DNA from: an uncultured Bacillota bacterium
GTDB lineage: Bacteria; Bacillota; DTU025; MWDF01
Assembly: GCA_963823655.1 (NCBI GenBank)
Contig: CAWGMK010000006.1
Coordinates: forward strand, 192,001 to 256,000
DNA: 64,000 nt
Reading direction: 5' to 3'
Positions 1 through 64,000 of this stretch are shown in pieces; positions within the stretch are counted from its first letter, which is position 1, and every line of letters starts with the position of its first letter. A model generated the notes under the pieces. That model saw nothing but the letters and a program-made list of their open reading frames with translations. It was not told the origin of the DNA and ran no database searches. The translations under genes were made by a program, and so were the position numbers.

Positions 1-1119
1 ATATGGGAAAAGGCCTCCGAGGCATACGAAGCAGGGACTATGTCAGGCTATGGTGGATTGCCATGGGTTGATGGAAATGTGCTCTGGGCCTCCAGGGTGC
101 TGCTGCAGGACGACCAAACGGCCCGTATAATGGTCATATGGGAAAAAGTCGGCTCTGTGAGGGCGGAAGGCTGGCCGATCTATGCCATAGGTATCTTCGG
201 CATAATAATATCCTTCGTCCTCAACCTTTTCTTCTCCCACAGAGCCGCGAGGAAGATATCCGCCGGATTGCGGGAAGTAGCAGACGCAGGACGGATGATG
301 GCCGCCGGCGATTACAATGTCAGCCTGCCGGAACAGGAGATTTCGGAGCTTGATCAGATAGGCAAGGCTTTTAACGAGCTTGCGGCAAACCTGAAAATGG
401 CGACTGAAGAATTGAAAGATGAGGCAAAGCGGCTTGTAAGGCTGGAAGACACCCAGAAAAGGTTCATAGCCGATGCATCGCATGAGATAAGGGCGCCGCT
501 GGCAACGATGGCAATAACGCTGGATGCATGGAAGGACGGGCTGCTCTCAGAGGAGGAGAAGGCCGACGCCCTAGGACATGTCAGATCGGAGCTTACCAGG
601 CTGAGCAAACTTGCGGAACAGCTGCTCGATCTATCCAGGATAGAGTCCGGCAGGCTTCAGATAGAACTGGCGCCCGTGGATGTCGAAGCCGTCATATGCA
701 GTGTGTTGGAATCATACAGGAACATTGAAGGCGCAAAGGTTTCATTCACGGTGCAACCGGGGCTTAATCCTGCCCTTGCCGACGAGCAGAGCCTTCACAG
801 GATGATCAGGAACCTGGTAGACAACTCCCTCAGGTTCACACCTTCTGACGGGAATATTGAGGTACTGGCCTTTGAATCGGAAGGTCAAGTAATTATTGAA
901 GTGAAGGATGACGGCCCCGGGATACCTGCGGGTGAGCTTGAACACATGTGGGACAGGTTCGCAAGGGCGGGCCGTGACAGGGCGGCAGGAAAGGCCGGCA
1001 CGGGCTTGGGCCTTGCGATTGTGAAGGCATTGGCAGATGCTATGTCGGCTGAAGTAGGCATTTCAAGCGTTGAGGGCGAGGGGACTACAGTAAGCATAGG
1101 ATTAAAAGGCTTCCGCTGA
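1..1119 (+). CDS. Two-component sensor histidine kinase (TM-HAMP-HisKA-HATPase); 5' end probably outside the window
   Basis: H-box DASHEIRAPL, N-box NLVDN, G1 DDGPGI, G2 GTGLGL; TM helix then HAMP (ELDQIGKAFNEL); frame open upstream of ATG 40. Confidence 0.9.
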   Translation: MWEKASEAYEAGTMSGYGGLPWVDGNVLWASRVLLQDDQTARIMVIWEKVGSVRAEGWPIYAIGIFGIIISFVLNLFFSHRAARKISAGLREVADAGRMMAAGDYNVSLPEQEISELDQIGKAFNELAANLKMATEELKDEAKRLVRLEDTQKRFIADASHEIRAPLATMAITLDAWKDGLLSEEEKADALGHVRSELTRLSKLAEQLLDLSRIESGRLQIELAPVDVEAVICSVLESYRNIEGAKVSFTVQPGLNPALADEQSLHRMIRNLVDNSLRFTPSDGNIEVLAFESEGQVIIEVKDDGPGIPAGELEHMWDRFARAGRDRAAGKAGTGLGLAIVKALADAMSAEVGISSVEGEGTTVSIGLKGFR

Positions 1120-1220
1120 TTATTGGGCGGCCGGTGAGGCAGCCTTGAGCTCCTCTTGAGGTTCGTATGTTAGCTTTGAGTTGCATGGTAACATGCGAAT
1201 TTAAATCAGGAGGAAAGAAT

Positions 1221-2030
1221 ATGAAGAGGAATTTGGGAAAAGCAACACTGGCGCTTGCGATGGCATTAGTCGCGATTGCGGGCATGACAATAGCAGTAGG
1301 CGCACAGATGAACGGCAAGGTCCGCGGCAACAACCAGATGCAGGGAACCGGCGTTGCCACAACAGCGGTAACAGCGATGGCGGATGCCGAGAAGGCAAGC
1401 CTGATCTACATGAGGGAAGAAGAGAAGCTGGCACACGACGTGTACCTGGCACTATCCGAGAAATGGGGAACTTCGGTGTTCGCCCAGATTGCAGGAAGCG
1501 AACAGAGGCATACTGACAGCATAGCGGCATTGCTTGAGAAGTACGGCATCGCAGACCCGGCGGTTGGCGCAAAGGCCGGCGTATTCACAAACAAACAGCT
1601 GCAGGGGCTGTATGACTCTCTAGTAGCCGAAGGCAGCAAGTCCCTGGTCGCAGCCCTAGCCGTGGGCGCAACTATCGAGGATCTGGATATAGCAGACCTG
1701 GACGCGGCGCTGAAGACAGCAAAGAACGCAGATCTGATAAGGGTATATGAGAACCTGAGGGCCGGATCGGTCAACCACATGAAGGCATTCTATTCGCAGT
1801 TGAAGACGGCCGGCGGAGACTATACCCCGAAACATATCAGCGCAGAGCTTTTCAATCAGATAATTTCTGAACCTGCCGGCCAGGCTCGCATGAATAACGG
1901 CGGCGGCGGAATGGGTAAAGGCAAAGGCGGCAACAGAGCCGGTGCCAATGGGGCCGACTGCGAATGCGACGAAACGACAGTTAAGGGAAGCGGGACGCCT
2001 CAGGGTGGCATGTTCCGCAATGGTAAGTAG
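1221..2030 (+). CDS. Exported DUF2202-type ferritin-like protein with Gly/Met-rich tail
   Basis: RBS AGGAGG before ATG 1221; signal peptide; motifs MREEEKLAHDVY, SEQRH, IEDLDI, GSVNHMKAF. Confidence 0.75.
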   Translation: MKRNLGKATLALAMALVAIAGMTIAVGAQMNGKVRGNNQMQGTGVATTAVTAMADAEKASLIYMREEEKLAHDVYLALSEKWGTSVFAQIAGSEQRHTDSIAALLEKYGIADPAVGAKAGVFTNKQLQGLYDSLVAEGSKSLVAALAVGATIEDLDIADLDAALKTAKNADLIRVYENLRAGSVNHMKAFYSQLKTAGGDYTPKHISAELFNQIISEPAGQARMNNGGGGMGKGKGGNRAGANGADCECDETTVKGSGTPQGGMFRNGK

Positions 2031-2081
2031 CGCAATACAGCTCCCGGTAAAACAAAAAGCTAAACGCAACTGATAGTGGAT

Positions 2082-2110
2082 ATAAGAGCCGGCCGCAAGG
2101 CCGGCTTATC
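2082..2110. terminator. Hairpin between convergent genes, probable bidirectional terminator
   Basis: AGCCGGCC-GCAA-GGCCGGCT inverted repeat overlapping the mnmA stop. Confidence 0.6.
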
Positions 2111-3156
2111 TTATGATTCCTCCGCAGGCGATTATATTCGCCTGATAGCAAACAAGGCTCTGCCCCGCGGCAGGGGCCCAGGTTGGGCTGCCAAACTGGG
2201 CTGTAAGCATATCGCCGTCAAGGGAAACTCGTGCAGGGACCGGCGCCATAGACGAGCGCGTCCTGACAAGCAAGCTCCATTCCGGCTTGCAGCTTTTCGC
2301 GCCTGGCTGCGCCGAGCACCACGTCGCTTGCCGTTACTCTGTCGACCAGGCACTGCTGCTTGGCTCCAAGGTAGATGGAATTGGTCTTATGATCGATCCT
2401 TACAATGTAGGCCCTCTCGCCAGTCGCCACGCCGTGGCCTTTCCTTTGCCCTATGGTAAAACCCAGGGATCCGGGGTGCTGCCCCAGAAGCTTGCCGCTC
2501 GACGCATCATATGCCATGCCTGGAACAAGCAGCCCCGGCCTTTTGCAATCTAGCCATGCGCGCATGTCGCCTTCGATGAAGCAGACATCCTGCGAGGATT
2601 TCACGCTCGAGTAACCCAGCCCCAGCCTGCAGGCTTCGGCTATTACATCGTCTTTGGACATGCTCCCAGAGGGAATACCAGCATGCGCCGTAATTGCTTC
2701 ATTGAGCCTGTAAAGGAAGTAGGATTGGTCATTCTTTAAGGAAGCCGCCCTTGCGATATAGCGGGCATCGCCGTCTTCCTCGATTCTTGCGTAGTGCCCT
2801 GTAGCAATATGGGCAATTCCAAGCTTTGTGGCCTCATCCGAAAGCGTCGCGAACTTGAACAAGGGGTTGCAAATCACGCAAGGATTTGGCGTAATGCCTG
2901 CAGCATATGCGTTTATGAAAGGATTTATCACGGTTTCGTCGAATTTTGCCGACAAATCCTTTATAATCAACTTTATATTGAGCCTGTCTGCCGCCGATTT
3001 CGCCCTTTCAATGGCGGCAGGGGGCATAGTGCCGGTCACAAGCATCATTCCGGTGACTTCGAAGCCGCGGTCTTTCAGCACTTGTACTGCAACGGAGCTG
3101 TCGACTCCGCCGGACATCCCAAGCAATACTCTATTTGCGTTATGATCAATGGGCAT
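2106..3156 (-). CDS. mnmA: tRNA 2-thiouridylase MnmA (frameshifted near 2270; short compensated shift near 2660-2700)
   Basis: SGGVDS, TPNPCVICN, ATGHYA, DQSYFL, SQDVCF, FTIGQRKG; C-terminus (..WAPAAGQSLVCY..GGII*) continues in another frame to stop at 2106; RBS AAGGAGG. Confidence 0.9.
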
Positions 3157-3211
3157 AGGCTTACCTCCTTTAGAGATTATACTATTTATCCGGCATCTGG
3201 AGGGCAACGGC

Positions 3212-4440
3212 ATGGATTACCAGCTAAAACTGCCAATGAAGATCTTTTGGGCAATGATGTCCCCATTTACCAAGGCATGGATGCAAATATCGATGCACCC
3301 TGTCATCGAAAACAGGCTTCCGGTGGATCTGAAGCCCCCGTACCTTTTAATTTCCAATCATGTGACAGTCTACGATGGCCTTATAGTGGTGCTTTACTCG
3401 AAGCACCTTCCGGTGTCCGTTTTCGACGATATCCAGAGGACGGACATTTTCAAACGCTTGATTTTCCAAAACGCGGGAGTGATTTTCAAACCTGTCGGGG
3501 TGGCCGATCCGCTTGTTGTAAGGAAGATGATCAAAGCCAGGGATGAAGGCAGGTCCATCTTGCTATATCCGGAAGGGGCGATTACGTGGGACGGTGATTT
3601 ATTACCCCTTGAGATGAACTTCGCCAGGTTGGTAAGGCTTCTGGGAATTCCCGTCGTACTGGCAAAGTTTAAGGGCGGATATGTCAAGCAGCCCAACTGG
3701 TCAAACATCAACAGGAGCGGAGGGTGCAAAGTAGAGTTTAGCCTGTTGGCAACCCGTGAGCAGATAAAAGGGATGAACGACGAACAACTGCTCTCCTACC
3801 TGAGGCAGGGGCATGCCCATAGCGAAATTGACTGGCTCGGAAGCCCTGAGGGAAGCAGGTTCAAGTATTCGACGAAAAGCCCATCAAAAGGGCTGGAACA
3901 TCTGCTCTATCTGCTGCCCTTCATGCCACGCATGCAACAGCATGACGACTTTCGACCCGGATGCGATTTCGTGCAGCTGCTGCGGCTACACGGCGGGGGT
4001 AGATGCCAGGCTAAGGCTGTCGGCAACTGAAGGCAAACTCGTTTTCGATGACATTAGAAGCTGGTACAAATGGCAGAAGCAGTTCTGGTTTGATGAGATA
4101 GTCAAAAGGGCCGCCCAAGGCGGAGATATCCTTAAGGCCGAGTGCCCGAAAGTCAGTGAAGCAAAGATCAACGGCAGCAAGATGGTCAAGATCGGGCACG
4201 GGCCGGCGTATCTTAGGAACGATGGCGTCCATTTCAGCATGGATGATGGCAAAGAGGGCATGATTACCCCTTGAAGGGATACTTGCCTGCCACAGCACGA
4301 AATTCTCGGCCAATAGGGATTACCAGCTCACAATAAGGACAAAGGAAAGCTTCATACTGCTCCAGCTAACGGAGCCCAACCTGCCGGTCCTTGCATGGGA
4401 GCAGGCCATAAAGGCGCTGCAGGCCCAAAAGAGGCAGTAG
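3212..4440 (+). CDS. PlsC-like lysophospholipid acyltransferase with Cys-rich C-terminal extension (frameshifts near 3910 and 4270)
   Basis: NHxxxxD (SNHVTVYD) and YPEG motifs; CPSC..CSCCG in the next frame; third frame runs to TAG 4440. Confidence 0.7.
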
Positions 4441-4543
4441 CGAAACGCCGGGATTGGGCAGGAGCAGGCAGCTTGAAGGGCCCTGGCCCAAAAAGGGCGA
4501 ACCTCACTTCAGTACATCAGCTTTTGCAGCGGCTTTGAAAAAC

Positions 4544-4580
4544 AATGGCTTGGCCCTATTGATTTAGGAGCCAAGCCATT
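4544..4580. terminator. Bidirectional terminator between acyltransferase and ktrB
   Basis: AATGGCTTGGC...GCCAAGCCATT inverted repeat flanked by A-rich and T-rich tracts. Confidence 0.65.
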
Positions 4581-4631
4581 TGCTTTATCGAAGTTGTGAT
4601 ACACATATTCCTTATGAGGTTAGCGCAACTG

Positions 4632-6038
4632 TTAACCTATCATCACGTGCTCTTCCGGGAATGTCACCTTCACCTTGCTCATGCTCTTCTTGTAGTTCAG
4701 GGCTACGGCAAAAGTAAGAGGGCCCAGCCTGCCCATGAGCATGATCACAATGATGATGAACCTGCTGATCGGCCCCAGGTTCGGAGTGATCCCTCTAGAA
4801 AGGCCGACTGTCGCGAAAGCCGAAATTACCTCGAACATAATATCGAGGAAAGACGCGCTCTCCACAAGGGAGACGATCAAAGTGCCGATAAGCACAACGA
4901 ATGCCGCAAGCAACACGACTGCGGTGGCCCTTAGCACCTGGTCCCTGGGTATCCTGCGCTCGTGGTATTCCACTACATCGTCGCCTTTAATCGTAGAAAC
5001 CAGGCTCATCATCAGCACTCCTGCGGTAACCGTTTTAATACCGCCTCCGGTAGAGCTAGGTGAGGCGCCGATGAACATCAGCATCATGATAATCAAAGCG
5101 GTGGATTCCCTGAGCCCGCCCGTTGGAATCGTATTATAACCTGCTGTCCTTGGCGTGATGGAAGTAAAGAACGAGTTGATGATCTTATGCACGAAGGGCA
5201 GGTCCCTTAGAGTTTCAGGGTTCGTATACTCGAGTATCAGGATAGCGATGGTTCCGAAAATGAGCAGAGCCGCCGTAATCTTAATGACGAGCCTGGTATG
5301 TAGGGATACATGGGTATTCCTGTTGGAGCCATAAGAGATTACCTCGGCAAGCACAGGAAAACCTAGGCCTCCGACAATTATGAGAAGCCCTATGACAATC
5401 GGGATGTATCCGTCCGTCGTATATGCGGCAAGGCTCGAGAACTGGCCGTTCAGCCTGCCGAATATGTCGAAACCGGCGTTGCAGAATGCCGAAATTGAAT
5501 GGAAGACCCCCGCGAAAACGGCTTCGCCCATGGGCATGAAATTCTTGAGCCTTAAGAAAAGGAATAGCGCACCCAGGCCTTCTATAAAGAAAGTAAGCCC
5601 CATGACCATCTTAGTTAGCCTGACAAGGCCGCTCAGGCTGAACTTATTGAATGATTTCCTGCAGTAACAGCCTGCTTCTCAGACCTATTCGCCTTCCGAG
5701 AATCAAGAATATCATGGTTGCCATGGCCATGAAACCAAGGCCGCCGACTTGTATCAGTATCAATATCACTACCTGACCGAAACGGGTGAAATTCGTGGCA
5801 GTGTCCACAACGACGAGACCTGTCACACAAGTTGCAGAAGTTGCTGTAAAGAGGGCATCCAGGTATTTCATATATGCCCGCCGACATTTGAGATGGGCAG
5901 GGACAAGATGAGGCCACCTAGCAGGACTATGACTATAAACCCAAGTACAAGCACCTGGGAGGGGGACATATTTGTAAAGAAGGAGCTGAGCTTCTTGATT
6001 TTGCTCTTGCCATTATCCTTGGCGATATTACTGACCAT
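4632..6038 (-). CDS. KtrB/TrkH-family K+ uptake membrane subunit (frameshifts near 5878 and 5645)
   Basis: Four pore motifs across three frames: ATSATCVTGL, SAFCNAGF, PRTAGYN, SAFATVGLS; also FIGASPSSTGGGIK. Confidence 0.9.
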
Positions 6039-6277
6039 ATAAATTGCCCCTGAAGCTTCGGCATAATGCATCCGCGCAACTACATCAAGCGTTAATGCCC
6101 GGCGCTGACCGCCTAACTGCCAAAAATGCTTCCTATCACCGGAGCTTCCGATTTCCGCTCGAAACCACCTCTCCGGATTCCTTCATTATTCAACACTACA
6201 TAAGAGGATAAGTCAAGGCATATTGCATTTAATGAAGAATATCGGGGCCATTGTATGATTCCTGTCGCACTTACTTA

Positions 6278-6307
6278 TTGCCTCTGGCGTGCACTTCATT
6301 GTATAAT
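6278..6307 (+). promoter_or_regulatory. Sigma-A promoter for tRNA-His/tRNA-Gly
   Basis: TTGCCT-18 bp-TATAAT. Confidence 0.6.
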
Positions 6308-6335
6308 TCCTTTTGCGGCTTTTGCCGTTGAACGT

Positions 6336-6413
6336 GGTGGGTGTAGCTCAGGTGGCTAGAGCATCAGATTGTGGCTCTGAGGGCCGTGGGTTCAAGTCCC
6401 ATCATCCACCCCA
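6336..6413 (+). tRNA. tRNA-His(GTG)
   Basis: Cloverleaf with G-1, anticodon GTG, GGTTCAAGTCC T-arm, encoded CCA. Confidence 0.95.
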
Positions 6414-6440
6414 TTTTCAACAAAGCCGCGATGGGAAATT

Positions 6441-6515
6441 GCGGAAATAGCTCAGTGGTAGAGCATCACCTTGCCAAGGTGGGGGTCGCGGGTTCGAATC
6501 CCGTTTTCCGCTCCA
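6441..6515 (+). tRNA. tRNA-Gly(GCC)
   Basis: GCGGAAA acceptor, anticodon GCC, TTCGAAT loop, CCA. Confidence 0.95.
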
Positions 6516-6532
6516 TTAAAGTCATCTAGCAT

Positions 6533-6560
6533 CGGCGGCGGACTAGTATCGCCGCCGTTT
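6533..6560 (+). terminator. Hairpin after tRNAs, possible terminator
   Basis: CGGCGGCG..CGCCGCCG followed by TTT. Confidence 0.5.
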
Positions 6561-6602
6561 ATAGTTTATCAGGGCCAGAAGGCCGGATTAAGAGGTGTAA
6601 AA

Positions 6603-8044
6603 ATGATAAAAGTCAATTTCGTAGGCAAGGCGGCAAGCGTCGCAACTGTAGAGGTAGTAATCGACCAGGAGAGCGCAAAGCAGGAGATCGAGGCGGCTAT
6701 CGCAAGAATTGGCAAGAGGGTCACGGATTCCCGGCTTCAGGCAGGGCAAGGCTCCAAAGGCAATGGTTGAGCGCTATGCAGGCAAAGAGGCCATGATGCA
6801 GGAAGCAATGGAACAGATCGTCAACGATTCATATAAGCGCGCCGTAACAGAGAACAATCTGATGCCCATAGCCGACCCCAATTTCGAGGGCCTTGACGAT
6901 CTAAATCTGGAATCGGGCAAGGAAGTCTCATTCAAGATGATGATTACGCTAGATCCGGAAGTAAAGCTTTCGGACTATAAGGCATATAAGATGAAGAAGG
7001 ACCTCAAAGCGGTAACCGACGAGGATGTGTCCAAGGAAATCGACAAGTATGCCGACCAGCTGGCCGAATACATTCCCTCCAACCGCAAAAAGGTGAAGGA
7101 TGGCGACATGGTCACCATCAACTTCAAGGGCATAATCAATGAGGGCACCCCGAGGAGGAGGCTTTCGAGGGAGGCACCGCCGAGGGCGTGGACCTTCATA
7201 TCGGCTCCGGTCAATTCATTCCGGGCTTCGAGGAACAGCTGGTAGGAGCCAAGAAGGGCGAAGCCGTCGACGTCAAGGTCGCCTTCCCCTCCGATTACAG
7301 GGCGACACACCTGGCTGGCAAGCCCGCCGTCTTCAAGTGCACGGTCACTGAGATAAAGGACAAGGCCGTCGCCGCAAAAGACGACGAGCTTGCCAAGAAG
7401 CTCGGATTCGAGAAGCTTGATGAGATGAATAGCGCAATCAAGCATAGCCTGGAGCACAGGAATTACGACAGCGCGGTAAGAGGGCTCGGCATAGACGCAC
7501 TTAAGAAGCTGACTGATGAATCCGAGTCGGAGATGCCCCTTGAGATGGTTGAATCGGAAGCAGCCGACATGATAAACGACCTTGCAAGGCGCGTTGAGGA
7601 ACAGGGGCTTAAGTGGGAAGAGTATCTGAGCTCTCGTTCTACTACGCAGGATGCAATGCTCGAAGAGATGAAGCCCAAGGCGGAAGCCGCCGTCAAGCAG
7701 CAGCTTGTGGTGCGCGCACTGCTTCGTGAAAATGACATGAGGGTGACTGCGGCAGAAGTTGACAGGGCGATTGAGATGATGGCAGGAAGCCCGGCGAAGT
7801 AAAGCCAGCAGAGATCAAGCGCCTGAAGGACAACGAAAACGTGAGGATGTCGGTAAGCAGGCTGGTGGCGCAGGACAAGGCGATGAGGCTGCTTTCCACC
7901 CTATGTGATGAGAACCCTGAGGAGGGAAAGTGCGCAGTGGACCACGAACATGAGCATGAGCACAACCATGAGCATGACCACGATCACGGACATGACCATG
8001 GGCACGATCACGAGCATGCCTCTGAGGACCACAAACAGGACTAA
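6603..8044 (+). CDS. tig: Trigger factor with His-rich C-terminal tail (frameshifts near 6722, 7150-7170 and 7795)
   Basis: [10 protein letters not shown] signature, FKBP domain [22 protein letters not shown], position upstream of clpP-clpX-lon. Confidence 0.9.
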
Positions 8045-8075
8045 TGCATCTCAAAAAGCGGAAGGGGGCGCGGTT

Positions 8076-8690
8076 ATGAGCTTCATACCTTATGTCGTAG
8101 AGCAGTCCAATAAGGGCGAGAGGGTATACGATATCTATTCGCGCCTTTTAAAAGACAGGATCATCTTCCTCAACGGGGAGATAGACATGCACACTTCCGA
8201 CCTTATAATTGCCCAGTTCCTGTTCTTGCAGGCGGAAGATCCGGAGAAGGAGATCAACCTCTACATAAACAGCCCGGGAGGCTCGGTATACGCCGGCATG
8301 GCGATATATGATACCATGCAGTTCATAAAGCCACCTGTTGCCACGTTCTGCGTCGGGATCGCAGCCAGCATGGCCTCGATAATCCTTATGGGAGGCTCAC
8401 CCGGCAAAAGATATGCGCTTGCCAACTCAAGGGTGCTGATACATCAGCCCTTGGGCTCGGCCTCAGGGCAGGCCACCGACATACAGATACACGCCAAGGA
8501 GATCCTTAAGCTGAAGGACCTTGTGAAGGACATCATAGTGAAGCATACGGGGCAGAGACCATCAAAAGTCGGTTCGGACATCGAAAGGGATCTTTACATG
8601 ACGGCCCAGGAGGCGATCGATTACGGGATAATCGATAACATCCTGGAGGGCAATAAACAAGAAACACCCAGGAGGGCAACGAAGAAGTAA
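8076..8690 (+). CDS. clpP: ATP-dependent Clp protease proteolytic subunit
   Basis: [33 protein letters not shown]. Confidence 0.97.
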
Positions 8691-9955
8691 TGCCAAGGAA
8701 GAGCTCCAAAGAGAATAAGGGTAAAGTGGCTGAATGTTCCTTCTGCGGAAGGAACGAAAAGGACGCGGGCGGGATGATAGCAGGCCCCGATGTGTCCATA
8801 TGCAGCGATTGCGTGAAACTCTGCACCATGATATTCGAAAAAGAGGCGAAAGAGGGCAAGGGGGATTTCCAGCCGGCGCTGAGAAAGCCCAGCGAAATCA
8901 AGAAGGCCCTGGACCAGTACGTAATCGGCCAGGAGGACGCGAAGAAAGTCCTATCGGTCGCCGTTTATAACCATTATAAGAGAGTCCTCGCCAAGTCGAG
9001 CGGCTTCGATGAGGATGTTGAGCTGCAGAAGAGCAATATACTCATGCTGGGCCCCACCGGAAGCGGCAAAACACTGCTGGCGCAAACTCTTGCCAAGGTT
9101 CTGGACGTGCCGTTTGCTATAGCCGATGCGACTTCACTTACCGAGGCGGGATATGTGGGCGAGGATGTCGAGAACATCCTTCTGAGGCTTATACAGGCGA
9201 GCGACTGGGATGTGAACAAGGCGAAGTTCGGAATCGTCTATATCGACGAGATCGACAAGATAGCCAGGAAATCCGAGAACCCGTCGATAACCAGGGACGT
9301 ATCGGGAGAAGGAGTCCAGCAGGCGCTTCTTAAGATACTTGAAGGAACGCTTGCCAATGTACCCCCTCAGGGAGGCAGGAAGCACCCCCAGCAGGAGTAC
9401 ATCCAGATAGATACTACCGATATACTCTTCATATGCGGCGGGGCTTTCGACGGGCTTGAGAAGATAATCGAGCGCAGGACCGGCGCGAAGACGCTGGGCT
9501 TCACAGCTGTGCCTAGGCCTGTGGGCAAGGCAGCCTCCTCGGAGGCTCTCAAAAGGCTTATGCCTGAGGACTTGCTGAAGTTCGGGCTCATTCCCGAGTT
9601 CGTAGGCCGTATGCCGGTAATTGTGACTCTTGAGGAGCTGGGAATAGCGGCGCTCGTCGAGGTCCTGACAAAGCCCAAGAACGCGCTCACAAGGCAATAC
9701 CAGACGTTGATGTCGATGGAAGGCGTTGAGCTTGAATTCACCGAAGGTGCCATAGCTGCAGTGGCCAACAAGGCCATGAGGCTTGGAACAGGGGCGAGGG
9801 GCCTGAGGTCTATAATGGAGAAGCTCATGCTGGACATCATGTTCTCGGTGCCGGATAAGCCCGAGATGAAAAAGATACATATCGATGAGGACGCCGTCGA
9901 GAAGGCATCGGAGGCCATCAAGAAAAGGCCCCCGGCCAAATCGGAAACGGCATAA
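8690..9955 (+). CDS. clpX: Clp protease ATP-binding subunit ClpX
   Basis: CSFC..CSDC zinc domain, [38 protein letters not shown] loop. Confidence 0.97.
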
Positions 9956-9961
9956 GGCTTC

Positions 9962-10009
9962 ACCCGGCGTCTTCTCGGTTGGCGAGTTGCGCCGGGTTTT
10001 CCGTCTTTT
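9962..10009 (+). terminator. Probable terminator after clpX
   Basis: ACCCGGCG..CGCCGGGT followed by T-rich tract. Confidence 0.55.
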
Positions 10010-10104
10010 GGAAGCCCGCTGAAAACGGAGCCGAGACTAGAGTATAATGTAAGTGGAACTATGGCGCATTTGTCTGCGTTATGTAAACCAGGAGGTGCAC
10101 TCGA

Positions 10105-12495
10105 ATGACGCACAGGACAATAGATGAAAAAGGTCAGATGGTAGAGATGCGCCTGCTCCCAGTAGTCCCGTTAAGGGGAGTAGTATTCTTCCCGGGCATG
10201 TTCACGCCTTTAGAGGTTGGAAGGGCCAAATCGGTAAACGCGGTGGAGAAGGCGTCTTTGGACGATTCTATGGTATTGCTAGTATCCCAGAAGGACCCGG
10301 CGGTAGAGGAACCTACTTCCGCCGATCTATTCGAAATGGGCTGCTTGGCCGAGATCAAGCAGTCAGTTAAGGGCCAGGATGGAACATTAAGAGTTCTTAT
10401 GCAGGGAGTTAACCGCGGGCATGTAGTCAGCTACATCGACAAGGACGATGTGCTGATGGCAGAGGCCAGGATTATTACCGACCCTGTTGTCCATAGCGCA
10501 AAGACTGAGACCCTCATGAGGATGGCGCTGAGCAGCTTCGAATCGCTGCTGCAGTCAGCTCGCAACATACCCAGCGAGGTCGCATTAGGCATAAGCCGCA
10601 TCGATAGCCCTGCAAAACTTGCGGACGAAATAGCTCCGAGGTTGCCGCTCAGGCTGACACAAAGGCAGAGCCTTCTGGACGCCGCCGATGTCGATGAGAG
10701 GCTTGAGAAGCTTATCGCCATCATGGAGACCGAGAAGCAGGTGCTGGAGATTGAGCAGGACCTGCAGGCCAAGGTGAGAAGGCAGATCGACAAGTCCCAG
10801 AAGGAATACTACCTGCGCGAGCAGATGAGAGTCATCCAAAAGGAGCTTGGCGAGGAGGAAGACAAGGAGGCCGATGCCGAAGCCTGGCGCAAGAAGCTGG
10901 ATGACAACAAGGCTCCGGAAGAGGTAAAAGCCAAAGCTGAAGCCGAGATCAAAAGGCTCAAGCTCATGGGGTCCATGGCCCCGGAGGCAACGGTCTCGCG
11001 CACTTATATCGAATGGTTAGCTGCCATGCCCTGGGGCAATTACACAGAGGATGTAATGGACCTGAAACAGGCTAAAAGGGTTCTCGACGAGGATCATTGG
11101 GGCCTTGAGAAGGTAAAGGAGAGGATACTCGAATTCCTGGCAGTCAGGAAGCTCTCTTCTTTGAATAAGGGCCCGATACTTTGCCTTGTTGGCCCTCCCG
11201 GCGTCGGCAAGACATCATTGGCGAAGTCCATAGCCCGCTCCCTGAACAGGAAGTTCGTAAGGTTCTCGCTGGGCGGCCTTAGGGATGAAGCTGAAATCAG
11301 GGGACACAGGCGCACTTACATAGGGGCACTGCCTGGCAAATTGGCGCATGCTCTTAAGCAGGCGGGGTCCGGCAATCCGGTGATATTGCTGGACGAAATC
11401 GACAAGCTGGGATCCGACTGGAGGGGAGACCCTTCCTCGGCAATGCTTGAAGTGCTCGACCCCGAGCAGAACAAGGCGTTTCTGGACCACTATATGGAAG
11501 TGCCGCTCGACTTGTCCAAAGTGATGTTCATCACTACGGCCAACTCGCTGCATAATGTACCTAAACCGTTGGCCGACAGGATGGAGATCATCGAGCTGTC
11601 CGGCTACACTGAGGATGAGAAGCTAGGCATCGCCAAGCAGTTTCTGATCCCCAAACAGAAGTCAGAGAACGGGCTTTCCGATACGGGCCTGGATTTCGTA
11701 GATGAAGCCGTGCTCGAGATTACGAGGCGCTACACTCGCGAGGCAGGTGTACGTGAGCTCGAAAGGCAGATAGGCAACATCATGCGCAAGATGGCATGGC
11801 GCAAAGTGGCGGGGGAGAAGACCCTCGAAAGCCCGATAGGGGCGGCCGACTTGCACGAGCTTCTTGGCGTCGAGAGATACCGCTACGGGGTCAGCGACAA
11901 GGAGAACAAAGTGGGATTGTCGACGGGCCTTGCCTGGACTGAAACCGGAGGAGACATCCTCTTCATAGAAACCACGGTCACAAAAGGCACCGGCAAGCTT
12001 ACCCTTACCGGGCAGATGGGCGACGTTATGAAGGAAAGCGCCCAGGCTGCGTACACTTATGTGCGCTCAAGGGCCAAGGAACTGGGGATAGACCCCTCGT
12101 TCTATGAGTCAACCGATGTGCACATCCACGTTCCGGAGGGCGCGATACCTAAAGACGGACCATCTGCCGGAATTGCGATGGCTACGTCTTTGGCTTCAGC
12201 CCTGTCCAACAGGCCCGTAAGGGCGGATCTGGCCATGACGGGGGAGATTACTTTAAGAGGCAGGGTGCTGCCCATCGGAGGGCTCAAGGAGAAGTCGCTG
12301 GCAGCGCTGAGAGCTGGCATAAAGACTGTGATCATTCCGGCAGACAACCATAAGGACCTGGAGAATATCCCGGCCAAAGTGAAGGAGCAAGTGCTATTCA
12401 TAGAGACCGACCAGATGGACAAGGTTCTTGAGACTGCCATGGCGATTGGGACCCCTGTTGGGCTTGAAGCAGTTGACAAGGCGGAATCCCGGTAA
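10105..12495 (+). CDS. lon: Lon protease (endopeptidase La)
   Basis: [38 protein letters not shown]; RBS AGGAGG. Confidence 0.97.
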
Positions 12496-12556
12496 TCGGG
12501 CAGGAACCGCGGGCAGGAAAGACCAAGCGCATAAGCCAATAATTCAGGATGAACCG

Positions 12557-12604
12557 AGTGCCGCCCGGGATGCTGCTCATGCGAATCCCAGGCGGCGCTT
12601 TTTC
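12557..12604 (+). terminator. Terminator after lon
   Basis: AGTGCCGCCCGGGAT..ATCCCAGGCGGCGCT followed by TTTT. Confidence 0.7.
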
Positions 12605-12762
12605 GTACTTGAAGTCAGAATAAAAGGGACACTGAAGCTACTCGGACTTGGCATGCAGTAAATAATTACTTGACATCACAGCTAATGGCCTTAATAGGTC
12701 TCTATTCTCGTAGAATTGTTAGATTGCTTGTGGACATTGATACCCCATGCATGTTTCGGTTA

Positions 12763-12886
12763 AGTAAACAAATGCTTTACATTGCAGCTTAAATACGATT
12801 AGGGCTAGCTCAATGCACAGATGGGCAGGATTGTAGAGGCACACAAGCTTCATCGCAACCGGCAATTAGTAAACAAATACTTTACA
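12763..12886. repeat. Two copies of a 19-bp imperfect palindrome AGTAAACAAATRCTTTACA (12763-12781, 12868-12886)
   Basis: Copies match at 18 of 19 positions; starts 105 bp apart in an AT-rich intergenic region. Confidence 0.8.
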
Positions 12887-13135
12887 ATGGATATTCAGCC
12901 AAGTCTTAAATGTCCGTGGAAGCCAACTTCTTCAAACCAAAGTGCGAATTCTGCCGGCTACATGCTGATTCTTGCTAAAATCCCGCGGTTCTGATTCTGA
13001 TTTTCCCGGAATCCTTGCCTATGCCACTTTGCTAATGTAAAATTAACTATTGCATTGCGAATTACGCCGACGGCCATGGCATCGCGCAAATTCCGCGATT
13101 TACGGGCCGGTGCGGTTTACAGGAGGAGATCTCTG

Positions 13136-15229
13136 TTGAAGAAATATGGCCCTGAAAATCTCCGGGACATAGCTGTAATAGCCCACGGCGGCGCAGGGAA
13201 GACCACACTGACCGAGGCTATGCTCTATCTCAGCGGAGGAACGGACCGTTTCGGCCGTGTAGAAGACGGCACTGCGACCACTGACTTCGATGACGACGAG
13301 AAGAAGCGCAAGATTTCTATAAGCATGGCTTTTGCCCCTATAGAATGGAAGAATACGAAGATTAACATCATAGACATCCCGGGCTTCCTTGACTTCGTGG
13401 GTGAAGTGCACGCAGGCCTCAGAGTAGCCGACGGGGCCGTCGTGATGGTGGATGCCGTATCGGGCGTTGAAGTAGGAACAGAGATAGTCTGGAGGATCGC
13501 AGACGACAAGCTAGTCCCCAGGCTCATCACGATAAGCCGTATGGACAGGGAGAACGCCAACTTCAAACAGGCGCTGGGGAGCATCAATGAATCATTCGGC
13601 CCCAAATGCTGTCCCGTCAGCCTGCCGATCGGCTTCGGAGAGCACTTGAAGGGAATCGTCGATATCATCTCCAACAAAGCCTATATGTATGCCGACCACA
13701 GCGGAAAGACAATGACGGAAGCCCCTGTACCTGAGGATATGGCCTCAGATGTGGAGGAATACAGAGGAAAGCTCATGGAGTTCGCGGCCGAGACCGACGA
13801 AGAACTTCTCGCCAAGTATTTCGATACGATGGAGCTCAACCAGGAGGAATTCGAAAAGGGCCTGGTAGCTGCCGTATCCGGTTGCAGCTTGTATCCTGTC
13901 ACAGCAGTATCAGGAGGCAAGCTCGTCGGAGTCCAGCAGCTGTTGGACAACATAGTAAGGCTCATGCCGCCCAGCGGATCCGGCAAGCCCGCGAAGGGCC
14001 TAGGCCACGGCAATGAAGAAGTAGTCAGGAAGCCTATGGAGTCGGAGCCGCTGTCAGCATTCGTATTCAAGACGACCGCCGACCCGTTTGTTGGCAAGAT
14101 CAACGTACTCAGGGTCATGAGCGGGGTTTTGAAGCCCGATGCCACATATTACAACGCCACCAAGGACAAGATGGAGAGGTTCGGCTCGATATTCTTCCTC
14201 AAGGGCAAGCAGCAGATCCAGGCGACCGAGGCGGGCCCAGGCGAAATCGTTGCCATTGCGAAACTTGCGGATACCACGACAAATGATACTTTCAGCGACA
14301 AAGATAAGCCGGTAAGATATCCTGCAACCATATTCCCGAAACCGGTCCTTTCCTTCGCCATGAAGCCAAAGGCCAAGGGCGATGAGGAGAAGATAGGTTC
14401 AGGACTTGCAAGGCTCTCCGAAGAGGATCCGACGATATTACACTATAAGCACCCTGAGACCAGCGAGCTGCTAGTGTCAGGCATGGGCGATTCCCATATC
14501 GACGTCATCGCCGAGCGCCTGAAGAGGAAGTTCGGAGTTGAAGTCACCCTTGATACGCCTACCATTCCTTACCGCGAAACCATTACCAAGCAGGTGAGGG
14601 TCCAGGGAAGGCACAAGAAGCAGACGGGCGGCCGCGGCCAGTTCGGCGACATTTGGGTGAGGTTCGCACCCCTTGAAAGAGGAGCGGGCTTCCAGTTCAT
14701 AGATGAAGTATTCGGAGGCTCAGTGCCAAGAAACTTCATACCTGCGGTAGAGAAGGGCCTTAGAGAAGAGCTTTCGCACGGAAGGCTGGCAGGCTACCCT
14801 ATGGTGGACTTCAGCGCAACCCTGGATGACGGTTCGTACCATCCTGTGGACAGCTCTGAAATGGCCTTCAAACTGGCTGCCAGACTTGCGGTCGAGAAGG
14901 CTTGGGAAGAGTCCGGGCCCATACTTCTGGAGCCCATCGTTAGAGCAGAAGTGCTCGTACCCGAGGAGTACATGGGAGATGTCATGGGCGACTTCAACAA
15001 GAAGCGCGGCAAGATACTCGGAATGGAATCCCAGGGCAGGTACCAGATAGTCAGGGCGCTTGCGCCTCAGTCAGAGATGTTCAAGTACTCCATAGACCTT
15101 CGTTCGATGACTGGCGGCAGGGGCACATTCACAATGGAATTCGACCACTATGAAGAGGTTCCGGCGCAGATATCGGCCCATATCGTGGAGGCCGCGAAGA
15201 AGGCCAAGGAAGCCGCAAGGGACAACTAG
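13136..15229 (+). CDS. fusA: Elongation factor G paralogue (EF-G2 type)
   Basis: AHGGAGKTT, DIPG, LSEEDP, KKQTGGRGQFG, DGSYHPVDSSEMAF, LRSMTGGRG; TTG start after AGGAGG; not in an rpsL-rpsG-fusA-tuf context. Confidence 0.9.
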   Translation: MKKYGPENLRDIAVIAHGGAGKTTLTEAMLYLSGGTDRFGRVEDGTATTDFDDDEKKRKISISMAFAPIEWKNTKINIIDIPGFLDFVGEVHAGLRVADGAVVMVDAVSGVEVGTEIVWRIADDKLVPRLITISRMDRENANFKQALGSINESFGPKCCPVSLPIGFGEHLKGIVDIISNKAYMYADHSGKTMTEAPVPEDMASDVEEYRGKLMEFAAETDEELLAKYFDTMELNQEEFEKGLVAAVSGCSLYPVTAVSGGKLVGVQQLLDNIVRLMPPSGSGKPAKGLGHGNEEVVRKPMESEPLSAFVFKTTADPFVGKINVLRVMSGVLKPDATYYNATKDKMERFGSIFFLKGKQQIQATEAGPGEIVAIAKLADTTTNDTFSDKDKPVRYPATIFPKPVLSFAMKPKAKGDEEKIGSGLARLSEEDPTILHYKHPETSELLVSGMGDSHIDVIAERLKRKFGVEVTLDTPTIPYRETITKQVRVQGRHKKQTGGRGQFGDIWVRFAPLERGAGFQFIDEVFGGSVPRNFIPAVEKGLREELSHGRLAGYPMVDFSATLDDGSYHPVDSSEMAFKLAARLAVEKAWEESGPILLEPIVRAEVLVPEEYMGDVMGDFNKKRGKILGMESQGRYQIVRALAPQSEMFKYSIDLRSMTGGRGTFTMEFDHYEEVPAQISAHIVEAAKKAKEAARDN

Positions 15230-15266
15230 TCAGCTTGCCTCATTAAAGAGGCTGAGATATTCAGAA

Positions 15267-15548
15267 TAAGGCAATGAGGAAGAGGAGTACGCAAAGACCG
15301 CGCTTGGCAGAGAAGCGGCCCTTAGGCTGGAAGGCCGCGAAGCGTTTTGGTGGCGGAAGTCGCTTCTGAGCCCCGCAGGCGAGCGCAAAACGGTCCTGGA
15401 GATTGGACAGTATTGCGCCAGACGCGGAGGGTGCGCCCTATAAAGCGCTTAGAGTGCGGAAGGGCTTCATTGATTCAGCCCCGATGCGACAAAGGTGGTA
15501 CCGCGAAGAGCCCCTTCGCCCTTTGATGGGTAGGGGCTCTTCTTATTT
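15267..15548 (+). promoter_or_regulatory. T-box riboswitch (Val; specifier GUC at 15359-15361)
   Basis: Stem I AGAGA and GCTGGAA motifs, T-box AAAGGTGGTACCGCG at 15491-15505, terminator GAAGAGCCCCT..AGGGGCTCTTC plus T tract, directly before valS. Confidence 0.9.
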
Positions 15549-15566
15549 CTCATTCTGGCAGGAGGG

Positions 15567-18219
15567 ATGATCATGAGCACCAAACAATTAGCGCCGGCAT
15601 ATGAGCCGTCAACAGTAGAGGATAGGATATATGGTTTCTGGGAGGAGGGCGGCTACTTCCACGCAGAGCCCGACAAGAGCAAGGAGCCTTTCGTAATAGT
15701 CATGCCCCCGCCCAACATCACAGGCACGCTGCATATAGGACACGCACTGATGTCGACCATAGAGGACATACTTGTGCGTATAAGGCGCATGCAAGGCTAC
15801 AACACAGAATGGTGGCCGGGAACCGATCATGCATCCATAGCCACAGAGGCTAAAGTGGTCGCCTCCCTTGCGAAGGAGGGCATCACAAAGGCTGACCTGG
15901 GCCGCGAGGAGTTTCTTAAAAGGTGCTGGCAGTGGAAGGAGAACTACGGCGGCGCCATAGTGAACCAGCAGAAGAAGCTGGGCTGCTCGGCGGACTGGCA
16001 GAGGAGCCGCTTCACTATGGACGAAGTCTGCTCCAGGGCTGTCAGGGAAGTGTTCGTAAGGCTCTACGACGAAGGGCTTATATACCGCGGAAACCGCATG
16101 GTTAACTGGTGCACCAGCTGCAACACGTCCATATCCGACATTGAGGTGGAGCACGAGGACGTTACCGGAACCCTCTGGTACATCTCCTATCCGCTATCAG
16201 ATGGAACGGGAAGCATAACCATAGCGACTACAAGGCCTGAGACTATGCTCGGAGATACTGCAGTTGCCGTACATCCGGAGGACGACAGGTACAAGGCGGC
16301 AATAGGCAAGACCGTGAGGCTGCCCTTGGTCGGAAGGCTTATTCCCGTAATCGCCGACGAGTACGTAGACAGGCAGTTCGGCACGGGAGCCCTGAAAGTT
16401 ACGCCCTCACATGACGTCAACGACTATGAGCTGGGCAAGAAGCACAAGCTCGAAAGCGTACAAGTAGTAGGGCAGGATGGACTTATGACGGAGGATGCTG
16501 GTAAATTTGCCGGCATGAAGGCGGAGCTTGCCAGAAAGGCCGTGCTCGCGGAGCTGGAGGCGCTAGGTCTCATCAGCAAGACCGAGCCGCTTACCCACGC
16601 CGTCGGTCATTGCCAGAGGTGCGGCACCGTGGTAGAGCCGCTGCCCTCTCTGCAGTGGTTCGTGAAGATGGAGCCATTGGCAAAGCCGGCGGTAGAAGCC
16701 GCAAAATCAGGCGACATCAAGTTCGTGCCGGACCGCTTCACGAAGACATACCTCAATTGGATGGAAAACTGCAAGGACTGGTGCATATCCAGGCAGTTAT
16801 GGTGGGGCCACAGGATACCGGTGTGGTACTGCCAGTCCTGCGGGAAGCTCACTGCCTCCCGGGTAGACTTGGATAAATGCCCTGACTGCGGCGGGCCCGT
16901 AAACCAGGATGAGGATGTGCTCGATACATGGTTCTCGTCCGCCCTCTGGCCATTCTCCATAATGGGCTGGCCCGATATGACGCCTGAGCTGGAGCACTGG
17001 TACCCCGGTACGGTGCTTGAGACCGGCTATGACATCATCTTCTTCTGGGTGGCAAGGATGATCTTCTCGGGGCTGAAGTTCATGGGGCAGAAGCCCTTCT
17101 CGTATGTGCTCCTGCACGGACTGGTAAGGAATGCGGACGGCAGCAAGATGAGCAGGTCCAAAGGCCAGGGCGTGGACCCTCTGGAGATCATCTCCCAATA
17201 TGGGGCGGATGCTCTCAGGATGACCGTGATTTCGGGCAATACGCCCGGCAACGACATACGCTGGAACCCGGAGAAGGTGGAGGCTAACCGCAATTTCGCG
17301 AACAAGGTCTGGAACGCTTCCAGGTTCGTACTTATGAACCTTAGAAGGGTTTGACCCGGATGCGGTGGAGCCGGAGAAGCTGGAGATGACGCTGCCTGAC
17401 AGGTGGATTATCTCAAGGCTTGCGGCCGCTTCGGCCGAGGTGCAGAGGTTCACCGACAGGTTCGAAATAGGAGAGGCTGCCCGCATAGTGCAGGAATTCA
17501 TATGGGGGGAGTACTGCGACTGGTATATCGAGGCGGCAAAGCCAAGGCTATATGGCAAAGAGGGGGAGGATGCGAAGAAGACCGCACAGTTTATCCTCTG
17601 GAAGGGGCTCGACGGCGCCTTGAGGCTGCTGCACCCATTCATGCCCTTCATCACCGAGGAGATCTGGCAGATGCTTCCAGGATCCGTAGGGGCGCTGATC
17701 AATTCCCATCTGCCGGCATCCGCCGAAGCATTGAGGGATATGGCCGCCGAGGCTGAGATGGGCTCGATGATGGAGCTCATCAGGACGATCAGGAATATCA
17801 AGGCGGAGTTCGGCGTGGCAAGCAACAAGAAGGTCGATGCGGTGTTCCAGGGTGGCGACGGCGAGCTTGCCCTTGTAAACAGGAACATGGGCCTGATAAG
17901 GACCCTTGCCGGCGTTGAGAACGCAAGCACGATAACGCCTGAAGCAGGCAAACCCGCCAAAGCCGCAGCAGGCGTGGCCTCCGGGATGGGAGTGTTCCTC
18001 CCTCTTGAGGGAATGATCGACATCGGCAAGGAGATTGAAAGGCTCAAAAAGGAAGTAGCTGGCATCGAGAAAGAGCTTGCAGGCGTAATGGGCAAGCTGT
18101 CGAACGAATCATTCGTAAGCCGTGCCCCCGAGTCAGTAGTTGAGCGCGAAAGGAACAAGGCCTCAGAGCTCGAAGCTGCCTCCATCAAATTCAAGGCAAG
18201 GATAGAGGAGCTGAGCTAG
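15567..18219 (+). CDS. valS: Valine-tRNA ligase (single +1 frameshift near 17343)
   Basis: [48 protein letters not shown]; anticodon and coiled-coil domains in ORF 17365-18219. Confidence 0.95.
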
Positions 18220-18912
18220 TTGAGGCGTACTAACGCTGCGGTTGCCAGGAAGGAAGCTTCCCTGACTGACAAGCTGCTGGAGCTGGACCGGATGCTACTT
18301 GACGCTTATGGCCCCAAGTCCAACGATAGGGGCGAAGACGCCGTAACTTCCTTGGTGCATACGATACTGTCGCAGAACACGACGGACAGGACCAGCGACA
18401 GGGCCTTCGAAAACTTGATGAAGACGTTCGGCAGCTGGGATTCAATTCTCGAAGCCGATGTAAAGCTGGTAGCCGATTCCATCAGGCAAGGGGGTCTTGC
18501 CGACCAAAAGGCAGCCTCTATTCAGGCGGTCCTTCAAAGGATCAAGGATGACAAAGGGAAGATCAGCCTGGAGTTTCTAAAGAAGCTTCCTGAAGACGAA
18601 GTCCTGTCGTACTTGACATCCATGAAGGGTGTCGGTCCGAAGACTGCGGCATGCACTATGCTTTTTGCGCTGGGGAAGAAGGCTTTCCCTGTAGATACTC
18701 ACATACACAGGGTCGCCAATAGGCTGGGGATTGTAACGACCAAGGGAGCCGAGGAGAGCCAGAAGGCGCTGACCGAGGCTGCGCCGTTCGATATCTGTTA
18801 CAGCCTGCACTTGAACATGATACAGCACGGAAGGCAGCGCTGCCACGCCAGAAAGCCGGTCTGCGCAGGCTGCCCGCTGTTAGGATCCTGCAAGTCGGCG
18901 GAGGTAAGCTGA
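18220..18912 (+). CDS. Endonuclease III-like HhH-GPD DNA glycosylase with 4Fe-4S motif
   Basis: ILSQNTTD, GVGPKTA, FPVDTHIHR, C-x6-C-x2-C-x5-C; start uncertain. Confidence 0.85.
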   Translation: MRRTNAAVARKEASLTDKLLELDRMLLDAYGPKSNDRGEDAVTSLVHTILSQNTTDRTSDRAFENLMKTFGSWDSILEADVKLVADSIRQGGLADQKAASIQAVLQRIKDDKGKISLEFLKKLPEDEVLSYLTSMKGVGPKTAACTMLFALGKKAFPVDTHIHRVANRLGIVTTKGAEESQKALTEAAPFDICYSLHLNMIQHGRQRCHARKPVCAGCPLLGSCKSAEVS

Positions 18913-20216
18913 TGAAATATGAGGAGGCCATGTCCTACCTTTCCTCTGCATCCAGGTTCGGGATAAAGCCGGGGCTTGCCAGGACTTCGGCTTTGGCTGC
19001 CGCCCTGGGGCATCCGGAGCGGCACATGAGGTTCGTCCACATCGCGGGAACCAATGGAAAAGGGTCGGTTTCCGTGATGGTCGAATCTGCGATAAGGAAG
19101 GCCGGCATAAGGACCGGGCTATTTACCTCTCCTCACCTCAGCTCATATACGGAGCGGATTAAGGTGGCCGGCAGGGACATCTCTCAAGAAGACCTGTCAG
19201 TTATGGTTGAATCGGTTAAGGTTGCGGCCGAAGGTTTGACAGGAGAGGGCATTGATGCGCCGACAGAATTCGAGTTGTGCACTGCCTTCTGCCTGGAGCA
19301 TTTCAGAAGGCAGGAAGTCAGGCTTGCAGTAATGGAAGTAGGCCTTGGCGGAAGATACGATTCGACGAACATCATCGCACCCGACGTAGCTGTGATAACG
19401 CATATAGCATACGATCATATGGAGCGGTTGGGCAGGACTTTGGGGAGGATAGCGTTCGACAAGTGCGGCATAATAAAGCCCGGGGTTGAAGTCGTATCTG
19501 CCTCACAGTGCGAAGAAGCGGCCTCGATGATAAGGCGGGAAGCCAAGGCAAAAGGCGCGCCGCTCTACGAACCGGGCTGCGGATATGAATACGCGATGAC
19601 GGGCTTGAGCATTGAGGGCACTCAGGTGGAGTTTTCGGGGCAAAGCCTGTCAGGAAGGTTTACGACCTCGCTTGTGGGCATACACCAGGCGGACAACATG
19701 GCGGCGGCGCTTGCGGCGCTCGACTGCCTTATCGAATCCGGCTGGCAGATTTCGGAGCAGGACATATCGGAGGGGTTGAAGCAGGCGGTCCATCCCGGAA
19801 GGTTCGAAGTGATTCCGGGCGACCCGATGGTAATCCTCGACGGCGCGCACAACCCGGACGGTGCCAAGGCGCTTTCCGAGACGCTCGGACATGTCATGGG
19901 CGGCAAGAAGCCCGTAGCTATAATGGGCTTTTCGGCAGATAAGCCGTACGCTAGTATGATTGAGACGCTTGCAGGCAGGATATCGTACCTTATCGGAACG
20001 GACATTGCCCACACAAGGTCAGGCTGCGTAAAGTGCAGTGACATCGCAGCAAGTGGCAACGGTTTAGGGATCAAGTCGATTTGCATCGAAAACCACGAGG
20101 AGGCGCTTCATAAGGGCCAGGAGCTGGCTCGTTTAGCGGGAGTGCCACTTCTGGTCTGCGGGTCGTTATACCTCATCGGAGAAATCAGGGGGCTTGTGCT
20201 GGACAGGAGGCAATAA
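18912..20216 (+). CDS. folC: Folylpolyglutamate synthase/dihydrofolate synthase
   Basis: HIAGTNGKGS, FTSPHL, EVGLGGRYDSTN, LDGAHN, GSLYLIG. Confidence 0.95.
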   Translation: MKYEEAMSYLSSASRFGIKPGLARTSALAAALGHPERHMRFVHIAGTNGKGSVSVMVESAIRKAGIRTGLFTSPHLSSYTERIKVAGRDISQEDLSVMVESVKVAAEGLTGEGIDAPTEFELCTAFCLEHFRRQEVRLAVMEVGLGGRYDSTNIIAPDVAVITHIAYDHMERLGRTLGRIAFDKCGIIKPGVEVVSASQCEEAASMIRREAKAKGAPLYEPGCGYEYAMTGLSIEGTQVEFSGQSLSGRFTTSLVGIHQADNMAAALAALDCLIESGWQISEQDISEGLKQAVHPGRFEVIPGDPMVILDGAHNPDGAKALSETLGHVMGGKKPVAIMGFSADKPYASMIETLAGRISYLIGTDIAHTRSGCVKCSDIAASGNGLGIKSICIENHEEALHKGQELARLAGVPLLVCGSLYLIGEIRGLVLDRRQ

Positions 20217-20219
20217 CCT

Positions 20220-20954
20220 ATGGAAGATGCCGGCATGGAATTTGAAAGGATTGATTACGGGCTTTTCGCCCCGAAAAGGCTAACAGTCCTTTTCGGCGCT
20301 TTCGGAAGCGGCAAGACGGAGCTTGCTGTCAATATCGCGATAGGCCTTGCAGGATCGTACAAGGACGTATCCCTTATCGACATCGACATAGTAAAACCCA
20401 TGTTCAGATCCAGGGAGCTCAGGAAGCAAGTGCAGGCAGCCGGCGTCAGGATGGTAGACACTATGGCAGGTCTGGAGAATGCCGATTTACCCATCGTCAC
20501 CGGAGAGGTGGACGCGCTGGTAGGTTCCAAAGGCGGCAGAGTGGTCGTAGATGTAGGAGGCGACCACCTCGGGGCAAGGGCACTGGGAAGGTACGCAGGC
20601 AGGGTGAGCCGGGACTATGACGCGCTATACGTAATTAATACTAGACGGCCATTCGCCTCGAGCAAAGAAGAAATTATGAAGATGATGGCAATGGTCGAGG
20701 AGGCCTCGCGCCTTAAGACGACAGGGCTTGTGGCAAACACCAACCTGGGGATAGAAAGCGACATCGAGCTGGCATATGAAGGGCTTGGCATCATCAAAGA
20801 GGTGTCTGAGGAGACAGGATTGCCGATACGCTTCGTCGCCCTGCATGACAGCCTGATCCGAAAGGATCCGAAGAGGGCCGCTGAACTTGGGCTAAGCACC
20901 GGGCTGCCGATCCTTCCGCTGAAGAGGTATCTGTTAAAACCGTGGGAAGCATAG
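20220..20954 (+). CDS. P-loop NTPase (CobQ/MinD/ParA-like nucleotide-binding family), function unknown
   Basis: GAFGSGKTE, DIDIVKPMFRSRE, DVGGD..GARALG, NTRRPF, NTNLG. Confidence 0.7.
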   Translation: MEDAGMEFERIDYGLFAPKRLTVLFGAFGSGKTELAVNIAIGLAGSYKDVSLIDIDIVKPMFRSRELRKQVQAAGVRMVDTMAGLENADLPIVTGEVDALVGSKGGRVVVDVGGDHLGARALGRYAGRVSRDYDALYVINTRRPFASSKEEIMKMMAMVEEASRLKTTGLVANTNLGIESDIELAYEGLGIIKEVSEETGLPIRFVALHDSLIRKDPKRAAELGLSTGLPILPLKRYLLKPWEA

Positions 20955-21002
20955 CAGGAGAAAGCGCCCGGCAGATGAATATGTTATCCGGAGGAAAGAT
21001 GG

Positions 21003-21753
21003 ATGGATAGTAGAGGCGGTACGAACAGCAGGAGAGTATTATCATGGATCGCGGCGGTGATCTTGATCGCAGCAGGCGCTGTTGCGATAGGATGGTTCGC
21101 CGGGGCCGCCCTTATAGATTTCTGGGCACCTGCCAGCGAGGATTACCCGATAGAAGAAGAGGGTACAGAGGGCACCGATCCTGATGCAGCAGCAGATGGA
21201 GAAACCGCTATTGATTTGGAAGTGCAGGATGATGCCGAACCCGCGTCGCAAGGCGCCGAGGGTTCCGGTGCAGAAGCAGACGCAACAGATGCGGGAACTT
21301 CGCCTTTCGCCAGCCCGCCGTGGGCGAACAATCTGGTAATCAAACCTCTGGACGAGGAGCCGGAAGCAGCCTCTGAAGTGGCTTCCGATCTGATCGATAT
21401 CGAGGTTTCGACAGACGAACAAACGGCAGATACAGCTGCAGTAGTTGACCTCCCGCAGGCAGATCAGGCAGCAGCTGCCGACCAAGTGCCGTCAGTGCCG
21501 GCTTCCTACGGCGGGGACAGCCGCTGAGCAGCAAAGCGCATCGCCGCTTTATAAAGTAAGGGTCGGCCCGTATCCCAATAAAGAAGAGGCAACCGCAGCC
21601 GCAGCGAAACTGACTGAGCTGCAATATCCGACAATTGTGATTTCAAGCGGGCCTTTCTATGTGCAAATCGGCGCATTTACAGTCTGGGCCAATGCCGAAA
21701 ATCTCCTGAAAAAGGTTCAGGCCTCCGGTTTTACGGCTGCTATAGTCAATTAG
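21003..21753 (+). CDS. Membrane-anchored SPOR-domain protein with acidic linker (frameshift near 21500)
   Basis: N-terminal TM helix, D/E/A-rich linker, YKVRVGPY..YVQIGAF..NAE repeats in ORF 21445-21753. Confidence 0.75.
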
Positions 21754-21767
21754 GCAGGGAGGCGGCA

Positions 21768-22136
21768 ATGAAGATAGACGAGGTGGCCTCGCTACTTGAG
21801 GCAGAGGTAATGGCCTGTGGGATGGATTCGCTCTCCGAAGAGGCGGATTTCGCCTTCGCGGCCGATCTTCTCAGCGATGTCCTTGCCTTCGGAAGGCCGG
21901 GTTATCTTCTGCTGACCGGCCTTATGGGAGGGCAGCTGATCAGGACTGCCGAGATTTCGGGCGTTGCGGCGATAATTTTCGTAAGGGGCAAAAGGCCAAC
22001 CCACGATATGACAGAGCTTGCGACAAAGACAGGAATGCCTTTGCTTACTACCAGGATGACGATGTACGAGGCCTGCGGAAAGCTCTATGAGGCAGGGGTC
22101 AGCCCCGCCGACTGCACTTCGGTAAGGGGGTCGTAA
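21768..22136 (+). CDS. DRTGG-domain protein
   Basis: AADLLSDVLAF..LLLTGL..RTAE..IIFVRGK..MYEACGKLY pattern; RBS GGGAGG. Confidence 0.75.
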   Translation: MKIDEVASLLEAEVMACGMDSLSEEADFAFAADLLSDVLAFGRPGYLLLTGLMGGQLIRTAEISGVAAIIFVRGKRPTHDMTELATKTGMPLLTTRMTMYEACGKLYEAGVSPADCTSVRGS

Positions 22137-22137
22137 T

Positions 22138-22572
22138 ATGTCTTCTGCCGACAACACAAAGCTGCATTTTGAGATCATCTCCCGCGATTTTCTAAGGGCG
22201 GGGGATGCGGCGTCGACCATCAAGCGCTACCTGAGCCAGAACGGCTTCGATCCCGAGCTGGTCAGAAGGGCGGCTGTGGCGGCATACGAGGCCGAGATGA
22301 ACATAGTCATCCACTCCCTTGGAGGTATGCTCACAGCGCAGGTTGAACCAGACCTGATTCTGATAACAGCTGTAGATGTAGGGCCCGGGATACCCGACAT
22401 ACCGTTGGCAATGACCGAGGGCTGGTCGACTGCGGACGAAGAGGCGAGGCGGATGGGCTTCGGAGCAGGCATGGGACTGCCGAATATGCAGAAGTGCTCA
22501 GACAAGTTCGAGATCACTTCAAGCCCCGGTACAGGCACGATGGTGAGGATGACCTTGAACAGGCACAAGTAG
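22138..22572 (+). CDS. RsbT-like anti-sigma regulatory factor / Ser-Thr kinase (HATPase_c)
   Basis: YEAEMNIVIH, DVGPGIPDI..AMTEGWST, GFGAGMGLPN. Confidence 0.8.
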   Translation: MSSADNTKLHFEIISRDFLRAGDAASTIKRYLSQNGFDPELVRRAAVAAYEAEMNIVIHSLGGMLTAQVEPDLILITAVDVGPGIPDIPLAMTEGWSTADEEARRMGFGAGMGLPNMQKCSDKFEITSSPGTGTMVRMTLNRHK

Positions 22573-22606
22573 TGTATTTTTAAAGATACAATCGATATTT
22601 AACCTG

Positions 22607-22645
22607 TTGAGGGTGGGGGAAAGGGCCTTACCCTCAATTTTCTTT
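22607..22645 (+). terminator. Terminator closing the valS..kinase unit
   Basis: TTGAGGGT..ACCCTCAA followed by TTTTCTTT. Confidence 0.7.
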
Positions 22646-22731
22646 GCTTTAGCAGGCAATTCATGCTCATAGGTGTGTCCCCTCCCCCTTATGCGCCGAT
22701 TATGCGGATATTCAGGCGAAAGTGAAGAACT

Positions 22732-22753
22732 TTGTGAAAAGTTGTTGTATAAT
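22732..22753 (+). promoter_or_regulatory. -10 box of the redox operon with an upstream Rex-box half-site
   Basis: TTGTGAA at 22732-22738, TATAAT at 22748-22753; no clear -35 and no second half-site. Confidence 0.4.
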
Positions 22754-22824
22754 TCATATTGGATTTGGGCGCACTTGCGGACAATAAGCCGTTGAAGTGC
22801 AAGAATAGTGAACGGAGAGGTAAG

Positions 22825-23280
22825 ATGCAGCAGACCGGAAAGGTTTTGGCCGTAGAGAAGGGTTGGGCGGTCCTGGAGATAATCAGGCCCCATGCATGCG
22901 CAGGTTGCGGCATGTGCAAGCCTTCAGATAACGCCAAAAAAGTTAAAGCAATCTGCGAAATTGACGTAACACCGGGAGATTTCGTGACCGTTGAGATAAA
23001 AGACGGAGACCTCGTCAAGGTTGCCGGCATAGCATACGGGGTTCCTCTATTGGGTTTCCTTGCAGGCATGATCGCCGGGAACGGTGTCGCGAAGTATTTC
23101 AAGATGGCTGACAAGGCGAACGGTTTCGCCGCTATAGGAGGCTTCCTGTTCCTTGCTCTGGCATATTTCGCTGTTAGGAAATATGACATGGGCCTGGATA
23201 AGAGGAAGTACTGTCCGACGGTTTCAGGTAAAGCAGATCCCGGGGAAGATTCGTGCCCGGGCAGGGGCAATGCCTCTTGA
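22825..23280 (+). CDS. RseC/MucC-family membrane protein
   Basis: MQQTGKV start, CAGCGMC, GDFVTV, AYGVPL then two TM helices. Confidence 0.8.
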   Translation: MQQTGKVLAVEKGWAVLEIIRPHACAGCGMCKPSDNAKKVKAICEIDVTPGDFVTVEIKDGDLVKVAGIAYGVPLLGFLAGMIAGNGVAKYFKMADKANGFAAIGGFLFLALAYFAVRKYDMGLDKRKYCPTVSGKADPGEDSCPGRGNAS

Positions 23281-23304
23281 TTCTAAAAACAGGGGGGTTA
23301 AAGC

Positions 23305-23952
23305 ATGAGCGAGCAGAAAGTACCTGATGTAGTAATCAGAAGGCTTCCTATGTACCTTAGGGCTTTGGACAACCTGGAAAGCGCCGGCTTGACCATCGTC
23401 TCATCAAAGGAGATGGGTGATGTAACGGGCATCTCTCCTACTCAGGTTCGTAAGGACCTGACAATATTCGGAGGCTTCGGCAAGCAGGGGGTAGGCTACA
23501 AGATCAGCACCCTGAAGAAACAGCTCATGACCATCCTGAAGCTCGACAAGGACGTTAAGATCGCGATAATCGGGCTCGGCAGGATGGGCAAGGCGATCAT
23601 TCATTACAATGCATACAGGCGCGGCACGGGGCAGAGGACCAGCGGCTCTGAGAAGCTCGTGATAGAGGCCGGATTCGATGTCGATGAGGCCGTACTCAAG
23701 GAAGGCCCGTTCGATACTGTGCCCGCATACAATATAAGCATGCTCAAGGACGTAATTGCGCAGAATGAGATTAAGATCGCAGTCCTTACTGTACCTGCGG
23801 AATCGGCCCAGAAGGTGGCGGACATCTGTGTACAAGCGGGCATAAAGGCGATACTCAACTTCACTCCCGCGACGCTTTCTGTGCCCGAGCATGTGAAAGT
23901 AAGCAATGCCGATGTGACGGTATCGCTCCAGAGCCTTTCATTCTACGCTTGA
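23305..23952 (+). CDS. rex: Redox-sensing transcriptional repressor Rex
   Basis: IRRLPMYLR, SSKEM, QVRKDL..FGGFGKQGVGY, GxGxxGxA Rossmann fold, GIKAILNFTP. Confidence 0.93.
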   Translation: MSEQKVPDVVIRRLPMYLRALDNLESAGLTIVSSKEMGDVTGISPTQVRKDLTIFGGFGKQGVGYKISTLKKQLMTILKLDKDVKIAIIGLGRMGKAIIHYNAYRRGTGQRTSGSEKLVIEAGFDVDEAVLKEGPFDTVPAYNISMLKDVIAQNEIKIAVLTVPAESAQKVADICVQAGIKAILNFTPATLSVPEHVKVSNADVTVSLQSLSFYA

Positions 23953-23986
23953 TCTCTAACCTATCGAATCAAGGAGGTAAATCCCT

Positions 23987-24904
23987 ATGTCCGGCAAGGC
24001 ATCGATTTTTACGCGCGGCAAGGTCCAGGGAATAATCCTTCTGGTGCTGATAATCGTCATCGGGGCGACTATCGCAGCAGCAAGCTACACCGAGACTGAC
24101 AAGTATTGCAGTTCCTGCCATTCAATGAAGCCCCTGGCCGATACATGGTCTGAAAGCAACCATGCACAGGTTGGATGCGCCGAATGCCATATGAAGCCCG
24201 GTTTCACGGGCTGGTTTGAGAACCGCTTCGCCATAGCCCGTATGAGGGGCGTAGAGAAGAAGGGCGGAACCACAAGTTTCGCCGAAATGCAGATAGAGGA
24301 CCAGTTCTGCGTGCGCTGCCATGCCAATGCGAGCACTTCCAAAGGATCGGAAGAGGTGGCGGCTCCGCACACCATACATGTTGGCGGAATGGGCATCGCC
24401 TGCTATGAGTGCCACGAGGGCCAGGTTCACGGGCTGGATGGCAACATGCCAGAGGGTATAAGCCATGACAAGTGCAACACCTGCCATTACGACTGGTTCG
24501 CAGAAGGCACCGCCGACTGCGCCAAGTGCCACATAAAAGCCGACATCGAAGCCACCGACAAGCTTATTATCCCTCACGAGACCCACAACTTCTTCGGGTG
24601 CGAATCCTGCCATGTCGAGTACGTGATAGGCGCTGAGGGCGAGCTGGGGCATCCGACCTGCACGCAATGCCATGAGGATTGGTTCAATGCGGCGGCCCCA
24701 AGCTGCGGAAGCTGCCATATCAATTTGGAGTTCACAGAGACCGAGGAATATACAATCCCCCATGGCGCACACATCGGCTTCGGGTGCGAGACCTGCCACA
24801 GCGACCAGGTTACACCCGCAGGAGAGGGCCTGAGCCATGCATCCTGCGAAGGCTGCCACGGCGACTGGTTCGAAGAAGAGTGCACCAAGTGCCATAAGTG
24901 GTAG
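23987..24904 (+). CDS. Membrane-anchored dodecaheme c-type cytochrome (NapC/NirT-like head plus three tri-heme repeats)
   Basis: 12 CxxCH motifs in 305 aa; N-terminal TM helix; CSSCHSM; RBS AAGGAGG. Confidence 0.92.
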   Translation: MSGKASIFTRGKVQGIILLVLIIVIGATIAAASYTETDKYCSSCHSMKPLADTWSESNHAQVGCAECHMKPGFTGWFENRFAIARMRGVEKKGGTTSFAEMQIEDQFCVRCHANASTSKGSEEVAAPHTIHVGGMGIACYECHEGQVHGLDGNMPEGISHDKCNTCHYDWFAEGTADCAKCHIKADIEATDKLIIPHETHNFFGCESCHVEYVIGAEGELGHPTCTQCHEDWFNAAAPSCGSCHINLEFTETEEYTIPHGAHIGFGCETCHSDQVTPAGEGLSHASCEGCHGDWFEEECTKCHKW

Positions 24905-24918
24905 GAAGGCGGGAAAGT

Positions 24919-25761
24919 ATGCACAAGATCCTTGAGAAAAGGCCTCTGGCCCAATCTGTCTACATGTTCGTGCTGGAAGCCCCGCTGGTGGCAAGGGCCG
25001 CCAAACCGGGCAACTTCGTTATGGTAAGGGCTGATGAGGCCGGCGAGAGGATACCTCTTACCATCGTAGATAACGACCCTGCAAAAGGGACGATAACCAT
25101 CGTAGTCCAGGAAATCGGCGCATCAACCATGAAGATGTGCGCATTTCCGGAAGGCGCATCATTCTCGGATGTTTTGGGCCCCTGCGGCACGCCCACCAAG
25201 ATCGAGAAGGTCGGCACCGTCATTGCCGTTGCAGGGGGCATCGGGATAGCACCCCTCATCCCGCAGATAAGGGAACACATGAGAGTAGGCAACAAGGTAG
25301 TAACAATCCTCGGCGCAAGGACTGAGGACCTCTATGTGCTAAGGGATACGGCGACTATGGTTTCAAGCGAGATGATACTTTGCACAGATGACGGAAGCTG
25401 CGGCTTCCACGGTTTCGTTACGCAGGCCCTTGAAGAGTATATAAAGGCGGGCAAGCCTGCGGATGAGGTTGTGGCGATAGGTCCGGTCAGGATGATGAAG
25501 GCCTGCGCCGATGTGACAAGGAAGTATGGAATCAAGACGACGGTCAGCCTCAACGCCACCATGCTTGACGGCACCGGAATGTGCGGCTGCTGCAGGGTCA
25601 GCATCGACGGCGTGACGAAGTTCTCGTGCGTTGACGGGCCCGAGTTCGATGCCCACAAAGTGGATTTCGACGAGCTGATAAAAAGGCAGACTTTCTTCCG
25701 CGAAGAGGAGAAGCTCGCAGTTGAAAAGCACAGGGCGGGGGAGGGCTGCAAATGCCAGTAA
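24919..25761 (+). CDS. nfnA: Electron-bifurcating transhydrogenase small subunit NfnA (SudB/PyrK-like)
   Basis: PGNFVMV..GERIPLTI, GGIGIAP, TDDGS, IGPVRMM, MLDGTGMCGCCRV..CVDGPEFD. Confidence 0.9.
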   Translation: MHKILEKRPLAQSVYMFVLEAPLVARAAKPGNFVMVRADEAGERIPLTIVDNDPAKGTITIVVQEIGASTMKMCAFPEGASFSDVLGPCGTPTKIEKVGTVIAVAGGIGIAPLIPQIREHMRVGNKVVTILGARTEDLYVLRDTATMVSSEMILCTDDGSCGFHGFVTQALEEYIKAGKPADEVVAIGPVRMMKACADVTRKYGIKTTVSLNATMLDGTGMCGCCRVSIDGVTKFSCVDGPEFDAHKVDFDELIKRQTFFREEEKLAVEKHRAGEGCKCQ

Positions 25762-27155
25762 AGGATCTTTTCGCGCGGCCTGAGATGCCCAAACAGGACC
25801 CGGGCGTGCGCAGTACGAATTTCAATGAAGTGGCCCTGGGCCTGGCCGAAGAAACCGCAATGCTTGAAGCCCAGAGGTGCATACAGTGCAAGAACAAGCC
25901 TTGCGTTGCCGGCTGCCCCGTCGAAGTGCCAATACCGGAATTCCTGGCCCTTTCGGCCCAGGGCAAGTTCACCGAAGCTTCTTTGAAAATCAAGGAGAAG
26001 AACAGCCTTCCTGCGGTATGCGGCAGGGTGTGCCCTCAGGAGAGCCAGTGCGAACAGGTATGCACGCTCGCCAAGAAGTTCAAGCCTGTGGCGATAGGCA
26101 TGATGGAGCGTTTCGTTTCCGACTATGAAAGGGCTAATTCCTCTGAGGATACGAAGAGAAGGACCAAGGATGGCGCAAAGAAAGTCGCAGTCATCGGATC
26201 CGGCCCGTCGGGGCTCACCTGCGCCGCGGACCTTGCGCTGATGGGCTATAACGTTGACATCTACGAGTCTTTGCACGAGACAGGTGGCGTCTTGAGGTAC
26301 GGCATCCCTGAGTTCAGGCTTCCCAAGGACATCGTCGACAAGGAAGTGCAGTACGTAAGGGAGCTTGGCGTAAGGATCATCACCAATGCCGTGATCGGCA
26401 TGAGCCTGACTTTAGAGGAGCTTCTGAGCACAGAGGGCTACAGCGCCGTCTTCATAGGCACGGGCGCAGGCCTTCCTTATTTCCTCGGCATACCGGGCGA
26501 GAACCTCAACGGCGTATATTCTGCCAATGAGTTTCTCACCAGGGTGAACCTTATGAAAGCCTACAAATTCCCCTGCTACGGGACGCCTGTGAAGATTGGC
26601 GAGAAGGTAGCGGTAGTCGGAGCGGGCAATGTGGCGATGGACTCGGCGAGGACCGCGCTCAGGCTGGGTGCCAAGGAAGTAAGCATAGTATACAGGAGGT
26701 CCCGCCAGGAGATGCCGGCGAGGATCGAGGAGATCGAAAACGCCGAGGAAGAGGGAGTCAAGCTTAACCTACTGACGAACCCGCTGGAGATCGTCGGCGA
26801 CTCTAATGGCGCAGTAATGAAGATGATCTGCCAGAGGATGGAGCTTGGTGAACCGGATGCCTCCGGGAGGCGCAGACCGGTTCCTGTGGCAGGCTCTGAG
26901 TTCGATGTTGAAGCACAGACGGTCGTTGTGGCGATAGGACAGGGGCCCAACCCCGTTCTGACGAGGAACACCAAGGGACTTGAGCTGAATAAGTATGGCA
27001 ATATTGTGTCAAGGGACGAGTATGGTCAGACCAGCATGCCCGGTGTATTCGCCGGTGGCGACATAGTCACGGGCGCGGCTACAGTCATAGCCGCCATGGG
27101 AGCAGGCAAGTTAGCAGCCAAAGGTATAGATATCTACATTAAATCGAAAGTATAA
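25752..27155 (+). CDS. nfnB: Transhydrogenase large subunit NfnB (GltD/SudA-like)
   Basis: [56 protein letters not shown]; overlaps nfnA; no gltB nearby. Confidence 0.88.
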
Positions 27156-27169
27156 GTGGAGGTGCCAAG

Positions 27170-28849
27170 ATGCCCATACCAAGCGACATCCAGATAGCAC
27201 AGGCAACAGAGTTGAGACCGATATCGGAAGTGGCGGCAAGCATCGGCCTTTCCGAGGAAGACCTCGAGCATTACGGCAAATACAAGGCAAAGCTCCCCTT
27301 AAGCCTGCTTGAAAGGCTCAAGGACAGGAAAGACGGCAAGCTGATCTACACAACTGCAATCACCGCGACGCCAGCTGGCGAGGGTAAGACCTGCACCGCG
27401 ATAGGCGTGACCCAGGCGCTGGGCAAGCTCGGCAAGAAAGTGGCCGTAGCCCTCAGGGAACCTTCCCTGGGCCCTGTTTTCGGAGTAAAAGGCGGAGCCA
27501 CCGGCGGGGGCTACTCCCAGGTCCTTCCGATGGAGGACATCAACCTCCACTTCACAGGCGATATTCACGCCGTCACAACGGCGCATAACCTGATGGTAGC
27601 GCTTCTGGACAACCATATTTTCCAGGGCAACGTCCTTAACATCGACCCGAGAAGGGTTACCGTTAAGCGCGTTATGGACATGAATGACAGGCAGCTGAGG
27701 AACATCGTATGCGGGCTTGGCGGCACAAACAACGGAGTGCCCAGGGAGAGCGGCTTCGATATCAGCGTCGCATCAGAAGTGATGGCGATACTTTGCCTGG
27801 CATCGGGCACCGAGGACCTGAAGGCCAGATTGGGAAGGATAATCGTCGCTTATACCCACGACAGGAAGCCTGTGACTGCAGCCGACATCAAAGCAGTAGG
27901 CTCCATGGCAGTGCTGCTCAAGGACGCCATTAAACCGAACCTTGTACAGACAGTCGAAGGGCAGCCCGCGCTGATACACGGCGGCCCGTTCGCCAATATC
28001 GCCCACGGCAACAACTCGATAATCGCAACCCGGCTGGCTCTTAAGTTAGCCGACTATGTAGTAACCGAGGGCGGCTTCGCTTCAGACCTGGGAGCGGAGA
28101 AGTTCTTCGACATAGTACACAGGCAGACCGGCCTCAAGCCGGACGTGGCAGTCCTGGTGGCATCGGTAAGGGCCTTGAACATGCACGGCGGAGTAGCGAA
28201 GGACAAGGTCTCGGAGACCAACCTCGAAGCGCTTGCCAAAGGCTGCGAGAACCTGGAAGCCCACATCGACAACCTGAAGAACAACTTCGGCCTTCCTGTG
28301 GTAGTCGCGATAAACAGGTTCCCGTCCGACAGCCCGGAGGAGCTGGAGCTTGTTAAGGACCGCTGCGAGAAGCGCGGCGTCCGTTACGCGGTTTCCGAAG
28401 TCGTCGCCAAGGGCGGAGATGGCGGCGCAGAGCTTGCAAAGCAGGTCCTGGAAGCGCTCGAGAACGACAAGAACGACTTCAGGATGCTGTACAGCCTCGA
28501 TATACCGGCTGAGGAGAAGATAAAGAAGCTGGCCAAGGAAGTATATGGCGCTGACGATGTGATATTCTCCGAGTCCGCCAAGAATATGCTCGGTACAGTC
28601 AGGAAGATCGGCTATGGCAATCTGCCCATATGCATGGCGAAGACGCAGCATTCCCTCTCGGACAACCCTGATATGAAGGGAAGGCCCAGAGGATGGAAGC
28701 TGAGCGTAAGGGAAATCAGGATATCGGCTGGCGCTGGCTTCATAGTTGCGATAACAGGCGAAGTAATGACCATGCCTGGGCTTCCGAAGGTGCCCGCTGC
28801 GGACAGCATCGATATTCTTGAGGATGGCACTATACTAAATCTGTTCTAA
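27170..28849 (+). CDS. fhs: Formate-tetrahydrofolate ligase
   Basis: [59 protein letters not shown]. Confidence 0.97.
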
Positions 28850-28895
28850 GTAGTTAAATAGATAGGGTTTCCAAATCGTCTAAGGAGTGAGATAG

Positions 28896-30212
28896 ATGGC
28901 TGTGAGGACATTCATCGGTGGAATCCACCCGGTATCGTGCAAATTCACCGGGGATTTGCCGATAGTAGCCGGCAAGCTGCCAGCTAAGCTGACGGTGCCG
29001 GTCGGTCCCTCTTGGGTCGGCTACACCGTTCTGGCGCCCAGGGGCACCGAAGTAAAAGTGGGCCAGAAGCTAGCCGACAATGAGGGCTTTATGTGCGTTC
29101 CTACGCACTCCCCCGTATCAGGGAAAGTGGTTGACGTAAAACCTTACAGGGGGCCCAACGGCCTCGAGTACCTCGGGATCACGATCGAAACTGACGGCAG
29201 GCAGGACATACACGAGAGCGTGCAGCCCCTGCCAGCTTTGGAGACGATGAGCCCCGAGGACATCAGGAAGGCCATTAGGGAGGCCGGCATGCTGGGACAG
29301 GGCGGGGCTGAGTTCCCGACACACGTCAAGCTATCTCTCCCCCAGGGCTGCAAAGTGGACACTTTGGTTGTAAATGGCGGTGAATGCGAACCGTACCTGA
29401 CAGCCGACCACAGGATTATGCTAGAGCACGCGGAGAAAGTCGTTCACGGGACTTCCATCCTGATGAGGAGCATCGGCGTAGACCGGGCGATCATCGGCGT
29501 AGAGGACAACAAGATGGATGCCGTGATGGCATTGAACAGCGCAGCGCTTTCCTATAAGGGAATAGAGATTGCGGCGTGCAAGGCAAATTATCCGCAAGGA
29601 TATGAGAAGTCGATGATCAAAGCGACGCTAGGGCGCGAAGTGCCCCCAGGCGGGCTGCCTAGGGATGTCGGCGTGGTAGTCGTCAATGTCGGCACCGCCG
29701 CATCAATATCCGAGAGATTCCGCACAGGCATGCCCCTTATAAAAAGGATTGTGACCGTAGGCGGCTCAGCCGTGCAGAATCCGTCGAACATCGAAGCCCT
29801 TATCGGGACCTACGCCCAGGACCTTGTGGAACAGTGCGGCGGCACTAAAGGCGAGGTGGGGAAGGTCATCTTCGGCGGCCCCATGATGGGAGTCGCCGCA
29901 TCAGGCCTTAACTTCCCGGTCTCGAAGGGAACGTCCGGGATAATCCTGTTCGACCGCAAGGAGACGCTCTTCTGGAAAGAGATGCCTTGCATAAGATGCG
30001 GCAGGTGCAATGAAGTCTGCCCGATGTTCATTGAGCCTTCTGAGATACACAAGTACGCCCTTGCAGGCGATATGCAAAGGGCTGAAAAGCTAAACGCCGT
30101 AGATTGCATGGAGTGCGGGAGCTGTTCATACGTGTGCCCGTCAAAGAGGCCTATAGTGCAGTCTATCAAGCTGGCCAAGCAGTACGTGCAGGCCAAGCGC
30201 GGCAAGAAGTGA
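28896..30212 (+). CDS. rnfC: Rnf complex subunit C
   Basis: GGIHP, HSPVSGKV, GGAEFPTHVKL, ECEPYLTADHR, GGPMMG, CIRCGRC..CP and CMECGSC..CP. Confidence 0.93.
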   Translation: MAVRTFIGGIHPVSCKFTGDLPIVAGKLPAKLTVPVGPSWVGYTVLAPRGTEVKVGQKLADNEGFMCVPTHSPVSGKVVDVKPYRGPNGLEYLGITIETDGRQDIHESVQPLPALETMSPEDIRKAIREAGMLGQGGAEFPTHVKLSLPQGCKVDTLVVNGGECEPYLTADHRIMLEHAEKVVHGTSILMRSIGVDRAIIGVEDNKMDAVMALNSAALSYKGIEIAACKANYPQGYEKSMIKATLGREVPPGGLPRDVGVVVVNVGTAASISERFRTGMPLIKRIVTVGGSAVQNPSNIEALIGTYAQDLVEQCGGTKGEVGKVIFGGPMMGVAASGLNFPVSKGTSGIILFDRKETLFWKEMPCIRCGRCNEVCPMFIEPSEIHKYALAGDMQRAEKLNAVDCMECGSCSYVCPSKRPIVQSIKLAKQYVQAKRGKK

Positions 30213-30225
30213 CGGGGTGATGGAC

Positions 30226-31198
30226 ATGTCAGATAACGGCCTAATAATCACTGCGGCTCCGCACATAAGAGAAAGGGTGGCGACACCCAGAATCATGAGG
30301 GCGGTATTCGCGGCCCTAGTGCCGGCTCCGCCTGCGGAATATATTTCTTCGGGCCCTGGGCTGCGATCAATATCGTAGTCGGCGTGGCGTCTGCAGTCAT
30401 CTTGGAGTACCTGATACAGAAGATATGGAAGCTCGAGATAACCATTAGCGACGGTTCGGCTGCCCTTGACAGGGCTTTTCATAGCGATGAGTCATGCCTC
30501 CGGCAGTAGAACCATGGGTGACCGCACTTGCGTGCCTTATAGCCATAGGGCCCGGCAAAATGGTGTTCGGCGGCTGGGCTTCAACATATTCAATCCCGCG
30601 CTAATCGGAAGGACCTTTGCGGCGCTCGCTTGGCCTGGCGGTCGTAGGCGCAGGTTATGTGGCGCCCGGCGGCATAGAGGCCTGGATAGCGAGGTTTCGA
30701 CGTAGTTTCGACAGCGACTCCGCTCACACTGCTGAAGACGGAGAGATCGGAGGCACAACGCTTTCAAAGTACTATTGCCCGCTCTTCTTTGGCAATGTTG
30801 CAGGGTCGCTCGGGGAGACTTCGGCGGTTGCGCTTCTTATCGGGGCGCTATTCCTGCTCTTTGCAGGCATCATTACACTGAGGATACCGCTGGTCTACAT
30901 ATTGACTACAGTAGGCCTTGCCATGGCTTTCAATCAGGATCCGATCTTCCATCTGCTGTCGGGAGGCCTGATTCTTGGAGCATTCTTCATGGCCACAGAC
31001 TATGTGACAAGCCCGATAAAGCCTACCGCGCAGATAGTATATGCGGTGGGGTTAGGGGTATTCACGTTCCTTATAAGGATGTTCGGCAGCTATCCTGAGG
31101 GCGTGGCGTTCTCGATACTTCTTATGAACTGCTTCGTGCCGCTCATTGAGAGGTTCGGCAAGCCGAGGCGTTTCGGGGAGGTGCGCAACCATGCGTGA
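30226..31198 (+). CDS. rnfD: Rnf complex subunit D (several frameshifts between 30330 and 30760)
   Basis: APHIR, FGGxGFNIFNPALIGR, STATPL flavinylation site, GSLGETS, GAFFMATDYVTSP, YPEGVAFSILLMN. Confidence 0.9.
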
Positions 31199-31753
31199 TC
31201 TAGTTAAGTACGGAGCGATACTGACGATAATATGCATAGTTTCCGGCGTTTCATTGGCCTTCGTTTACAGCAAGACCAGCGTGATAATCGCCGACAGGCA
31301 GGCAAAAGAAGCGATGAAGGCAATGGCAGTAGTGCTTCCCGCAGCGACGGATTTCGTAGAGATTCCGGCGGACGAGCTTTCGCAGCGGCGGGAGAGGCTA
31401 CAGGAATTCTGCAGGCATACCTCGGAAAGCCGCGGATGAGACCGTAGGGGCGATTGTAAAAGTGGAAAGCCCGGGTTACGGCGGCATGATATCATGCTAA
31501 TTGGCATGGATAGCTGCGGAGTATGCCAGGGCATGCAGGTCATAAGCCAGAGCGAGACGCCCGGGCCTCGGGGCCAATGTCAAGGAAGAGGCCTTCTATG
31601 GCCAGTTCGCTGGACAAGCAGGGACGTATTGTCCCTGAAGAAAGCGGGCGGCAGACATCGACGCGATATCGGGCGCCACGATTTCGTCCAAGGCGTGCGG
31701 TTGCCGGGGTCAATAAGGCCCTTGATGTGGCAAGAGCGCTCCTTGGGCTGTAG
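31191..31753 (+). CDS. rnfG: Rnf complex subunit G (several frameshifts)
   Basis: N-terminal TM helix, SPGYGG, SETPGLG, DAISGATISS FMN site spread over frames. Confidence 0.85.
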
Positions 31754-31766
31754 GGAGGAATCGAAG

Positions 31767-32428
31767 ATGAGCGCAATCAAGGAATTCAAGAAGGGTTTAT
31801 GGGCGGAGAGCCCGACCTTCGTACTGCTCATTGGCATGTGCCCTACAATGGTGTCTTCGACATGCGGTGTCAAATGCGCTGGGAATGGGGCTTGCCGCAA
31901 CATTCGTTTTGGTCTTCAGCAACCTGTTCATAGCGGCCCTTAGGAGCATAATACCTGACAAGATAAGGATCCCCTGCTTCATCGTTGTAATTGCGACCTT
32001 CGTTACGATAGTAGACCTCGTCATGGCGGCATATGTGCCGGACCTCCACAAGGTGCTCGGAGTCTTCGTCCCCTGATAGTGGTCAACTGCATAATACTAG
32101 CCAGGGCAGAGGCATTCGCCTATAAGAACAGCGTAGTCGACTCGATAGCGGACGGGCTCGGGATGGGCCTCGGCTTTACTATTGGCGTACTGATTATCTC
32201 GCTATAATCAGGGAGCCCCTTGCTACCGGTAAGATAATGGCTACGCCAAGGACTTCAACTTCGAAGGCTTAAGGCTTCTGCCGGTAAAATTCGCAGCGCA
32301 CTCTCATAGACAAGCCTGTCGGCGGCTTCATGACCCTCGGCTTCGTGCTTGCGGCGATAAATGCGCTCACAAGCAAGAAGAAGAAGGCGCAGCAGGCCAA
32401 TTGCGGCTGCGTCCCGAAGGAGGTATAG
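31767..32428 (+). CDS. rnfE: Rnf complex subunit E (several frameshifts)
   Basis: [55 protein letters not shown]. Confidence 0.88.
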
Positions 32429-32431
32429 CCT

Positions 32432-33032
32432 ATGAAAGAACTATTCGTAATCCTTCTTAGCACAATCCTGGTCAACAATTATATGCTGGCCAGAATAATG
32501 GGTACTTGCCCGTTCATCGGCGTCTCGAACCAGTTCGATACCGCCATGGGCATGGCTGCGGCCGTAGTCTTCGTTATGAGCCTTGCGGCTGCGGTGACGT
32601 GGCTTGTGCAGTACTATCTGCTCGTTCCCCTGGGATTGGGCTTCCTCCAGACGGTAGCCTTCATCCTGGTAATAGCAGCGCTGGTGCAGCTCATCGAGAT
32701 GATCATCCTGAAGATGAGCCCCACCCTTTACAGGGCGCTTGGGAATATACCTTCCGCTGATCACGACCAACTGCGCAGTCCTCGGCGTCGCAGTTATCAA
32801 CGTGCGCGATGGATACAACTTCATAGAAGCTGTCATATCCGGCACAGGCGGAGGCATCGGCTTCTCCCTGGTGCTGATTGCAATGGCGGCTCTTCGCGAA
32901 AAGCTCAATACGGCGCCGATTGCGAAGTCCTTCAAGGGCTTCCCGCTGACGCTGATCATAACTGCCCAGATGGCGATGGCTTTCCTGGGCTTCTCCGGTT
33001 TCAACCTCGAGAAGCTCTTCGGCCTGCGCTAG
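32432..33032 (+). CDS. rnfA: Rnf complex subunit A (frameshift near 32742)
   Basis: LVNNYML..GTCPFIGVS, FILVIAALVQ, LGIYLPLITTNCAVLG, AFLGFSG. Confidence 0.9.
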
Positions 33033-33056
33033 CCGGCCGATGGAGGTGTAAGAAAG

Positions 33057-33878
33057 ATGGTACTCAACAGCTTATTCGTCCTGGGCGGCATGGGATTGGC
33101 CTTCGGAGTGGCGCTTGCCATAGCGGCAAGGTTGCTTGCGGTCGAAAGGGATCCCAGGATGGAGCTCGTACAGGCGGCTCTTCCCGGAGCCAACTGCGGA
33201 GCTTGCGGCTTCCCCGGTTGCGGCGGCCTGGCAACGGCCATCGTAGAGGGCAAGGCCCCGTGCGACCAGTGCCCCGTCGGCGGAGCCAAAGTGGCGGCCA
33301 AGGTGGCCGAGATAATGTGCGTCGTGGTAGATACAAGCAAAGGCCCCAATTTCGCAAGGCTGATGTGCGCAGGCGGCAAGGGGATCGCGAGGGACGTGGC
33401 CGAATATCAGGGGATTATGGACTGCACTGCAGCACATGCAGTAAGCGGCGGGTTCAAGGCGTGCTCCTACGGCTGCCTCGGCCTTGCCACATGCGTCAGG
33501 GAATGCCCGTTCGACGCAATGTACATGGGAGAGGACAACCTTCCCAAAATAGACGATTCAAAGTGCACAGGCTGCGGAAAGTGCGTTACCGCCTGCCCTA
33601 GGGCATTGCTTGCCCTCAGGTCGGCGGATGAGCCGGTGAACGTGGTCTGCACATCTAAAGCCCCGCTTCCAAAGAGCAAGCTGGATTGCTCGGCGGTATG
33701 CATCGGCTGTCAGATCTGCGTTAAGAACTGCCCTACTCAGGCCATACGCATGGAAGGCACAGTAGCGGTAATCGACAACAGCAAATGCACCAAGTGCGGC
33801 ATATGCATACAGAAATGCCCGGTCAAGTGCATACATAACCTCTTCGGGGCGGACTCGGACCTGATAGTCCAGGCCTGA
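33057..33878 (+). CDS. rnfB: Rnf complex subunit B
   Basis: TM anchor, LPGANCGACGFPGC, CSYGCLGLATCVRECPF, further CxxCxxCxxxCP motifs. Confidence 0.93.
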   Translation: MVLNSLFVLGGMGLAFGVALAIAARLLAVERDPRMELVQAALPGANCGACGFPGCGGLATAIVEGKAPCDQCPVGGAKVAAKVAEIMCVVVDTSKGPNFARLMCAGGKGIARDVAEYQGIMDCTAAHAVSGGFKACSYGCLGLATCVRECPFDAMYMGEDNLPKIDDSKCTGCGKCVTACPRALLALRSADEPVNVVCTSKAPLPKSKLDCSAVCIGCQICVKNCPTQAIRMEGTVAVIDNSKCTKCGICIQKCPVKCIHNLFGADSDLIVQA

Positions 33879-33901
33879 CAGGAGAATACCTGAAGATACC
33901 G

Positions 33902-33950
33902 TGGTGCCCGGGGCGCGTGCTAACGCGACGCGGGCACCATTTTTTTGTTT
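33902..33950 (+). terminator. Terminator ending the redox operon
   Basis: TGGTGCCCG..CGGGCACCA followed by T8. Confidence 0.8.
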
Positions 33951-34114
33951 GAGGGACCCTAAAAACCATCAAAGCCGATTTCAGGGCAAAGCCCGTGTAC
34001 AGCCGCGTTTCCAAGTTTAGCCCCGAATGGTGTATAATATCGGACTGTGTTTTATGTTAGATTATATTGTAGGGGAGACGGATCTCAACCTTCGGCATGA
34101 GATCCGGTGTTTAT

Positions 34115-34691
34115 ATGGGAAAGATAGTGCTTGCCTCGGCGTCTCCGAGGAGAATAGAGCTTCTAGGTGCGCTAGGGCTGAAATTCGATGTTGTGCCCAG
34201 CAATGAGGAAGAAGTAGTGGACGATTGCCTGTCTCCGGACGAATTGGTGAATGTCTTTGGCCAGGCTAAAGGCTGCGGCGGTGGCAAAGCTGAGGCCGTC
34301 CGACACAATCATCGGGGCGGATACAGTAGTCGTGCTTAACGGAATAATCCTCGGCAAACCGGCAGACAACAAGGACGCATGCGCGATGCTCAGCATGCTT
34401 GAAGGCAAAGAGCATGAGGTATTCACCGGCGTCTGTGTCATCTGCAGGGAAAAGGGAATAGAGGACTGCCGCCACGAGGTGACCAAGGTGCGCTTCTGTT
34501 CCATGAGCAGGGCTGATATCGAAAGTTACGTTGCCACAGGGGAACCCATGGACAAGGCCGGAGCATATGCCATTCAGGGTTTGGGATCATTATTCGTGTC
34601 AGGAATAACCGGGGATTACTTCAATGTTGTCGGGCTTCCGCTAAGGCTGACCGCCTCGATGCTCATTGAAGCCGGCACGCACATAATCTAG
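34115..34691 (+). CDS. maf: Maf nucleotide pyrophosphatase (frameshift near 34250)
   Basis: LASASPRR, GADTVV, LGKP, DKAGAYAIQG, NVVGLP. Confidence 0.9.
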
Positions 34692-34733
34692 CCCTCGAGG
34701 GCGCCGCCTGTAATATTGCAGGAGGTGCCTTTA

Positions 34734-35438
34734 ATGGATATCAGGTATTCGCGCGGCATGAAGGACATGCCGATGGCCGAAAGGCCAACGGAAAGGCTTT
34801 ACGCACTTGGCCCGGGAGCGCTAACAAACGCCGAACTCATTGCCGTCGTAATAAGGTGCGGCACGAGAAGCGAGAGCGCGCTTGAGGCCGGTATGAGGGT
34901 TTTAAGCGAGAACGGCGGCCCCGGATGCCTTGCCGCGATGAGCGCCGAAGAGCTTGCCAAGTCCGGCAAGTTCGGAAGGGCGCGTGCGGCTCAGCTGAAG
35001 GCGGCAGTCGAGCTAGGAATGAGGCTTGCCAGCAGGGATCTTGCGGAAAGGCCGCTTATCGCGAACGCCAACGATGCGGCCGAGATCCTAAGACCGGCGA
35101 TGAGGCACCTGCAATGCGAGGAATTCAGGGCGATACTGCTCAATTCCAAGCACCGGGCGCTTGATGTCGCTACCATCTCGACAGGTACCCTCACATCCTC
35201 GCTTGTACATCCCAGGGAAGTTTTCAGAGAGGCGATGTTTAGAAACAGCGCCGCGCTGATTGTGGCCCATAATCACCCCAGCGGAGACCCGGCGCCCAGC
35301 AAAGAGGATATTTCGATAACTCAAAGGCTGGTAGAAGCCGGCAAGCTGTTGGGAATTGAGGTCATCGATCACATAATCATCGGGGGCAATGCTTTCGTTA
35401 GTTTAATGGAGACTGGAATTCTTGGCAGCACCGGCTGA
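34734..35438 (+). CDS. radC: RadC (JAB-domain) protein
   Basis: ERPTERL, GTLTSSLVHPREVF, HNHPSGDPAPS..D, DHIIIG. Confidence 0.93.
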   Translation: MDIRYSRGMKDMPMAERPTERLYALGPGALTNAELIAVVIRCGTRSESALEAGMRVLSENGGPGCLAAMSAEELAKSGKFGRARAAQLKAAVELGMRLASRDLAERPLIANANDAAEILRPAMRHLQCEEFRAILLNSKHRALDVATISTGTLTSSLVHPREVFREAMFRNSAALIVAHNHPSGDPAPSKEDISITQRLVEAGKLLGIEVIDHIIIGGNAFVSLMETGILGSTG

Positions 35439-35466
35439 ACCCGGCTGCCGAAAGGGGTTTTAACAT

Positions 35467-36504
35467 ATGGGTTTGTTCGACGCGTTTTCCAGGGACATCG
35501 GCATTGACCTTGGAACTGCCAATACTTTGGTGTTCCTCAAGGGCAAAGGGGTAGTAGTGCAGGAGCCTTCGGTCGTCGCGATGGATATGGATACCGGCAA
35601 GGTGCTTTCCGTCGGCAACGATGCAAAGAAGATGCTTGGGCGCACTCCGGCCAATGTCAAAGCGGTGAGGCCATTAAGAGACGGCGTTATCGCGGACTTC
35701 GACGTTACCGAGGAAATGCTGCGCTATTTTATGCGGAAGGTCCACAACAGCATGGGCCTGATCAAACCGAGGGTAGTCGTAGGCTGCCCCTCAGGCGTAA
35801 CGGAAGTTGAGAGGCGGGCGATCATCGAAGCAGTGATGCACGCAGGCGCCAGGGAAGCTCATCTTATCGAGGAGCCCAAGGCAGCGGCGATCGGCGCGAA
35901 CCTTCCCGTATCCGAGCCAACCGGATCGATGATAGTGGACATCGGGGGCGGCACCACCGAGGTGGCCGTGCTATCCTTAGGCGGCATTGTATCATCCGTA
36001 TCGTCAAGGACCGCGGGAGACGAGATGGACGATGCGATAATCCAGCACATGAAGAAGGTCTACAATCTTCTTATCGGCGAGAGGACCGCCGAAGAGGTTA
36101 AGAAGAAGATCGGCTCGGCCTACGTTGTCGGACCCGAGACCTATGAGGAAGTCAGGGGCAGGGACCTGGTAACGGGCCTTCCCAAGACGGTCAAGGTGGA
36201 CAGCACCGAGATCAGGGAGGCCTTGGCGGAGCCCGTAAGCACGATAATAAATGCCGTTAAAGAGTGCCTTGAGAAGACGCCGCCGGAGCTTTCCGCAGAC
36301 GTGATGGACCGCGGAATTGTACTCGCCGGTGGAGGCGCGCTTTTAGTGGGCCTGGACAAGCTGCTGTCAAGGGAGACGGGCATCTCGGTGTTCGTATGCG
36401 ACGATCCGCTTACAGCGGTTGCAAGGGGTACGGGAAAAGTCCTGGACCATATGGAATATCTTAAGGGGCTTTCGGCTTCATCAAAGCGCGAAATGCACAG
36501 TTAG
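35467..36504 (+). CDS. mreB: Rod shape protein MreB
   Basis: [36 protein letters not shown]. Confidence 0.97.
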
Positions 36505-36517
36505 GGCGTAAAACAGC

Positions 36518-37357
36518 ATGAGGCGCGCTTCAAAGGGCATAAAGGCCCTTCTGATAATACTTGCGGTGATAATTGCCCTGTCCGTACTGATATCCGCAAC
36601 CTTGGGGGATAGGGCCAGTTTGACTTTGCCGGAGCGTGCCTTGCGCGCGGTATTCGAACCTATCGGGGGCTTCTTCTGGAATATCGGCAGAGGGGTGTCG
36701 AACTTCTTCGGAGGGCTGTTCAGGCTCGGGAGCGTCATGGATGAGAACATCCGCCTTAAAGAAGAAGTGGAGGCGCTTACAGCCGAAGTGGCGCAGCTGA
36801 CAGGGCTGGAGTCCGAGAACGCGCGCCTCACCGAGCTTCTCAACCTAAAGAGGTCCGTCAAGGGCAAGACGGTCGCCGGGAAAGTAGTTTACAGGGATGC
36901 CGGCAATTGGCTTGGCACGCTTGTAATAGACAAAGGCACGGACAACGGCGTGCAAGTGGGTATGGCCGTAATCAACAGTATGGGCATCGTAGGCCGGGTG
37001 GTCACTACTTCCGGAAGCACGGCAAGCGTGCTGCTTGCAAATGACCCCAGGAATGCTATCGGGGCCGTTACAGTGCGCTCGAGGGATTTCGCCATAGCCG
37101 AGGGCGTAGGCGACGGAACCGGTGTGCTGAAGCTTAAGCCTCTTGGCGATGCGCCTGACCTGGTGCCAGGCGACCTGGTTATCTCCAGCGGGCTTGGCGG
37201 CATTTATCCTGCCGGGCACATAATCGGCGAGATCGTGGATGTCGACGAGGGGGCCTACGGCATAGCCAAATCTGCCTATGTCAGGTCATCAGTCGATTTC
37301 AACCGGATAGAAGAGGTCCTTGTGCTGCTTGAAAGCCAGAAGGGCGCAGTGAAGTGA
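36518..37357 (+). CDS. mreC: Rod shape protein MreC
   Basis: TM helix, coiled coil ENARLTELL, IDKG..GV, SSGLGGIYPAG. Confidence 0.92.
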   Translation: MRRASKGIKALLIILAVIIALSVLISATLGDRASLTLPERALRAVFEPIGGFFWNIGRGVSNFFGGLFRLGSVMDENIRLKEEVEALTAEVAQLTGLESENARLTELLNLKRSVKGKTVAGKVVYRDAGNWLGTLVIDKGTDNGVQVGMAVINSMGIVGRVVTTSGSTASVLLANDPRNAIGAVTVRSRDFAIAEGVGDGTGVLKLKPLGDAPDLVPGDLVISSGLGGIYPAGHIIGEIVDVDEGAYGIAKSAYVRSSVDFNRIEEVLVLLESQKGAVK

Positions 37358-37881
37358 GGACTTTTGCCAGGAGGCTGAGCATAGATCCCTGGGCCGCTAC
37401 ATTGGCAGGGCTGGTCATAGGGCTGCTATTTCAGACCGCGTTCATTCCCGGGCTGCTTCCGGGTGTGCCGAAGTTCGACCCGATATTCGCGCTTATGATG
37501 ACAATGGCGGTATTGGGGCACAAGGCACAATCGTACTTTCTGGCAATAGCGGGCGGTTTGGTGCTCGACGCGCTTACCGGCCAGTACATAGGCTTGAATG
37601 CGCTATCTTATCTTGCAGTTGCGATAATTGCATCGGGCGTGCAGGGAAACCTGGTAAAGGATACCCTGATCACCCCGGCTACTGCGATGTTCTCGGGCTA
37701 TTTCCTGAAGGAACTCATCTACCTGTTCGTGCTGGTATCTGTCGGGCTCAAGTTCATGCCTGCGAGGGTTGCGGCTCAGCTTGTAATATCCTCGGCGCTG
37801 AACTCGCTCATAGGTATCGGGCTGTACTGGCTGCTCCACTTCAGATTGGGGCTGGTCGTGAAGGTGGACAAGGGTTTCTAG
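37354..37881 (+). CDS. mreD: Rod shape protein MreD
   Basis: Polytopic membrane protein, GLVLD..IGLNALSY, located between mreC and mrdA. Confidence 0.85.
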   Translation: MRTFARRLSIDPWAATLAGLVIGLLFQTAFIPGLLPGVPKFDPIFALMMTMAVLGHKAQSYFLAIAGGLVLDALTGQYIGLNALSYLAVAIIASGVQGNLVKDTLITPATAMFSGYFLKELIYLFVLVSVGLKFMPARVAAQLVISSALNSLIGIGLYWLLHFRLGLVVKVDKGF

Positions 37882-37899
37882 GAAGGCCCCGGAGGTTTT

Positions 37900-39738
37900 A
37901 TGGGTATTAGGTTCATTAACAGGAATACGCTGGAGGACAGGACTCGGGCCGTCATGGCCATCGCAGGCCTTGTCTTTCTTATCCTGTTGTCGCGCCTATG
38001 GTACCTGCAGGTCATTAAGGGCGACTATTACAAGGAGCGCGCCGAACAGAACAGGCTGGCGAAAGTATATATAACGGCCCCCAGGGGCGAGATACTCGAC
38101 CGCAACGGCGTAGTGATGGCCACAAACCGGACAGCGTACAGCATCAGCATAGTGCCCAAGGACGTCAAGGACAAGGACAGGACCCTGGCATTGCTGGCCA
38201 AGCTGACTGGAATGGACCTTACAGAGCTGAAGAAGAAGTACGACGAGCATACCAAGGGCACATTCAGGCAGCCTTACAGGCCCCTGAAGCTGATCGCGGA
38301 TGCTGATGTCAAGGTGCTGGCAAGCGTAGCGGAAAGGCGTTATGAACTGGAAGGGGTCCTCATTGAAGAGGAGCCGTACAGGATGTACCCGCTCGCCGCC
38401 GTCGCAGGAAACGTAATCGGCTATATGGGCCAGGTTAATGCTGAGGAACTTCGCGAGCTTGGTTCATCCGGCTACAGGAACTCAAGCCAGATAGGCAAGT
38501 CCGGAATAGAACGCCAATTGGAGGAATACCTTCACGGCAGGGACGGAATCAACCGCATTGAGGTAGATTCCGCTTCAAGCCCGGTCTCAACTCTTTCTGC
38601 CATCGACCCTGTCCCGGGAAGCTCGGTCATACTGACCATAAATTCCAAGCTGCAGCAAGAGGCGGAGAAGCTGCTCAAGAACATGATAGATTCGCTCAGA
38701 AGCTCGGGCAGGTCGCCTCAGCTTAAGAGCGGTGCGCTTGTGGCGATGGACCCCAGGAACGGGGAAGTGCTCGCTTTGGCATCATACCCGGACTATGATC
38801 CGAGCTCATTTATCCCTAGCGTGTCCGAAAGCGACTGGAAGAAGCTCAGCAGCGAGCCGTCCGCGCTCTTCAACAGGGCAATAAGCGGAGCCTACCCTCC
38901 CGGGTCTACTTTCAAGGCCATCGTATCGGCCGCAGCCCTTGAAGCCGGAGTATTGGACCCCAATGAGAAATTCCTCTGTCTGCCCAGCGTGGCTGCGAAC
39001 TATTACGGCATGCGCTGCATGTCATGGGAGTTCGGCCAATCGCACGGTTATGTCGACCTATACACCGCAATAGCCACATCGTGCAATATTTACTTCTATG
39101 AGCTGGGGAAAAGGTTGACGGTGGACCAGCTCTCCGGGATGGCGAAGAGGTTCGGTTTGGGAAGCAAGAGCGGAATCGAGCTGGCGCTGATAGAAAGCGC
39201 GGGAAAGGTGCTTCAAAGCTCGGACAGGAAGATAATGCCGGGCGAAAAGCTCTCCTACACCATCGGCCAGATGGTAACCGTGACGCCGCTTCAGCTTGCC
39301 AGGCTGTATTCAGCCGTCGCGAACAGGGGTACGTTGTATGAACCCACGATAATAAAGGGCATCGTCGGCCCCGACGGCAAGGAGATAGAGCAGGAGCAGC
39401 CGCGGCCTGAAACTCTGATCCAACTGAAAAGCTCGACATGGGATGCTATACATAAGGGCATGAGGATGACAGTCACGCAAGGTACCGGCAGGCGGCAGTT
39501 CGAGGGCTTTCCGCTGGAAGTTTCCGGCAAGACCGGCACTGCCCAGGCTCCGCCAAAAGACGAGCATGCGTGGTTCGTCTGCTGGGCGCCCTCAAAGGCG
39601 CCTGAGATCGTTGTCGCCGTCCTGCTTGAAAACGGCATTACCTCGGCGGCATACATAGCGCGCGACATGATGGACTGCTATTTCGGATTGGATGAATACG
39701 CGCCTGTAAAGGCGGAAGAGGCGCAGCCGGCGCAATAG
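37900..39738 (+). CDS. mrdA: Penicillin-binding protein 2 (class B)
   Basis: APRGEILDRNG, GKSGIE, PGSTFK (SxxK), SCN (SxN), KTGT. Confidence 0.93.
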   Translation: MGIRFINRNTLEDRTRAVMAIAGLVFLILLSRLWYLQVIKGDYYKERAEQNRLAKVYITAPRGEILDRNGVVMATNRTAYSISIVPKDVKDKDRTLALLAKLTGMDLTELKKKYDEHTKGTFRQPYRPLKLIADADVKVLASVAERRYELEGVLIEEEPYRMYPLAAVAGNVIGYMGQVNAEELRELGSSGYRNSSQIGKSGIERQLEEYLHGRDGINRIEVDSASSPVSTLSAIDPVPGSSVILTINSKLQQEAEKLLKNMIDSLRSSGRSPQLKSGALVAMDPRNGEVLALASYPDYDPSSFIPSVSESDWKKLSSEPSALFNRAISGAYPPGSTFKAIVSAAALEAGVLDPNEKFLCLPSVAANYYGMRCMSWEFGQSHGYVDLYTAIATSCNIYFYELGKRLTVDQLSGMAKRFGLGSKSGIELALIESAGKVLQSSDRKIMPGEKLSYTIGQMVTVTPLQLARLYSAVANRGTLYEPTIIKGIVGPDGKEIEQEQPRPETLIQLKSSTWDAIHKGMRMTVTQGTGRRQFEGFPLEVSGKTGTAQAPPKDEHAWFVCWAPSKAPEIVVAVLLENGITSAAYIARDMMDCYFGLDEYAPVKAEEAQPAQ

Positions 39739-39760
39739 GAATTTCTAAGGGGGGATTGCT

Positions 39761-40474
39761 CTGAAACCGAAGGACGTAATATTCAAGGGTACGGGAAGGA
39801 CTCTCAAAGTGGTCCTCTCAGAGGATGCGGTAATGGAGGATGCCCTGCTGAGCATCGAGGAGAAGCTATCAGCCAATCCCTCTTTCTATGCAGGGCAGAG
39901 GATAACCGTGGAGAGCAAGTCCGGCCCCATTCCTGATGCGGCGTCGGATGCAATAAGGGCAGTTTTCGGCAGGTATGGGCTGACGTGCTCGGTGTTGGAC
40001 AGAAGAAGCGCGGCGGAAAAGGCATCGGCCCTTCTGACCCAGACGGTCCTGATGGACGAGGCTCCATATATCATGGGCTTGCGCGGCAGCGAATCCCCAA
40101 ATGAGTACGATGCCCGCTCCGAGGCCACGATATACAGGGGCGATGTTGTTCCGGGCAGAAGCTTGTGCTTCGAGGGAAGCGCGTTAATAATCGGCGACGT
40201 GCTTTCTGGCGGCAGGGTGCAGGCGGCGGGTGACGTAATCGTAACCGGAATAGCCGGAGGAAGCATCCACGCCGGCTGGCCTACTGACAGGTCGTCTTGC
40301 ATTATCGCTGGAGGGTTTACGGCAGGTACATACCGGATCGGGGATTTGAGGATGGAACTAGCAGAATCGGTAGGATCCCAGGTGATCATGCACTCCATAG
40401 AGAACGGTCCCGAAGGCTTGGGCATAAGGGTCGGGGACGCCGGATTTCTGGCTAGGAAAGGCGGAGGCAATTGA
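39761..40474 (+). CDS. minC: Septum site-determining protein MinC (divergent; CTG start inferred)
   Basis: VIFKGTGRTL N-terminus, IIGDV..G..V.A.GDVIV.G..G.IHAG beta-helix; position after mrdA. Confidence 0.75.
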   Translation: MKPKDVIFKGTGRTLKVVLSEDAVMEDALLSIEEKLSANPSFYAGQRITVESKSGPIPDAASDAIRAVFGRYGLTCSVLDRRSAAEKASALLTQTVLMDEAPYIMGLRGSESPNEYDARSEATIYRGDVVPGRSLCFEGSALIIGDVLSGGRVQAAGDVIVTGIAGGSIHAGWPTDRSSCIIAGGFTAGTYRIGDLRMELAESVGSQVIMHSIENGPEGLGIRVGDAGFLARKGGGN

Positions 40475-41592
40475 GCCCTGTTAACAGGAAAATGATAAGG
40501 GACCTGGATGGGTTGCTGCTTGTAGCGTCAATCGCAGCGTTCATTTTCGGCTGCATTGTGCTGTACAGCGCTACCTTCGCCCAGCCATCCCTAACCGGGC
40601 CTGATCCTTTCGCGCTGGTAAAGAAACAGGCAATAGCCGCCGGAATTGGCCTTGTGATGGGCATATCCGCAATGGCGCTGGGCCACAACTTCCTGAAGAA
40701 GGCCTACTGGCTCGTGTACATAGCATCGATATTGCTGCTGGCGGCCGTGACCGTAATAGGTGTAAGGGTAAGGGGTACATACGGTTGGGTCAGGATCGCG
40801 GGATTATCGCTGCAGCCGGTGGAGTTCGTAAAAATTGGTGTAGCCCTTGCACTGGCGGGCAGGATAGCAAGGTCCGAGGCCATAACCGGCATAAAGGACA
40901 TGATAGTGCCGCTCATCATGGCTGCGATCCCGACGGGCATAGTCATCATCCAAAAAGACCTGGGGTCCGCGTTGGTGTTCATTCCGCTCGTGCTCGCGAT
41001 GCTCTGGGCGGCTGGCGCCAATACGAAGCTGGTGCTGGGCATGGTCGGAAGCGGCCTTCTTGTAGTGGCGCCTCTTGGATACTTCTTCTTCCTGGATACG
41101 TACCAGCAAGAGAGGATACTGACGTTTCTAAATCCGGGGCGTGACCCGTACGGCGCCGGCTACAATGTGATACAGTCGGTTATCGGAATCGGATCAGGGG
41201 GCCTGCTGGGCAAGGGTTACGCTGCCGGAACGCAGGTGCAGCTCGGCTTCGTGCCCGAGCACCACTCCGATTTCATATTCACCGTAATCGGCGAGGAGCT
41301 TGGATTTGTAGGCGCGGCCCTGGCGCTGGCCGTGATGTTCATAATCATCTGGAGGTGCCTGGCGGTAGGCATGTCAACAGAGGACAGGTTCGGCAACCTC
41401 CTCGGAGTCGGCATCGCGACTATACTTCTTACCCATGTCCTGATAAACATAGGCATGGGAATTGCAATAATGCCGTGTACTGGGATCCCGCTTCCTTTCT
41501 TCAGTGCGGGTGGTTCATCGATAATGGCGACGATATTGGGGCTTTCGCTGGTGCAAAGCGTAAGCATGCGAAGAAAGAAGATCCTATTCTAG
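40471..41592 (+). CDS. rodA: SEDS glycosyltransferase RodA
   Basis: LQPVEFVK, QKDLGSA, YQQERI, GYNVIQS..IGSGG, PEHHSDFIF..GEE, TGIPLPFFSAGGSS. Confidence 0.93.
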   Translation: MSPVNRKMIRDLDGLLLVASIAAFIFGCIVLYSATFAQPSLTGPDPFALVKKQAIAAGIGLVMGISAMALGHNFLKKAYWLVYIASILLLAAVTVIGVRVRGTYGWVRIAGLSLQPVEFVKIGVALALAGRIARSEAITGIKDMIVPLIMAAIPTGIVIIQKDLGSALVFIPLVLAMLWAAGANTKLVLGMVGSGLLVVAPLGYFFFLDTYQQERILTFLNPGRDPYGAGYNVIQSVIGIGSGGLLGKGYAAGTQVQLGFVPEHHSDFIFTVIGEELGFVGAALALAVMFIIIWRCLAVGMSTEDRFGNLLGVGIATILLTHVLINIGMGIAIMPCTGIPLPFFSAGGSSIMATILGLSLVQSVSMRRKKILF

Positions 41593-41604
41593 ACTGGAGG
41601 GCCG

Positions 41605-43468
41605 ATGGCCGTAACAATGGATAACATACCTGTCACGGATATTATGGGTGCAGAGCTAAGGGCAATTGTTGAAGAGAAGATACTTCCCCTAGTTCAGAAG
41701 CCCGCAAGATATGTCGGAGGCGAGCCCGGCACGATAAGCGGGGCTTTCACGGATGTGAGGGCTTCAATGCTGCTTGCCTTCCCCGATGCTTATGAGGTGG
41801 GAATGTCCTTCCTTGGCTTCAAGATCCTTTACGACATAATCAACAGGCATGAAGGATGGCGCGCCGAGAGGGCCTACTCACCCTGGAGCGACATGGAACG
41901 GGCCATGAGGGCCGTCAGGCGTCCCGCTATATGGGCTGGAGAGCTTCACGCCAGCTAGGCAGTTCGATGCCATCGGCATTACGCTGCAGTACGAGCTGTC
42001 CTACACCAACGTGCTCCAAATAATCGACCTTTCGGGGCTGAAGCTGCTCTCATCGGAAAGGGCGGAGGATGACCCGATAATAATAGCCGGAGGGACCTGC
42101 GTGCTGAATCCGGAGCCTCTGGCTGACTTCATCGATTGCTTCCTATTGGGCGACGGTGAAGAGGCGATAACCGAGATAATGCAGGCGCTCGAGGACAGGC
42201 GGGCAAGAGGCCTGTCGAAGGCGGAGTGCCTGATGGCATTATCGGAGATCAAGGGGATGTATGTCCCTCTTCAGCATGACCCTCTGAAGGCGAAGATAAG
42301 AAGGAGGGTGCTTGCCGATCTGGAGCGCTTCCCGGCCGGTTTCGCTAACGACATAGTGCCGCTTCTGGAGTGCGTCCACGACAGGGCGGTAGTCGAAGTA
42401 ATGAGAGGCTGCGACAGAGGCTGCAGGTTCTGCCAGGCCGGATATGCCACCAGGCCGGTCAGGGAGAGGCGTGTAAAGAGCATCATGTCGGCGGCCGAGG
42501 GCGCTGCAAGGATTGGCGGCTATGACGAAGTCTCGCTGCTTTCCCTGTCGACGGCTGACTATTCAGGAATTGTTCCCCTGGTCGACGGGCTTGCGCCGTC
42601 GCTGGCGGAACACGGGGTGGCATTATCCCTGCCTTCTCTTAGAATCGATGCCTTCTCCATCAATCTTGCGGAGAAGGTCAGGACCCACAGGAGGACCGGC
42701 CTTACATTTGCACCTGAGGCCGGGACGCAGAGGATGAGGGATATCATCAACAAGGGAGTAACGGAAGAAGACCTCATGTCGGCAGCGAAAGCCGCTTTTG
42801 AGGCCGGATGGGAGCAGGTCAAGCTGTATTTCATGATCGGGCTCCCCTTCGAGGAGATGGAAGACGTCGAGGGCATAGCGGCCCTTGCGCTCAAGGTGCT
42901 CGCCCTGGGAAGGTCGGTGGCAGCGCCAAAAGGCAGGGCATCCAGGATCAGGCTGAGCATAGGCGTGAGCACTCTAGTACCCAAGCCGCACACGCCGTAC
43001 CAATGGCTCGGCCAGGAGCCGCAAGATGTCACAGAGAAGAAGAAGGCCAGGCTTAAGGGGCTTCTTGGCAGGAAAGACGTGGCGTTGTCCTTCTCTGACG
43101 GCTTCTCCAGCGGGCTGGAGGCGGCGCTGTGCCGCGGGGGCAGGAACCTGGGCAAGGTGATCCTAAGCGCCTATAAGCTGGGCGCAAGGTTCGACGGCTG
43201 GGGCGAGTGCATCATGCCGGGCTTCTGGTTCAAGGCATTCGAGTCCGAGGGCCTGGACATGTACATCGAGGCCTCGAGGGGATATGCCGTAGGCGACAGG
43301 CTTCCCTGGGGGCACATGGACGTAGGAGTCGATGAAGCTTTCCTGGTAGAGGAGTTCGAAAGGTCCAAAAGGGCGGAACTTACGCCTGACTGCAGGTTCG
43401 ACGGGTGCACGTCCTGCGGAGTGTGCGTAGCCGGAATTGAAAATTCGCTAAGAGGTTCGGAGGCATAA
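41605..43468 (+). CDS. TIGR03960-type radical SAM protein (frameshift near 41915)
   Basis: KPARYVGGE, FPDAYEVGMS, RGCDRGCRFCQAG, LPSLR, TFAPEAG, KLYFMIGLP, PKPHTP, C-terminal CxxxxCxxCGVC. Confidence 0.85.
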
Positions 43469-44187
43469 TGGGACACGGCGGGCATGTGATTAGGATAAGG
43501 TATGGCAAGCAGGGCGCCGGGAAGTACATATCCCACCTGGATACCATACGTGCGGCAGAAAGGGCGCTCAGGCGCCTCGGCCTGCCCCTACTCTACTCGG
43601 AGGGCTTCAACCCCCGCCCGAGGATGAGCTTCGCCGCGGCATTGCAAGTGGGTGTGCGTTCCGTTGCGGAATACATGGATGTTTTCCTGACGGAGCCGAT
43701 TGATCCAGAGGGTGTAGTAGAAAGAGGTTCCGAAGCGTTTCCGGAGGCCATGCCGATAATCGCGGCAGGGGCTTTCGACGGATCCTATACCTTGCCGTCA
43801 AAGGTTGTACAGGCCACATATTCCATACGCCCATATGGGATTTGTGGACAGTGCTGGTCCGAAACGGAACTCGAAGCGGCCCTGTCAAGGCTGATGGCCA
43901 TGGAAAACGTGGCCATCGCGGACAAGGACGGCAAAGAGAAGCAGGTAAGAGCATTGATAAACGAGGTCAGGGCAATGCCCGGCGAGCTGATAGTCAAGTT
44001 GGCTTGCGGCAACAGTAACCTGAGGCCTCAGGGGTTCATGGCGGCGCTCAAACAAGCGTCGGGCGCGGATTACGGCGTGTCGCAGGATATATGCAGGGTG
44101 GGACTCGAGCTGGAGCTCGGAGCCGGCCCGCAGGATCCTTTGGCCGGCTGCGCCGGAAATTACTATTCAAATAAGTTTAGGAGCTGA
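43468..44187 (+). CDS. TIGR03936-type radical SAM-associated protein
   Basis: YISHLD..RA.RR..LP..YSEGFNPRPRMSF..AL..G..S..EY. Confidence 0.85.
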   Translation: MGHGGHVIRIRYGKQGAGKYISHLDTIRAAERALRRLGLPLLYSEGFNPRPRMSFAAALQVGVRSVAEYMDVFLTEPIDPEGVVERGSEAFPEAMPIIAAGAFDGSYTLPSKVVQATYSIRPYGICGQCWSETELEAALSRLMAMENVAIADKDGKEKQVRALINEVRAMPGELIVKLACGNSNLRPQGFMAALKQASGADYGVSQDICRVGLELELGAGPQDPLAGCAGNYYSNKFRS

Positions 44188-44191
44188 GAAT

Positions 44192-46844
44192 GTGGCAAGG
44201 AAGATAGTAATAGATAACAGCAACGGCGAGGTAAGAGCCGCCGTCATAGAGGATGGCAAGCTGGCCGACCTGTTCATAGAAAGAAGCAGGCACCCTTCGG
44301 TGCTGGGCAACATCTACAAGGGCAAAGTCGAAAACGTATTGCCCGGAATGCAGGCGGCATTCGTGGACATCGGCCTGGAGAAGAACGCCTTCCTCTACGT
44401 GGATGATGCCATGGCAAGCCTGCCGGACATCGTCAAGTCGACGAGGAACGGCGACGAAGTCGAGCTGCCCAAATCCCGGGGCAAGAGCATAAAAGAGCTG
44501 CTCAAGCCGGGGCAAGAGGTGCTCGTACAGGTTACAAAAGAGGCTATCGGCACAAAAGGGGCCAGAGTCGTTACAGATGTTACGCTCGCAGGCCGCTATG
44601 TAGTGCTTATCCCTTCCGTTAACTACGTCGGGGTCAGCCGCAAGATCCAGGAGGATTCCGTTAGGGACAGGCTGCGCGATCTGGCCCACAAGGTAAAGCC
44701 GAGGGGCATGGGCCTTATCGTAAGGACGGTGGCGGAGGAGCAGCCCGACGAGGAAGTGGTCAGGGACATAGAGTTCCTGAACAGGGCATGGAAGAAGATC
44801 AGGGCGAAGTCTGCAAGGTCAAAAGCCCCGTATCTGCTGCATTACGACGCGGACCTCGTATATAGGATGGCAAGGGACTACTTCGGGGACGATGTAACGG
44901 AATTCACGGTTAACACGCCGGTGGACTACAACAAAGTATCCGACCTCCTGCACATAGACGAAGGGAGAGAAGGATCCCAGAATCAGGCTGTACGCAGATA
45001 AAAAGCCTGTATTCGAGGCATACGGCATAGAAGAGGAGATCTGGAAGGCAACCAGACGCAAGGTGTGGCTCAACAGCGGCGGATATCTAATATTCGATAC
45101 GACAGAGGCATTGACCGTCATAGACGTCAACACCGGCAAGTTCACGGGCAGCAAGGACCTCGCGGATACTGCTTTCAGGAACAACCTTGAAGCCGCCGCA
45201 GAGCTTGCAAGGCAGATAAGGCTCAGGAACATCGGCGGCATCCTCATCGCCGACTTCATAGACATGGAATCGGATGATCACAAGAAGAGGGTGCTTGAGG
45301 AGCTCGAAAAGCACTTGACCAAGGATAAGGCCAGGACCTCGGTCCTCGGGATAACGAAACTGGGCCTCATAGAGATGACGAGGAAGAAGTCCCAGCAGGG
45401 TCTCGTCGAGCTTACCCACAGGGTGTGCGATGTCTGCGACGGCAGGGGAAAAGTAATATCCGAGGAGACGCTTGCATTGAGGGCGGAAAGGCTCATAAAG
45501 CGCGAAGCGGCGGCCACAGATATGCAGGCCCTGTTGATCGGGCTTAACCCATATGTCGCAGGCGAGCTGTCGCTAGACTCGAGCTCAGCCATAAAAGAGC
45601 TGGAAGAGCAGACTATGAGGGACATCTTCATCAAGGCGGATGCAACGCTTGGCCGTGACGATGTCAAAGTCATCGCGGCAGGCAGCCTCGAGGAGATTTT
45701 GGCCCTTGTGCACCCGGTGAAAAAAGGCGAGACGATCGAAGTCCATATAGGACAGCCCAACCAGGAAAGGCCCGATCAGGGCATCGCGCTGTACAAAGGC
45801 CTGCCGATACACATAGAAGACGGGGCCACGCTAGTAGGAAAGACCCTTAAGGTCAAGATAAGCAGGGTCTTCAAAGGATATGCCAAGGCCAGGGTAGAAG
45901 GGCGCCACGAAACAAGGATTGAGCAAAGGCGCGATGAGCCCGAGGAAGACGGGATAATAATCGAGATGAGGGAGCCCAGAAGGCAGCAGAATATTCCTGT
46001 CGCCAGCCCTCCTGCCCCGGTTAGGGTTGAAATTCCCGAAGCTCGACGATGTTCCGGAAACCGAAGTTCTAGCTGGCGACGCAGTGCCGGGCCAGGAGGC
46101 AAAGAAGAAGCGCAGGAGACGCCGCCACCGCAAGAACGCGAAGGAGAGGGCCGCAATGCAAGCCGGCCTTGAGGCTGAAGCGCCTGTCGAAAAACGACGA
46201 CTTGCCTCAGGCCTCGCCTGAAAAGGCCGAGGCGCCTGCCGAGCCTGCCATTATTGAGGCAAAGCCGGATACTTCAGCTCTTATAGCGTCAGAAGCGGGA
46301 GCAGACCCAGCCGCAATGACCGCCTCAAAGAAGAGGCGCCGCAGAAGGCATCGCAGCCGCAAGCCGGCCCAGGCCATCGAGGGAACCTCTATGTCCGGCA
46401 GTGAGGCAGTCATGGACGAAGCAGTCCCGGGCAAAACCATGATGCCTGCCAATCAGCTGCCTGTTGCCACGCCTACAGCACAAAAGGCCGCAACAACGCA
46501 AACGCACCCGGTCATAACGGCCGAAACCGGAAAGGCGGCGGCAAATACTGCGTCCGGCCCGACGGAAGGAACCCGTAAGGCCTCCTCACAGCAGACCCGA
46601 AGGCCTCGGGCAGGATCGCAAAATGCGGCAAAGAAAGCGCAGAAACCTGCGGATACGGCCGGCCTCAAGCAGGAAGCGCCCGATTCCAAGCCCCAGTAAG
46701 CGGAAGCTGCCGCCGCGCCGACACAGCAGAAATTAGGCGGAGACTGTGGCCGAGGCGAAGCCTAAGCGCCAGTATAACCGCAGGAAGAAGACACCGGATG
46801 CGGCAAGCAAGGCAAATTCCGCAGTTGACACCAAGGCGGAGTGA
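44192..46844 (+). CDS. RNase E/G family ribonuclease with TRAM-like domain and long disordered tail (several frameshifts)
   Basis: GNIYKGKV..LPGMQAAFVDIG, VQVTKE..TKGAR, TEALTVIDVNTG, RQIRLRNIGGI..DFIDM, C..C.G.G; tail read across frames to TGA 46844, end approximate. Confidence 0.85.
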
Positions 46845-46853
46845 TTATATACT
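46825..46853 (+). promoter_or_regulatory. Sigma-A promoter of the rplU operon
   Basis: TTGACA-17 bp-TATACT. Confidence 0.8.
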
Positions 46854-46859
46854 TTTTAT

Positions 46860-46945
46860 CTGTGGCAGCCTGTCTGCCATACTGCCGCTCGGAGAAGGCC
46901 AGTAAAGGTCAGAAGTGACCTGCCTTGAGCCGGCGAGCCTGTATA
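46860..46945 (+). promoter_or_regulatory. L21 ribosomal leader
   Basis: Position and conserved-looking ACCTGCCTTGAGCCGGCGAGCCT segment before the rplU RBS. Confidence 0.6.
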
Positions 46946-46958
46946 AGGAGAAATGCTG

Positions 46959-47270
46959 ATGTACGCAGTAATCGAGACCGGCGGTAAGCAGTACCGCGTA
47001 GAGCCGGGCCAGATTTTAAGAGTTGAGAAGCTCGAAGCCCAGAAGGGCGAAGAAGTCATCTTTGACAGAGTCCTGATGTTGGTGGACGGCGAGTCCGTCA
47101 AAATAGGCTCTCCCGTGGTCGAAGGCGCCAAGGTTAAGGCAACGGTCCTGGTCCAGGACAAGTCCAAGAAGGTAATAGTCTTCAAGTACAAGCCCAAGAA
47201 GAGGATAAGGACCAAGACAGGCCATAGGCAGCCCTTTACTGAAGTAAGGATAGAGGCCTTGGAGGCATAG
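46959..47270 (+). CDS. rplU: 50S ribosomal protein L21
   Basis: [21 protein letters not shown]. Confidence 0.97.
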
Positions 47271-47271
47271 C

Positions 47272-47592
47272 ATGATCGAAGTCTGGGTGCGCAGGGAGGG
47301 CGGCAAGATTACCGCTTACCGCGTCGAAGGACATGCCGGTTGGGCGCAGGCAGGCCGAGATATAGTATGCGCTGCGGTCTCTGCCCTGGTTATTGGGACA
47401 GAGAACGGATTGGATGAAGTCGCCGGTGCGGTTAAGGTATCGCGAAGCTCCGATGGTAAGCTTGAAGTAGAGCTTAAGAAGGAGCTGGGCGAGGAGGCCA
47501 GGATAATGGCGGACGCCATACTGGAAACCATGCTAAACGCCCTGCGCAAGATAGAAAACCAGCATCCAAGGACAATCAGGATTCACGATTGA
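47272..47592 (+). CDS. prp: Ribosomal-processing cysteine protease Prp
   Basis: [12 protein letters not shown]; located between rplU and rpmA. Confidence 0.92.
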
Positions 47593-47615
47593 AATTCGGC
47601 ATGGAGGTGCCTTTC

Positions 47616-47906
47616 ATGATTAAGATGAATTTACAGCTCTTCGCACATAAGAAGGGTGTCGGCAGCTCAAGAAACGGCAGAGATTCACACTCTCAGAGGC
47701 TCGGCATCAAGAAGTTCGGCGGCGAGGTAGTAAGAGCAGGCAACATTATCGTCAGGCAGAACGGAACCAAGGTCCATCCGGGCGCCGGAGTGGGCATGGG
47801 CAGTGATTACACCCTGTTCGCCCTCGTTGACGGAAATGTCAAGTTCGAGAGGGTCGGCAAGGACGGCAAGAGGGTCACCATAGTAGCGGCAGCCGTAGAG
47901 GCCTAA
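47616..47906 (+). CDS. rpmA: 50S ribosomal protein L27 with Prp-cleaved extension
   Basis: [24 protein letters not shown]. Confidence 0.97.
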
Positions 47907-47926
47907 AACAAAATATTACATCCTTT

Positions 47927-47966
47927 GCCGGGCGGAAGCTTAAGCTTTCGTCCGGCTTTTCTCTTT
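47927..47966 (+). terminator. Terminator after rpmA
   Basis: GCCGGGCGGAAGCT/AGCTTTCGTCCGGC followed by T tract. Confidence 0.75.
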
Positions 47967-48015
47967 CACAGGAGGCGCGCACGGTTTAGAATTGGTGTAG
48001 CGCACGAAACCGGAG

Positions 48016-50798
48016 GTGGCTGGCTTGACAAAGAAGGGCGTCCTGGAAAAGGGCTTTGCGGTATTGGCGGTAGCCGCCGCAGCCCTGGTTTTCATATTCG
48101 CAGTAGTGATGCCGATACTAAGCTCATTCTTGACGGAGCTATGGTGGTTTGAGGACATCGGTCAGAAGGCGGTATTTGTAAAGAGAATCTTTACCGCCGT
48201 ATCCACCGGCGCAGTCGCTTTCGCAGCGGCATGCGCCATCATGCTGTTGAATGCCCTGATAATCAGGAGGACAATGGCATCAGAACGCAAAGCGGGCCGA
48301 CGGAAATACCCGGATTATTTCAACGCTGACGATTGCGGCATCTCTGATTGCGGGTGCCACTGCAGGCCTTTCTGTGGGCGCAAACTGGATGAAAGTGCAG
48401 CAGTTCCTGCATTACTCCGAATTCGGGAAGTCCGACCCGATTTTCGGCCTTGATGCGGCTTTCTACGTATTCAGGCTGCCGATATTCCAATTTCTGTACA
48501 GCGGACTAATGCAGCTGCTAGTCGCCGCTGCCGCAATGGCAGGGCTTGCGTACCTTTTCGAAGCGCTGCGCACCGAACCTTATGACATGGAGTTTACCGG
48601 GCCTTTCGGCACCCGGAGGCGCAGCTCCGTTAAGATGAAATTCGATCAGATCGGAGCGGGTGCCAGGAACCATCTGATCGCTTTGGTATCCCTGATCTTC
48701 GCCTTGAAGGCGGTAGGGTACCTTCTCTCGATATACAACCTGGTCTATTCGCCGAGGGGAGTAGCATTCGGCGCAAGCTATGCCGACCTGCATGGCACTC
48801 TTCCCGGCCTTAAAGTGATGATCGCCCTATGCTTCATTTCGGCGGGGCTCATCATCTATGCGCTTCTGAGCAAACGTGGAATGAAGCCGGTGATTGCCGC
48901 GGGCATTCTCATGATTGCGGGCTCTTTCGTTACCGGTACCGTAATACCCGGGCTCGTGCAGCAATGGTATGTGGAACCAAACGAGCTTGAGGCTGAGAAG
49001 AGCTACATCGAATACAACATAGACTTCACAAGGGCGGCCTACGACCTGGACAAGATCGAGGACAGGGATTTCGTCTCCAACGGGGACATCTCCAAGGAGG
49101 ACCTGGCCGCAAACGCCAAGACCGTCGAAAACATTAGGCTCTGGGACTGGGAGCCGCTTCTTTCGACGCTGTCGCAGCTACAGGAGATGCGCCTTTATTA
49201 CAACTTCAACGATGTGGACATCGATAGGTATATGGTTGACGGAAAATCAAGGCAAGTAATGCTCACCGCAAGGGAGATGGACGTAGACAGCCTTCCTACA
49301 CAGGCGCAGACATGGATCAACAGGCACCTTAAGTATACGCATGGATACGGGCTTGTAATCAGCCCGGTCAATGAGGCTACGACGGAAGGCCTGCCAACAT
49401 ACCTCATGAAGGACATCCCTCCTCAGGGAAACGCGTCGTTTACGATTGACAGGCCTGAAATCTACTTCGGCGAGCTCACCGACGACTATGTACTGGTGGA
49501 CACATCAGTCGACGAGTTCGACTACCCGCTTGGCGAGCAGAATGCCGAGACAAGGTGGACAGGAGACGGTGGCGTCTCATTGTCCGGCTTCTTCAGGAAG
49601 CTAATGTATGCCTACAGGTTCGGCACCGTGAAGATCTTCCTTTCTGGGGACATCACGGCGGACAGCAGGGCCCTGTACAAGAGGTCGATTATCGATAGGC
49701 TAAACAGCATAGCCCCATTCCTATGGTATGATGCGGATCCTTACATAGTAATGGCCGATGGCAGGCTGAAGTGGGTGGCGGACGCCTATACCTACACCGA
49801 GAACTACCCCTACTCGGAGCCGATACAGAACTACTCTTCGTGGGGAAGGGGCCCGAATTACATCAGGAACAGCGTTAAAGCGGTAGTTGATGCATACACG
49901 GGCGAGACGGACTTCTATATTGTGGATACAACAGACCCGCTGGCCCAGACATACTCAGGGATCTTTCCCGGCCTTTTCAAACCGGGCGATCAGATGCCCC
50001 AGAGCATAAGGGACCACTTCCGCTATCCTGAGGACCTGTTTATGATACAGGCGCGTATGTATGCCATTTACCATATGCAAAGCGCATCGCAGTTTTATAA
50101 CAAGGAGGACCTCTGGAGCATCCCCAACGAAGTCTACGGTTCGAGCACGTGCCGAGTTAAAACCGTATTTCGTCAATATGTCGCTGCCGGACGATGACCA
50201 AAAGGGACAGAGCTTCCTGACCATGATGCCCTTTACGCCTTCCAAGAAGAACAACATGGTATCCTGGATGGCCGGCCTTTGTGACGGTGAGGACTACGGC
50301 AGGATAATCGTCTACAAGTTCTCCAAACAGAGGATCTTCTACGGCCCAATGCAGATAGAATTGCAGATCGACCAGGATTTGGAGATATCCAAGCTGTTCG
50401 CGCTCTGGAATCAGAAGGGGTCGAGCGTGATTAGGGGCAACCTGCTCGTATACCCCATAGATCACTCAGTGCTCTATATTGAGCCCATATTCCTTGCTGC
50501 AGAGAGAAGCCAGTTGCCGCAGCTGAAATTGGTGCTTGCCTCAGACGGCACAAGAATTGCCATGGGCAGCACATTGTCGGCGGCCCTTGCGATGCTTTTG
50601 GGGGAGAGCGAGGCCGAACTGGGCAGGAGCGGGACGATAGATGACGCACCCAGCTCGCTGGCGGCAGAGGCGGACCGCCTGTTCAAGAAGGCTCAGGACA
50701 GCCTGAAAGCATCCGATTGGACAGGTTACGGCGCGGCGCAGGACGAGCTGGGCCGGGTCATCGGTCTTTTGATCGAAAGGCTTGGCAATGAGCAATAA
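48016..50798 (+). CDS. UPF0182-family membrane protein (frameshifts near 48300 and 50150)
   Basis: WF..IG..VF, DPIFGLD..FYVF.LP, GASYAD, NIRLWD, DVDIDRY, HLKYTHGYG, NYIRNSVK, HFRYPEDLF, VIRGNLL, LYIEP. Confidence 0.88.
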
Positions 50799-51744
50799 TG
50801 TGACGCCTGTACCGGACTACGGCATTAGAGAGCATAAGCAAGGGTTCCTGCTGCAAAGCAGGGGCCCTTGTGACCTTGAAAAGAGCCTGCACAGCGGGCA
50901 GGCCTTCAGGTGGCGAAGGTCCGAGGGCCATCACGAAGGAGTCGTCAGGGGAAAGTTTCTGATGCTAGAACAGAAGAGTCCCTCCGAAGTGCTGCTTCTT
51001 AAGCCGGGCACCATCGACGATGCAAAGCTCGCCCACGATTACCTCGCATTGGATGTTGATCAGAAGGGAATAGAACGCTCCTTGTCCCTGGATGGCGGGC
51101 ACATGTCCGAGGCTGTGAAACTTTCGACCGGGCTGAGGACGCTAAGACAGGAGCCCTGGGAGACACTGATCGCTTTCATAATCTCGGCAAATAACGGAGT
51201 GACCAACATAACCAGGGTCATTGATAATCTCGCATTGCTTTACGGAGACGCGGTGGAAGGCCCCAGGGGCCCCTATCATGTATTCCCGAGGCCAGGACAG
51301 CTGATAGATGCCGGCCACGACGGAATTTGGGCATGCAAGGCTGGCTTTAGGACCAGGGGCATCTGTGAGGCGGCGGCAGGGGTTGCTTCGGGGAGCATCG
51401 ACCTTGAGGAAATTGCGTCCTCCTCTTACCCCAAAGCGAAGGAGAAGCTCATCAAGCTGCACGGAATTGGGGAGAAAGTGGCTGATTGCATAATGCTCTT
51501 TTCCATGGACAAGCCCGAAGCCTTTCCTGTAGATGTGTGGATTGAGCGCATAGTCAGGCTTCTTTACTTCGAGGGCAAAAAAGTGAACCACTCAGCTATC
51601 AGGAAATGGGCGTCGCTGAGGTACGGAAACCTTGCGGGATACGCCAACCAGTTCCTGTTCAACTACGGCAGGAAGTTTGCGGCCTCCGAGCTAAGGAGCA
51701 TGGATAAGGCCTCCAAGCAGGAAAATGCCCCGATTGAAACATAG
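50788..51744 (+). CDS. 8-oxoguanine DNA glycosylase (OGG1-like)
   Basis: SGQAFRW, LRQEPWETLIAFIISANN, GIGEKVADCIMLF, FPVDVW, AGYANQFLF. Confidence 0.88.
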   Translation: MSNNVTPVPDYGIREHKQGFLLQSRGPCDLEKSLHSGQAFRWRRSEGHHEGVVRGKFLMLEQKSPSEVLLLKPGTIDDAKLAHDYLALDVDQKGIERSLSLDGGHMSEAVKLSTGLRTLRQEPWETLIAFIISANNGVTNITRVIDNLALLYGDAVEGPRGPYHVFPRPGQLIDAGHDGIWACKAGFRTRGICEAAAGVASGSIDLEEIASSSYPKAKEKLIKLHGIGEKVADCIMLFSMDKPEAFPVDVWIERIVRLLYFEGKKVNHSAIRKWASLRYGNLAGYANQFLFNYGRKFAASELRSMDKASKQENAPIET

Positions 51745-51754
51745 AACAAACATA

Positions 51755-51784
51755 TTGCATCTGTGCTTATACGCAGGTTATAAT
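51755..51784 (+). promoter_or_regulatory. Promoter of tRNA cluster
   Basis: TTGCAT-18 bp-TATAAT. Confidence 0.6.
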
Positions 51785-51808
51785 GATAAAGCATCGTTTA
51801 GCAACCCG

Positions 51809-51884
51809 GGGCGAATAGCTCAGCTGGGAGAGCACCTGCTTTACAAGCAGGGGGTCACAGGTTCGAGTCCTGTTTCGCCCACCA
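51809..51884 (+). tRNA. tRNA-Val(TAC)
   Basis: Cloverleaf, CCTGC-TT-TAC-AA-GCAGG, CCA. Confidence 0.95.
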
Positions 51885-51903
51885 GGAAGCAAAACGGTTA
51901 CGC

Positions 51904-51980
51904 GGAGGCGTGGTGTAGTGGTCTAACATGCCTGCCTGTCACGCAGGAGATCGCGGGTTCGACTCCCGTCGCTTCCGCCA
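51904..51980 (+). tRNA. tRNA-Asp(GTC)
   Basis: CCTGC-CT-GTC-AC-GCAGG, CCA. Confidence 0.95.
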
Positions 51981-51985
51981 ATAAT

Positions 51986-52061
<76 letters not shown>

Positions 52062-52074
52062 TCTCTTTTTATAT

Positions 52075-52149
52075 GCGGAAATAGCTCAGTGGTAGAGCAT
52101 CACCTTGCCAAGGCGGGGGTCGCGGGTTCGAATCCCGTTTTCCGCTCCA
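52075..52149 (+). tRNA. tRNA-Gly(GCC), second copy
   Basis: Identical to 6441-6515 except one T>C change in the anticodon stem. Confidence 0.93.
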
Positions 52150-52181
52150 TATTTCGGAGGCCCGACTAATCTGGGAACCTG

Positions 52182-52256
<75 letters not shown>

Positions 52257-52259
52257 GAA

Positions 52260-52336
52260 GGGGCGCTAGCTCAGTTGGTTAGAGCGCAACGTTGACATCG
52301 TTGAGGTCAGTGGTTCGACCCCACTGCGTCCCACCA
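52260..52336 (+). tRNA. tRNA-Val(GAC)
   Basis: CAACG-TT-GAC-AT-CGTTG, CCA. Confidence 0.95.
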
Positions 52337-52340
52337 TTTT

Positions 52341-52370
52341 AGCAGGCCAGACGGCCTGCTTTCTTTTTTT
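52341..52370 (+). terminator. Terminator of tRNA cluster
   Basis: AGCAGGCC-AGAC-GGCCTGCT followed by T tract. Confidence 0.85.
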
Positions 52371-52545
52371 ATGGCACGGCCTTCGGCCTAAAAGCCAACC
52401 AGATCGGCCAACGCCCATTCAGGAGCCTCCCTAAAATAAGAGCTCTAATCGGCCGGTTTAACGTGGATTTATCTTCGGTTCATCACAATCGCGAATGAAA
52501 AACTTGACTTGGAGCCGATTACGCAATAGCATTCTAATAAGATAC

Positions 52546-52786
52546 AGACGCGATGATGGGGAAATATACCGAAGTTGCGCAAAAGAGACGCCAGGGCCTA
52601 TAGGCTGAGAGCCCGGCGGGCGCAAGCGGAGTAAGACCACCCCGGAGCACGCCTTGTAAGAGCAAAGCTTCAAGAGGCGCGGTGGGCACCGTTAAAAGCC
52701 GATCGAGAGGGCATGCCAGGCGCTTGCCAATTCGGGTGGAACCGCGGATTATATCCGTCCCGTATCAGGGGCGGATTTTATTTTTT
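52546..52786 (+). promoter_or_regulatory. T-box riboswitch (Thr; specifier ACC at 52636-52638)
   Basis: AGAGA and GCTGAGA motifs, TTCGGGTGGAACCGCGG, terminator plus T tract; promoter TTGACT-17 bp-TAGCAT at 52504-52532. Confidence 0.9.
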
Positions 52787-52801
52787 AGAGGAGGTGTCGA
52801 A

Positions 52802-54584
52802 ATGTCAGAGAGTTATATCGAATGTACACGCCAAGGCCAATAGCCAGGAGTCTCTGGAGATGCTAAGGCATACAAGCTCGCATGTTCTGGCGCACGCCGT
52901 AAAGAGGCTGTTCCCTGGCGTCAAGCTTGGAATCGGTCCGGCTATTTCAAACGGCTTCTATTATGATTTCCAGAGGGAAGTACCGTTTACTCCGGACGAT
53001 CTGGAGCATATCGAAGCCGAGATGAGGAAGATCATCAAGGAGGACCTTCCCATCGTAAGAAGTGAGATGGGCAAGGCCGAGGCAGCAGAGATGCTAGCCG
53101 GCATGGGCGAGGATTTCAAAGTGGAGCTTGCCAAGGAGTTGGAGGGCGATGTAGCCTCCTTCTTCAGGCAGGGGGAATTCATTGACCTCTGCCGCGGCCC
53201 GCACCTTGAGGCCACGGGTATGATCCCGGCTTTCAAGCTTACCCAGGTTGCCGGCGCGTATTGGAGAGGCGACGAGAAGCGCCCCATGCTGTCCAGGATA
53301 TATGGGACGGCCTTCTTCAGCAAGAAGGAGCTCGATGATTACCTTGAGGCTGTTGAAGAGGCCAAGAAGCGCGACCATAACAAGATCGGAAGGGAACTCG
53401 GCTACTTCACCACCAGCGAGCTTGTAGGCCAGGGACTGCCGCTTCTGATGCCCAAAGGCGCGAAAGTAATACAGATACTCCAGCGCTTCGTCGAGGACGA
53501 GGAGGAAAGGCGCGGCTACGTAAGCACCAAGACGCCCTATATGGCAAAGAGCGACCTCTACAAGTTGTCGGGCCACTGGGCGCACTACAAAGAAGGCATG
53601 TTCATAATGGGCGACGAGGCGAAAGGCGAGGAAGTCTACGCCCTGAGGCCCATGACCTGCCCGTTCCAGTTCATTATCTTCAACAGCGCATTGAGAAGCT
53701 ACAGGGAGATGCCCATCAGGTATTCTGAGACTTCTACCCTGTTCAGAAACGAATCGTCAGGCGAGATGCATGGGCTGATCAGGGTCAGGCAGTTTACGAT
53801 ATCCGAGGGGCATCTTGTGGTAAGGCCAGACCAGCTGGCCGACGAGTTCAGAGGGGTAGTCGACCTCGCCCATTTCATGATGAAGTCGGTCGGGCTCGAA
53901 AACGACCTCGTCTACAGGTTCTCCAAGTGGGATCCGAAGAACAAGGAGAAGTACATCGACAATCCCGCAGCATGGGAGGACAGCCAGGCACGCATGAAGG
54001 TCATCCTGGATGGGCTTGGCATAGACTATTACGAAGCCGACGGCGAAGCTGCATTCTATGGCCCCAAGCTGGATATACAGATCAGAAACGTTTATGGCAA
54101 GGAAGATACCCTCATTACAGTGCAGATCGACTTCGTGCAGGCGGACAGGTTCGATATGAGCTACGTCGACAGCGACGGGGCTAAGAAACGCCCGTATGTA
54201 ATCCACAGGACATCCATAGGCTGCTACGAGAGGACTCTTGCAATACTCCTCGAAAAGCATGCCGGCGCCCTCCCGTCGTGGATCGCCCCGGTCCAGGTAA
54301 AGCTGTTGCCGATATCTGATGCACAGATAGGATACGCCGAAGGGGTGGCAGCAAGCCTAAGGGAGGCCGGTTTTAGAGCAGAGATCGACAGAAGCGGCGA
54401 GAAGATCGGCTATAAGATCAGGTCGGCCCAGATGGACAAGGTACCCTATATGCTGATCATGGGCGGCAAGGAGCAGGAGGCGTCAAGCGTCGCCGTAAGG
54501 TGCAGGAAGCGCGGGGACCTGGGTCCGATGCCCCTGGACGCATTCGTAGCGATGCTGTCGGAGGAGACCAGGCTGAGAAAGTAG
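52802..54584 (+). CDS. thrS: Threonine-tRNA ligase lacking the N-terminal TGS domain (ATG after the RBS is out of frame; probable early indel)
   Basis: RHTSSHVLA, GPAISNGFYYD, DLCRGPH, GAYWRGD, RDHNKIG, RPMTCP, AFYGPKLD, VIHR. Confidence 0.95.
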
Positions 54585-54644
54585 CGCACATGGTTGATTT
54601 GACATCCACGGTAAGGGCGTGTTAATATACCTTGGAATTGAAAC

Positions 54645-54745
54645 AAGAAGAAGCATCCGCTTCTCACCGTACGGCTAATGCCAGTCCGGTTACCGTAAAG
54701 AGCCAAGAGGCCGGGCGGATGCATATGCCCGGCCTTTATATTTTA
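54645..54745 (+). promoter_or_regulatory. L20 ribosomal leader
   Basis: AGAAGCATCCGCTTCTCACC..GGCGGATGC pairing and terminator GGCCGGGC..GCCCGGCC plus T tract before infC; TTGACA at 54599. Confidence 0.8.
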
Positions 54746-54762
54746 TTCGGGGGTGAATAGCT

Positions 54763-55278
54763 ATCGGCAAAGAACTCTACATTAACGACGAGATCCGCGC
54801 TAAGGAAGTGCGCGTGGTCACGGAGGAAGGCGAACAGCTAGGGATCATGAGCACTAGGGACGCTGTAAAGGCCGCATCCGACCGCAACCTCGACCTAGTT
54901 GAAGTGGCTCCCGCCGCCAAGCCTCCTGTCTGCAAGATCATGGACTACGGAAAGTTCAAGTACGAGCAGGCCAAGAAGGATCGCGAGGCGCGCAAGAAGC
55001 AGCATGTGGTCGATTTGAAGGAAATAAGGATGAGCGTCAAGATCGGAGAGCACGACTTCAACGTCTGGTTCAAGGCGGCGGAGACCTGGCTCAAAGAGGG
55101 TGACAAGGTCAAGGCGACCATAAGGTTCAGAGGGCGCGAGATCGCGCATCCGGAACTTGGGCAGAAACATCTGATCAAGCTGACCAACCTCCTTAGCGAA
55201 GTGGCGGTTGTAGAGAGGCCTCCGGTGATCGAAGGCCGCAATATGTTTACGATACTGGCCCCTAAACAGCAGAACTAA
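54763..55278 (+). CDS. infC: Translation initiation factor IF3 (ATC start inferred)
   Basis: INDEIR..EVRVV..GEQLG, LDLVEVAP..PPVCKIMDYGKFKYE, FRGRE; in-frame ATC after GGGGTG RBS. Confidence 0.95.
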   Translation: MGKELYINDEIRAKEVRVVTEEGEQLGIMSTRDAVKAASDRNLDLVEVAPAAKPPVCKIMDYGKFKYEQAKKDREARKKQHVVDLKEIRMSVKIGEHDFNVWFKAAETWLKEGDKVKATIRFRGREIAHPELGQKHLIKLTNLLSEVAVVERPPVIEGRNMFTILAPKQQN

Positions 55279-55313
55279 CCAGAACGATACTAGCGTCGGG
55301 GAGGAACACAATA

Positions 55314-55511
55314 ATGCCTAAGATGAAGACCCACAAGGGTGCCTCAAAGAGAATGTCCATCACGAGCTCCGGCAAGGTGAAGTTCCAGAAGACAGGCAAG
55401 AGGCACAAGCTCGAGCACAAGTCCCCTAAATCCAGGCGACTCAAGAGGGGTACCGAGATTGCAGCCAGCGGAGCCGCCGCGAATATCCACCGCATGTTGC
55501 CCTACTCCTAA
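55314..55511 (+). CDS. rpmI: 50S ribosomal protein L35
   Basis: MPKMKTHKGASKR. Confidence 0.96.
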   Translation: MPKMKTHKGASKRMSITSSGKVKFQKTGKRHKLEHKSPKSRRLKRGTEIAASGAAANIHRMLPYS

Positions 55512-55549
55512 GTAGAGGCAAGAACTTTTATTACGAGGGAGTGACTTAA

Positions 55550-55912
55550 ATGGCTAGGGTAAAAGGCGGTTTCACAAGTAAGAGAAGGCATAATAAGACT
55601 TTTAAATATGTAAAGGGCTTTACTGGCGCCAAGAGCAAGATATGGAGACGCGCCCATGAGGCGATGCTCCATTCGATGGCATATTCATACCGCGACAGGC
55701 ACAACCGCAAGCGCGACTTCAGAAGACTCTGGATCGCCAGGATCAACGCTGCTTCAAGGATCAACGGCCTTTCATACAGCAGATTCATAGCGGGGCTCAA
55801 GGCCACCGGCGTAGAGGTCAACCGCAAGGTGTTGGCCGATATCGCGATATGCGATGCGGCAGCTTTTGCGGAGTTGGCCGCAAAGGCAAAGCTCGGTCTT
55901 GCAAGCAAGTAA
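55550..55912 (+). CDS. rplT: 50S ribosomal protein L20
   Basis: MARVKGG, KRDFRRLWIARINAA, NRKVLADIA. Confidence 0.97.
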   Translation: MARVKGGFTSKRRHNKTFKYVKGFTGAKSKIWRRAHEAMLHSMAYSYRDRHNRKRDFRRLWIARINAASRINGLSYSRFIAGLKATGVEVNRKVLADIAICDAAAFAELAAKAKLGLASK

Positions 55913-55922
55913 AGAAGAATAC

Positions 55923-55963
55923 GGGAATATTATTGGCGGCTCCGAAAGGGCCGCCATATTTTC
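55923..55963 (+). terminator. Hairpin after rplT
   Basis: TGGCGGCTC-CGAAA-GGGCCGCCA followed by TATTTT. Confidence 0.6.
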
Positions 55964-55973
55964 GGGGCATCCA

Positions 55974-56738
55974 ATGATAACTTCCAGGGCCAATGACAAT
56001 ATCAGGAGATACAGAGGGCTTCTGTCAAAGCCGGAGCCCGGTTTTGTATGCCTTGAAGGGCCAAAGCTGATCGCAGACTGCATCGAAGCCGGCGCAAAGC
56101 TGGTCGACATGTTCATATCCCCGAGGGGGATTGCAGCGAGGGGCAGCGGGTCCGTCAGAAGGGCAGTTATGGCTGCCGGCGGCAACGTCTGGGAAGTGTC
56201 GGATCCGATAATCGATTACATGTGCGACACGGAACACCCCCAAGGCATGGCCGCGGTCGCGGCGTGGAGCTACAGCTCGGAAATACCGGACAAGGCGCCG
56301 GTAATCGCCCTTGACGGGGTCCAGGATCCGGGAAATGTCGGCGCTATCATCAGGACGGCTGCGGCATTCGGCTTCGGCGCTGTAGTCCTGGGCGGCGATA
56401 CGGCAGCTGCCTCCTCTCCAAAGGCCGCAAGGGCGAGCATGGGCTCAATCTTCAGAATCAGGATCCTTCAGGTGAGAAACCTCAAAGGGGCGCTTGAGGG
56501 CATGAAGGAGTGCGGTTTCGCAATCGTTGGCCTGGATATGGCCGGAGAAGTGCTTTCAAAGGCATCCTTGCATGGGGATTGCTGCTTAGTCGTAGGCTCC
56601 GAGGGCAACGGCCTTTCAGATGGGGTGAAGGCCGCAACAGACAGGCTCATGTCGATACCGATGCGATGCGGTGTCGAGTCTCTCAATGCCTCGGTAGCCG
56701 CATCTGTGGCCATGTGGGAGCTGTCGGGAAGACCGTAA
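55974..56738 (+). CDS. TrmH/SpoU-family RNA methyltransferase
   Basis: VQDPGNVGAIIRTA, RASMGS, GSEGNGLS, IPM..VESLNASVAA. Confidence 0.9.
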   Translation: MITSRANDNIRRYRGLLSKPEPGFVCLEGPKLIADCIEAGAKLVDMFISPRGIAARGSGSVRRAVMAAGGNVWEVSDPIIDYMCDTEHPQGMAAVAAWSYSSEIPDKAPVIALDGVQDPGNVGAIIRTAAAFGFGAVVLGGDTAAASSPKAARASMGSIFRIRILQVRNLKGALEGMKECGFAIVGLDMAGEVLSKASLHGDCCLVVGSEGNGLSDGVKAATDRLMSIPMRCGVESLNASVAASVAMWELSGRP

Positions 56739-56790
56739 TATTTGTTTATTGACGAGTCATATGCGGTAATGATAATATAACAAATGCCTC

Positions 56791-56865
56791 GCCGACGTAG
56801 CTCAACGGTAGAGCAGCTGATTTGTAATCAGCAGGTTGCGGGTTCGATTCCCATCGTCGGCTCCA
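56791..56865 (+). tRNA. tRNA-Thr(TGT)
   Basis: GCTGA-TT-TGT-AA-TCAGC, CCA; promoter TTGACG at 56749. Confidence 0.93.
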
Positions 56866-56885
56866 GTGGATAAGAAGGTATTCGT

Positions 56886-56971
56886 GGAGAGATGGCCGAG
56901 CGGCTAAAGGCGGCAGACTGTAAATCTGCTCACGGACGTGTACGGTGGTTCGAATCCACCTCTCTCCACCA
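56886..56971 (+). tRNA. tRNA-Tyr(GTA)
   Basis: GCAGA-CT-GTA-AA-TCTGC, long variable arm, CCA. Confidence 0.95.
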
Positions 56972-57008
56972 CCGTTTGGCAATATGGGTAGGATAAAACC
57001 CTTAGGTT

Positions 57009-57126
57009 TTCCGGTGATAATGGCGGAGGGGCCACACCTGTTCCCATTCCGAACACAGTAGTTAAGCCCTCCAGCGCCGATGGTACTCGGCTGGCAACGG
57101 CCCGGGAGAGTAGGACATCGCCGGAA
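57009..57126 (+). rRNA. rrf: 5S rRNA (stand-alone)
   Basis: CACCTGTTCCCATTCCGAACACAG.AGTTAAGC, GCCGATGGTACT, GGGAGAGTAGG; terminal helix TTCCGGTGAT/ATCGCCGGAA. Confidence 0.95.
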
Positions 57127-57143
57127 TTATTCTTAGTAGACAT

Positions 57144-57219
57144 GCGGGTATAGCTCAGTTGGTAGAGCGTCAGCCTTCCAAGCTGAATGTCGCGGGTCCG
57201 AATCCCGTTGCCCGCTCCA
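57144..57219 (+). tRNA. tRNA-Gly(TCC)
   Basis: TCAGC-CT-TCC-AA-GCTGA, CCA; T-loop reads TCCGAAT. Confidence 0.9.
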
Positions 57220-57227
57220 AAGTTCGT

Positions 57228-57304
<77 letters not shown>

Positions 57305-57313
57305 AAATTACCG

Positions 57314-57390
57314 GCCCGCGTAGCTCAGTAGGTAGCAGCGCATCCATGGTAAGGATGAGGTCATCGGTTCAATTCCGATCGCGGGCTCCA
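57314..57390 (+). tRNA. tRNA-Thr(GGT)
   Basis: CATCC-AT-GGT-AA-GGATG, CCA. Confidence 0.92.
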
Positions 57391-57436
57391 TATCAAACGG
57401 CCGCAGCATCTTGCTGCGGCACTTTGGTATTTATAG

Positions 57437-58003
<567 letters not shown>

Positions 58004-58040
58004 CGCTTTTTAAAAGCCGCCGGGAAGCCCGGAAAGTATA

Positions 58041-58069
58041 TTGATTATGAAAACGGCCTGTGGTAAACT
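58041..58069 (+). promoter_or_regulatory. Extended -10 promoter for rpmG-secE-nusG
   Basis: TTGATT-17 bp-TAAACT with TG at the extended position. Confidence 0.65.
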
Positions 58070-58199
58070 TCGTATTGCGACCCCACGGGGGGTCTTAATT
58101 ATTGTTAGTTTGTAGGGGCCTTTAAGGCGCAGCTCCGAGGCAGGAGAAAGAAAGTGCGCGTCAAAGGTACCTATAAAGCCTTGCAAGGAGGGAAATCCA

Positions 58200-58349
58200 A
58201 TGCGGGAGGGCATCACGCTCCAGTGTACTGAGTGCAAGAACAAGAACTATCAGACCAACAAGAACAAGCGCAACGACCCTGACAGGATAGAGCTCAGCAA
58301 GTACTGCAAGTTCTGCAGGAAGCATACCGCTCACAAGGAGACCAGGTAA
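58200..58349 (+). CDS. rpmG: 50S ribosomal protein L33 (Zn-binding form); not in the ORF track
   Basis: [46 protein letters not shown]; RBS AAGGAGG. Confidence 0.96.
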
Positions 58350-58375
58350 GCGCAAACGACTAGGGGGTATAAGCG

Positions 58376-58603
58376 ATGTCCGAGAACAATCCCGGATTTA
58401 CCCAGCGGATAGCGAGCTTTTTCGGCAGGATTGGGAGGTTCTTCCGGGAAGTGCGCGCGGAGTTCAAGAAGGTACAGTGGCCCAACAGGAAGGAACTTAC
58501 CGCCTACACGCTGGTTGTCGTAGGGACCGTCGCGGTAGTGGCAGCATTCCTCGGCTTGATAGACTATGGCCTATCGGCAGTCATACAAGCTGTAGTGAAG
58601 TAG
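58376..58603 (+). CDS. secE: Preprotein translocase SecE
   Basis: FFREVRAEFKKVQWPNRKE followed by one TM helix. Confidence 0.95.
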   Translation: MSENNPGFTQRIASFFGRIGRFFREVRAEFKKVQWPNRKELTAYTLVVVGTVAVVAAFLGLIDYGLSAVIQAVVK

Positions 58604-58630
58604 GAAGCCTCCCGAAACTAGGGGGTCAAA

Positions 58631-59179
58631 ATGAGCGAGACTGAAAACAATGTAAAGCCTCTGTGGTATGTGATACACACCTACTCAGGCTATGAGAACA
58701 AGGTAAAGATGAACCTCGAGAACCGGGTCAAGAACCTGGGGATGGAGGAAAAGATCTTCCGCGTTCTTGTGCCCACAGAGGAGAGCACCGAAGTTAAGGA
58801 CGGCAAGAAGAAGGTAACCCAGAGGAAAATCTTCCCCAGCTATGTACTAGTAGAGATGATCATGCAGGACGACTCCTGGTACGTAGTAAGGAACACCCCC
58901 GGAGTTACAAGCTTCGTGGGCTCCGGAAACAAACCGATATCGCTCGGTGATGACGAAGCCTATAAGATACTGAGGATGATGGGCATTGTAGACCCGTCGA
59001 GGCCCAAGGTCAATTTCGCTGTTGGCGAGACTTTGAAGGTAATACTCGGTCCGTCTATGATCTACACCGGCGTCGTGCAGGAAATCATGCAGGACAAAGG
59101 AAAAATGAGGGTCATGGTCTCGATGTTCGGCAGGGACACATTAGTCGAGCTCGATACGGATCAGGCCGAGAAGATATAG
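58631..59179 (+). CDS. nusG: Transcription factor NusG
   Basis: WYVIHTYSGYENKVK, VVRNTPGVT.FVG, KOW domain MFGR. Confidence 0.97.
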   Translation: MSETENNVKPLWYVIHTYSGYENKVKMNLENRVKNLGMEEKIFRVLVPTEESTEVKDGKKKVTQRKIFPSYVLVEMIMQDDSWYVVRNTPGVTSFVGSGNKPISLGDDEAYKILRMMGIVDPSRPKVNFAVGETLKVILGPSMIYTGVVQEIMQDKGKMRVMVSMFGRDTLVELDTDQAEKI

Positions 59180-59215
59180 CTTTTAAAGAGCTAGTTTGAG
59201 AGGGGATTTCGCAAA

Positions 59216-59644
59216 ATGGCCAAGAAAGTCACAGCTATAGTAAAGCTACAGTTGAATGCAGGCAAGGCAACCCCGGCGCCTCCTGTAGGCCCCGTGCTTG
59301 CGCCCACCGGCATTAATATTGTAGGTTTCACGAAGGACTTCAATGCCAGGACCGCCGACCAGGTAGGGACAATCATCCCGGTCGTCGTGACGGTATATGA
59401 AGACAGATCATACACAATGGTGCTCAAGACTCCTCCGGTATCATTCCTGATTAAGAAGTACGCCGGAATTGAGAAGGGCAGCGGAGTGCCGCAGACCGAT
59501 AAGGTCGGCAAGCTCACTTCCGCAAAGGTCAAGGAGATCGCGCAGATCAAGATGCCTGACCTCAATGCGGCATCTATTGAGTCCGCGATGAGCATGGTAG
59601 CAGGTTCTGCGAGGTCAATGGGCGTAACCGTTAGCGAAGAGTAG
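59216..59644 (+). CDS. rplK: 50S ribosomal protein L11
   Basis: [30 protein letters not shown]. Confidence 0.97.
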
Positions 59645-59656
59645 CACTTATATAAA

Positions 59657-59692
59657 GTGGGAGGGCCCAAAGCCCGCCTGCACCACAGGAGG
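59657..59692 (+). promoter_or_regulatory. L1-binding autoregulatory hairpin
   Basis: GTGGGAGGGC..GCCC..ACCAC next to the rplA RBS. Confidence 0.55.
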
Positions 59693-59699
59693 TTTGCAA

Positions 59700-60404
59700 A
59701 TGGCTAAGAAGACAATCGAAGCATCAAAGAAGATCGACCGCAGCAAGCTTTATGATCCCGAAGAAGCCATAGGCCTGCTCAAGGAAGTGGCGTTCGCCAA
59801 ATTCGACGAGACTGTCGAACTGCATGTAAGGCTGGGAATCGACTCCAGGCAGTCCGACCAGCAGGTACGCGGCGCAGTTGTCCTGCCTTTCGGTACAGGA
59901 AAGACGAAGCGCGTGGCCGTTTTCGCCAAAGGCGAGAAGGCTAAGGAAGCCGAAGCAGCCGGCGCTGATATCGTCGGAGCCGAGGACCTAGCGGCCCGCA
60001 TCCAGCAGGAGAACTTCCTTGATTTCGACGTAATAGTAGCAACGCCCGATATGATGGGTGCGCTTGGTAAGCTAGGTAAGATATTGGGTCCTAAAGGCCT
60101 GATGCCGAACCCCAAGACCGGCACCGTCACATTCGATATCGAGCGCGCCATCCGCGAAATCAAGGCCGGTAAAGTAGAGTACAGAGTGGACAAGACCTCT
60201 ATAGTCCATGTCCCGCTCGGTAAGGTCTCCTTCGACAAGGAAAAGATATTGGCAAACTTCGCGACTTTGATGGATGCCCTTGTAAAGGCCAAGCCGGCCG
60301 CAGCCAAGGGAACTTATCTCAAGAGCGTGGCAGTTGCATCTACAATGGGCCCAGGCATCAAGATCAACCCCCAGACGGCCACGGGCGTATCATTGGAGAA
60401 GTAA
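59700..60404 (+). CDS. rplA: 50S ribosomal protein L1
   Basis: [41 protein letters not shown]. Confidence 0.97.
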
Positions 60405-60433
60405 GGGCCTGGATAAATAGAAGCTTCCAAACG

Positions 60434-60562
60434 GCCATTGACAGCAGGAGCCCCATTCGGGGAGCAAACGGCGAAAGCAGTCCTGCCGAGGTCGGAGAAC
60501 CGCAAGAACCATCCGGTTCAATTTGGGCCTCCGGCACAAGCCGCCGGGGGCCCGTTATTTAT
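60434..60562 (+). promoter_or_regulatory. L10 ribosomal leader
   Basis: GACAGCAGG..CCTGCCGAGG core and terminator-like GGGCCTCCGGC..GCCGGGGGCCC. Confidence 0.75.
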
Positions 60563-60596
60563 TAACGCTACTTTAAGGCGAAATGGAGGTGTGAAC

Positions 60597-61094
60597 TTGC
60601 CTACAGTAGAAAAAGAGAAGAAGATAGCCGAGCTATCTGAGAAGATCGCCGGTTCCAAGACTATAGTGTTCGCGGACTTCCGCGGGCTTACGGTCGGACA
60701 GGATACGAAGCTCCGCTCCAAATTGAGAGGGGCTGGAGTCGAGTATAAGGTCGCAAAGAATACGCTAATCGAGAAGGCGGCCGGACTCAAGGGTATCACG
60801 GGACTGCACGAGTATCTCCACGGACCGACTGCGGTCGCATTCAGCGGGGATGACCTTACAGCGCCTGCAAGGATACTTGTGGAAGCTGCCAAGGAGACAA
60901 AGATCCTTCAGATAAAAGGCGGCATGCTGATTTCCAAGCCGATATCCAGGGAAGCCGTTCTGAAGCTGGCCGAACTGCCAAGCAGACAGGTACTGCTAGC
61001 GATGCTATGCGGAACATTGAATGCTCCTATTGCGAACTTCGCAAGGGCGCTTGATCAGATCAGGGAACAGAAGGCAGCAGTAGCTGCAAACTAA
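60597..61094 (+). CDS. rplJ: 50S ribosomal protein L10
   Basis: DFRGLTV..LR..LR, VAKNTL, GPTAVAF, IKGG, LAELPSR; TTG after GGAGGT. Confidence 0.95.
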   Translation: MPTVEKEKKIAELSEKIAGSKTIVFADFRGLTVGQDTKLRSKLRGAGVEYKVAKNTLIEKAAGLKGITGLHEYLHGPTAVAFSGDDLTAPARILVEAAKETKILQIKGGMLISKPISREAVLKLAELPSRQVLLAMLCGTLNAPIANFARALDQIREQKAAVAAN

Positions 61095-61121
61095 TATGAA
61101 ATCGATAAGGAGGATATTAAT

Positions 61122-61496
61122 ATGACAAGGGAAGAAATCATCTCTGCAGTTGAGCAGATGAATGTTCTCGAGCTCTCAGAGCTCGTAAAGGCGATCGAAG
61201 AGAAGTTCGGCGTGAGCGCCGCAATGCCAGTCGGCGCCGCCGCCGGCGCAGCACCCGTAGCAGCAGCAGCAGAGGTCGAAGAGCAGACAGAGTTCGACGT
61301 AATCCTCACCAGCCCCGGCGAGAAGAAGATCCAGGTCCTGAAGGTTATCCGTGAGATCACCGGACTCGGCCTCAAGGAAGCCAAGGACCTCGTAGACAAC
61401 GCTCCTAAGCCGATCAAGGAAGGCGTCAAGAAGGAAGAGGCAGAGGAGATCAAGAAGAAGATCGAGGCCGAGGGCGGAGCAACGCAGATCAAGTAG
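61122..61496 (+). CDS. rplL: 50S ribosomal protein L7/L12
   Basis: [29 protein letters not shown]. Confidence 0.97.
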
Positions 61497-61513
61497 TAAT
61501 CCCGAAATAATTC

Positions 61514-61545
61514 ATGCCCCTCTTAACGAGGGGCATTTCTTTTTT
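61514..61545 (+). terminator. Terminator after rplL
   Basis: ATGCCCCTC..GAGGGGCAT followed by T tract. Confidence 0.85.
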
Positions 61546-61555
61546 CCTAATGCAG

Positions 61556-61646
61556 TTTACAATCTTGCAAAGATATAGTAACATTATTTATTGCCCATAA
61601 ATTTGGGCAACGGAAGTTTACAAGGGAGAGGTAATTGCGATATACT
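61556..61646 (+). promoter_or_regulatory. Tandem candidate promoters for rpoB
   Basis: TTTACA-17 bp-TAACAT (61556-61584) and TTTACA-18 bp-TATACT (61617-61646). Confidence 0.5.
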
Positions 61647-61806
61647 ACGTTACCTGTCTTCTAGTATAGTGCGCACGGGCTCAGTTGGCAATCGCCGACC
61701 GGTGTTAGGTCCGTGTAGTTAACTATTTACCGCGCAAGCACCTCGCAGTGCATCTTTGCCGTCGCGTCATAACAGACTGCGGCCGCATGAGGAGGTAGGC
61801 AAGCAA

Positions 61807-64000
61807 GTGGCGTCAGAAGAAAAGAAGGCTACTTTGAAAAAAGCAGGCAAACCCGCAGCCAACGAGGCTAAGGAGCCGTCGCAGGCCGTGCAGGAGGTCG
61901 AAATAGTGACGCAGGCAAAAGCCAAAAAGCCGTCCAAAGCCAAGAAACAGGAGCCTCAGAAGGCGGCAGTGATGCCGGTTTCGAAGCGGAGGATCCGCAA
62001 GAGCTTCTCGAAGATCAAGGATATCGAGGAAGTTCCGAACCTTCTGGACATACAGAAACAGTCCTACGAGTGGTTCATAAGCAAGGGTCTGGCCGAAACC
62101 TACAGGGAGATATCCCCGGTAGAAGCCTTTACCCATAACCTCGTCCTCGAGTTCATCGATCACAGGTTCGAGGAGCCTACATATTCAGTGGAGGAGTGCA
62201 AGAGGCGAGATGTAACATACTCGGCCAGACTGCACATCAACGTGAACCTTCACAACAAGAACACGGGAGAAATCGTCCAGCAGGAGGTCTTCGTAGGGGA
62301 TTTCCCGATGATGACCGATCGCGGCACATTCATAATAAACGGAACGGAAAGAGTCATCGTAACGCAGCTCGTCCGCTCCCCCGGGGTCTATTTCAGCGAG
62401 GAGAACAAGGAAGGCATCAACATTTTCAACGCGAGCATCATCCCCAACAGGGGTGCATGGCTCGAGCTTGATGCAAGCCCTTTAAGAGGTATCGGCGTCA
62501 AACTGGACAGAAACCACAAGTTCCCCGTAACCGTGCTTTTAAGAGCCCTCGGCTTTGGCACGGACGAGGAGATAATGGACCTGTTCCACAAGGATGAGCT
62601 AATACTGACCACACTCAAGAGGGACCCTTCCAAGAACCAGCAGGAGGCCATGGTCGAGATTTACAAGACCATGAGGCCTGACGACTTCACCTCCACCTCC
62701 GGTGCGAAAGAGCTCTCAAAGAAGAGCCTGGACCCTGGTGACAAGGCGAGGATCGTAAACGAAATATCGAAATACGGCAGCACGCTACTCGACCAGCTCT
62801 ACTTCCAGGACAAGAAGTACGACCTGGCGGAAGTAGGGCGCTATAAGGTAAATAAGAAGCTCAATATCTGGGAGAGGCTCATCGACAGGACCCTGACCAG
62901 GGATCTGTTCATGCCCAGCGAGATAGATACGACGACCGGCGAGATAACCGACGGTGAAGTGCTCGTCCCGGCAGGCACGCTTATTGACCGCAGGAAGGCT
63001 CAGGAGCTCAAGCGCGACCCCAAGGCCTCCCACATCGCAGAGGCGTGGATCCAGTCGCCCGACGGCAGCGGCAAAGAGCTCAAAGTTATGGGCAACGGCA
63101 ACATCCCCGAGGGCAAGAAGATCATTACCCGCGAGGACATGCTCACCACAGTCAACTATCTCATCAACCTGCATTATGGCGTCGGTGGGACGGATGACAT
63201 CGACCATTTGGGCAACAGAAGGCTCAAGACGGTAGGTGAGCTGCTGCAGAACCAGTTCAGGATCGGCCTCTCAAGGATGGAGAGGCTTATAAGGGAGCGC
63301 ATGACCCTGCAGGATATAGAAGGGGTCAAGCCACAGACGCTCATCAACTTCAGGCCGGTTGTAGCCGCCCTGAAGGAGTTCTTCGGCTCATCCCAGCTCT
63401 CCCAGTTCATGGACCAGACCAATCCTCTAGCCGAGCTTACGCACAAGAGAAGGCTCTCAGCCCTGGGCCCCGGCGGCTTGAACAGAGAGCATGCGGGCTT
63501 CGAGGTAAGAGACGTACATCACAGCCATTACGGAAGGATATGTCCGATAGAAACGCCGGAAGGCCCGAACATCGGCCTCATCGGCGCGCTGTGCAACTAC
63601 TCCAAGATCAACCCGTACGGCTTCATCCAGACCCCCTATATGAGGGTAATGGACGGCAAGGTGACCGGGGAGATCGAGTACCTGACGGCCGACGAAGAGG
63701 ACATATTCATAATTGCGCAGGCGAACGAGGAGCTGAGCCCCGACGGCAAGTTCATGAGGAACAAGGTCGAGGCGAGGTACAAGGATAAGATCATCGTAAG
63801 CGAAGTAGCCCAGGTGGACTACATAGACGTATCGCCCAAGCAGATCGTCTCCATCGCTACCGCGCTCATCCCGTTCCTTGAGCACGACGACGCAGGCCGT
63901 GCCCTGATGGGAGCCAACATGCAGCGCCAGGCGGTTCCCCTAATCAAGGCAGAGGCGCCTTTGGTTGGAACCGGCATGGAATATAGGGCCGCAGTGGACT
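61807..64000 (+). CDS. rpoB: RNA polymerase beta subunit (3' end runs off the window)
   Basis: [79 protein letters not shown]; GTG after GAGGAGGT. Confidence 0.97.

Follow-up and report, generated by a model that had tools for sequence, protein, structure and literature searches.

A conserved cluster of redox genes with a 12-heme cytochrome, nfnAB, fhs and rnf in uncultured Clostridia

The DNA analysed here (the window) is a stretch of 64,000 nucleotides from an uncultured Bacillota bacterium. On its + strand, positions 22825-33878 hold twelve genes, all in one direction and in the order rseC-rex-cytochrome-nfnA-nfnB-fhs-rnfCDGEAB. They are predicted to encode the Rnf ferredoxin:NAD+ ion pump, the NfnAB transhydrogenase (which would tie ferredoxin, NADH, and NADPH together), formyl-THF ligase, the NADH sensor Rex, RseC, and a 12-heme cytochrome. 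The features of the region are as follows.

22606..22638, + strand: intrinsic terminator closing the upstream DRTGG/HATPase unit; 13 pairs with a T-rich tail, folds as a hairpin
22729..22755, + strand: promoter-like block with a perfect TATAAT (22748-22753), about 70 nt ahead of the rseC start
22825..23280, + strand: rseC; PF04246, 85.2 bits against a cut-off of 24.4; 68-71% identity in relatives
23305..23952, + strand: rex, redox-sensing repressor; NF003995, 223.3 bits against a cut-off of 126
23987..24904, + strand: 12-heme c-type cytochrome with an N-terminal membrane helix, an NrfH/NapC-like module, and three triheme repeats
24919..25761, + strand: nfnA, small subunit; NF004862, 385.3 bits against a cut-off of 220
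25752..27155, + strand: nfnB, large subunit; TIGR01316, 581.7 bits against a cut-off of 471.75
27170..28849, + strand: fhs, formate--tetrahydrofolate ligase; NF010030, 876.4 bits against 652; PF01268, E 4e-263
28896..30212, + strand: rnfC, intact; TIGR01945, 475.1 bits against a cut-off of 245.95; 0 frameshifts
30217..31198, + strand: rnfD, 7 frameshifts; once corrected, 94% identity to P0009 and 90% to P0011, with no in-frame stop
31191..31753, + strand: rnfG, 7 frameshifts; once corrected, 88% identity to P0279 and 79% to L006
31767..32428, + strand: rnfE, 5 frameshifts; once corrected, 84% identity to L006
32432..33032, + strand: rnfA, 1 frameshift near 32738; once corrected, 97% identity to L006
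30326..32741, no strand: probable stretch of poor or foreign consensus, holding the 20 indels and marked by changed relatedness
33057..33878, + strand: rnfB, intact; TIGR01944, 112.2 bits against a cut-off of 68.7; 0 frameshifts
33901..33950, + strand: downstream intrinsic terminator; hairpin at 33901-33940, then seven T; -35.9 kcal/mol, z -5.35

Eight of the twelve genes are intact open reading frames, each above a curated profile cut-off, and the identities given in the first-pass annotation hold on these profile scores and on matches to solved structures. NfnA is closest to NfnI (5jca_S) and 4ylf_A, NfnB to 4ylf_B (E 1.7e-171) and 5jca_L, and Rex shows its DNA-binding N-terminal domain and Rossmann domain. 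That annotation had also counted twelve co-directional genes; the coordinates and direction stand, but rnfD, rnfG, rnfE, and rnfA are not open frames. The spacers measure, in gene order, 24, 34, 14, -10, 14, 46, 4, -8, 13, 3, and 24 nt, the third being counted with nfnA from the ATG at 24919 (this ATG and its ribosome-binding site are conserved; the alternative start is a GTG at 24898).

A genome scan found the same gene order in all six related MAG loci (two of which end at contig ends), with synteny held from folC to radC, so that the arrangement is indeed kept in relatives. All six belong to one clade, and the whole 20 kb is syntenic; the conservation is thus not independent evidence of coupling. 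Our literature searches found no paper describing the order rseC-rex-cytochrome-nfnAB-fhs-rnfCDGEAB, and the first-pass annotation knew of no such description either. Judged from sequence, the cluster is genuine and vertically conserved, a set of redox genes kept by a few related uncultured Clostridia from digesters.

The boundaries fit a single unit, as the first-pass annotation had proposed on the strength of a terminator and -10 box upstream, a strong terminator downstream, and none in between. The promoter-like block of 27 nt is conserved in all six aligned sequences (the window and five loci) and occurs once in the window, where 0 chance matches are expected. It shows no good -35 hexamer, and a consensus promoter scan of the window made no call there. 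At the downstream end, none of 200 shuffles folds as well as the terminator; hairpins of different sequence occupy its position in L003 (weaker, z -1.75, with 11 of 200 shuffles folding as well), L005, and L006, and the relatives likewise carry hairpins of different sequence at the position of the upstream terminator. A + strand terminator scan gave no convincing internal terminator, since the sites inside genes have 5-8 pairs only; the total of 18 terminator-like sites lies near the shuffle mean of 11.6 (sd 3.5). In the four of the 11 spacers that were aligned, ribosome-binding sites are the sole conserved elements. Control of the operon by Rex finds no backing in its sequence, as no Rex operator with at most 3 mismatches lies near the cluster promoter. 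In short, a single transcript most likely covers the cluster, from the conserved promoter before rseC to the terminator after rnfB, although a coding sequence may hold an internal promoter.

The broken state of rnfDGEA had been missed by the earlier annotation. Frameshift-aware alignment counts 7 + 7 + 5 + 1 = 20 frameshifts in these genes between 30325 and 32738, each an indel of 1-2 nt, against 0 in the controls rnfC, rnfB, and fhs; in rnfE, the two halves of the Rnf-Nqr Pfam domain even fall in different frames. At the indel frequency seen elsewhere in the window, 0.27 would be expected in the stretch (P about 2e-30 for 20). The corrected path contains 0 in-frame stops, and the genes are intact in all four relatives' loci that cover them. 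After correction, identity matches that of the intact neighbors: corrected RnfD, RnfG, RnfE, and RnfA are 82, 79, 84, and 97% identical to L006, and the intact RnfC, RnfB, and Fhs 75, 76, and 88%. Relatedness also shifts within the stretch, where 71 of 219 informative sites group the window with L001/L003, versus 172 of 276 in the flanks (Fisher p 3e-11). Elsewhere in the window, the essential valS and at least five other genes are split as well; with housekeeping genes frameshifted, the sequence evidently has errors. We read the 20 indels as a bad, possibly chimeric consensus patch and hence as a probable fault of the sequence, not gene decay.

The cytochrome is a protein of 305 aa with one N-terminal membrane helix. 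Its 12 CxxCH motifs are invariant in all eight family members, as are 11 further His and Met47 of the CxxCHxM at heme 1, and it is under purifying selection (dN/dS 0.04-0.15). Both PF14522 (46.6 bits against 24.8) and PF03264 (33.9 against 24.1) match above their cut-offs. The four-heme fold of the NrfH/NapC/NirT/CymA proteins is its best match by profile as well as by fold: NrfH is the top solved match by sequence profile (2j7a_C, E 5.7e-6) and the top fold match (prob 1.00, TM 0.62 of target, 139 columns, E 3.5e-3), and the first ~145 residues fold like this membrane quinol dehydrogenase, in a model with a pLDDT of 80-95 for residues 10-180 and 36-73 for the C-terminal repeats. As in PDB 2j7a chain C, heme 1 with its CxxCHxM comes immediately after the N-terminal membrane helix. 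Unlike NrfH, however, the protein has eight more hemes in three repeats, and no NrfA, NapAB, or other reductase gene adjoins it. The triheme repeats are c7-like and 38-54% identical to each other. In this respect they resemble Geobacter GSU1996 (PDB 3oue), a dodecaheme polymer of c7-type triheme domains: repeated triheme units, enough spare His for bis-His ligation, and PF14522 above its cut-off are shared, whereas the GSU1996 fragment gives no significant fold match (E 1.4), and GSU1996 is soluble and not known to be linked to rnf. The label of a "surface" cytochrome gains no support from a sequence with one N-terminal helix, an NrfH-like fold, and neither an LPxTG motif nor a lipobox. We propose instead that the protein would be held in the cytoplasmic membrane by its N-terminal helix, facing outward. 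Cell-wall cytochromes, a partner reductase, or a further cytochrome were not found in cluster or window, nor did a scan of 85 window ORFs turn up genes for cytochrome c maturation, heme, or quinones. The syntrophy or direct interspecies electron transfer suggested in the first-pass annotation is a conjecture.

Structure prediction of the cytochrome with RnfD and RnfG, one of the checks suggested by the first-pass annotation, was carried out with all chains taken from L006, a relative, since both rnfD and rnfG are frameshifted in the window. The model scores 0.68, against 0.00 for the best of three controls; 116 of 157 solved complexes and 2 of 215 mismatched pairs reach this mark, counts that are only roughly valid because custom alignments and three chains were used. 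Contacts agree to at least 92% between runs, and the partner pLDDT is at least 78. Cytochrome residues 10-36 (the helix) and 63-79 meet RnfD residues 178-187, 207-225, and 235-243, adjoining the conserved region of the FMN-threonine (A166/T167). The model holds no hemes, flavins, or lipid, and since its decoys may not be membrane proteins, generic helix packing may explain the modelled contacts. At the modelled interface, RnfD residues specific to the clade show no significant enrichment (5/26 versus 30/300, p 0.13), and the PG..G part of the cytochrome's contact loop is also conserved in remote homologs of unknown context. Within these bounds, the model supports docking on RnfD and with it a link between cytochrome and Rnf.

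The earlier comparison with the rnf-associated cytochromes MmcA and DhcA proved apt, with differences. As described in PMC11024163, MmcA is a multiheme c-type cytochrome encoded in the rnf gene cluster of Methanosarcina acetivorans and thought to pass Rnf electrons to a membrane carrier or outside acceptors. The likeness, drawn from that description, lies in a multiheme c-type cytochrome encoded in an rnf cluster; MmcA itself binds seven hemes and is related to octaheme tetrathionate reductases, with two non-canonical heme motifs and no membrane helix, whereas the present cytochrome combines 12 canonical motifs with a membrane helix and an NrfH/c7 build. Moreover, mmcA directly precedes rnfC (same source), whereas nfnAB and fhs stand between cytochrome and rnfC here. 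The decaheme DhcA starts the co-transcribed rnfCDGEABF operon of Desulfovibrio alaskensis G20, and PMC4215793 reports no fitness role for it in nearly all tested conditions; by that description, the system differs in phylum, in its ten hemes, and in an operon without rex, nfnAB, and fhs. Closer to home, four species (Clostridium ljungdahlii, C. autoethanogenum, C. carboxidovorans, and C. kluyveri) have rseC immediately before rnfCDGEAB, and in C. ljungdahlii rseC is its own transcript, according to PMC9124969. In the window too, rseC opens and rnfCDGEAB, in the same order, closes the cluster, but rex, the cytochrome gene, nfnA, nfnB, and fhs stand in between.

Taken together, the best explanation, to which we give a probability of about 0.5, is that of one redox operon in which the cytochrome sits on RnfD as a functional analog of MmcA and the rnfDGEA frameshifts are an artifact. 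A serious rival, although one we hold to be rather unlikely, is a quinol-linked role independent of Rnf: the cytochrome would act, like CymA, ImcH, or NrfH, as a quinol dehydrogenase or quinone reductase, working with a menaquinone pool and other cytochromes encoded elsewhere, and would share only its regulation, not a complex, with Rnf, Nfn, and Fhs. An N-terminal module with CxxCHxM at heme 1 is a hallmark of quinol dehydrogenases and points to the quinone pool, not Rnf; here, Met47 is invariant, PF03264 is above cut-off, and the NrfH match in fold and profile spans the membrane helix and hemes 1-4. Proteins of like build, pairing NapC/NirT and c7 domains, occur across many phyla in a protein atlas, and Gram-positive schemes of extracellular electron transfer, as outlined in PMC7829351, begin with membrane quinol-oxidizing cytochromes. 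On the other hand, the NrfH equivalog model stays far under its cut-off (36.4 versus 134.2), partner reductases and further cytochromes are missing from cluster and window, and the complex model puts the very same helix and loop on RnfD.

It is less probable still that the twelve genes are mere neighbors by descent, read from several transcripts for unrelated needs (rseC alone, rex-cytochrome, nfnAB-fhs, and rnfCDGEAB, for example), with the cytochrome unconnected to Rnf or C1 metabolism. The single clade with its syntenic 20 kb would fit such a view, as would the separate rseC transcript of C. ljungdahlii (PMC9124969) and the DhcA without an Rnf-linked phenotype (PMC4215793); promoter-like matches inside the cluster genes are at chance level and speak neither for nor against it. 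Spacers of 3-46 nt or overlaps, the conservation of ribosome-binding sites only in those aligned, strong terminators at the two ends only (in positions kept in relatives), and the modelled binding all argue against it. True decay of rnfD, rnfG, rnfE, and rnfA, leaving a strain without the Rnf membrane core and a cluster kept for Nfn, Fhs, and the cytochrome, is very improbable: the frameshifts are confined to 2.4 kb between intact rnfC and rnfB and far exceed the window background, but decay giving 20 indels should bring many substitutions, whereas in-frame stops are absent, identity is undiminished after correction (RnfA 97%, RnfD 94% to the best relatives), valS and other housekeeping genes are frameshifted too, and relatedness switches at the same boundaries, as with a patch from another population.

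If the cluster is a single operon with its cytochrome bound to Rnf, the membrane helix of the protein and the conserved loop that follows heme 2 would dock on RnfD, and the protein would take electrons from, or give them to, the outward-facing flavins of RnfD/RnfG. The electrons that C1 metabolism places on ferredoxin and NAD(P)H could in that case cross the membrane in either direction, and the protein would be a functional analog, not a homolog, of Methanosarcina MmcA. For these bacteria, the cytochrome may thus offer Rnf a path for electrons out of the cell.

We read the cluster rseC-rex-cytochrome-nfnA-nfnB-fhs-rnfCDGEAB as one redox operon in which the cytochrome would work on Rnf, and give this reading about even odds. 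The model for it is MmcA, the Rnf-associated cytochrome of Methanosarcina, which is reported to work on Rnf in that organism (PMC11024163; PMC12174285).

The first-pass annotation had described twelve co-directional genes at 22825-33878 (+ strand). All twelve are present, including all six rnf subunit genes (C, D, G, E, A, and B, in that order), separated throughout the cluster by spacers of 3-46 nt or joined by short overlaps. Eight are intact and score above curated cut-offs, whereas the frames of rnfD, rnfG, rnfE, and rnfA are not open. The intact genes are the following:

22825-23280, + strand: rseC, intact, above the curated family cut-off
23305-23952, + strand: rex, intact (NF003995 score 223.3, cut-off 126)
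23987-24904, + strand: cytochrome gene, intact, above the curated family cut-off
24919-25761, + strand: nfnA, intact, with a possible alternative GTG start at 24898
25752-27155, + strand: nfnB, intact, above the curated cut-off
27170-28849, + strand: fhs, intact, above the curated cut-off
28896-30212, + strand: rnfC, intact, above the NCBIfam cut-off
33057-33878, + strand: rnfB, intact, above the NCBIfam cut-off

Rnf exchanges electrons between ferredoxin and NAD+ and couples this exchange to ion transport, NfnAB balances the ferredoxin, NADH, and NADPH pools, the Wood–Ljungdahl enzyme Fhs connects formate and formyl-THF, and Rex is an NADH sensor. The Rex protein encoded here combines a winged-helix N-terminus (PF06971) with an NAD(H)-binding Rossmann domain (PF02629). 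For nfnA, the ATG at 24919 with its ribosome-binding site is the conserved start, as opposed to the GTG at 24898. NfnA and NfnB have their best solved relatives in 5jca_S (E 1.1e-87) and 4ylf_A and in 4ylf_B (E 1.7e-171) and 5jca_L, respectively, and are thus predicted to be the two subunits of an NfnAB/NfnI-type transhydrogenase (structures 4ylf, 5jca). As for rseC, rnf expression in C. ljungdahlii is reported to require RseC (PMC9124969).

The arrangement recurs elsewhere. Scanning one genome per species with the profile gave 37 matching stretches. A relative is encoded in seven of them, which make up six distinct loci (L001-L006), all from metagenome-assembled genomes titled Clostridia, Bacillota, or Firmicutes. 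The order is kept in all six as far as their contigs extend: L003, L005, and L006 span folC to radC, L001 stops in rnfB, L002 stops in rnfC, and L004 covers rex to fhs. Conservation among relatives is thus borne out, and the gene order is independent of the present assembly. Since the whole 20 kb is syntenic within one clade, this speaks for inheritance and maintenance and adds no independent argument that the genes are functionally coupled.

The four broken genes were identified from Pfam fragments and alignment to relatives; the ORF listing shows no open frame for them in the window. Frameshift-aware protein-to-DNA alignment places 20 frameshifts between 30325 and 32738, seven in rnfD, seven in rnfG, five in rnfE, and one in rnfA (ten of +1 base, three of +2 bases, and seven of -1 base), and none in rnfC, rnfB, or fhs. 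Tblastn with the relatives' proteins and a DNA alignment to four relatives agree with this alignment. The four genes are open in all four relatives that span the region, and so are the RnfD and RnfG genes (P0011 and P0284) on the 30,437-bp contig where the closest cytochrome, P0001, is encoded. Once the frame is corrected, the path contains no stop codons, and the corrected RnfD, RnfG, RnfE, and RnfA are 82, 79, 84, and 97% identical to those of L006, next to 75, 76, and 88% for the intact RnfC, RnfB, and Fhs. Judged from these comparisons, we take the breaks for faults in the sequence rather than gene decay. We reject homopolymer errors as the only explanation, since most of the indels lie in non-homopolymer contexts, and likewise a different genetic code or programmed frameshifting, since the relatives' open frames encode the same proteins.

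Outside this patch, at least seven split-gene events occur in 61.6 kb, which predicts 0.27 per 2.4 kb against the 20 observed. Besides the four rnf genes, the split genes are as follows:

6661-7799: tig
15534-18216: valS
34097-34691: maf
41593-43465: radical-SAM gene
44024-46169: RNase E/G gene
48001-50795: UPF0182 gene

The essential valS has an extra base near 17344, the frame of maf breaks near 34253, and the UPF0182 gene is split twice; the TrkH gene (4635-5678, - strand) lacks the first 139 profile positions. As housekeeping genes outside the cluster are also split, the contig has scattered indel errors in addition to the dense rnfDGEA patch.

The patch also differs from its surroundings in its affinities. 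The sites scored are those where L001 and L003 share a state that is found in neither L005 nor L006. Within the patch, the window groups with L001/L003 at 71 of 219 of these sites; the corresponding counts are 172 of 276 for the flanks (p 3e-11 versus the patch) and 504 of 942 for the remaining operon (p 2e-8 versus the patch). Relatedness at 30326-32741 is mosaic among lineages. After correction, RnfD has 94% identity to P0009, and RnfG has 88% identity to P0279, which comes from another source. Between RnfG and P0284, however, identity is only 70%, even though the window's cytochrome and P0001 match at 296 of 305 residues (97%). Such a mosaic reflects either recombination within the clade or a chimeric assembly. 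The error burst and the switch in affinity share their boundaries, which fits a patch derived from a related, thinly covered population; alternatively, the tract is a real recombination event that was badly called. For annotation, the 2.4 kb of bad sequence carry a warning, as this copy would be called Rnf-negative.

Do the genes form one transcription unit? The flanking terminators and the -10 box noticed in the first reading are all found. The upstream gene pair ends with a 13-pair terminator (22606-22638), at whose position the relatives have hairpins of different sequence. About 70 nt upstream of rseC, a block of 27 nt contains a perfect TATAAT (22748-22753) and no good -35 hexamer; it is kept in all six aligned sequences and occurs nowhere else in the window. 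Downstream of rnfB follows a hairpin with a T run (-35.9 kcal/mol, z -5.35), and L003, L005, and L006 again have hairpins of different sequence at the same position, the one in L003 being weaker, with z -1.75 and 11 of 200 shuffles folding equally well. Likewise, no convincing internal terminator emerged: the terminator-like sites inside the genes are short, the total of 18 is close to the shuffle mean of 11.6 (sd 3.5), and in the four aligned internal spacers the only conserved elements are ribosome-binding sites. One candidate internal promoter (28809-28836, matching 9 of 12 positions) was rejected, as it lies inside the fhs coding sequence and its conservation agrees with that of the codons. 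Taken together, these features give good, if not conclusive, computational support to a single transcription unit. In C. ljungdahlii, rseC is reported as its own transcript (PMC9124969).

No match to the Rex operator consensus with up to three mismatches occurs near the promoter (22573-22824), and the three matches in the whole window, each with three mismatches, are at chance level (1.39 expected). The conserved promoter block offers only a half-site-like TTGTGAA. Rex is therefore a member of the cluster whose regulatory role is putative only. Directly after the stop of the upstream HATPase-like gene, an inverted repeat (TGTAT-N8-ATACA, 22573-22590) is kept in all six aligned sequences, while the neighboring terminator changes sequence; it may be a protein-binding site. 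The upstream genes themselves, for a DRTGG-domain protein and a histidine-kinase-like ATPase, form a tight pair (21768-22572; 75-93% identity in relatives). In Clostridia, DRTGG/HATPase pairs often stand beside hydrogenase or formate dehydrogenase clusters, neither of which adjoins the pair here.

An Rfam scan found no RNA family within 22500-34000. Elsewhere, the window holds 13 tRNA genes in three clusters, a lone 5S rRNA gene amid tRNA genes (57010-57126; no 16S or 23S in the window), and a T-box leader (52544-52765) before the threonyl-tRNA synthetase gene, an ordinary position for Bacillota.

The cytochrome has 305 aa with 12 CxxCH motifs and no longer ones. Its close family comprises seven homologues with 66-97% identity, all of 304-305 aa with 12 motifs, plus one remote match, and dN/dS values are 0.04-0.15. 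Invariant in all eight family members are the 12 motifs, 11 further His, and Met47 of a CxxCHxM motif, which provides enough ligands for eleven hemes of the bis-His type and for a heme 1 like that of NrfH. The Met of CxxCHxM at heme 1 has a known role in NrfH, and the motif is also in the consensus of 50 wider homologues. The first-pass annotation had called this a surface cytochrome, a label that we drop: there is no LPxTG, lipobox, or cell-surface mark but one N-terminal membrane helix (uncharged run 13-35; model helix 7-34), with heme 1 directly after it. The protein is therefore a heme chain anchored in the membrane and facing outward.

By profile, the best solved relative is NrfH (2j7a_C, E 5.7e-6), with residues 22-79 aligned to NrfH residues 24-81, a range that includes the end of the helix and hemes 1-2. 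By fold, too, NrfH ranks first (139 columns, probability 1.00, E 3.5e-3, TM 0.62 of the target). A model from the 8-row family alignment was unusable (mean pLDDT 37.2), and one from a 50-row alignment was used instead (mean 70.8; 80-95 over residues 10-180, weaker beyond). Residues 125-305 consist of three triheme repeats that are 38-54% identical and match the c7 family. PF03264 scores 33.9 against a cut-off of 24.1, but over profile positions 14-77 of 174 only, and the NrfH equivalog TIGR03153 reaches 36.4 against 134.2.

Among 1.84 billion representatives, 1733 match at E <= 1e-3 and five at E <= 1e-30. Of the 149 listed out of these 1733, at least 41 have 230-450 aa with at least eight motifs, at least 15 of them with 12. 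Two of the five best are extended by additional triheme repeats between an unchanged N-terminal module and C-terminal end (P0129, 683 aa, 30 CxxCH; P0130, 494 aa, 21 CxxCH). The protein atlas offers only generic NapC/NirT and c7 clusters from many phyla, within which one 305-aa, mostly Bacillota cluster is probably the cytochrome's own. So small a family with only generic annotation is easily overlooked.

What might such a protein do beside Rnf? Structure prediction of the cytochrome with RnfG and RnfD, as proposed at the outset, favors contact. The complex of RnfD, RnfG, and the cytochrome from L006, each chain with its alignment, scored 0.68, against 0.00 for the best of three controls. That mark is reached by 116 of 157 solved complexes and two of 215 mismatched pairs, a rough guide here given our own alignments and three chains. 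At least 92% of contacts recur between runs, with partner pLDDT of at least 78. In the model, RnfD is contacted at 178-187, 207-225, and 235-243 by the cytochrome's helix (residues 10-36) and by the loop that follows heme 2 (63-79). We know of no solved complex of the Rnf-plus-cytochrome kind, so that the score is unlikely to reflect a memorized structure. The model is free of hemes, flavins, and lipid, and the decoys were possibly not membrane proteins. Clade-specific RnfD residues show no significant enrichment at the modelled interface (5 of 26 versus 30 of 300, p 0.13), and part of the contact loop is also conserved in remote homologues.

In the main rival reading, the cytochrome is quinol-linked, of the CymA/NrfH kind, and has only its regulation in common with the cluster. 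The membrane helix straight before heme 1 and the CxxCHxM at heme 1 are NapC/NirT/NrfH-like features, and the Desulfovibrio case of DhcA shows that a cytochrome cotranscribed with rnf need not matter for Rnf (PMC4215793). Unlike in NapC/NirT/NrfH systems, however, the cytochrome has no adjacent partner reductase; none (NrfA, NapAB, TorA, etc.) was found in the cluster or among 85 window ORFs scanned. We consider this rival possible but somewhat unlikely.

Partnership with Rnf, on the other hand, would make the cytochrome resemble MmcA in proposed function only. What the two share is location inside the rnf cluster; the present gene lies three genes before rnfC in 6/6 loci. MmcA is described as a heptaheme protein with CXXXCH and CXXXXCH motifs, no membrane helix, and kinship to octaheme tetrathionate reductase (PMC11024163), whereas the present protein has 12 CxxCH motifs, none longer, a membrane helix, and Pfam NapC/NirT plus c7 matches.

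Multiheme cytochromes are known in Gram-positive bacteria, and rnf-linked ones are more widely spread among sulfate reducers. Within rnf operons they are reported from Methanosarcina (PMC11024163) and Desulfovibrio (PMC4215793), and rseC and rnfC are reported as adjacent in four Clostridium species (PMC9124969). The suspicion that the present order had not been described holds for the literature searched, where we found no description. Three points are new: the arrangement occurs in Bacillota, the cytochrome combines NrfH-type and c7-type parts, and rex, the cytochrome gene, nfnAB, and fhs are inserted between rseC and rnfC.

A role in syntrophy or direct interspecies electron transfer by digester Clostridia is plausible, although nothing in the window points to it. 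Gram-positive electron-export schemes are described as needing further wall cytochromes (PMC7829351), and the window contains none. Going further, and tentatively as a whole, these Clostridia may have independently built an MmcA-like solution, i.e., an Rnf with a seventh, heme-bearing partner on RnfD made of an NrfH head and c7-type repeats. Ferredoxin oxidation could then pump ions while electrons leave the membrane directly, with no quinone pool involved, and the 21- and 30-heme relatives would be lengthened forms of this wire that extend into the wall. Tied to NfnAB and Fhs, the outlet would serve syntrophic C1 or acetate oxidation, with electrons going to a partner or a conductive surface.

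Many anaerobes rely on Rnf as their main energy-conserving machine, and in bacteria it is seen as a closed ferredoxin/NAD+ device. Bacteria in which Rnf works in this manner are stated to lack an MmcA-like cytochrome (PMC11024163). If our reading is true, a Bacillota Rnf equipped with a multiheme outlet of its own would be a concrete and testable electron-export route for uncultured digester Clostridia, and its co-encoding with Nfn and Fhs would bear on how syntrophic oxidizers dispose of their electrons.

Follow-up and report, generated by a model that had tools for sequence, protein, structure and literature searches.

A dodecaheme cytochrome that joins an NrfH-like head to three c7-type units, encoded in a predicted rseC-rex-nfn-fhs-rnf operon: a probable electron outlet in an uncultured digester bacterium

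The cytochrome described here (P0001) is encoded on the plus strand of a 64-kb window, the term we use for the whole stretch of DNA that was analysed. Its gene is intact, has a strong ribosome-binding site, and lies in a predicted operon with the order rseC-rex-cytochrome-nfnAB-fhs-rnfCDGEAB (Table 1). An identical gene order was found in 6/6 related MAG loci from uncultured Bacillota/Clostridia, with 68–77% identity. The name Nfn is our own reading of the matches to NF004862 and TIGR01316.

The intergenic gaps in the cluster measure 14–46 nt, and we saw no convincing terminator-like hairpin inside it, only weak matches on the plus strand; a strong hairpin closes the unit upstream. Ahead of rseC stands a conserved promoter/operator block, ACTTTGTGAAAAGTTGTTGTATAATTC, which differs at three purine positions among the six loci and is bordered by diverging flanks. 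It holds a TTGTGAA half-site and no full Rex palindrome. A search of the 64-kb window for the canonical Rex operator TTGTKAANNNNTTMACAA (≤2 mismatches) gave 0 matches. Given this arrangement, we expect rex, nfnAB, fhs, and rnfCDGEAB to share a transcript with the cytochrome gene. At the distal end, rnfC (28896–30212) and rnfB (33057–33875) are intact, and rnfD, rnfG, rnfE, and rnfA carry many 1–2-nt indels that appear as frame switches in tblastn; 21 window-specific out-of-frame indels lie from 30327 to 33049. No genes for quinone biosynthesis, cytochrome c maturation, or other extracellular electron transfer (EET) functions were found in the window or in the 10-kb flanks of the relatives.

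Table 1. Features of the cytochrome locus, in coordinates of the 64-kb window
Feature	Position	Strand	Evidence
Strong terminator-like hairpin closing the upstream unit	22606..22648	+	13-bp stem, 6 GC pairs, then T-run
Conserved promoter/operator block upstream of rseC, TATAAT at 22748–22753	22729..22755	+	Nearly invariant in 6/6 loci
rseC-like, first gene of predicted operon	22825..23280	+	PF04246, E 7e-24
rex, redox-sensing repressor	23305..23952	+	NF003995, 223 bits vs cut-off 126
Shine-Dalgarno GGAGG of cytochrome gene	23973..23977	+	9 nt 5' of ATG; read from sequence
Dodecaheme c-type cytochrome gene	23987..24904	+	Intact 305-aa ORF, 12 CxxCH
N-terminal hydrophobic helix (aa ~13–33), signal anchor or possibly cleavable signal peptide (ends AAAS)	24023..24085	+	Hydropathy, AF2 model
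NrfH-like tetraheme module (aa 15–148): hemes C41, C64, C108, C139; Met47 in CSSCHSM; spare H59, H148	24029..24430	+	TIGR03153 alignment, Foldseek, HMMER profile
c7-type tri-heme unit 1 (aa 127–182), first heme C139	24365..24532	+	PF14522 29.2 bits on unit alone vs cut-off 24.8; aligns with PpcA 9–71
c7-type tri-heme unit 2 (aa 196–244)	24572..24718	+	Internal alignment to units 1 and 3, z 15; PF14522 alone 17.7 bits, below cut-off
c7-type tri-heme unit 3 and conserved C-terminus CHKW (aa 258–305)	24758..24901	+	Internal alignment; alone only Cytochrom_c3_2, 23.3 bits vs cut-off 25
nfnA-like	24919–25761	+	NF004862, 385 bits; start 14 nt past cytochrome stop; start 24919 by tblastn to L005
nfnB-like	25752–27155	+	TIGR01316, 582 bits
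fhs, formate-tetrahydrofolate ligase	27170..28849	+	PF01268, E 4e-263
rnfCDGEAB	28896..33875	+	rnfC TIGR01945, 475 bits; RnfB Fe-S domains

The CxxCH motifs of the cytochrome start at residues 41, 64, 108, 139, 163, 178, 205, 225, 240, 267, 287, and 299 (n = 12), the first of them reading CSSCHSM. Shuffling the same residues 20,000 times produced at most 3 such motifs, and the heme density is 25.4 residues per heme (305/12). These data are in agreement with the original prediction, made from the DNA sequence, of twelve heme motifs in this gene at about 25 residues per heme. The protein has 23 His residues, 12 inside CxxCH and 11 spare (59, 128, 131, 148, 160, 197, 200, 222, 259, 262, and 284). 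In alignments of relatives, conservation of the heme Cys and His, and likewise of the spare His, ranges from at least 90% to full invariance. Together with Met47, the 11 conserved spare His could account for every axial ligand of the twelve hemes.

The three c7-type units carry the signatures PHTIH/PHETH/PHGAH and YDWF/EDWF/GDWF and are joined by linkers of 14 residues. Pairwise local alignments of the units scored 111–123, compared with shuffle means of 28–30 (z 14–15; 0/500 shuffles as high). Homology to unit 1 extends to units 2 and 3, which keep every ligand position, and all Cys and His of unit 2 are invariant in alignment A6. The whole cytochrome scores 46.6 bits with PF14522 (Cytochrome C7), above the cut-off; unit 3 alone gives no match to this profile. 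The repeats are acidic, with 30 Asp and Glu residues versus 6 Lys and Arg. Thus, the three tandem, Asp/Glu-rich, c7-like repeats that had been predicted were recovered, whereas the three spare His assigned to each of them hold for repeats 2 and 3 only, as repeat 1 has four. There is no Met at all in units 2 and 3, indicating that all their hemes must be bis-His.

A family profile detected the Geobacter c7 polymer GSU1996 (3ov0_A) with an E value of 1.6e-16 in four stretches that match all four of its domains, and PpcA/c7 chains with E values of 1e-6 to 1e-5. The nanowire_3heme model TIGR04257 gave 16.4 bits versus a cut-off of 40; taken with the GSU1996 match, this points to homology to the Geobacter c7 polymers, not membership among them. 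Each unit follows the pattern of PpcA and cytochrome c7 (triheme, ~70 residues), HxxH...CxxCH...H-x2-CxxCH...CxxCH. Unlike PpcA, however, the units are only 45–55 residues long, acidic, and concatenated onto a membrane head, and units 2 and 3 taken alone fall below the Pfam cut-off. The likeness to GSU1996 (PDB entry 3OV0) and other Geobacter c7 polymers lies in tandem c7-type tri-heme domains on short linkers and, for GSU1996, in the number of twelve hemes. In published descriptions, GSU1996 is a nanowire of the periplasm in which four c7 domains, each with one His-Met heme, arrange twelve hemes in a linear chain (PMC10138318), whereas the protein of the Bacillota MAGs has an NrfH-like head followed by three units, the last two without Met.

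Relatives at 66–97% identity are 304–305 residues long and have 12 CxxCH motifs in 8/8 cases, the window's own protein counted. The nearest homologues outside this 305-aa family share the head and the CHKW end (an end common to 12 of the 158 sequences P0001–P0158) and have 1, 2, 6, or 9 units, which amounts to 6 to 30 hemes. In the forms with 1, 2, 3, 6, or 9 units, the linkers are exactly 14 residues long. Such different numbers of units on the same head directly support a wire that is extensible by duplication, as the original prediction had proposed. Tandem Repeats Finder detected no DNA-level repeat in the gene, suggesting that the duplication is old. We rejected a recent tandem duplication because of this absence and because the window's own units are only 34–50% identical to each other, compared with 69–72% to the same-position unit of P0007. 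The literature searched (including PMC12663870) described neither a cytochrome that combines an NrfH head with a c7 concatemer nor a bacterial rnf operon that includes a cytochrome gene.

The N-terminal half of the cytochrome is related to NrfH. Pfam PF03264 (NapC/NirT/NrfH) matches with 33.9 bits versus a cut-off of 24.1, over profile positions 14–77 of 174 only. The NrfH equivalog TIGR03153 gave 36.4 bits versus a cut-off of 134.2, despite an alignment that spans positions 5–138 of the 138-position model; this cut-off is reached by 0/12 of the relatives scanned, the best of which scores 73.5 bits. TIGR02161 (NapC/NirT) gave 16.4 bits versus 310.6. The family profile matches the NrfH chain 2j7a_C with an E value of 2.3e-10 (HMMER), and the same chain is the top Foldseek match of the cytochrome model (144 columns of a 145-residue target, TMt 0.64, prob 1.00, E 0.016). 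The NapC/NirT/NrfH-type N-terminus of the original prediction was therefore recovered by profile, sequence, and fold, but its separate three-heme head was not. We rejected that boundary on the TIGR03153 alignment and the Foldseek match: the head is an NrfH-like four-heme module that overlaps repeat 1, and its heme 4 (C139) is also the first heme of unit 1. We also looked for a finding that had been named as speaking against the prediction, a full-length match to a characterised family with a known soluble partner such as NrfA. None of the curated families matches the cytochrome over its full length. The non-overlapping ORF set of the 64-kb window contains no nrfA-like partner and no other CxxCH ORF of at least 80 residues; the immediate neighbours are rex and nfnA.

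Compared with NrfH of Desulfovibrio vulgaris (PDB entries 2J7A/2VR0), the cytochrome has a transmembrane helix directly before CxxCHxM, a four-heme fold, and counterparts of Met49, Lys82, and Arg88, but it differs in Asp89, in the lack of an nrfA neighbour, in eight more hemes in cis, and in a PHxxH insert before heme 4. Heme 4 of NrfH is reportedly completed by its partner, according to the NrfHA structure paper. In the HMMER profile alignment, Met49, the ligand that belongs to the heme 1 motif of NrfH, falls on Met47, which is invariant in alignments A1 and A4, and Lys82 and Arg88 fall on Arg80 (K/R across the clade) and Arg85. The same alignment places Asp89 on Met86, within an RM pair that is conserved in the clade. 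Lys82 and Asp89 are described as quinol-site residues of NrfH (PMC3279761, PMC2762525), so the replacement of Asp89 by Met indicates an altered NrfH-type quinol site, and quinol oxidation by the cytochrome is not assured.

The transmembrane segment predicted ahead of CSSCHSM corresponds to the single hydrophobic stretch of the protein, whose best 19-mer begins at residues 13–16 (mean KD 2.7). Residues 10–34 are helical in the AF2 model (pLDDT 90–95), and this helix aligns with the transmembrane helix of NrfH in both sequence and fold. The segment ends in AAAS, and a small-x-small pattern recurs at this place in P0010–P0012, suggesting that it could be a signal-peptidase site. Of the 150 other matches, 142 start with a hydrophobic N-terminal segment, and the first heme motif is CxxCHxM in 122. 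The cytochrome is probably held at the membrane by an uncleaved N-terminal helix.

We propose, with belief and doubt about evenly balanced, that the cytochrome is an electron conduit that starts at the membrane, with menaquinol or perhaps Rnf as the source, and leads outward through a membrane head and a 12-heme chain. The twelve covalent hemes would lie on the outer face of the cytoplasmic membrane, with the N-terminal helix as a tether. Within the NrfH/NapC-type tetraheme module (residues ~15–148), heme 1, with its CSSCHSM motif and Met47, would sit at the membrane surface as the likely point of electron entry. The donor may be menaquinol, as in NrfH, CymA, and ImdcA, or another membrane donor. 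Head heme 4 would double as heme I of the first c7-type unit, and the three units would follow each other on their fixed 14-residue linkers. The nine c7 hemes and head hemes 2 and 3 are expected to be bis-His, with 11 conserved spare His for these 11 hemes.

By analogy with GSU1996, the twelve hemes may form a single, continuous linear chain ~10 nm long. In the AF2 model, the pLDDT is ~90 in the head and a low 50–70 in repeats 2 and 3; a poor tail-only model (residues 120–305, 14-row alignment) has a mean pLDDT of 56 and a pTM of 0.33. The chain would move electrons from the membrane, or towards it, with an acceptor in the periplasm, in the wall, or in the cell's surroundings. Inspection of the C-terminus (CHKW) by eye revealed neither a wall-anchoring nor a surface motif. 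As part of the predicted operon, the cytochrome could dispose of, or take in, reducing equivalents from an energy metabolism built on the folate pathway and Rnf.

A possible but unlikely explanation is that the cytochrome is coupled to Rnf as a bacterial analogue of Methanosarcina MmcA. Its head would dock on the outward-facing part of Rnf, e.g. the FMN domain of RnfG, and would accept or donate electrons there, bypassing the quinone pool. The rseC...rnf operon would then specify a single machine, driven by ferredoxin, that pumps ions and transfers electrons outward. The position of the gene within the enlarged rseC-...-rnfCDGEAB cluster, which a conserved promoter precedes in 6/6 loci, is consistent with this, as is the loss of the quinol-binding Asp of NrfH. 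RnfG of the relatives further carries the motif SGATISS, which we recognise as the covalent-FMN site on the outer face. MmcA of Methanosarcina acetivorans, compared here by description, is a multiheme c-type cytochrome that is encoded with rnf genes as mmcA-rnfCDEGAB, described as an Rnf subunit, and implicated in intracellular and extracellular electron transfer (PMC12174285, PMC13013709). MmcA is, however, archaeal, heptaheme, and encoded directly beside rnfC, whereas nfnAB and fhs stand between our cytochrome gene and rnfC, a looser adjacency. The NrfH-like head, CxxCHxM, and the K/R at the Lys82 position resemble a quinol-type module instead, and the RNF review gives a cytochrome subunit for the archaeal enzyme only (PMC12174285).

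Carried to its full extent, the comparison would make the cytochrome the first bacterial counterpart of MmcA, which seems improbable to us. A modular heme wire, as long as its c7 unit count dictates (6 to 30 hemes), would then belong to an rseC-rex-nfn-fhs-rnf super-operon, and ferredoxin/NADH electrons that stem from folate-dependent oxidation of acetate or C1 compounds would be pumped and passed straight out to conductive particles or to partner methanogens. If true, uncultured digester Bacillota would have a one-protein route to direct interspecies electron transfer.

We also doubt that the protein is a secreted, soluble heme store, in which cleavage of the helix would leave a mature 272-aa capacitor or shuttle in the periplasm or wall space, comparable to GSU1996 and PpcA and lacking a direct membrane entry point. 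The positively charged N-region, the hydrophobic core of ~18 residues, and the AAAS end would suit a long Sec signal peptide, and polymers of the GSU1996 type have been proposed as periplasmic electron stores (PMC10138318). The helix, however, aligns with one that NrfH retains, and hydrophobic N-termini and CxxCHxM recur among the other matches at the frequencies given above. ImdcA, whose N-terminus is similar, retains its signal peptide (PMC7911101).

ImdcA (Tfer_0070) of Thermincola ferriacetica, again compared by description, resembles the cytochrome envisaged in our conduit proposal, being a Gram-positive, membrane-anchored multiheme cytochrome with an uncleaved signal peptide and one probable high-spin heme, for which menaquinol oxidation and outward electron transfer have been proposed (PMC7911101). 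ImdcA has been produced in E. coli with the help of a ccm plasmid. It differs in having ten hemes and a mass of ~41.7 kDa and in handing over to the separate proteins PdcA, CwcA, and OcwA (PMC7911101).

In a classical NrfH/NapC role, the protein would be the membrane quinol dehydrogenase that feeds a soluble terminal reductase from another locus of the genome, and the c7 units would be no more than a built-in redox shuttle to that enzyme. This has in its favour the homology of the head to NrfH and the service of NapC/NirT/CymA-type proteins to reductases from other loci, CymA being a branching point (PMC2762525), but we consider it very doubtful, as neither the window nor the flanks of the six relatives contain a reductase gene, the PHxxH of the cytochrome supplies His ligands in cis, and 1 to 9 repeats are hard to reconcile with a fixed enzyme partner.

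Returning to the conduit, the cytochrome joins a membrane entry module and a c7 chain in one polypeptide, and its forms with 1, 2, 3, 6, or 9 units provide a natural series for relating wire length to envelope geometry. The size of the 305-aa protein suits heterologous expression and biophysics. To our knowledge, electron routes from the membrane through the envelope are known for very few Bacillota, and several separate cytochromes are needed there. Cytochrome-mediated interspecies electron transfer in digesters is often proposed and rarely traced to a specific gene. The conserved place of this gene between rex and nfnAB-fhs-rnf links the cytochrome to an energy metabolism of the kind that acetogens or syntrophic acetate oxidisers would be expected to run in anaerobic digesters, where it is probably an electron outlet of an uncultured bacterium.

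The cytochrome is encoded by a single intact open reading frame, with a GGAGG ribosome-binding site 9 nt before its ATG. The product contains 12 CxxCH motifs (aa 41, 64, 108, 139, 163, 178, 205, 225, 240, 267, 287, and 299), whereas shuffling its residues 20,000 times never gave more than 3, which bears out the twelve hemes of the original prediction. As also proposed there, the heme 1 motif is CSSCHSM (aa 41), and a single hydrophobic segment is present at the N terminus (aa ~13-33). The three predicted repeats are real: their pairwise alignments gave z values of 14-15, and 0 of 500 shuffles reached the observed scores. They are Asp/Glu-rich as described, with 30 D+E versus 6 K+R. No repeat was detectable at the DNA level in the gene. 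The protein has 23 His, 12 inside CxxCH and 11 spare (59, 128, 131, 148, 160, 197, 200, 222, 259, 262, and 284). The claim of three spare His per repeat needs one numerical adjustment only, as repeat 1 has four.

The Pfam families named for checking all scored above their cut-offs: Cytochrom_NNT (aa 16-73, 33.9 bits), Cytochrome_C7 (aa 125-182, 46.6 bits), and Cytochrom_CIII, together with Cytochrom_c3_2. The NCBIfam NrfH model aligned through positions 5-138 of 138 with aa 15-148 (36.4 bits; cut-off 134.2), and no curated model in the NCBIfam scan claims the cytochrome. An AlphaFold2 model built from an alignment of 150 homologues had a pLDDT of ~90 over aa 10-170 and 50-70 elsewhere. Its best PDB fold match was the NrfH chain 2j7a_C from Desulfovibrio vulgaris (144 columns of a 145-residue target, TM 0.64, probability 1.00); the PDB fold search returned no other convincing match. 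Because of this match and the NrfH model alignment, the head is modeled as a four-heme NrfH-like fold. The proposed NrfH-like head thus stands, but it has four hemes, the last of which (C139) doubles as heme 1 of repeat 1.

The family profile matched three groups of PDB sequences: the Geobacter c7 polymer GSU1996 (3ov0_A; E 1.6e-16, all four domains), NrfH (E 2.3e-10), and PpcA/c7 chains (E 1e-6 to 1e-5). In the NrfH alignment, Met49, Lys82, and Arg88 correspond to Met47, Arg80, and Arg85 of the cytochrome, and Met86 occupies the position of Asp89. PMC3279761 and PMC2762525 describe NrfH Met49 as the heme-1 ligand and Asp89 as quinol-binding. We predict that the nine c7 hemes use nine of the spare His, that the last two, H59 and H148, serve head hemes 2 and 3, and that heme 1 is ligated by Met47 and possibly also Met86. 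Conservation of all the proposed ligands in the alignments of relatives is complete or at least 90%, and this predicted bookkeeping closes exactly for 12 hemes.

Seven close relatives came from a word-index search, at 66-97% identity; each has 304-305 aa and 12 CxxCH. Two of them, from Bacillota MAGs, are automatically annotated with labels like "cytochrome c3 family protein" or "NapC/NirT family cytochrome c." An exhaustive HMMER search returned 1402 proteins at E <= 1e-3. Among 150 matches (P0009-P0158), a hydrophobic segment is present at the N terminus of 142, the first heme motif is CxxCHxM in 122, and hemes number 3 to 30 per protein, so that NrfH-like heads with extra hemes form a large, mostly unnamed group. 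The protein atlas also lists NNT+C7 clusters from several phyla. A Myxococcales MAG locus, retrieved through a weak c7 match and unrelated to the cytochrome's clade, carries three large multiheme ORFs at locus positions 3397-4599, 8378-9658, and 9998-12892 with 13, 13, and 19 CxxCH.

The original prediction called the chain extensible and named repeat-number variation as a check; extensibility finds direct support in the nearest matches beyond the 305-aa family (38-41% identity). These have one c7 unit (P0012, 174 aa, 6 hemes), two (P0013, N-terminally truncated), six (P0011, 494 aa, 21 hemes), and nine (P0010, 683 aa, 30 hemes). The head and C-terminal CHKW recur in all four, and inter-unit linkers are exactly 14 residues each. 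P0010 has lost the Met of CxxCHxM (CSSCHTV) and retains the "RM" pair aligning with NrfH Arg88/Asp89. Same-position units are 69-72% identical between the window's protein and its 305-aa relative P0007, whereas units inside one protein are only 34-50% identical, indicating that the triplication in this lineage is old. In the 6- and 9-unit proteins, internal units resemble one another at the 60-67% level; the longer forms therefore arose through amplification of internal units.

The cytochrome gene comes after an rseC-like gene and rex and is followed by nfnA, nfnB, fhs, and rnfCDGEAB, with intergenic gaps of 14-46 nt or gene overlap and only weak terminator-like matches within the cluster. The same order occurs in six uncultured Clostridia/Bacillota MAG loci (68-77% identity), one of them an "ADurb" bin, a label associated with anaerobic digesters. 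In clostridial acetogens, rseC lies directly upstream of rnfC; here rex, the cytochrome gene, nfnAB, and fhs stand between them. The region 22825-33875 is predicted to form an unusually large "redox super-operon" conserved in six MAGs. The block ACTTTGTGAARRRTTGTTGTATAATTC contains TATAAT and a TTGTGAA half-site and is nearly invariant across six diverged loci (three purine positions vary) as flanking DNA diverges; it is probably an operator, possibly of Rex. The window copy includes an AACTTT-N4-AAAGTT palindrome, and a window scan found no full Rex palindrome. Relatives also conserve two proteins encoded immediately before the operon (21768-22572): one with a DRTGG domain and a small HATPase_c_2 protein, anti-sigma-kinase-like, respectively 77% and 93% identical to those of the related MAG locus L001.

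Coordinates of features in the window
Feature	Position	Strand	Remark
TrkH fragment	4632-5609		single frame break
tig	~7.2 kb		frame break
valS	17338-17365		frame break
	~21.4 kb		frame break
Hairpin	22606-22648		strong, terminator-like; upstream of cluster
Conserved block	22729-22755		27 nt; upstream of rseC, over -10 box and spacer
rseC-like gene	22825-23280		upstream of rex
rex	23305-23952		directly before cytochrome
Dodecaheme cytochrome	23987-24904	+	305 aa
nfnA	start 24919		14 nt past cytochrome stop
maf	34251-34339		frame break
Radical SAM	41958-42011		frame break
RNase G	45001-45063		frame break
UPF0182	48.0-48.4 kb		frame break
tRNA clusters	51809-52333, 56791-57387		two
T-box leader	52544-52765		precedes thrS
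5S rRNA	57010-57126		lone, without 16S or 23S nearby

Within 30327-33049 (rnfD, rnfG, rnfE, rnfA; 2.7 kb), 21 window-specific 1-2-nt indels were found relative to the related loci L005 and L001, with no obvious homopolymer placement; flanking rnfC and rnfB have none. Either the assembly is poorly polished here, or the membrane Rnf subunits have truly decayed in this genome. Single frame breaks that split or truncate several other housekeeping genes suggest an indel error rate of roughly one per 5-10 kb beyond this block. The remaining genes are housekeeping (tig, clpX, lon, valS, folC, mreB, PBP2, rodA, thrS, ribosomal proteins), and no further CxxCH occurs in the window's non-overlapping ORFs of at least 80 aa. 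Fhs is 87-90% identical to MAG proteins, its nearest named relatives being Mahella (70-71%) and Limnochordia MAGs (69%). As background only, PMC11456536 and PMC11932165 describe cultured Limnochordia as diderm and link the MBA03 group, to which the window's organism may or may not belong, to syntrophic acetate oxidation and DIET.

Both building blocks, the NrfH-like head and the c7 units, are well known, and NNT+C7 combinations are common in automatic annotation. Our literature search found no description of an NrfH-head/c7-concatemer architecture or of a cytochrome inside a bacterial rnf operon. The best-supported reading, which we hold with roughly even confidence, is a membrane-tethered electron conduit. 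Its characterized analogues are the membrane-anchored decaheme ImdcA of Thermincola, a proposed menaquinol oxidizer (PMC7911101), and GSU1996, whose c7 domains form a linear chain of 12 hemes and whose structure was published under a title including "extended 12 nm protein" (PMC10138318). By analogy with Methanosarcina MmcA, which is coupled directly to Rnf (PMC12174285, PMC13013709), the cytochrome might instead couple directly to Rnf; the loss of NrfH Asp89 and the location inside the rnf cluster leave room for this, which we nevertheless consider unlikely. A cleaved, soluble heme store seems to us just as improbable. An NrfH-type donor for a reductase encoded elsewhere is the most doubtful of these alternatives.

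In the membrane-tethered conduit, the NrfH-type entry heme would be placed at the membrane surface, and from it an unbroken bis-His heme run would extend across the three c7 units. The cytochrome would be co-expressed with enzymes predicted to act on ferredoxin, NAD(P)H, and C1 units.
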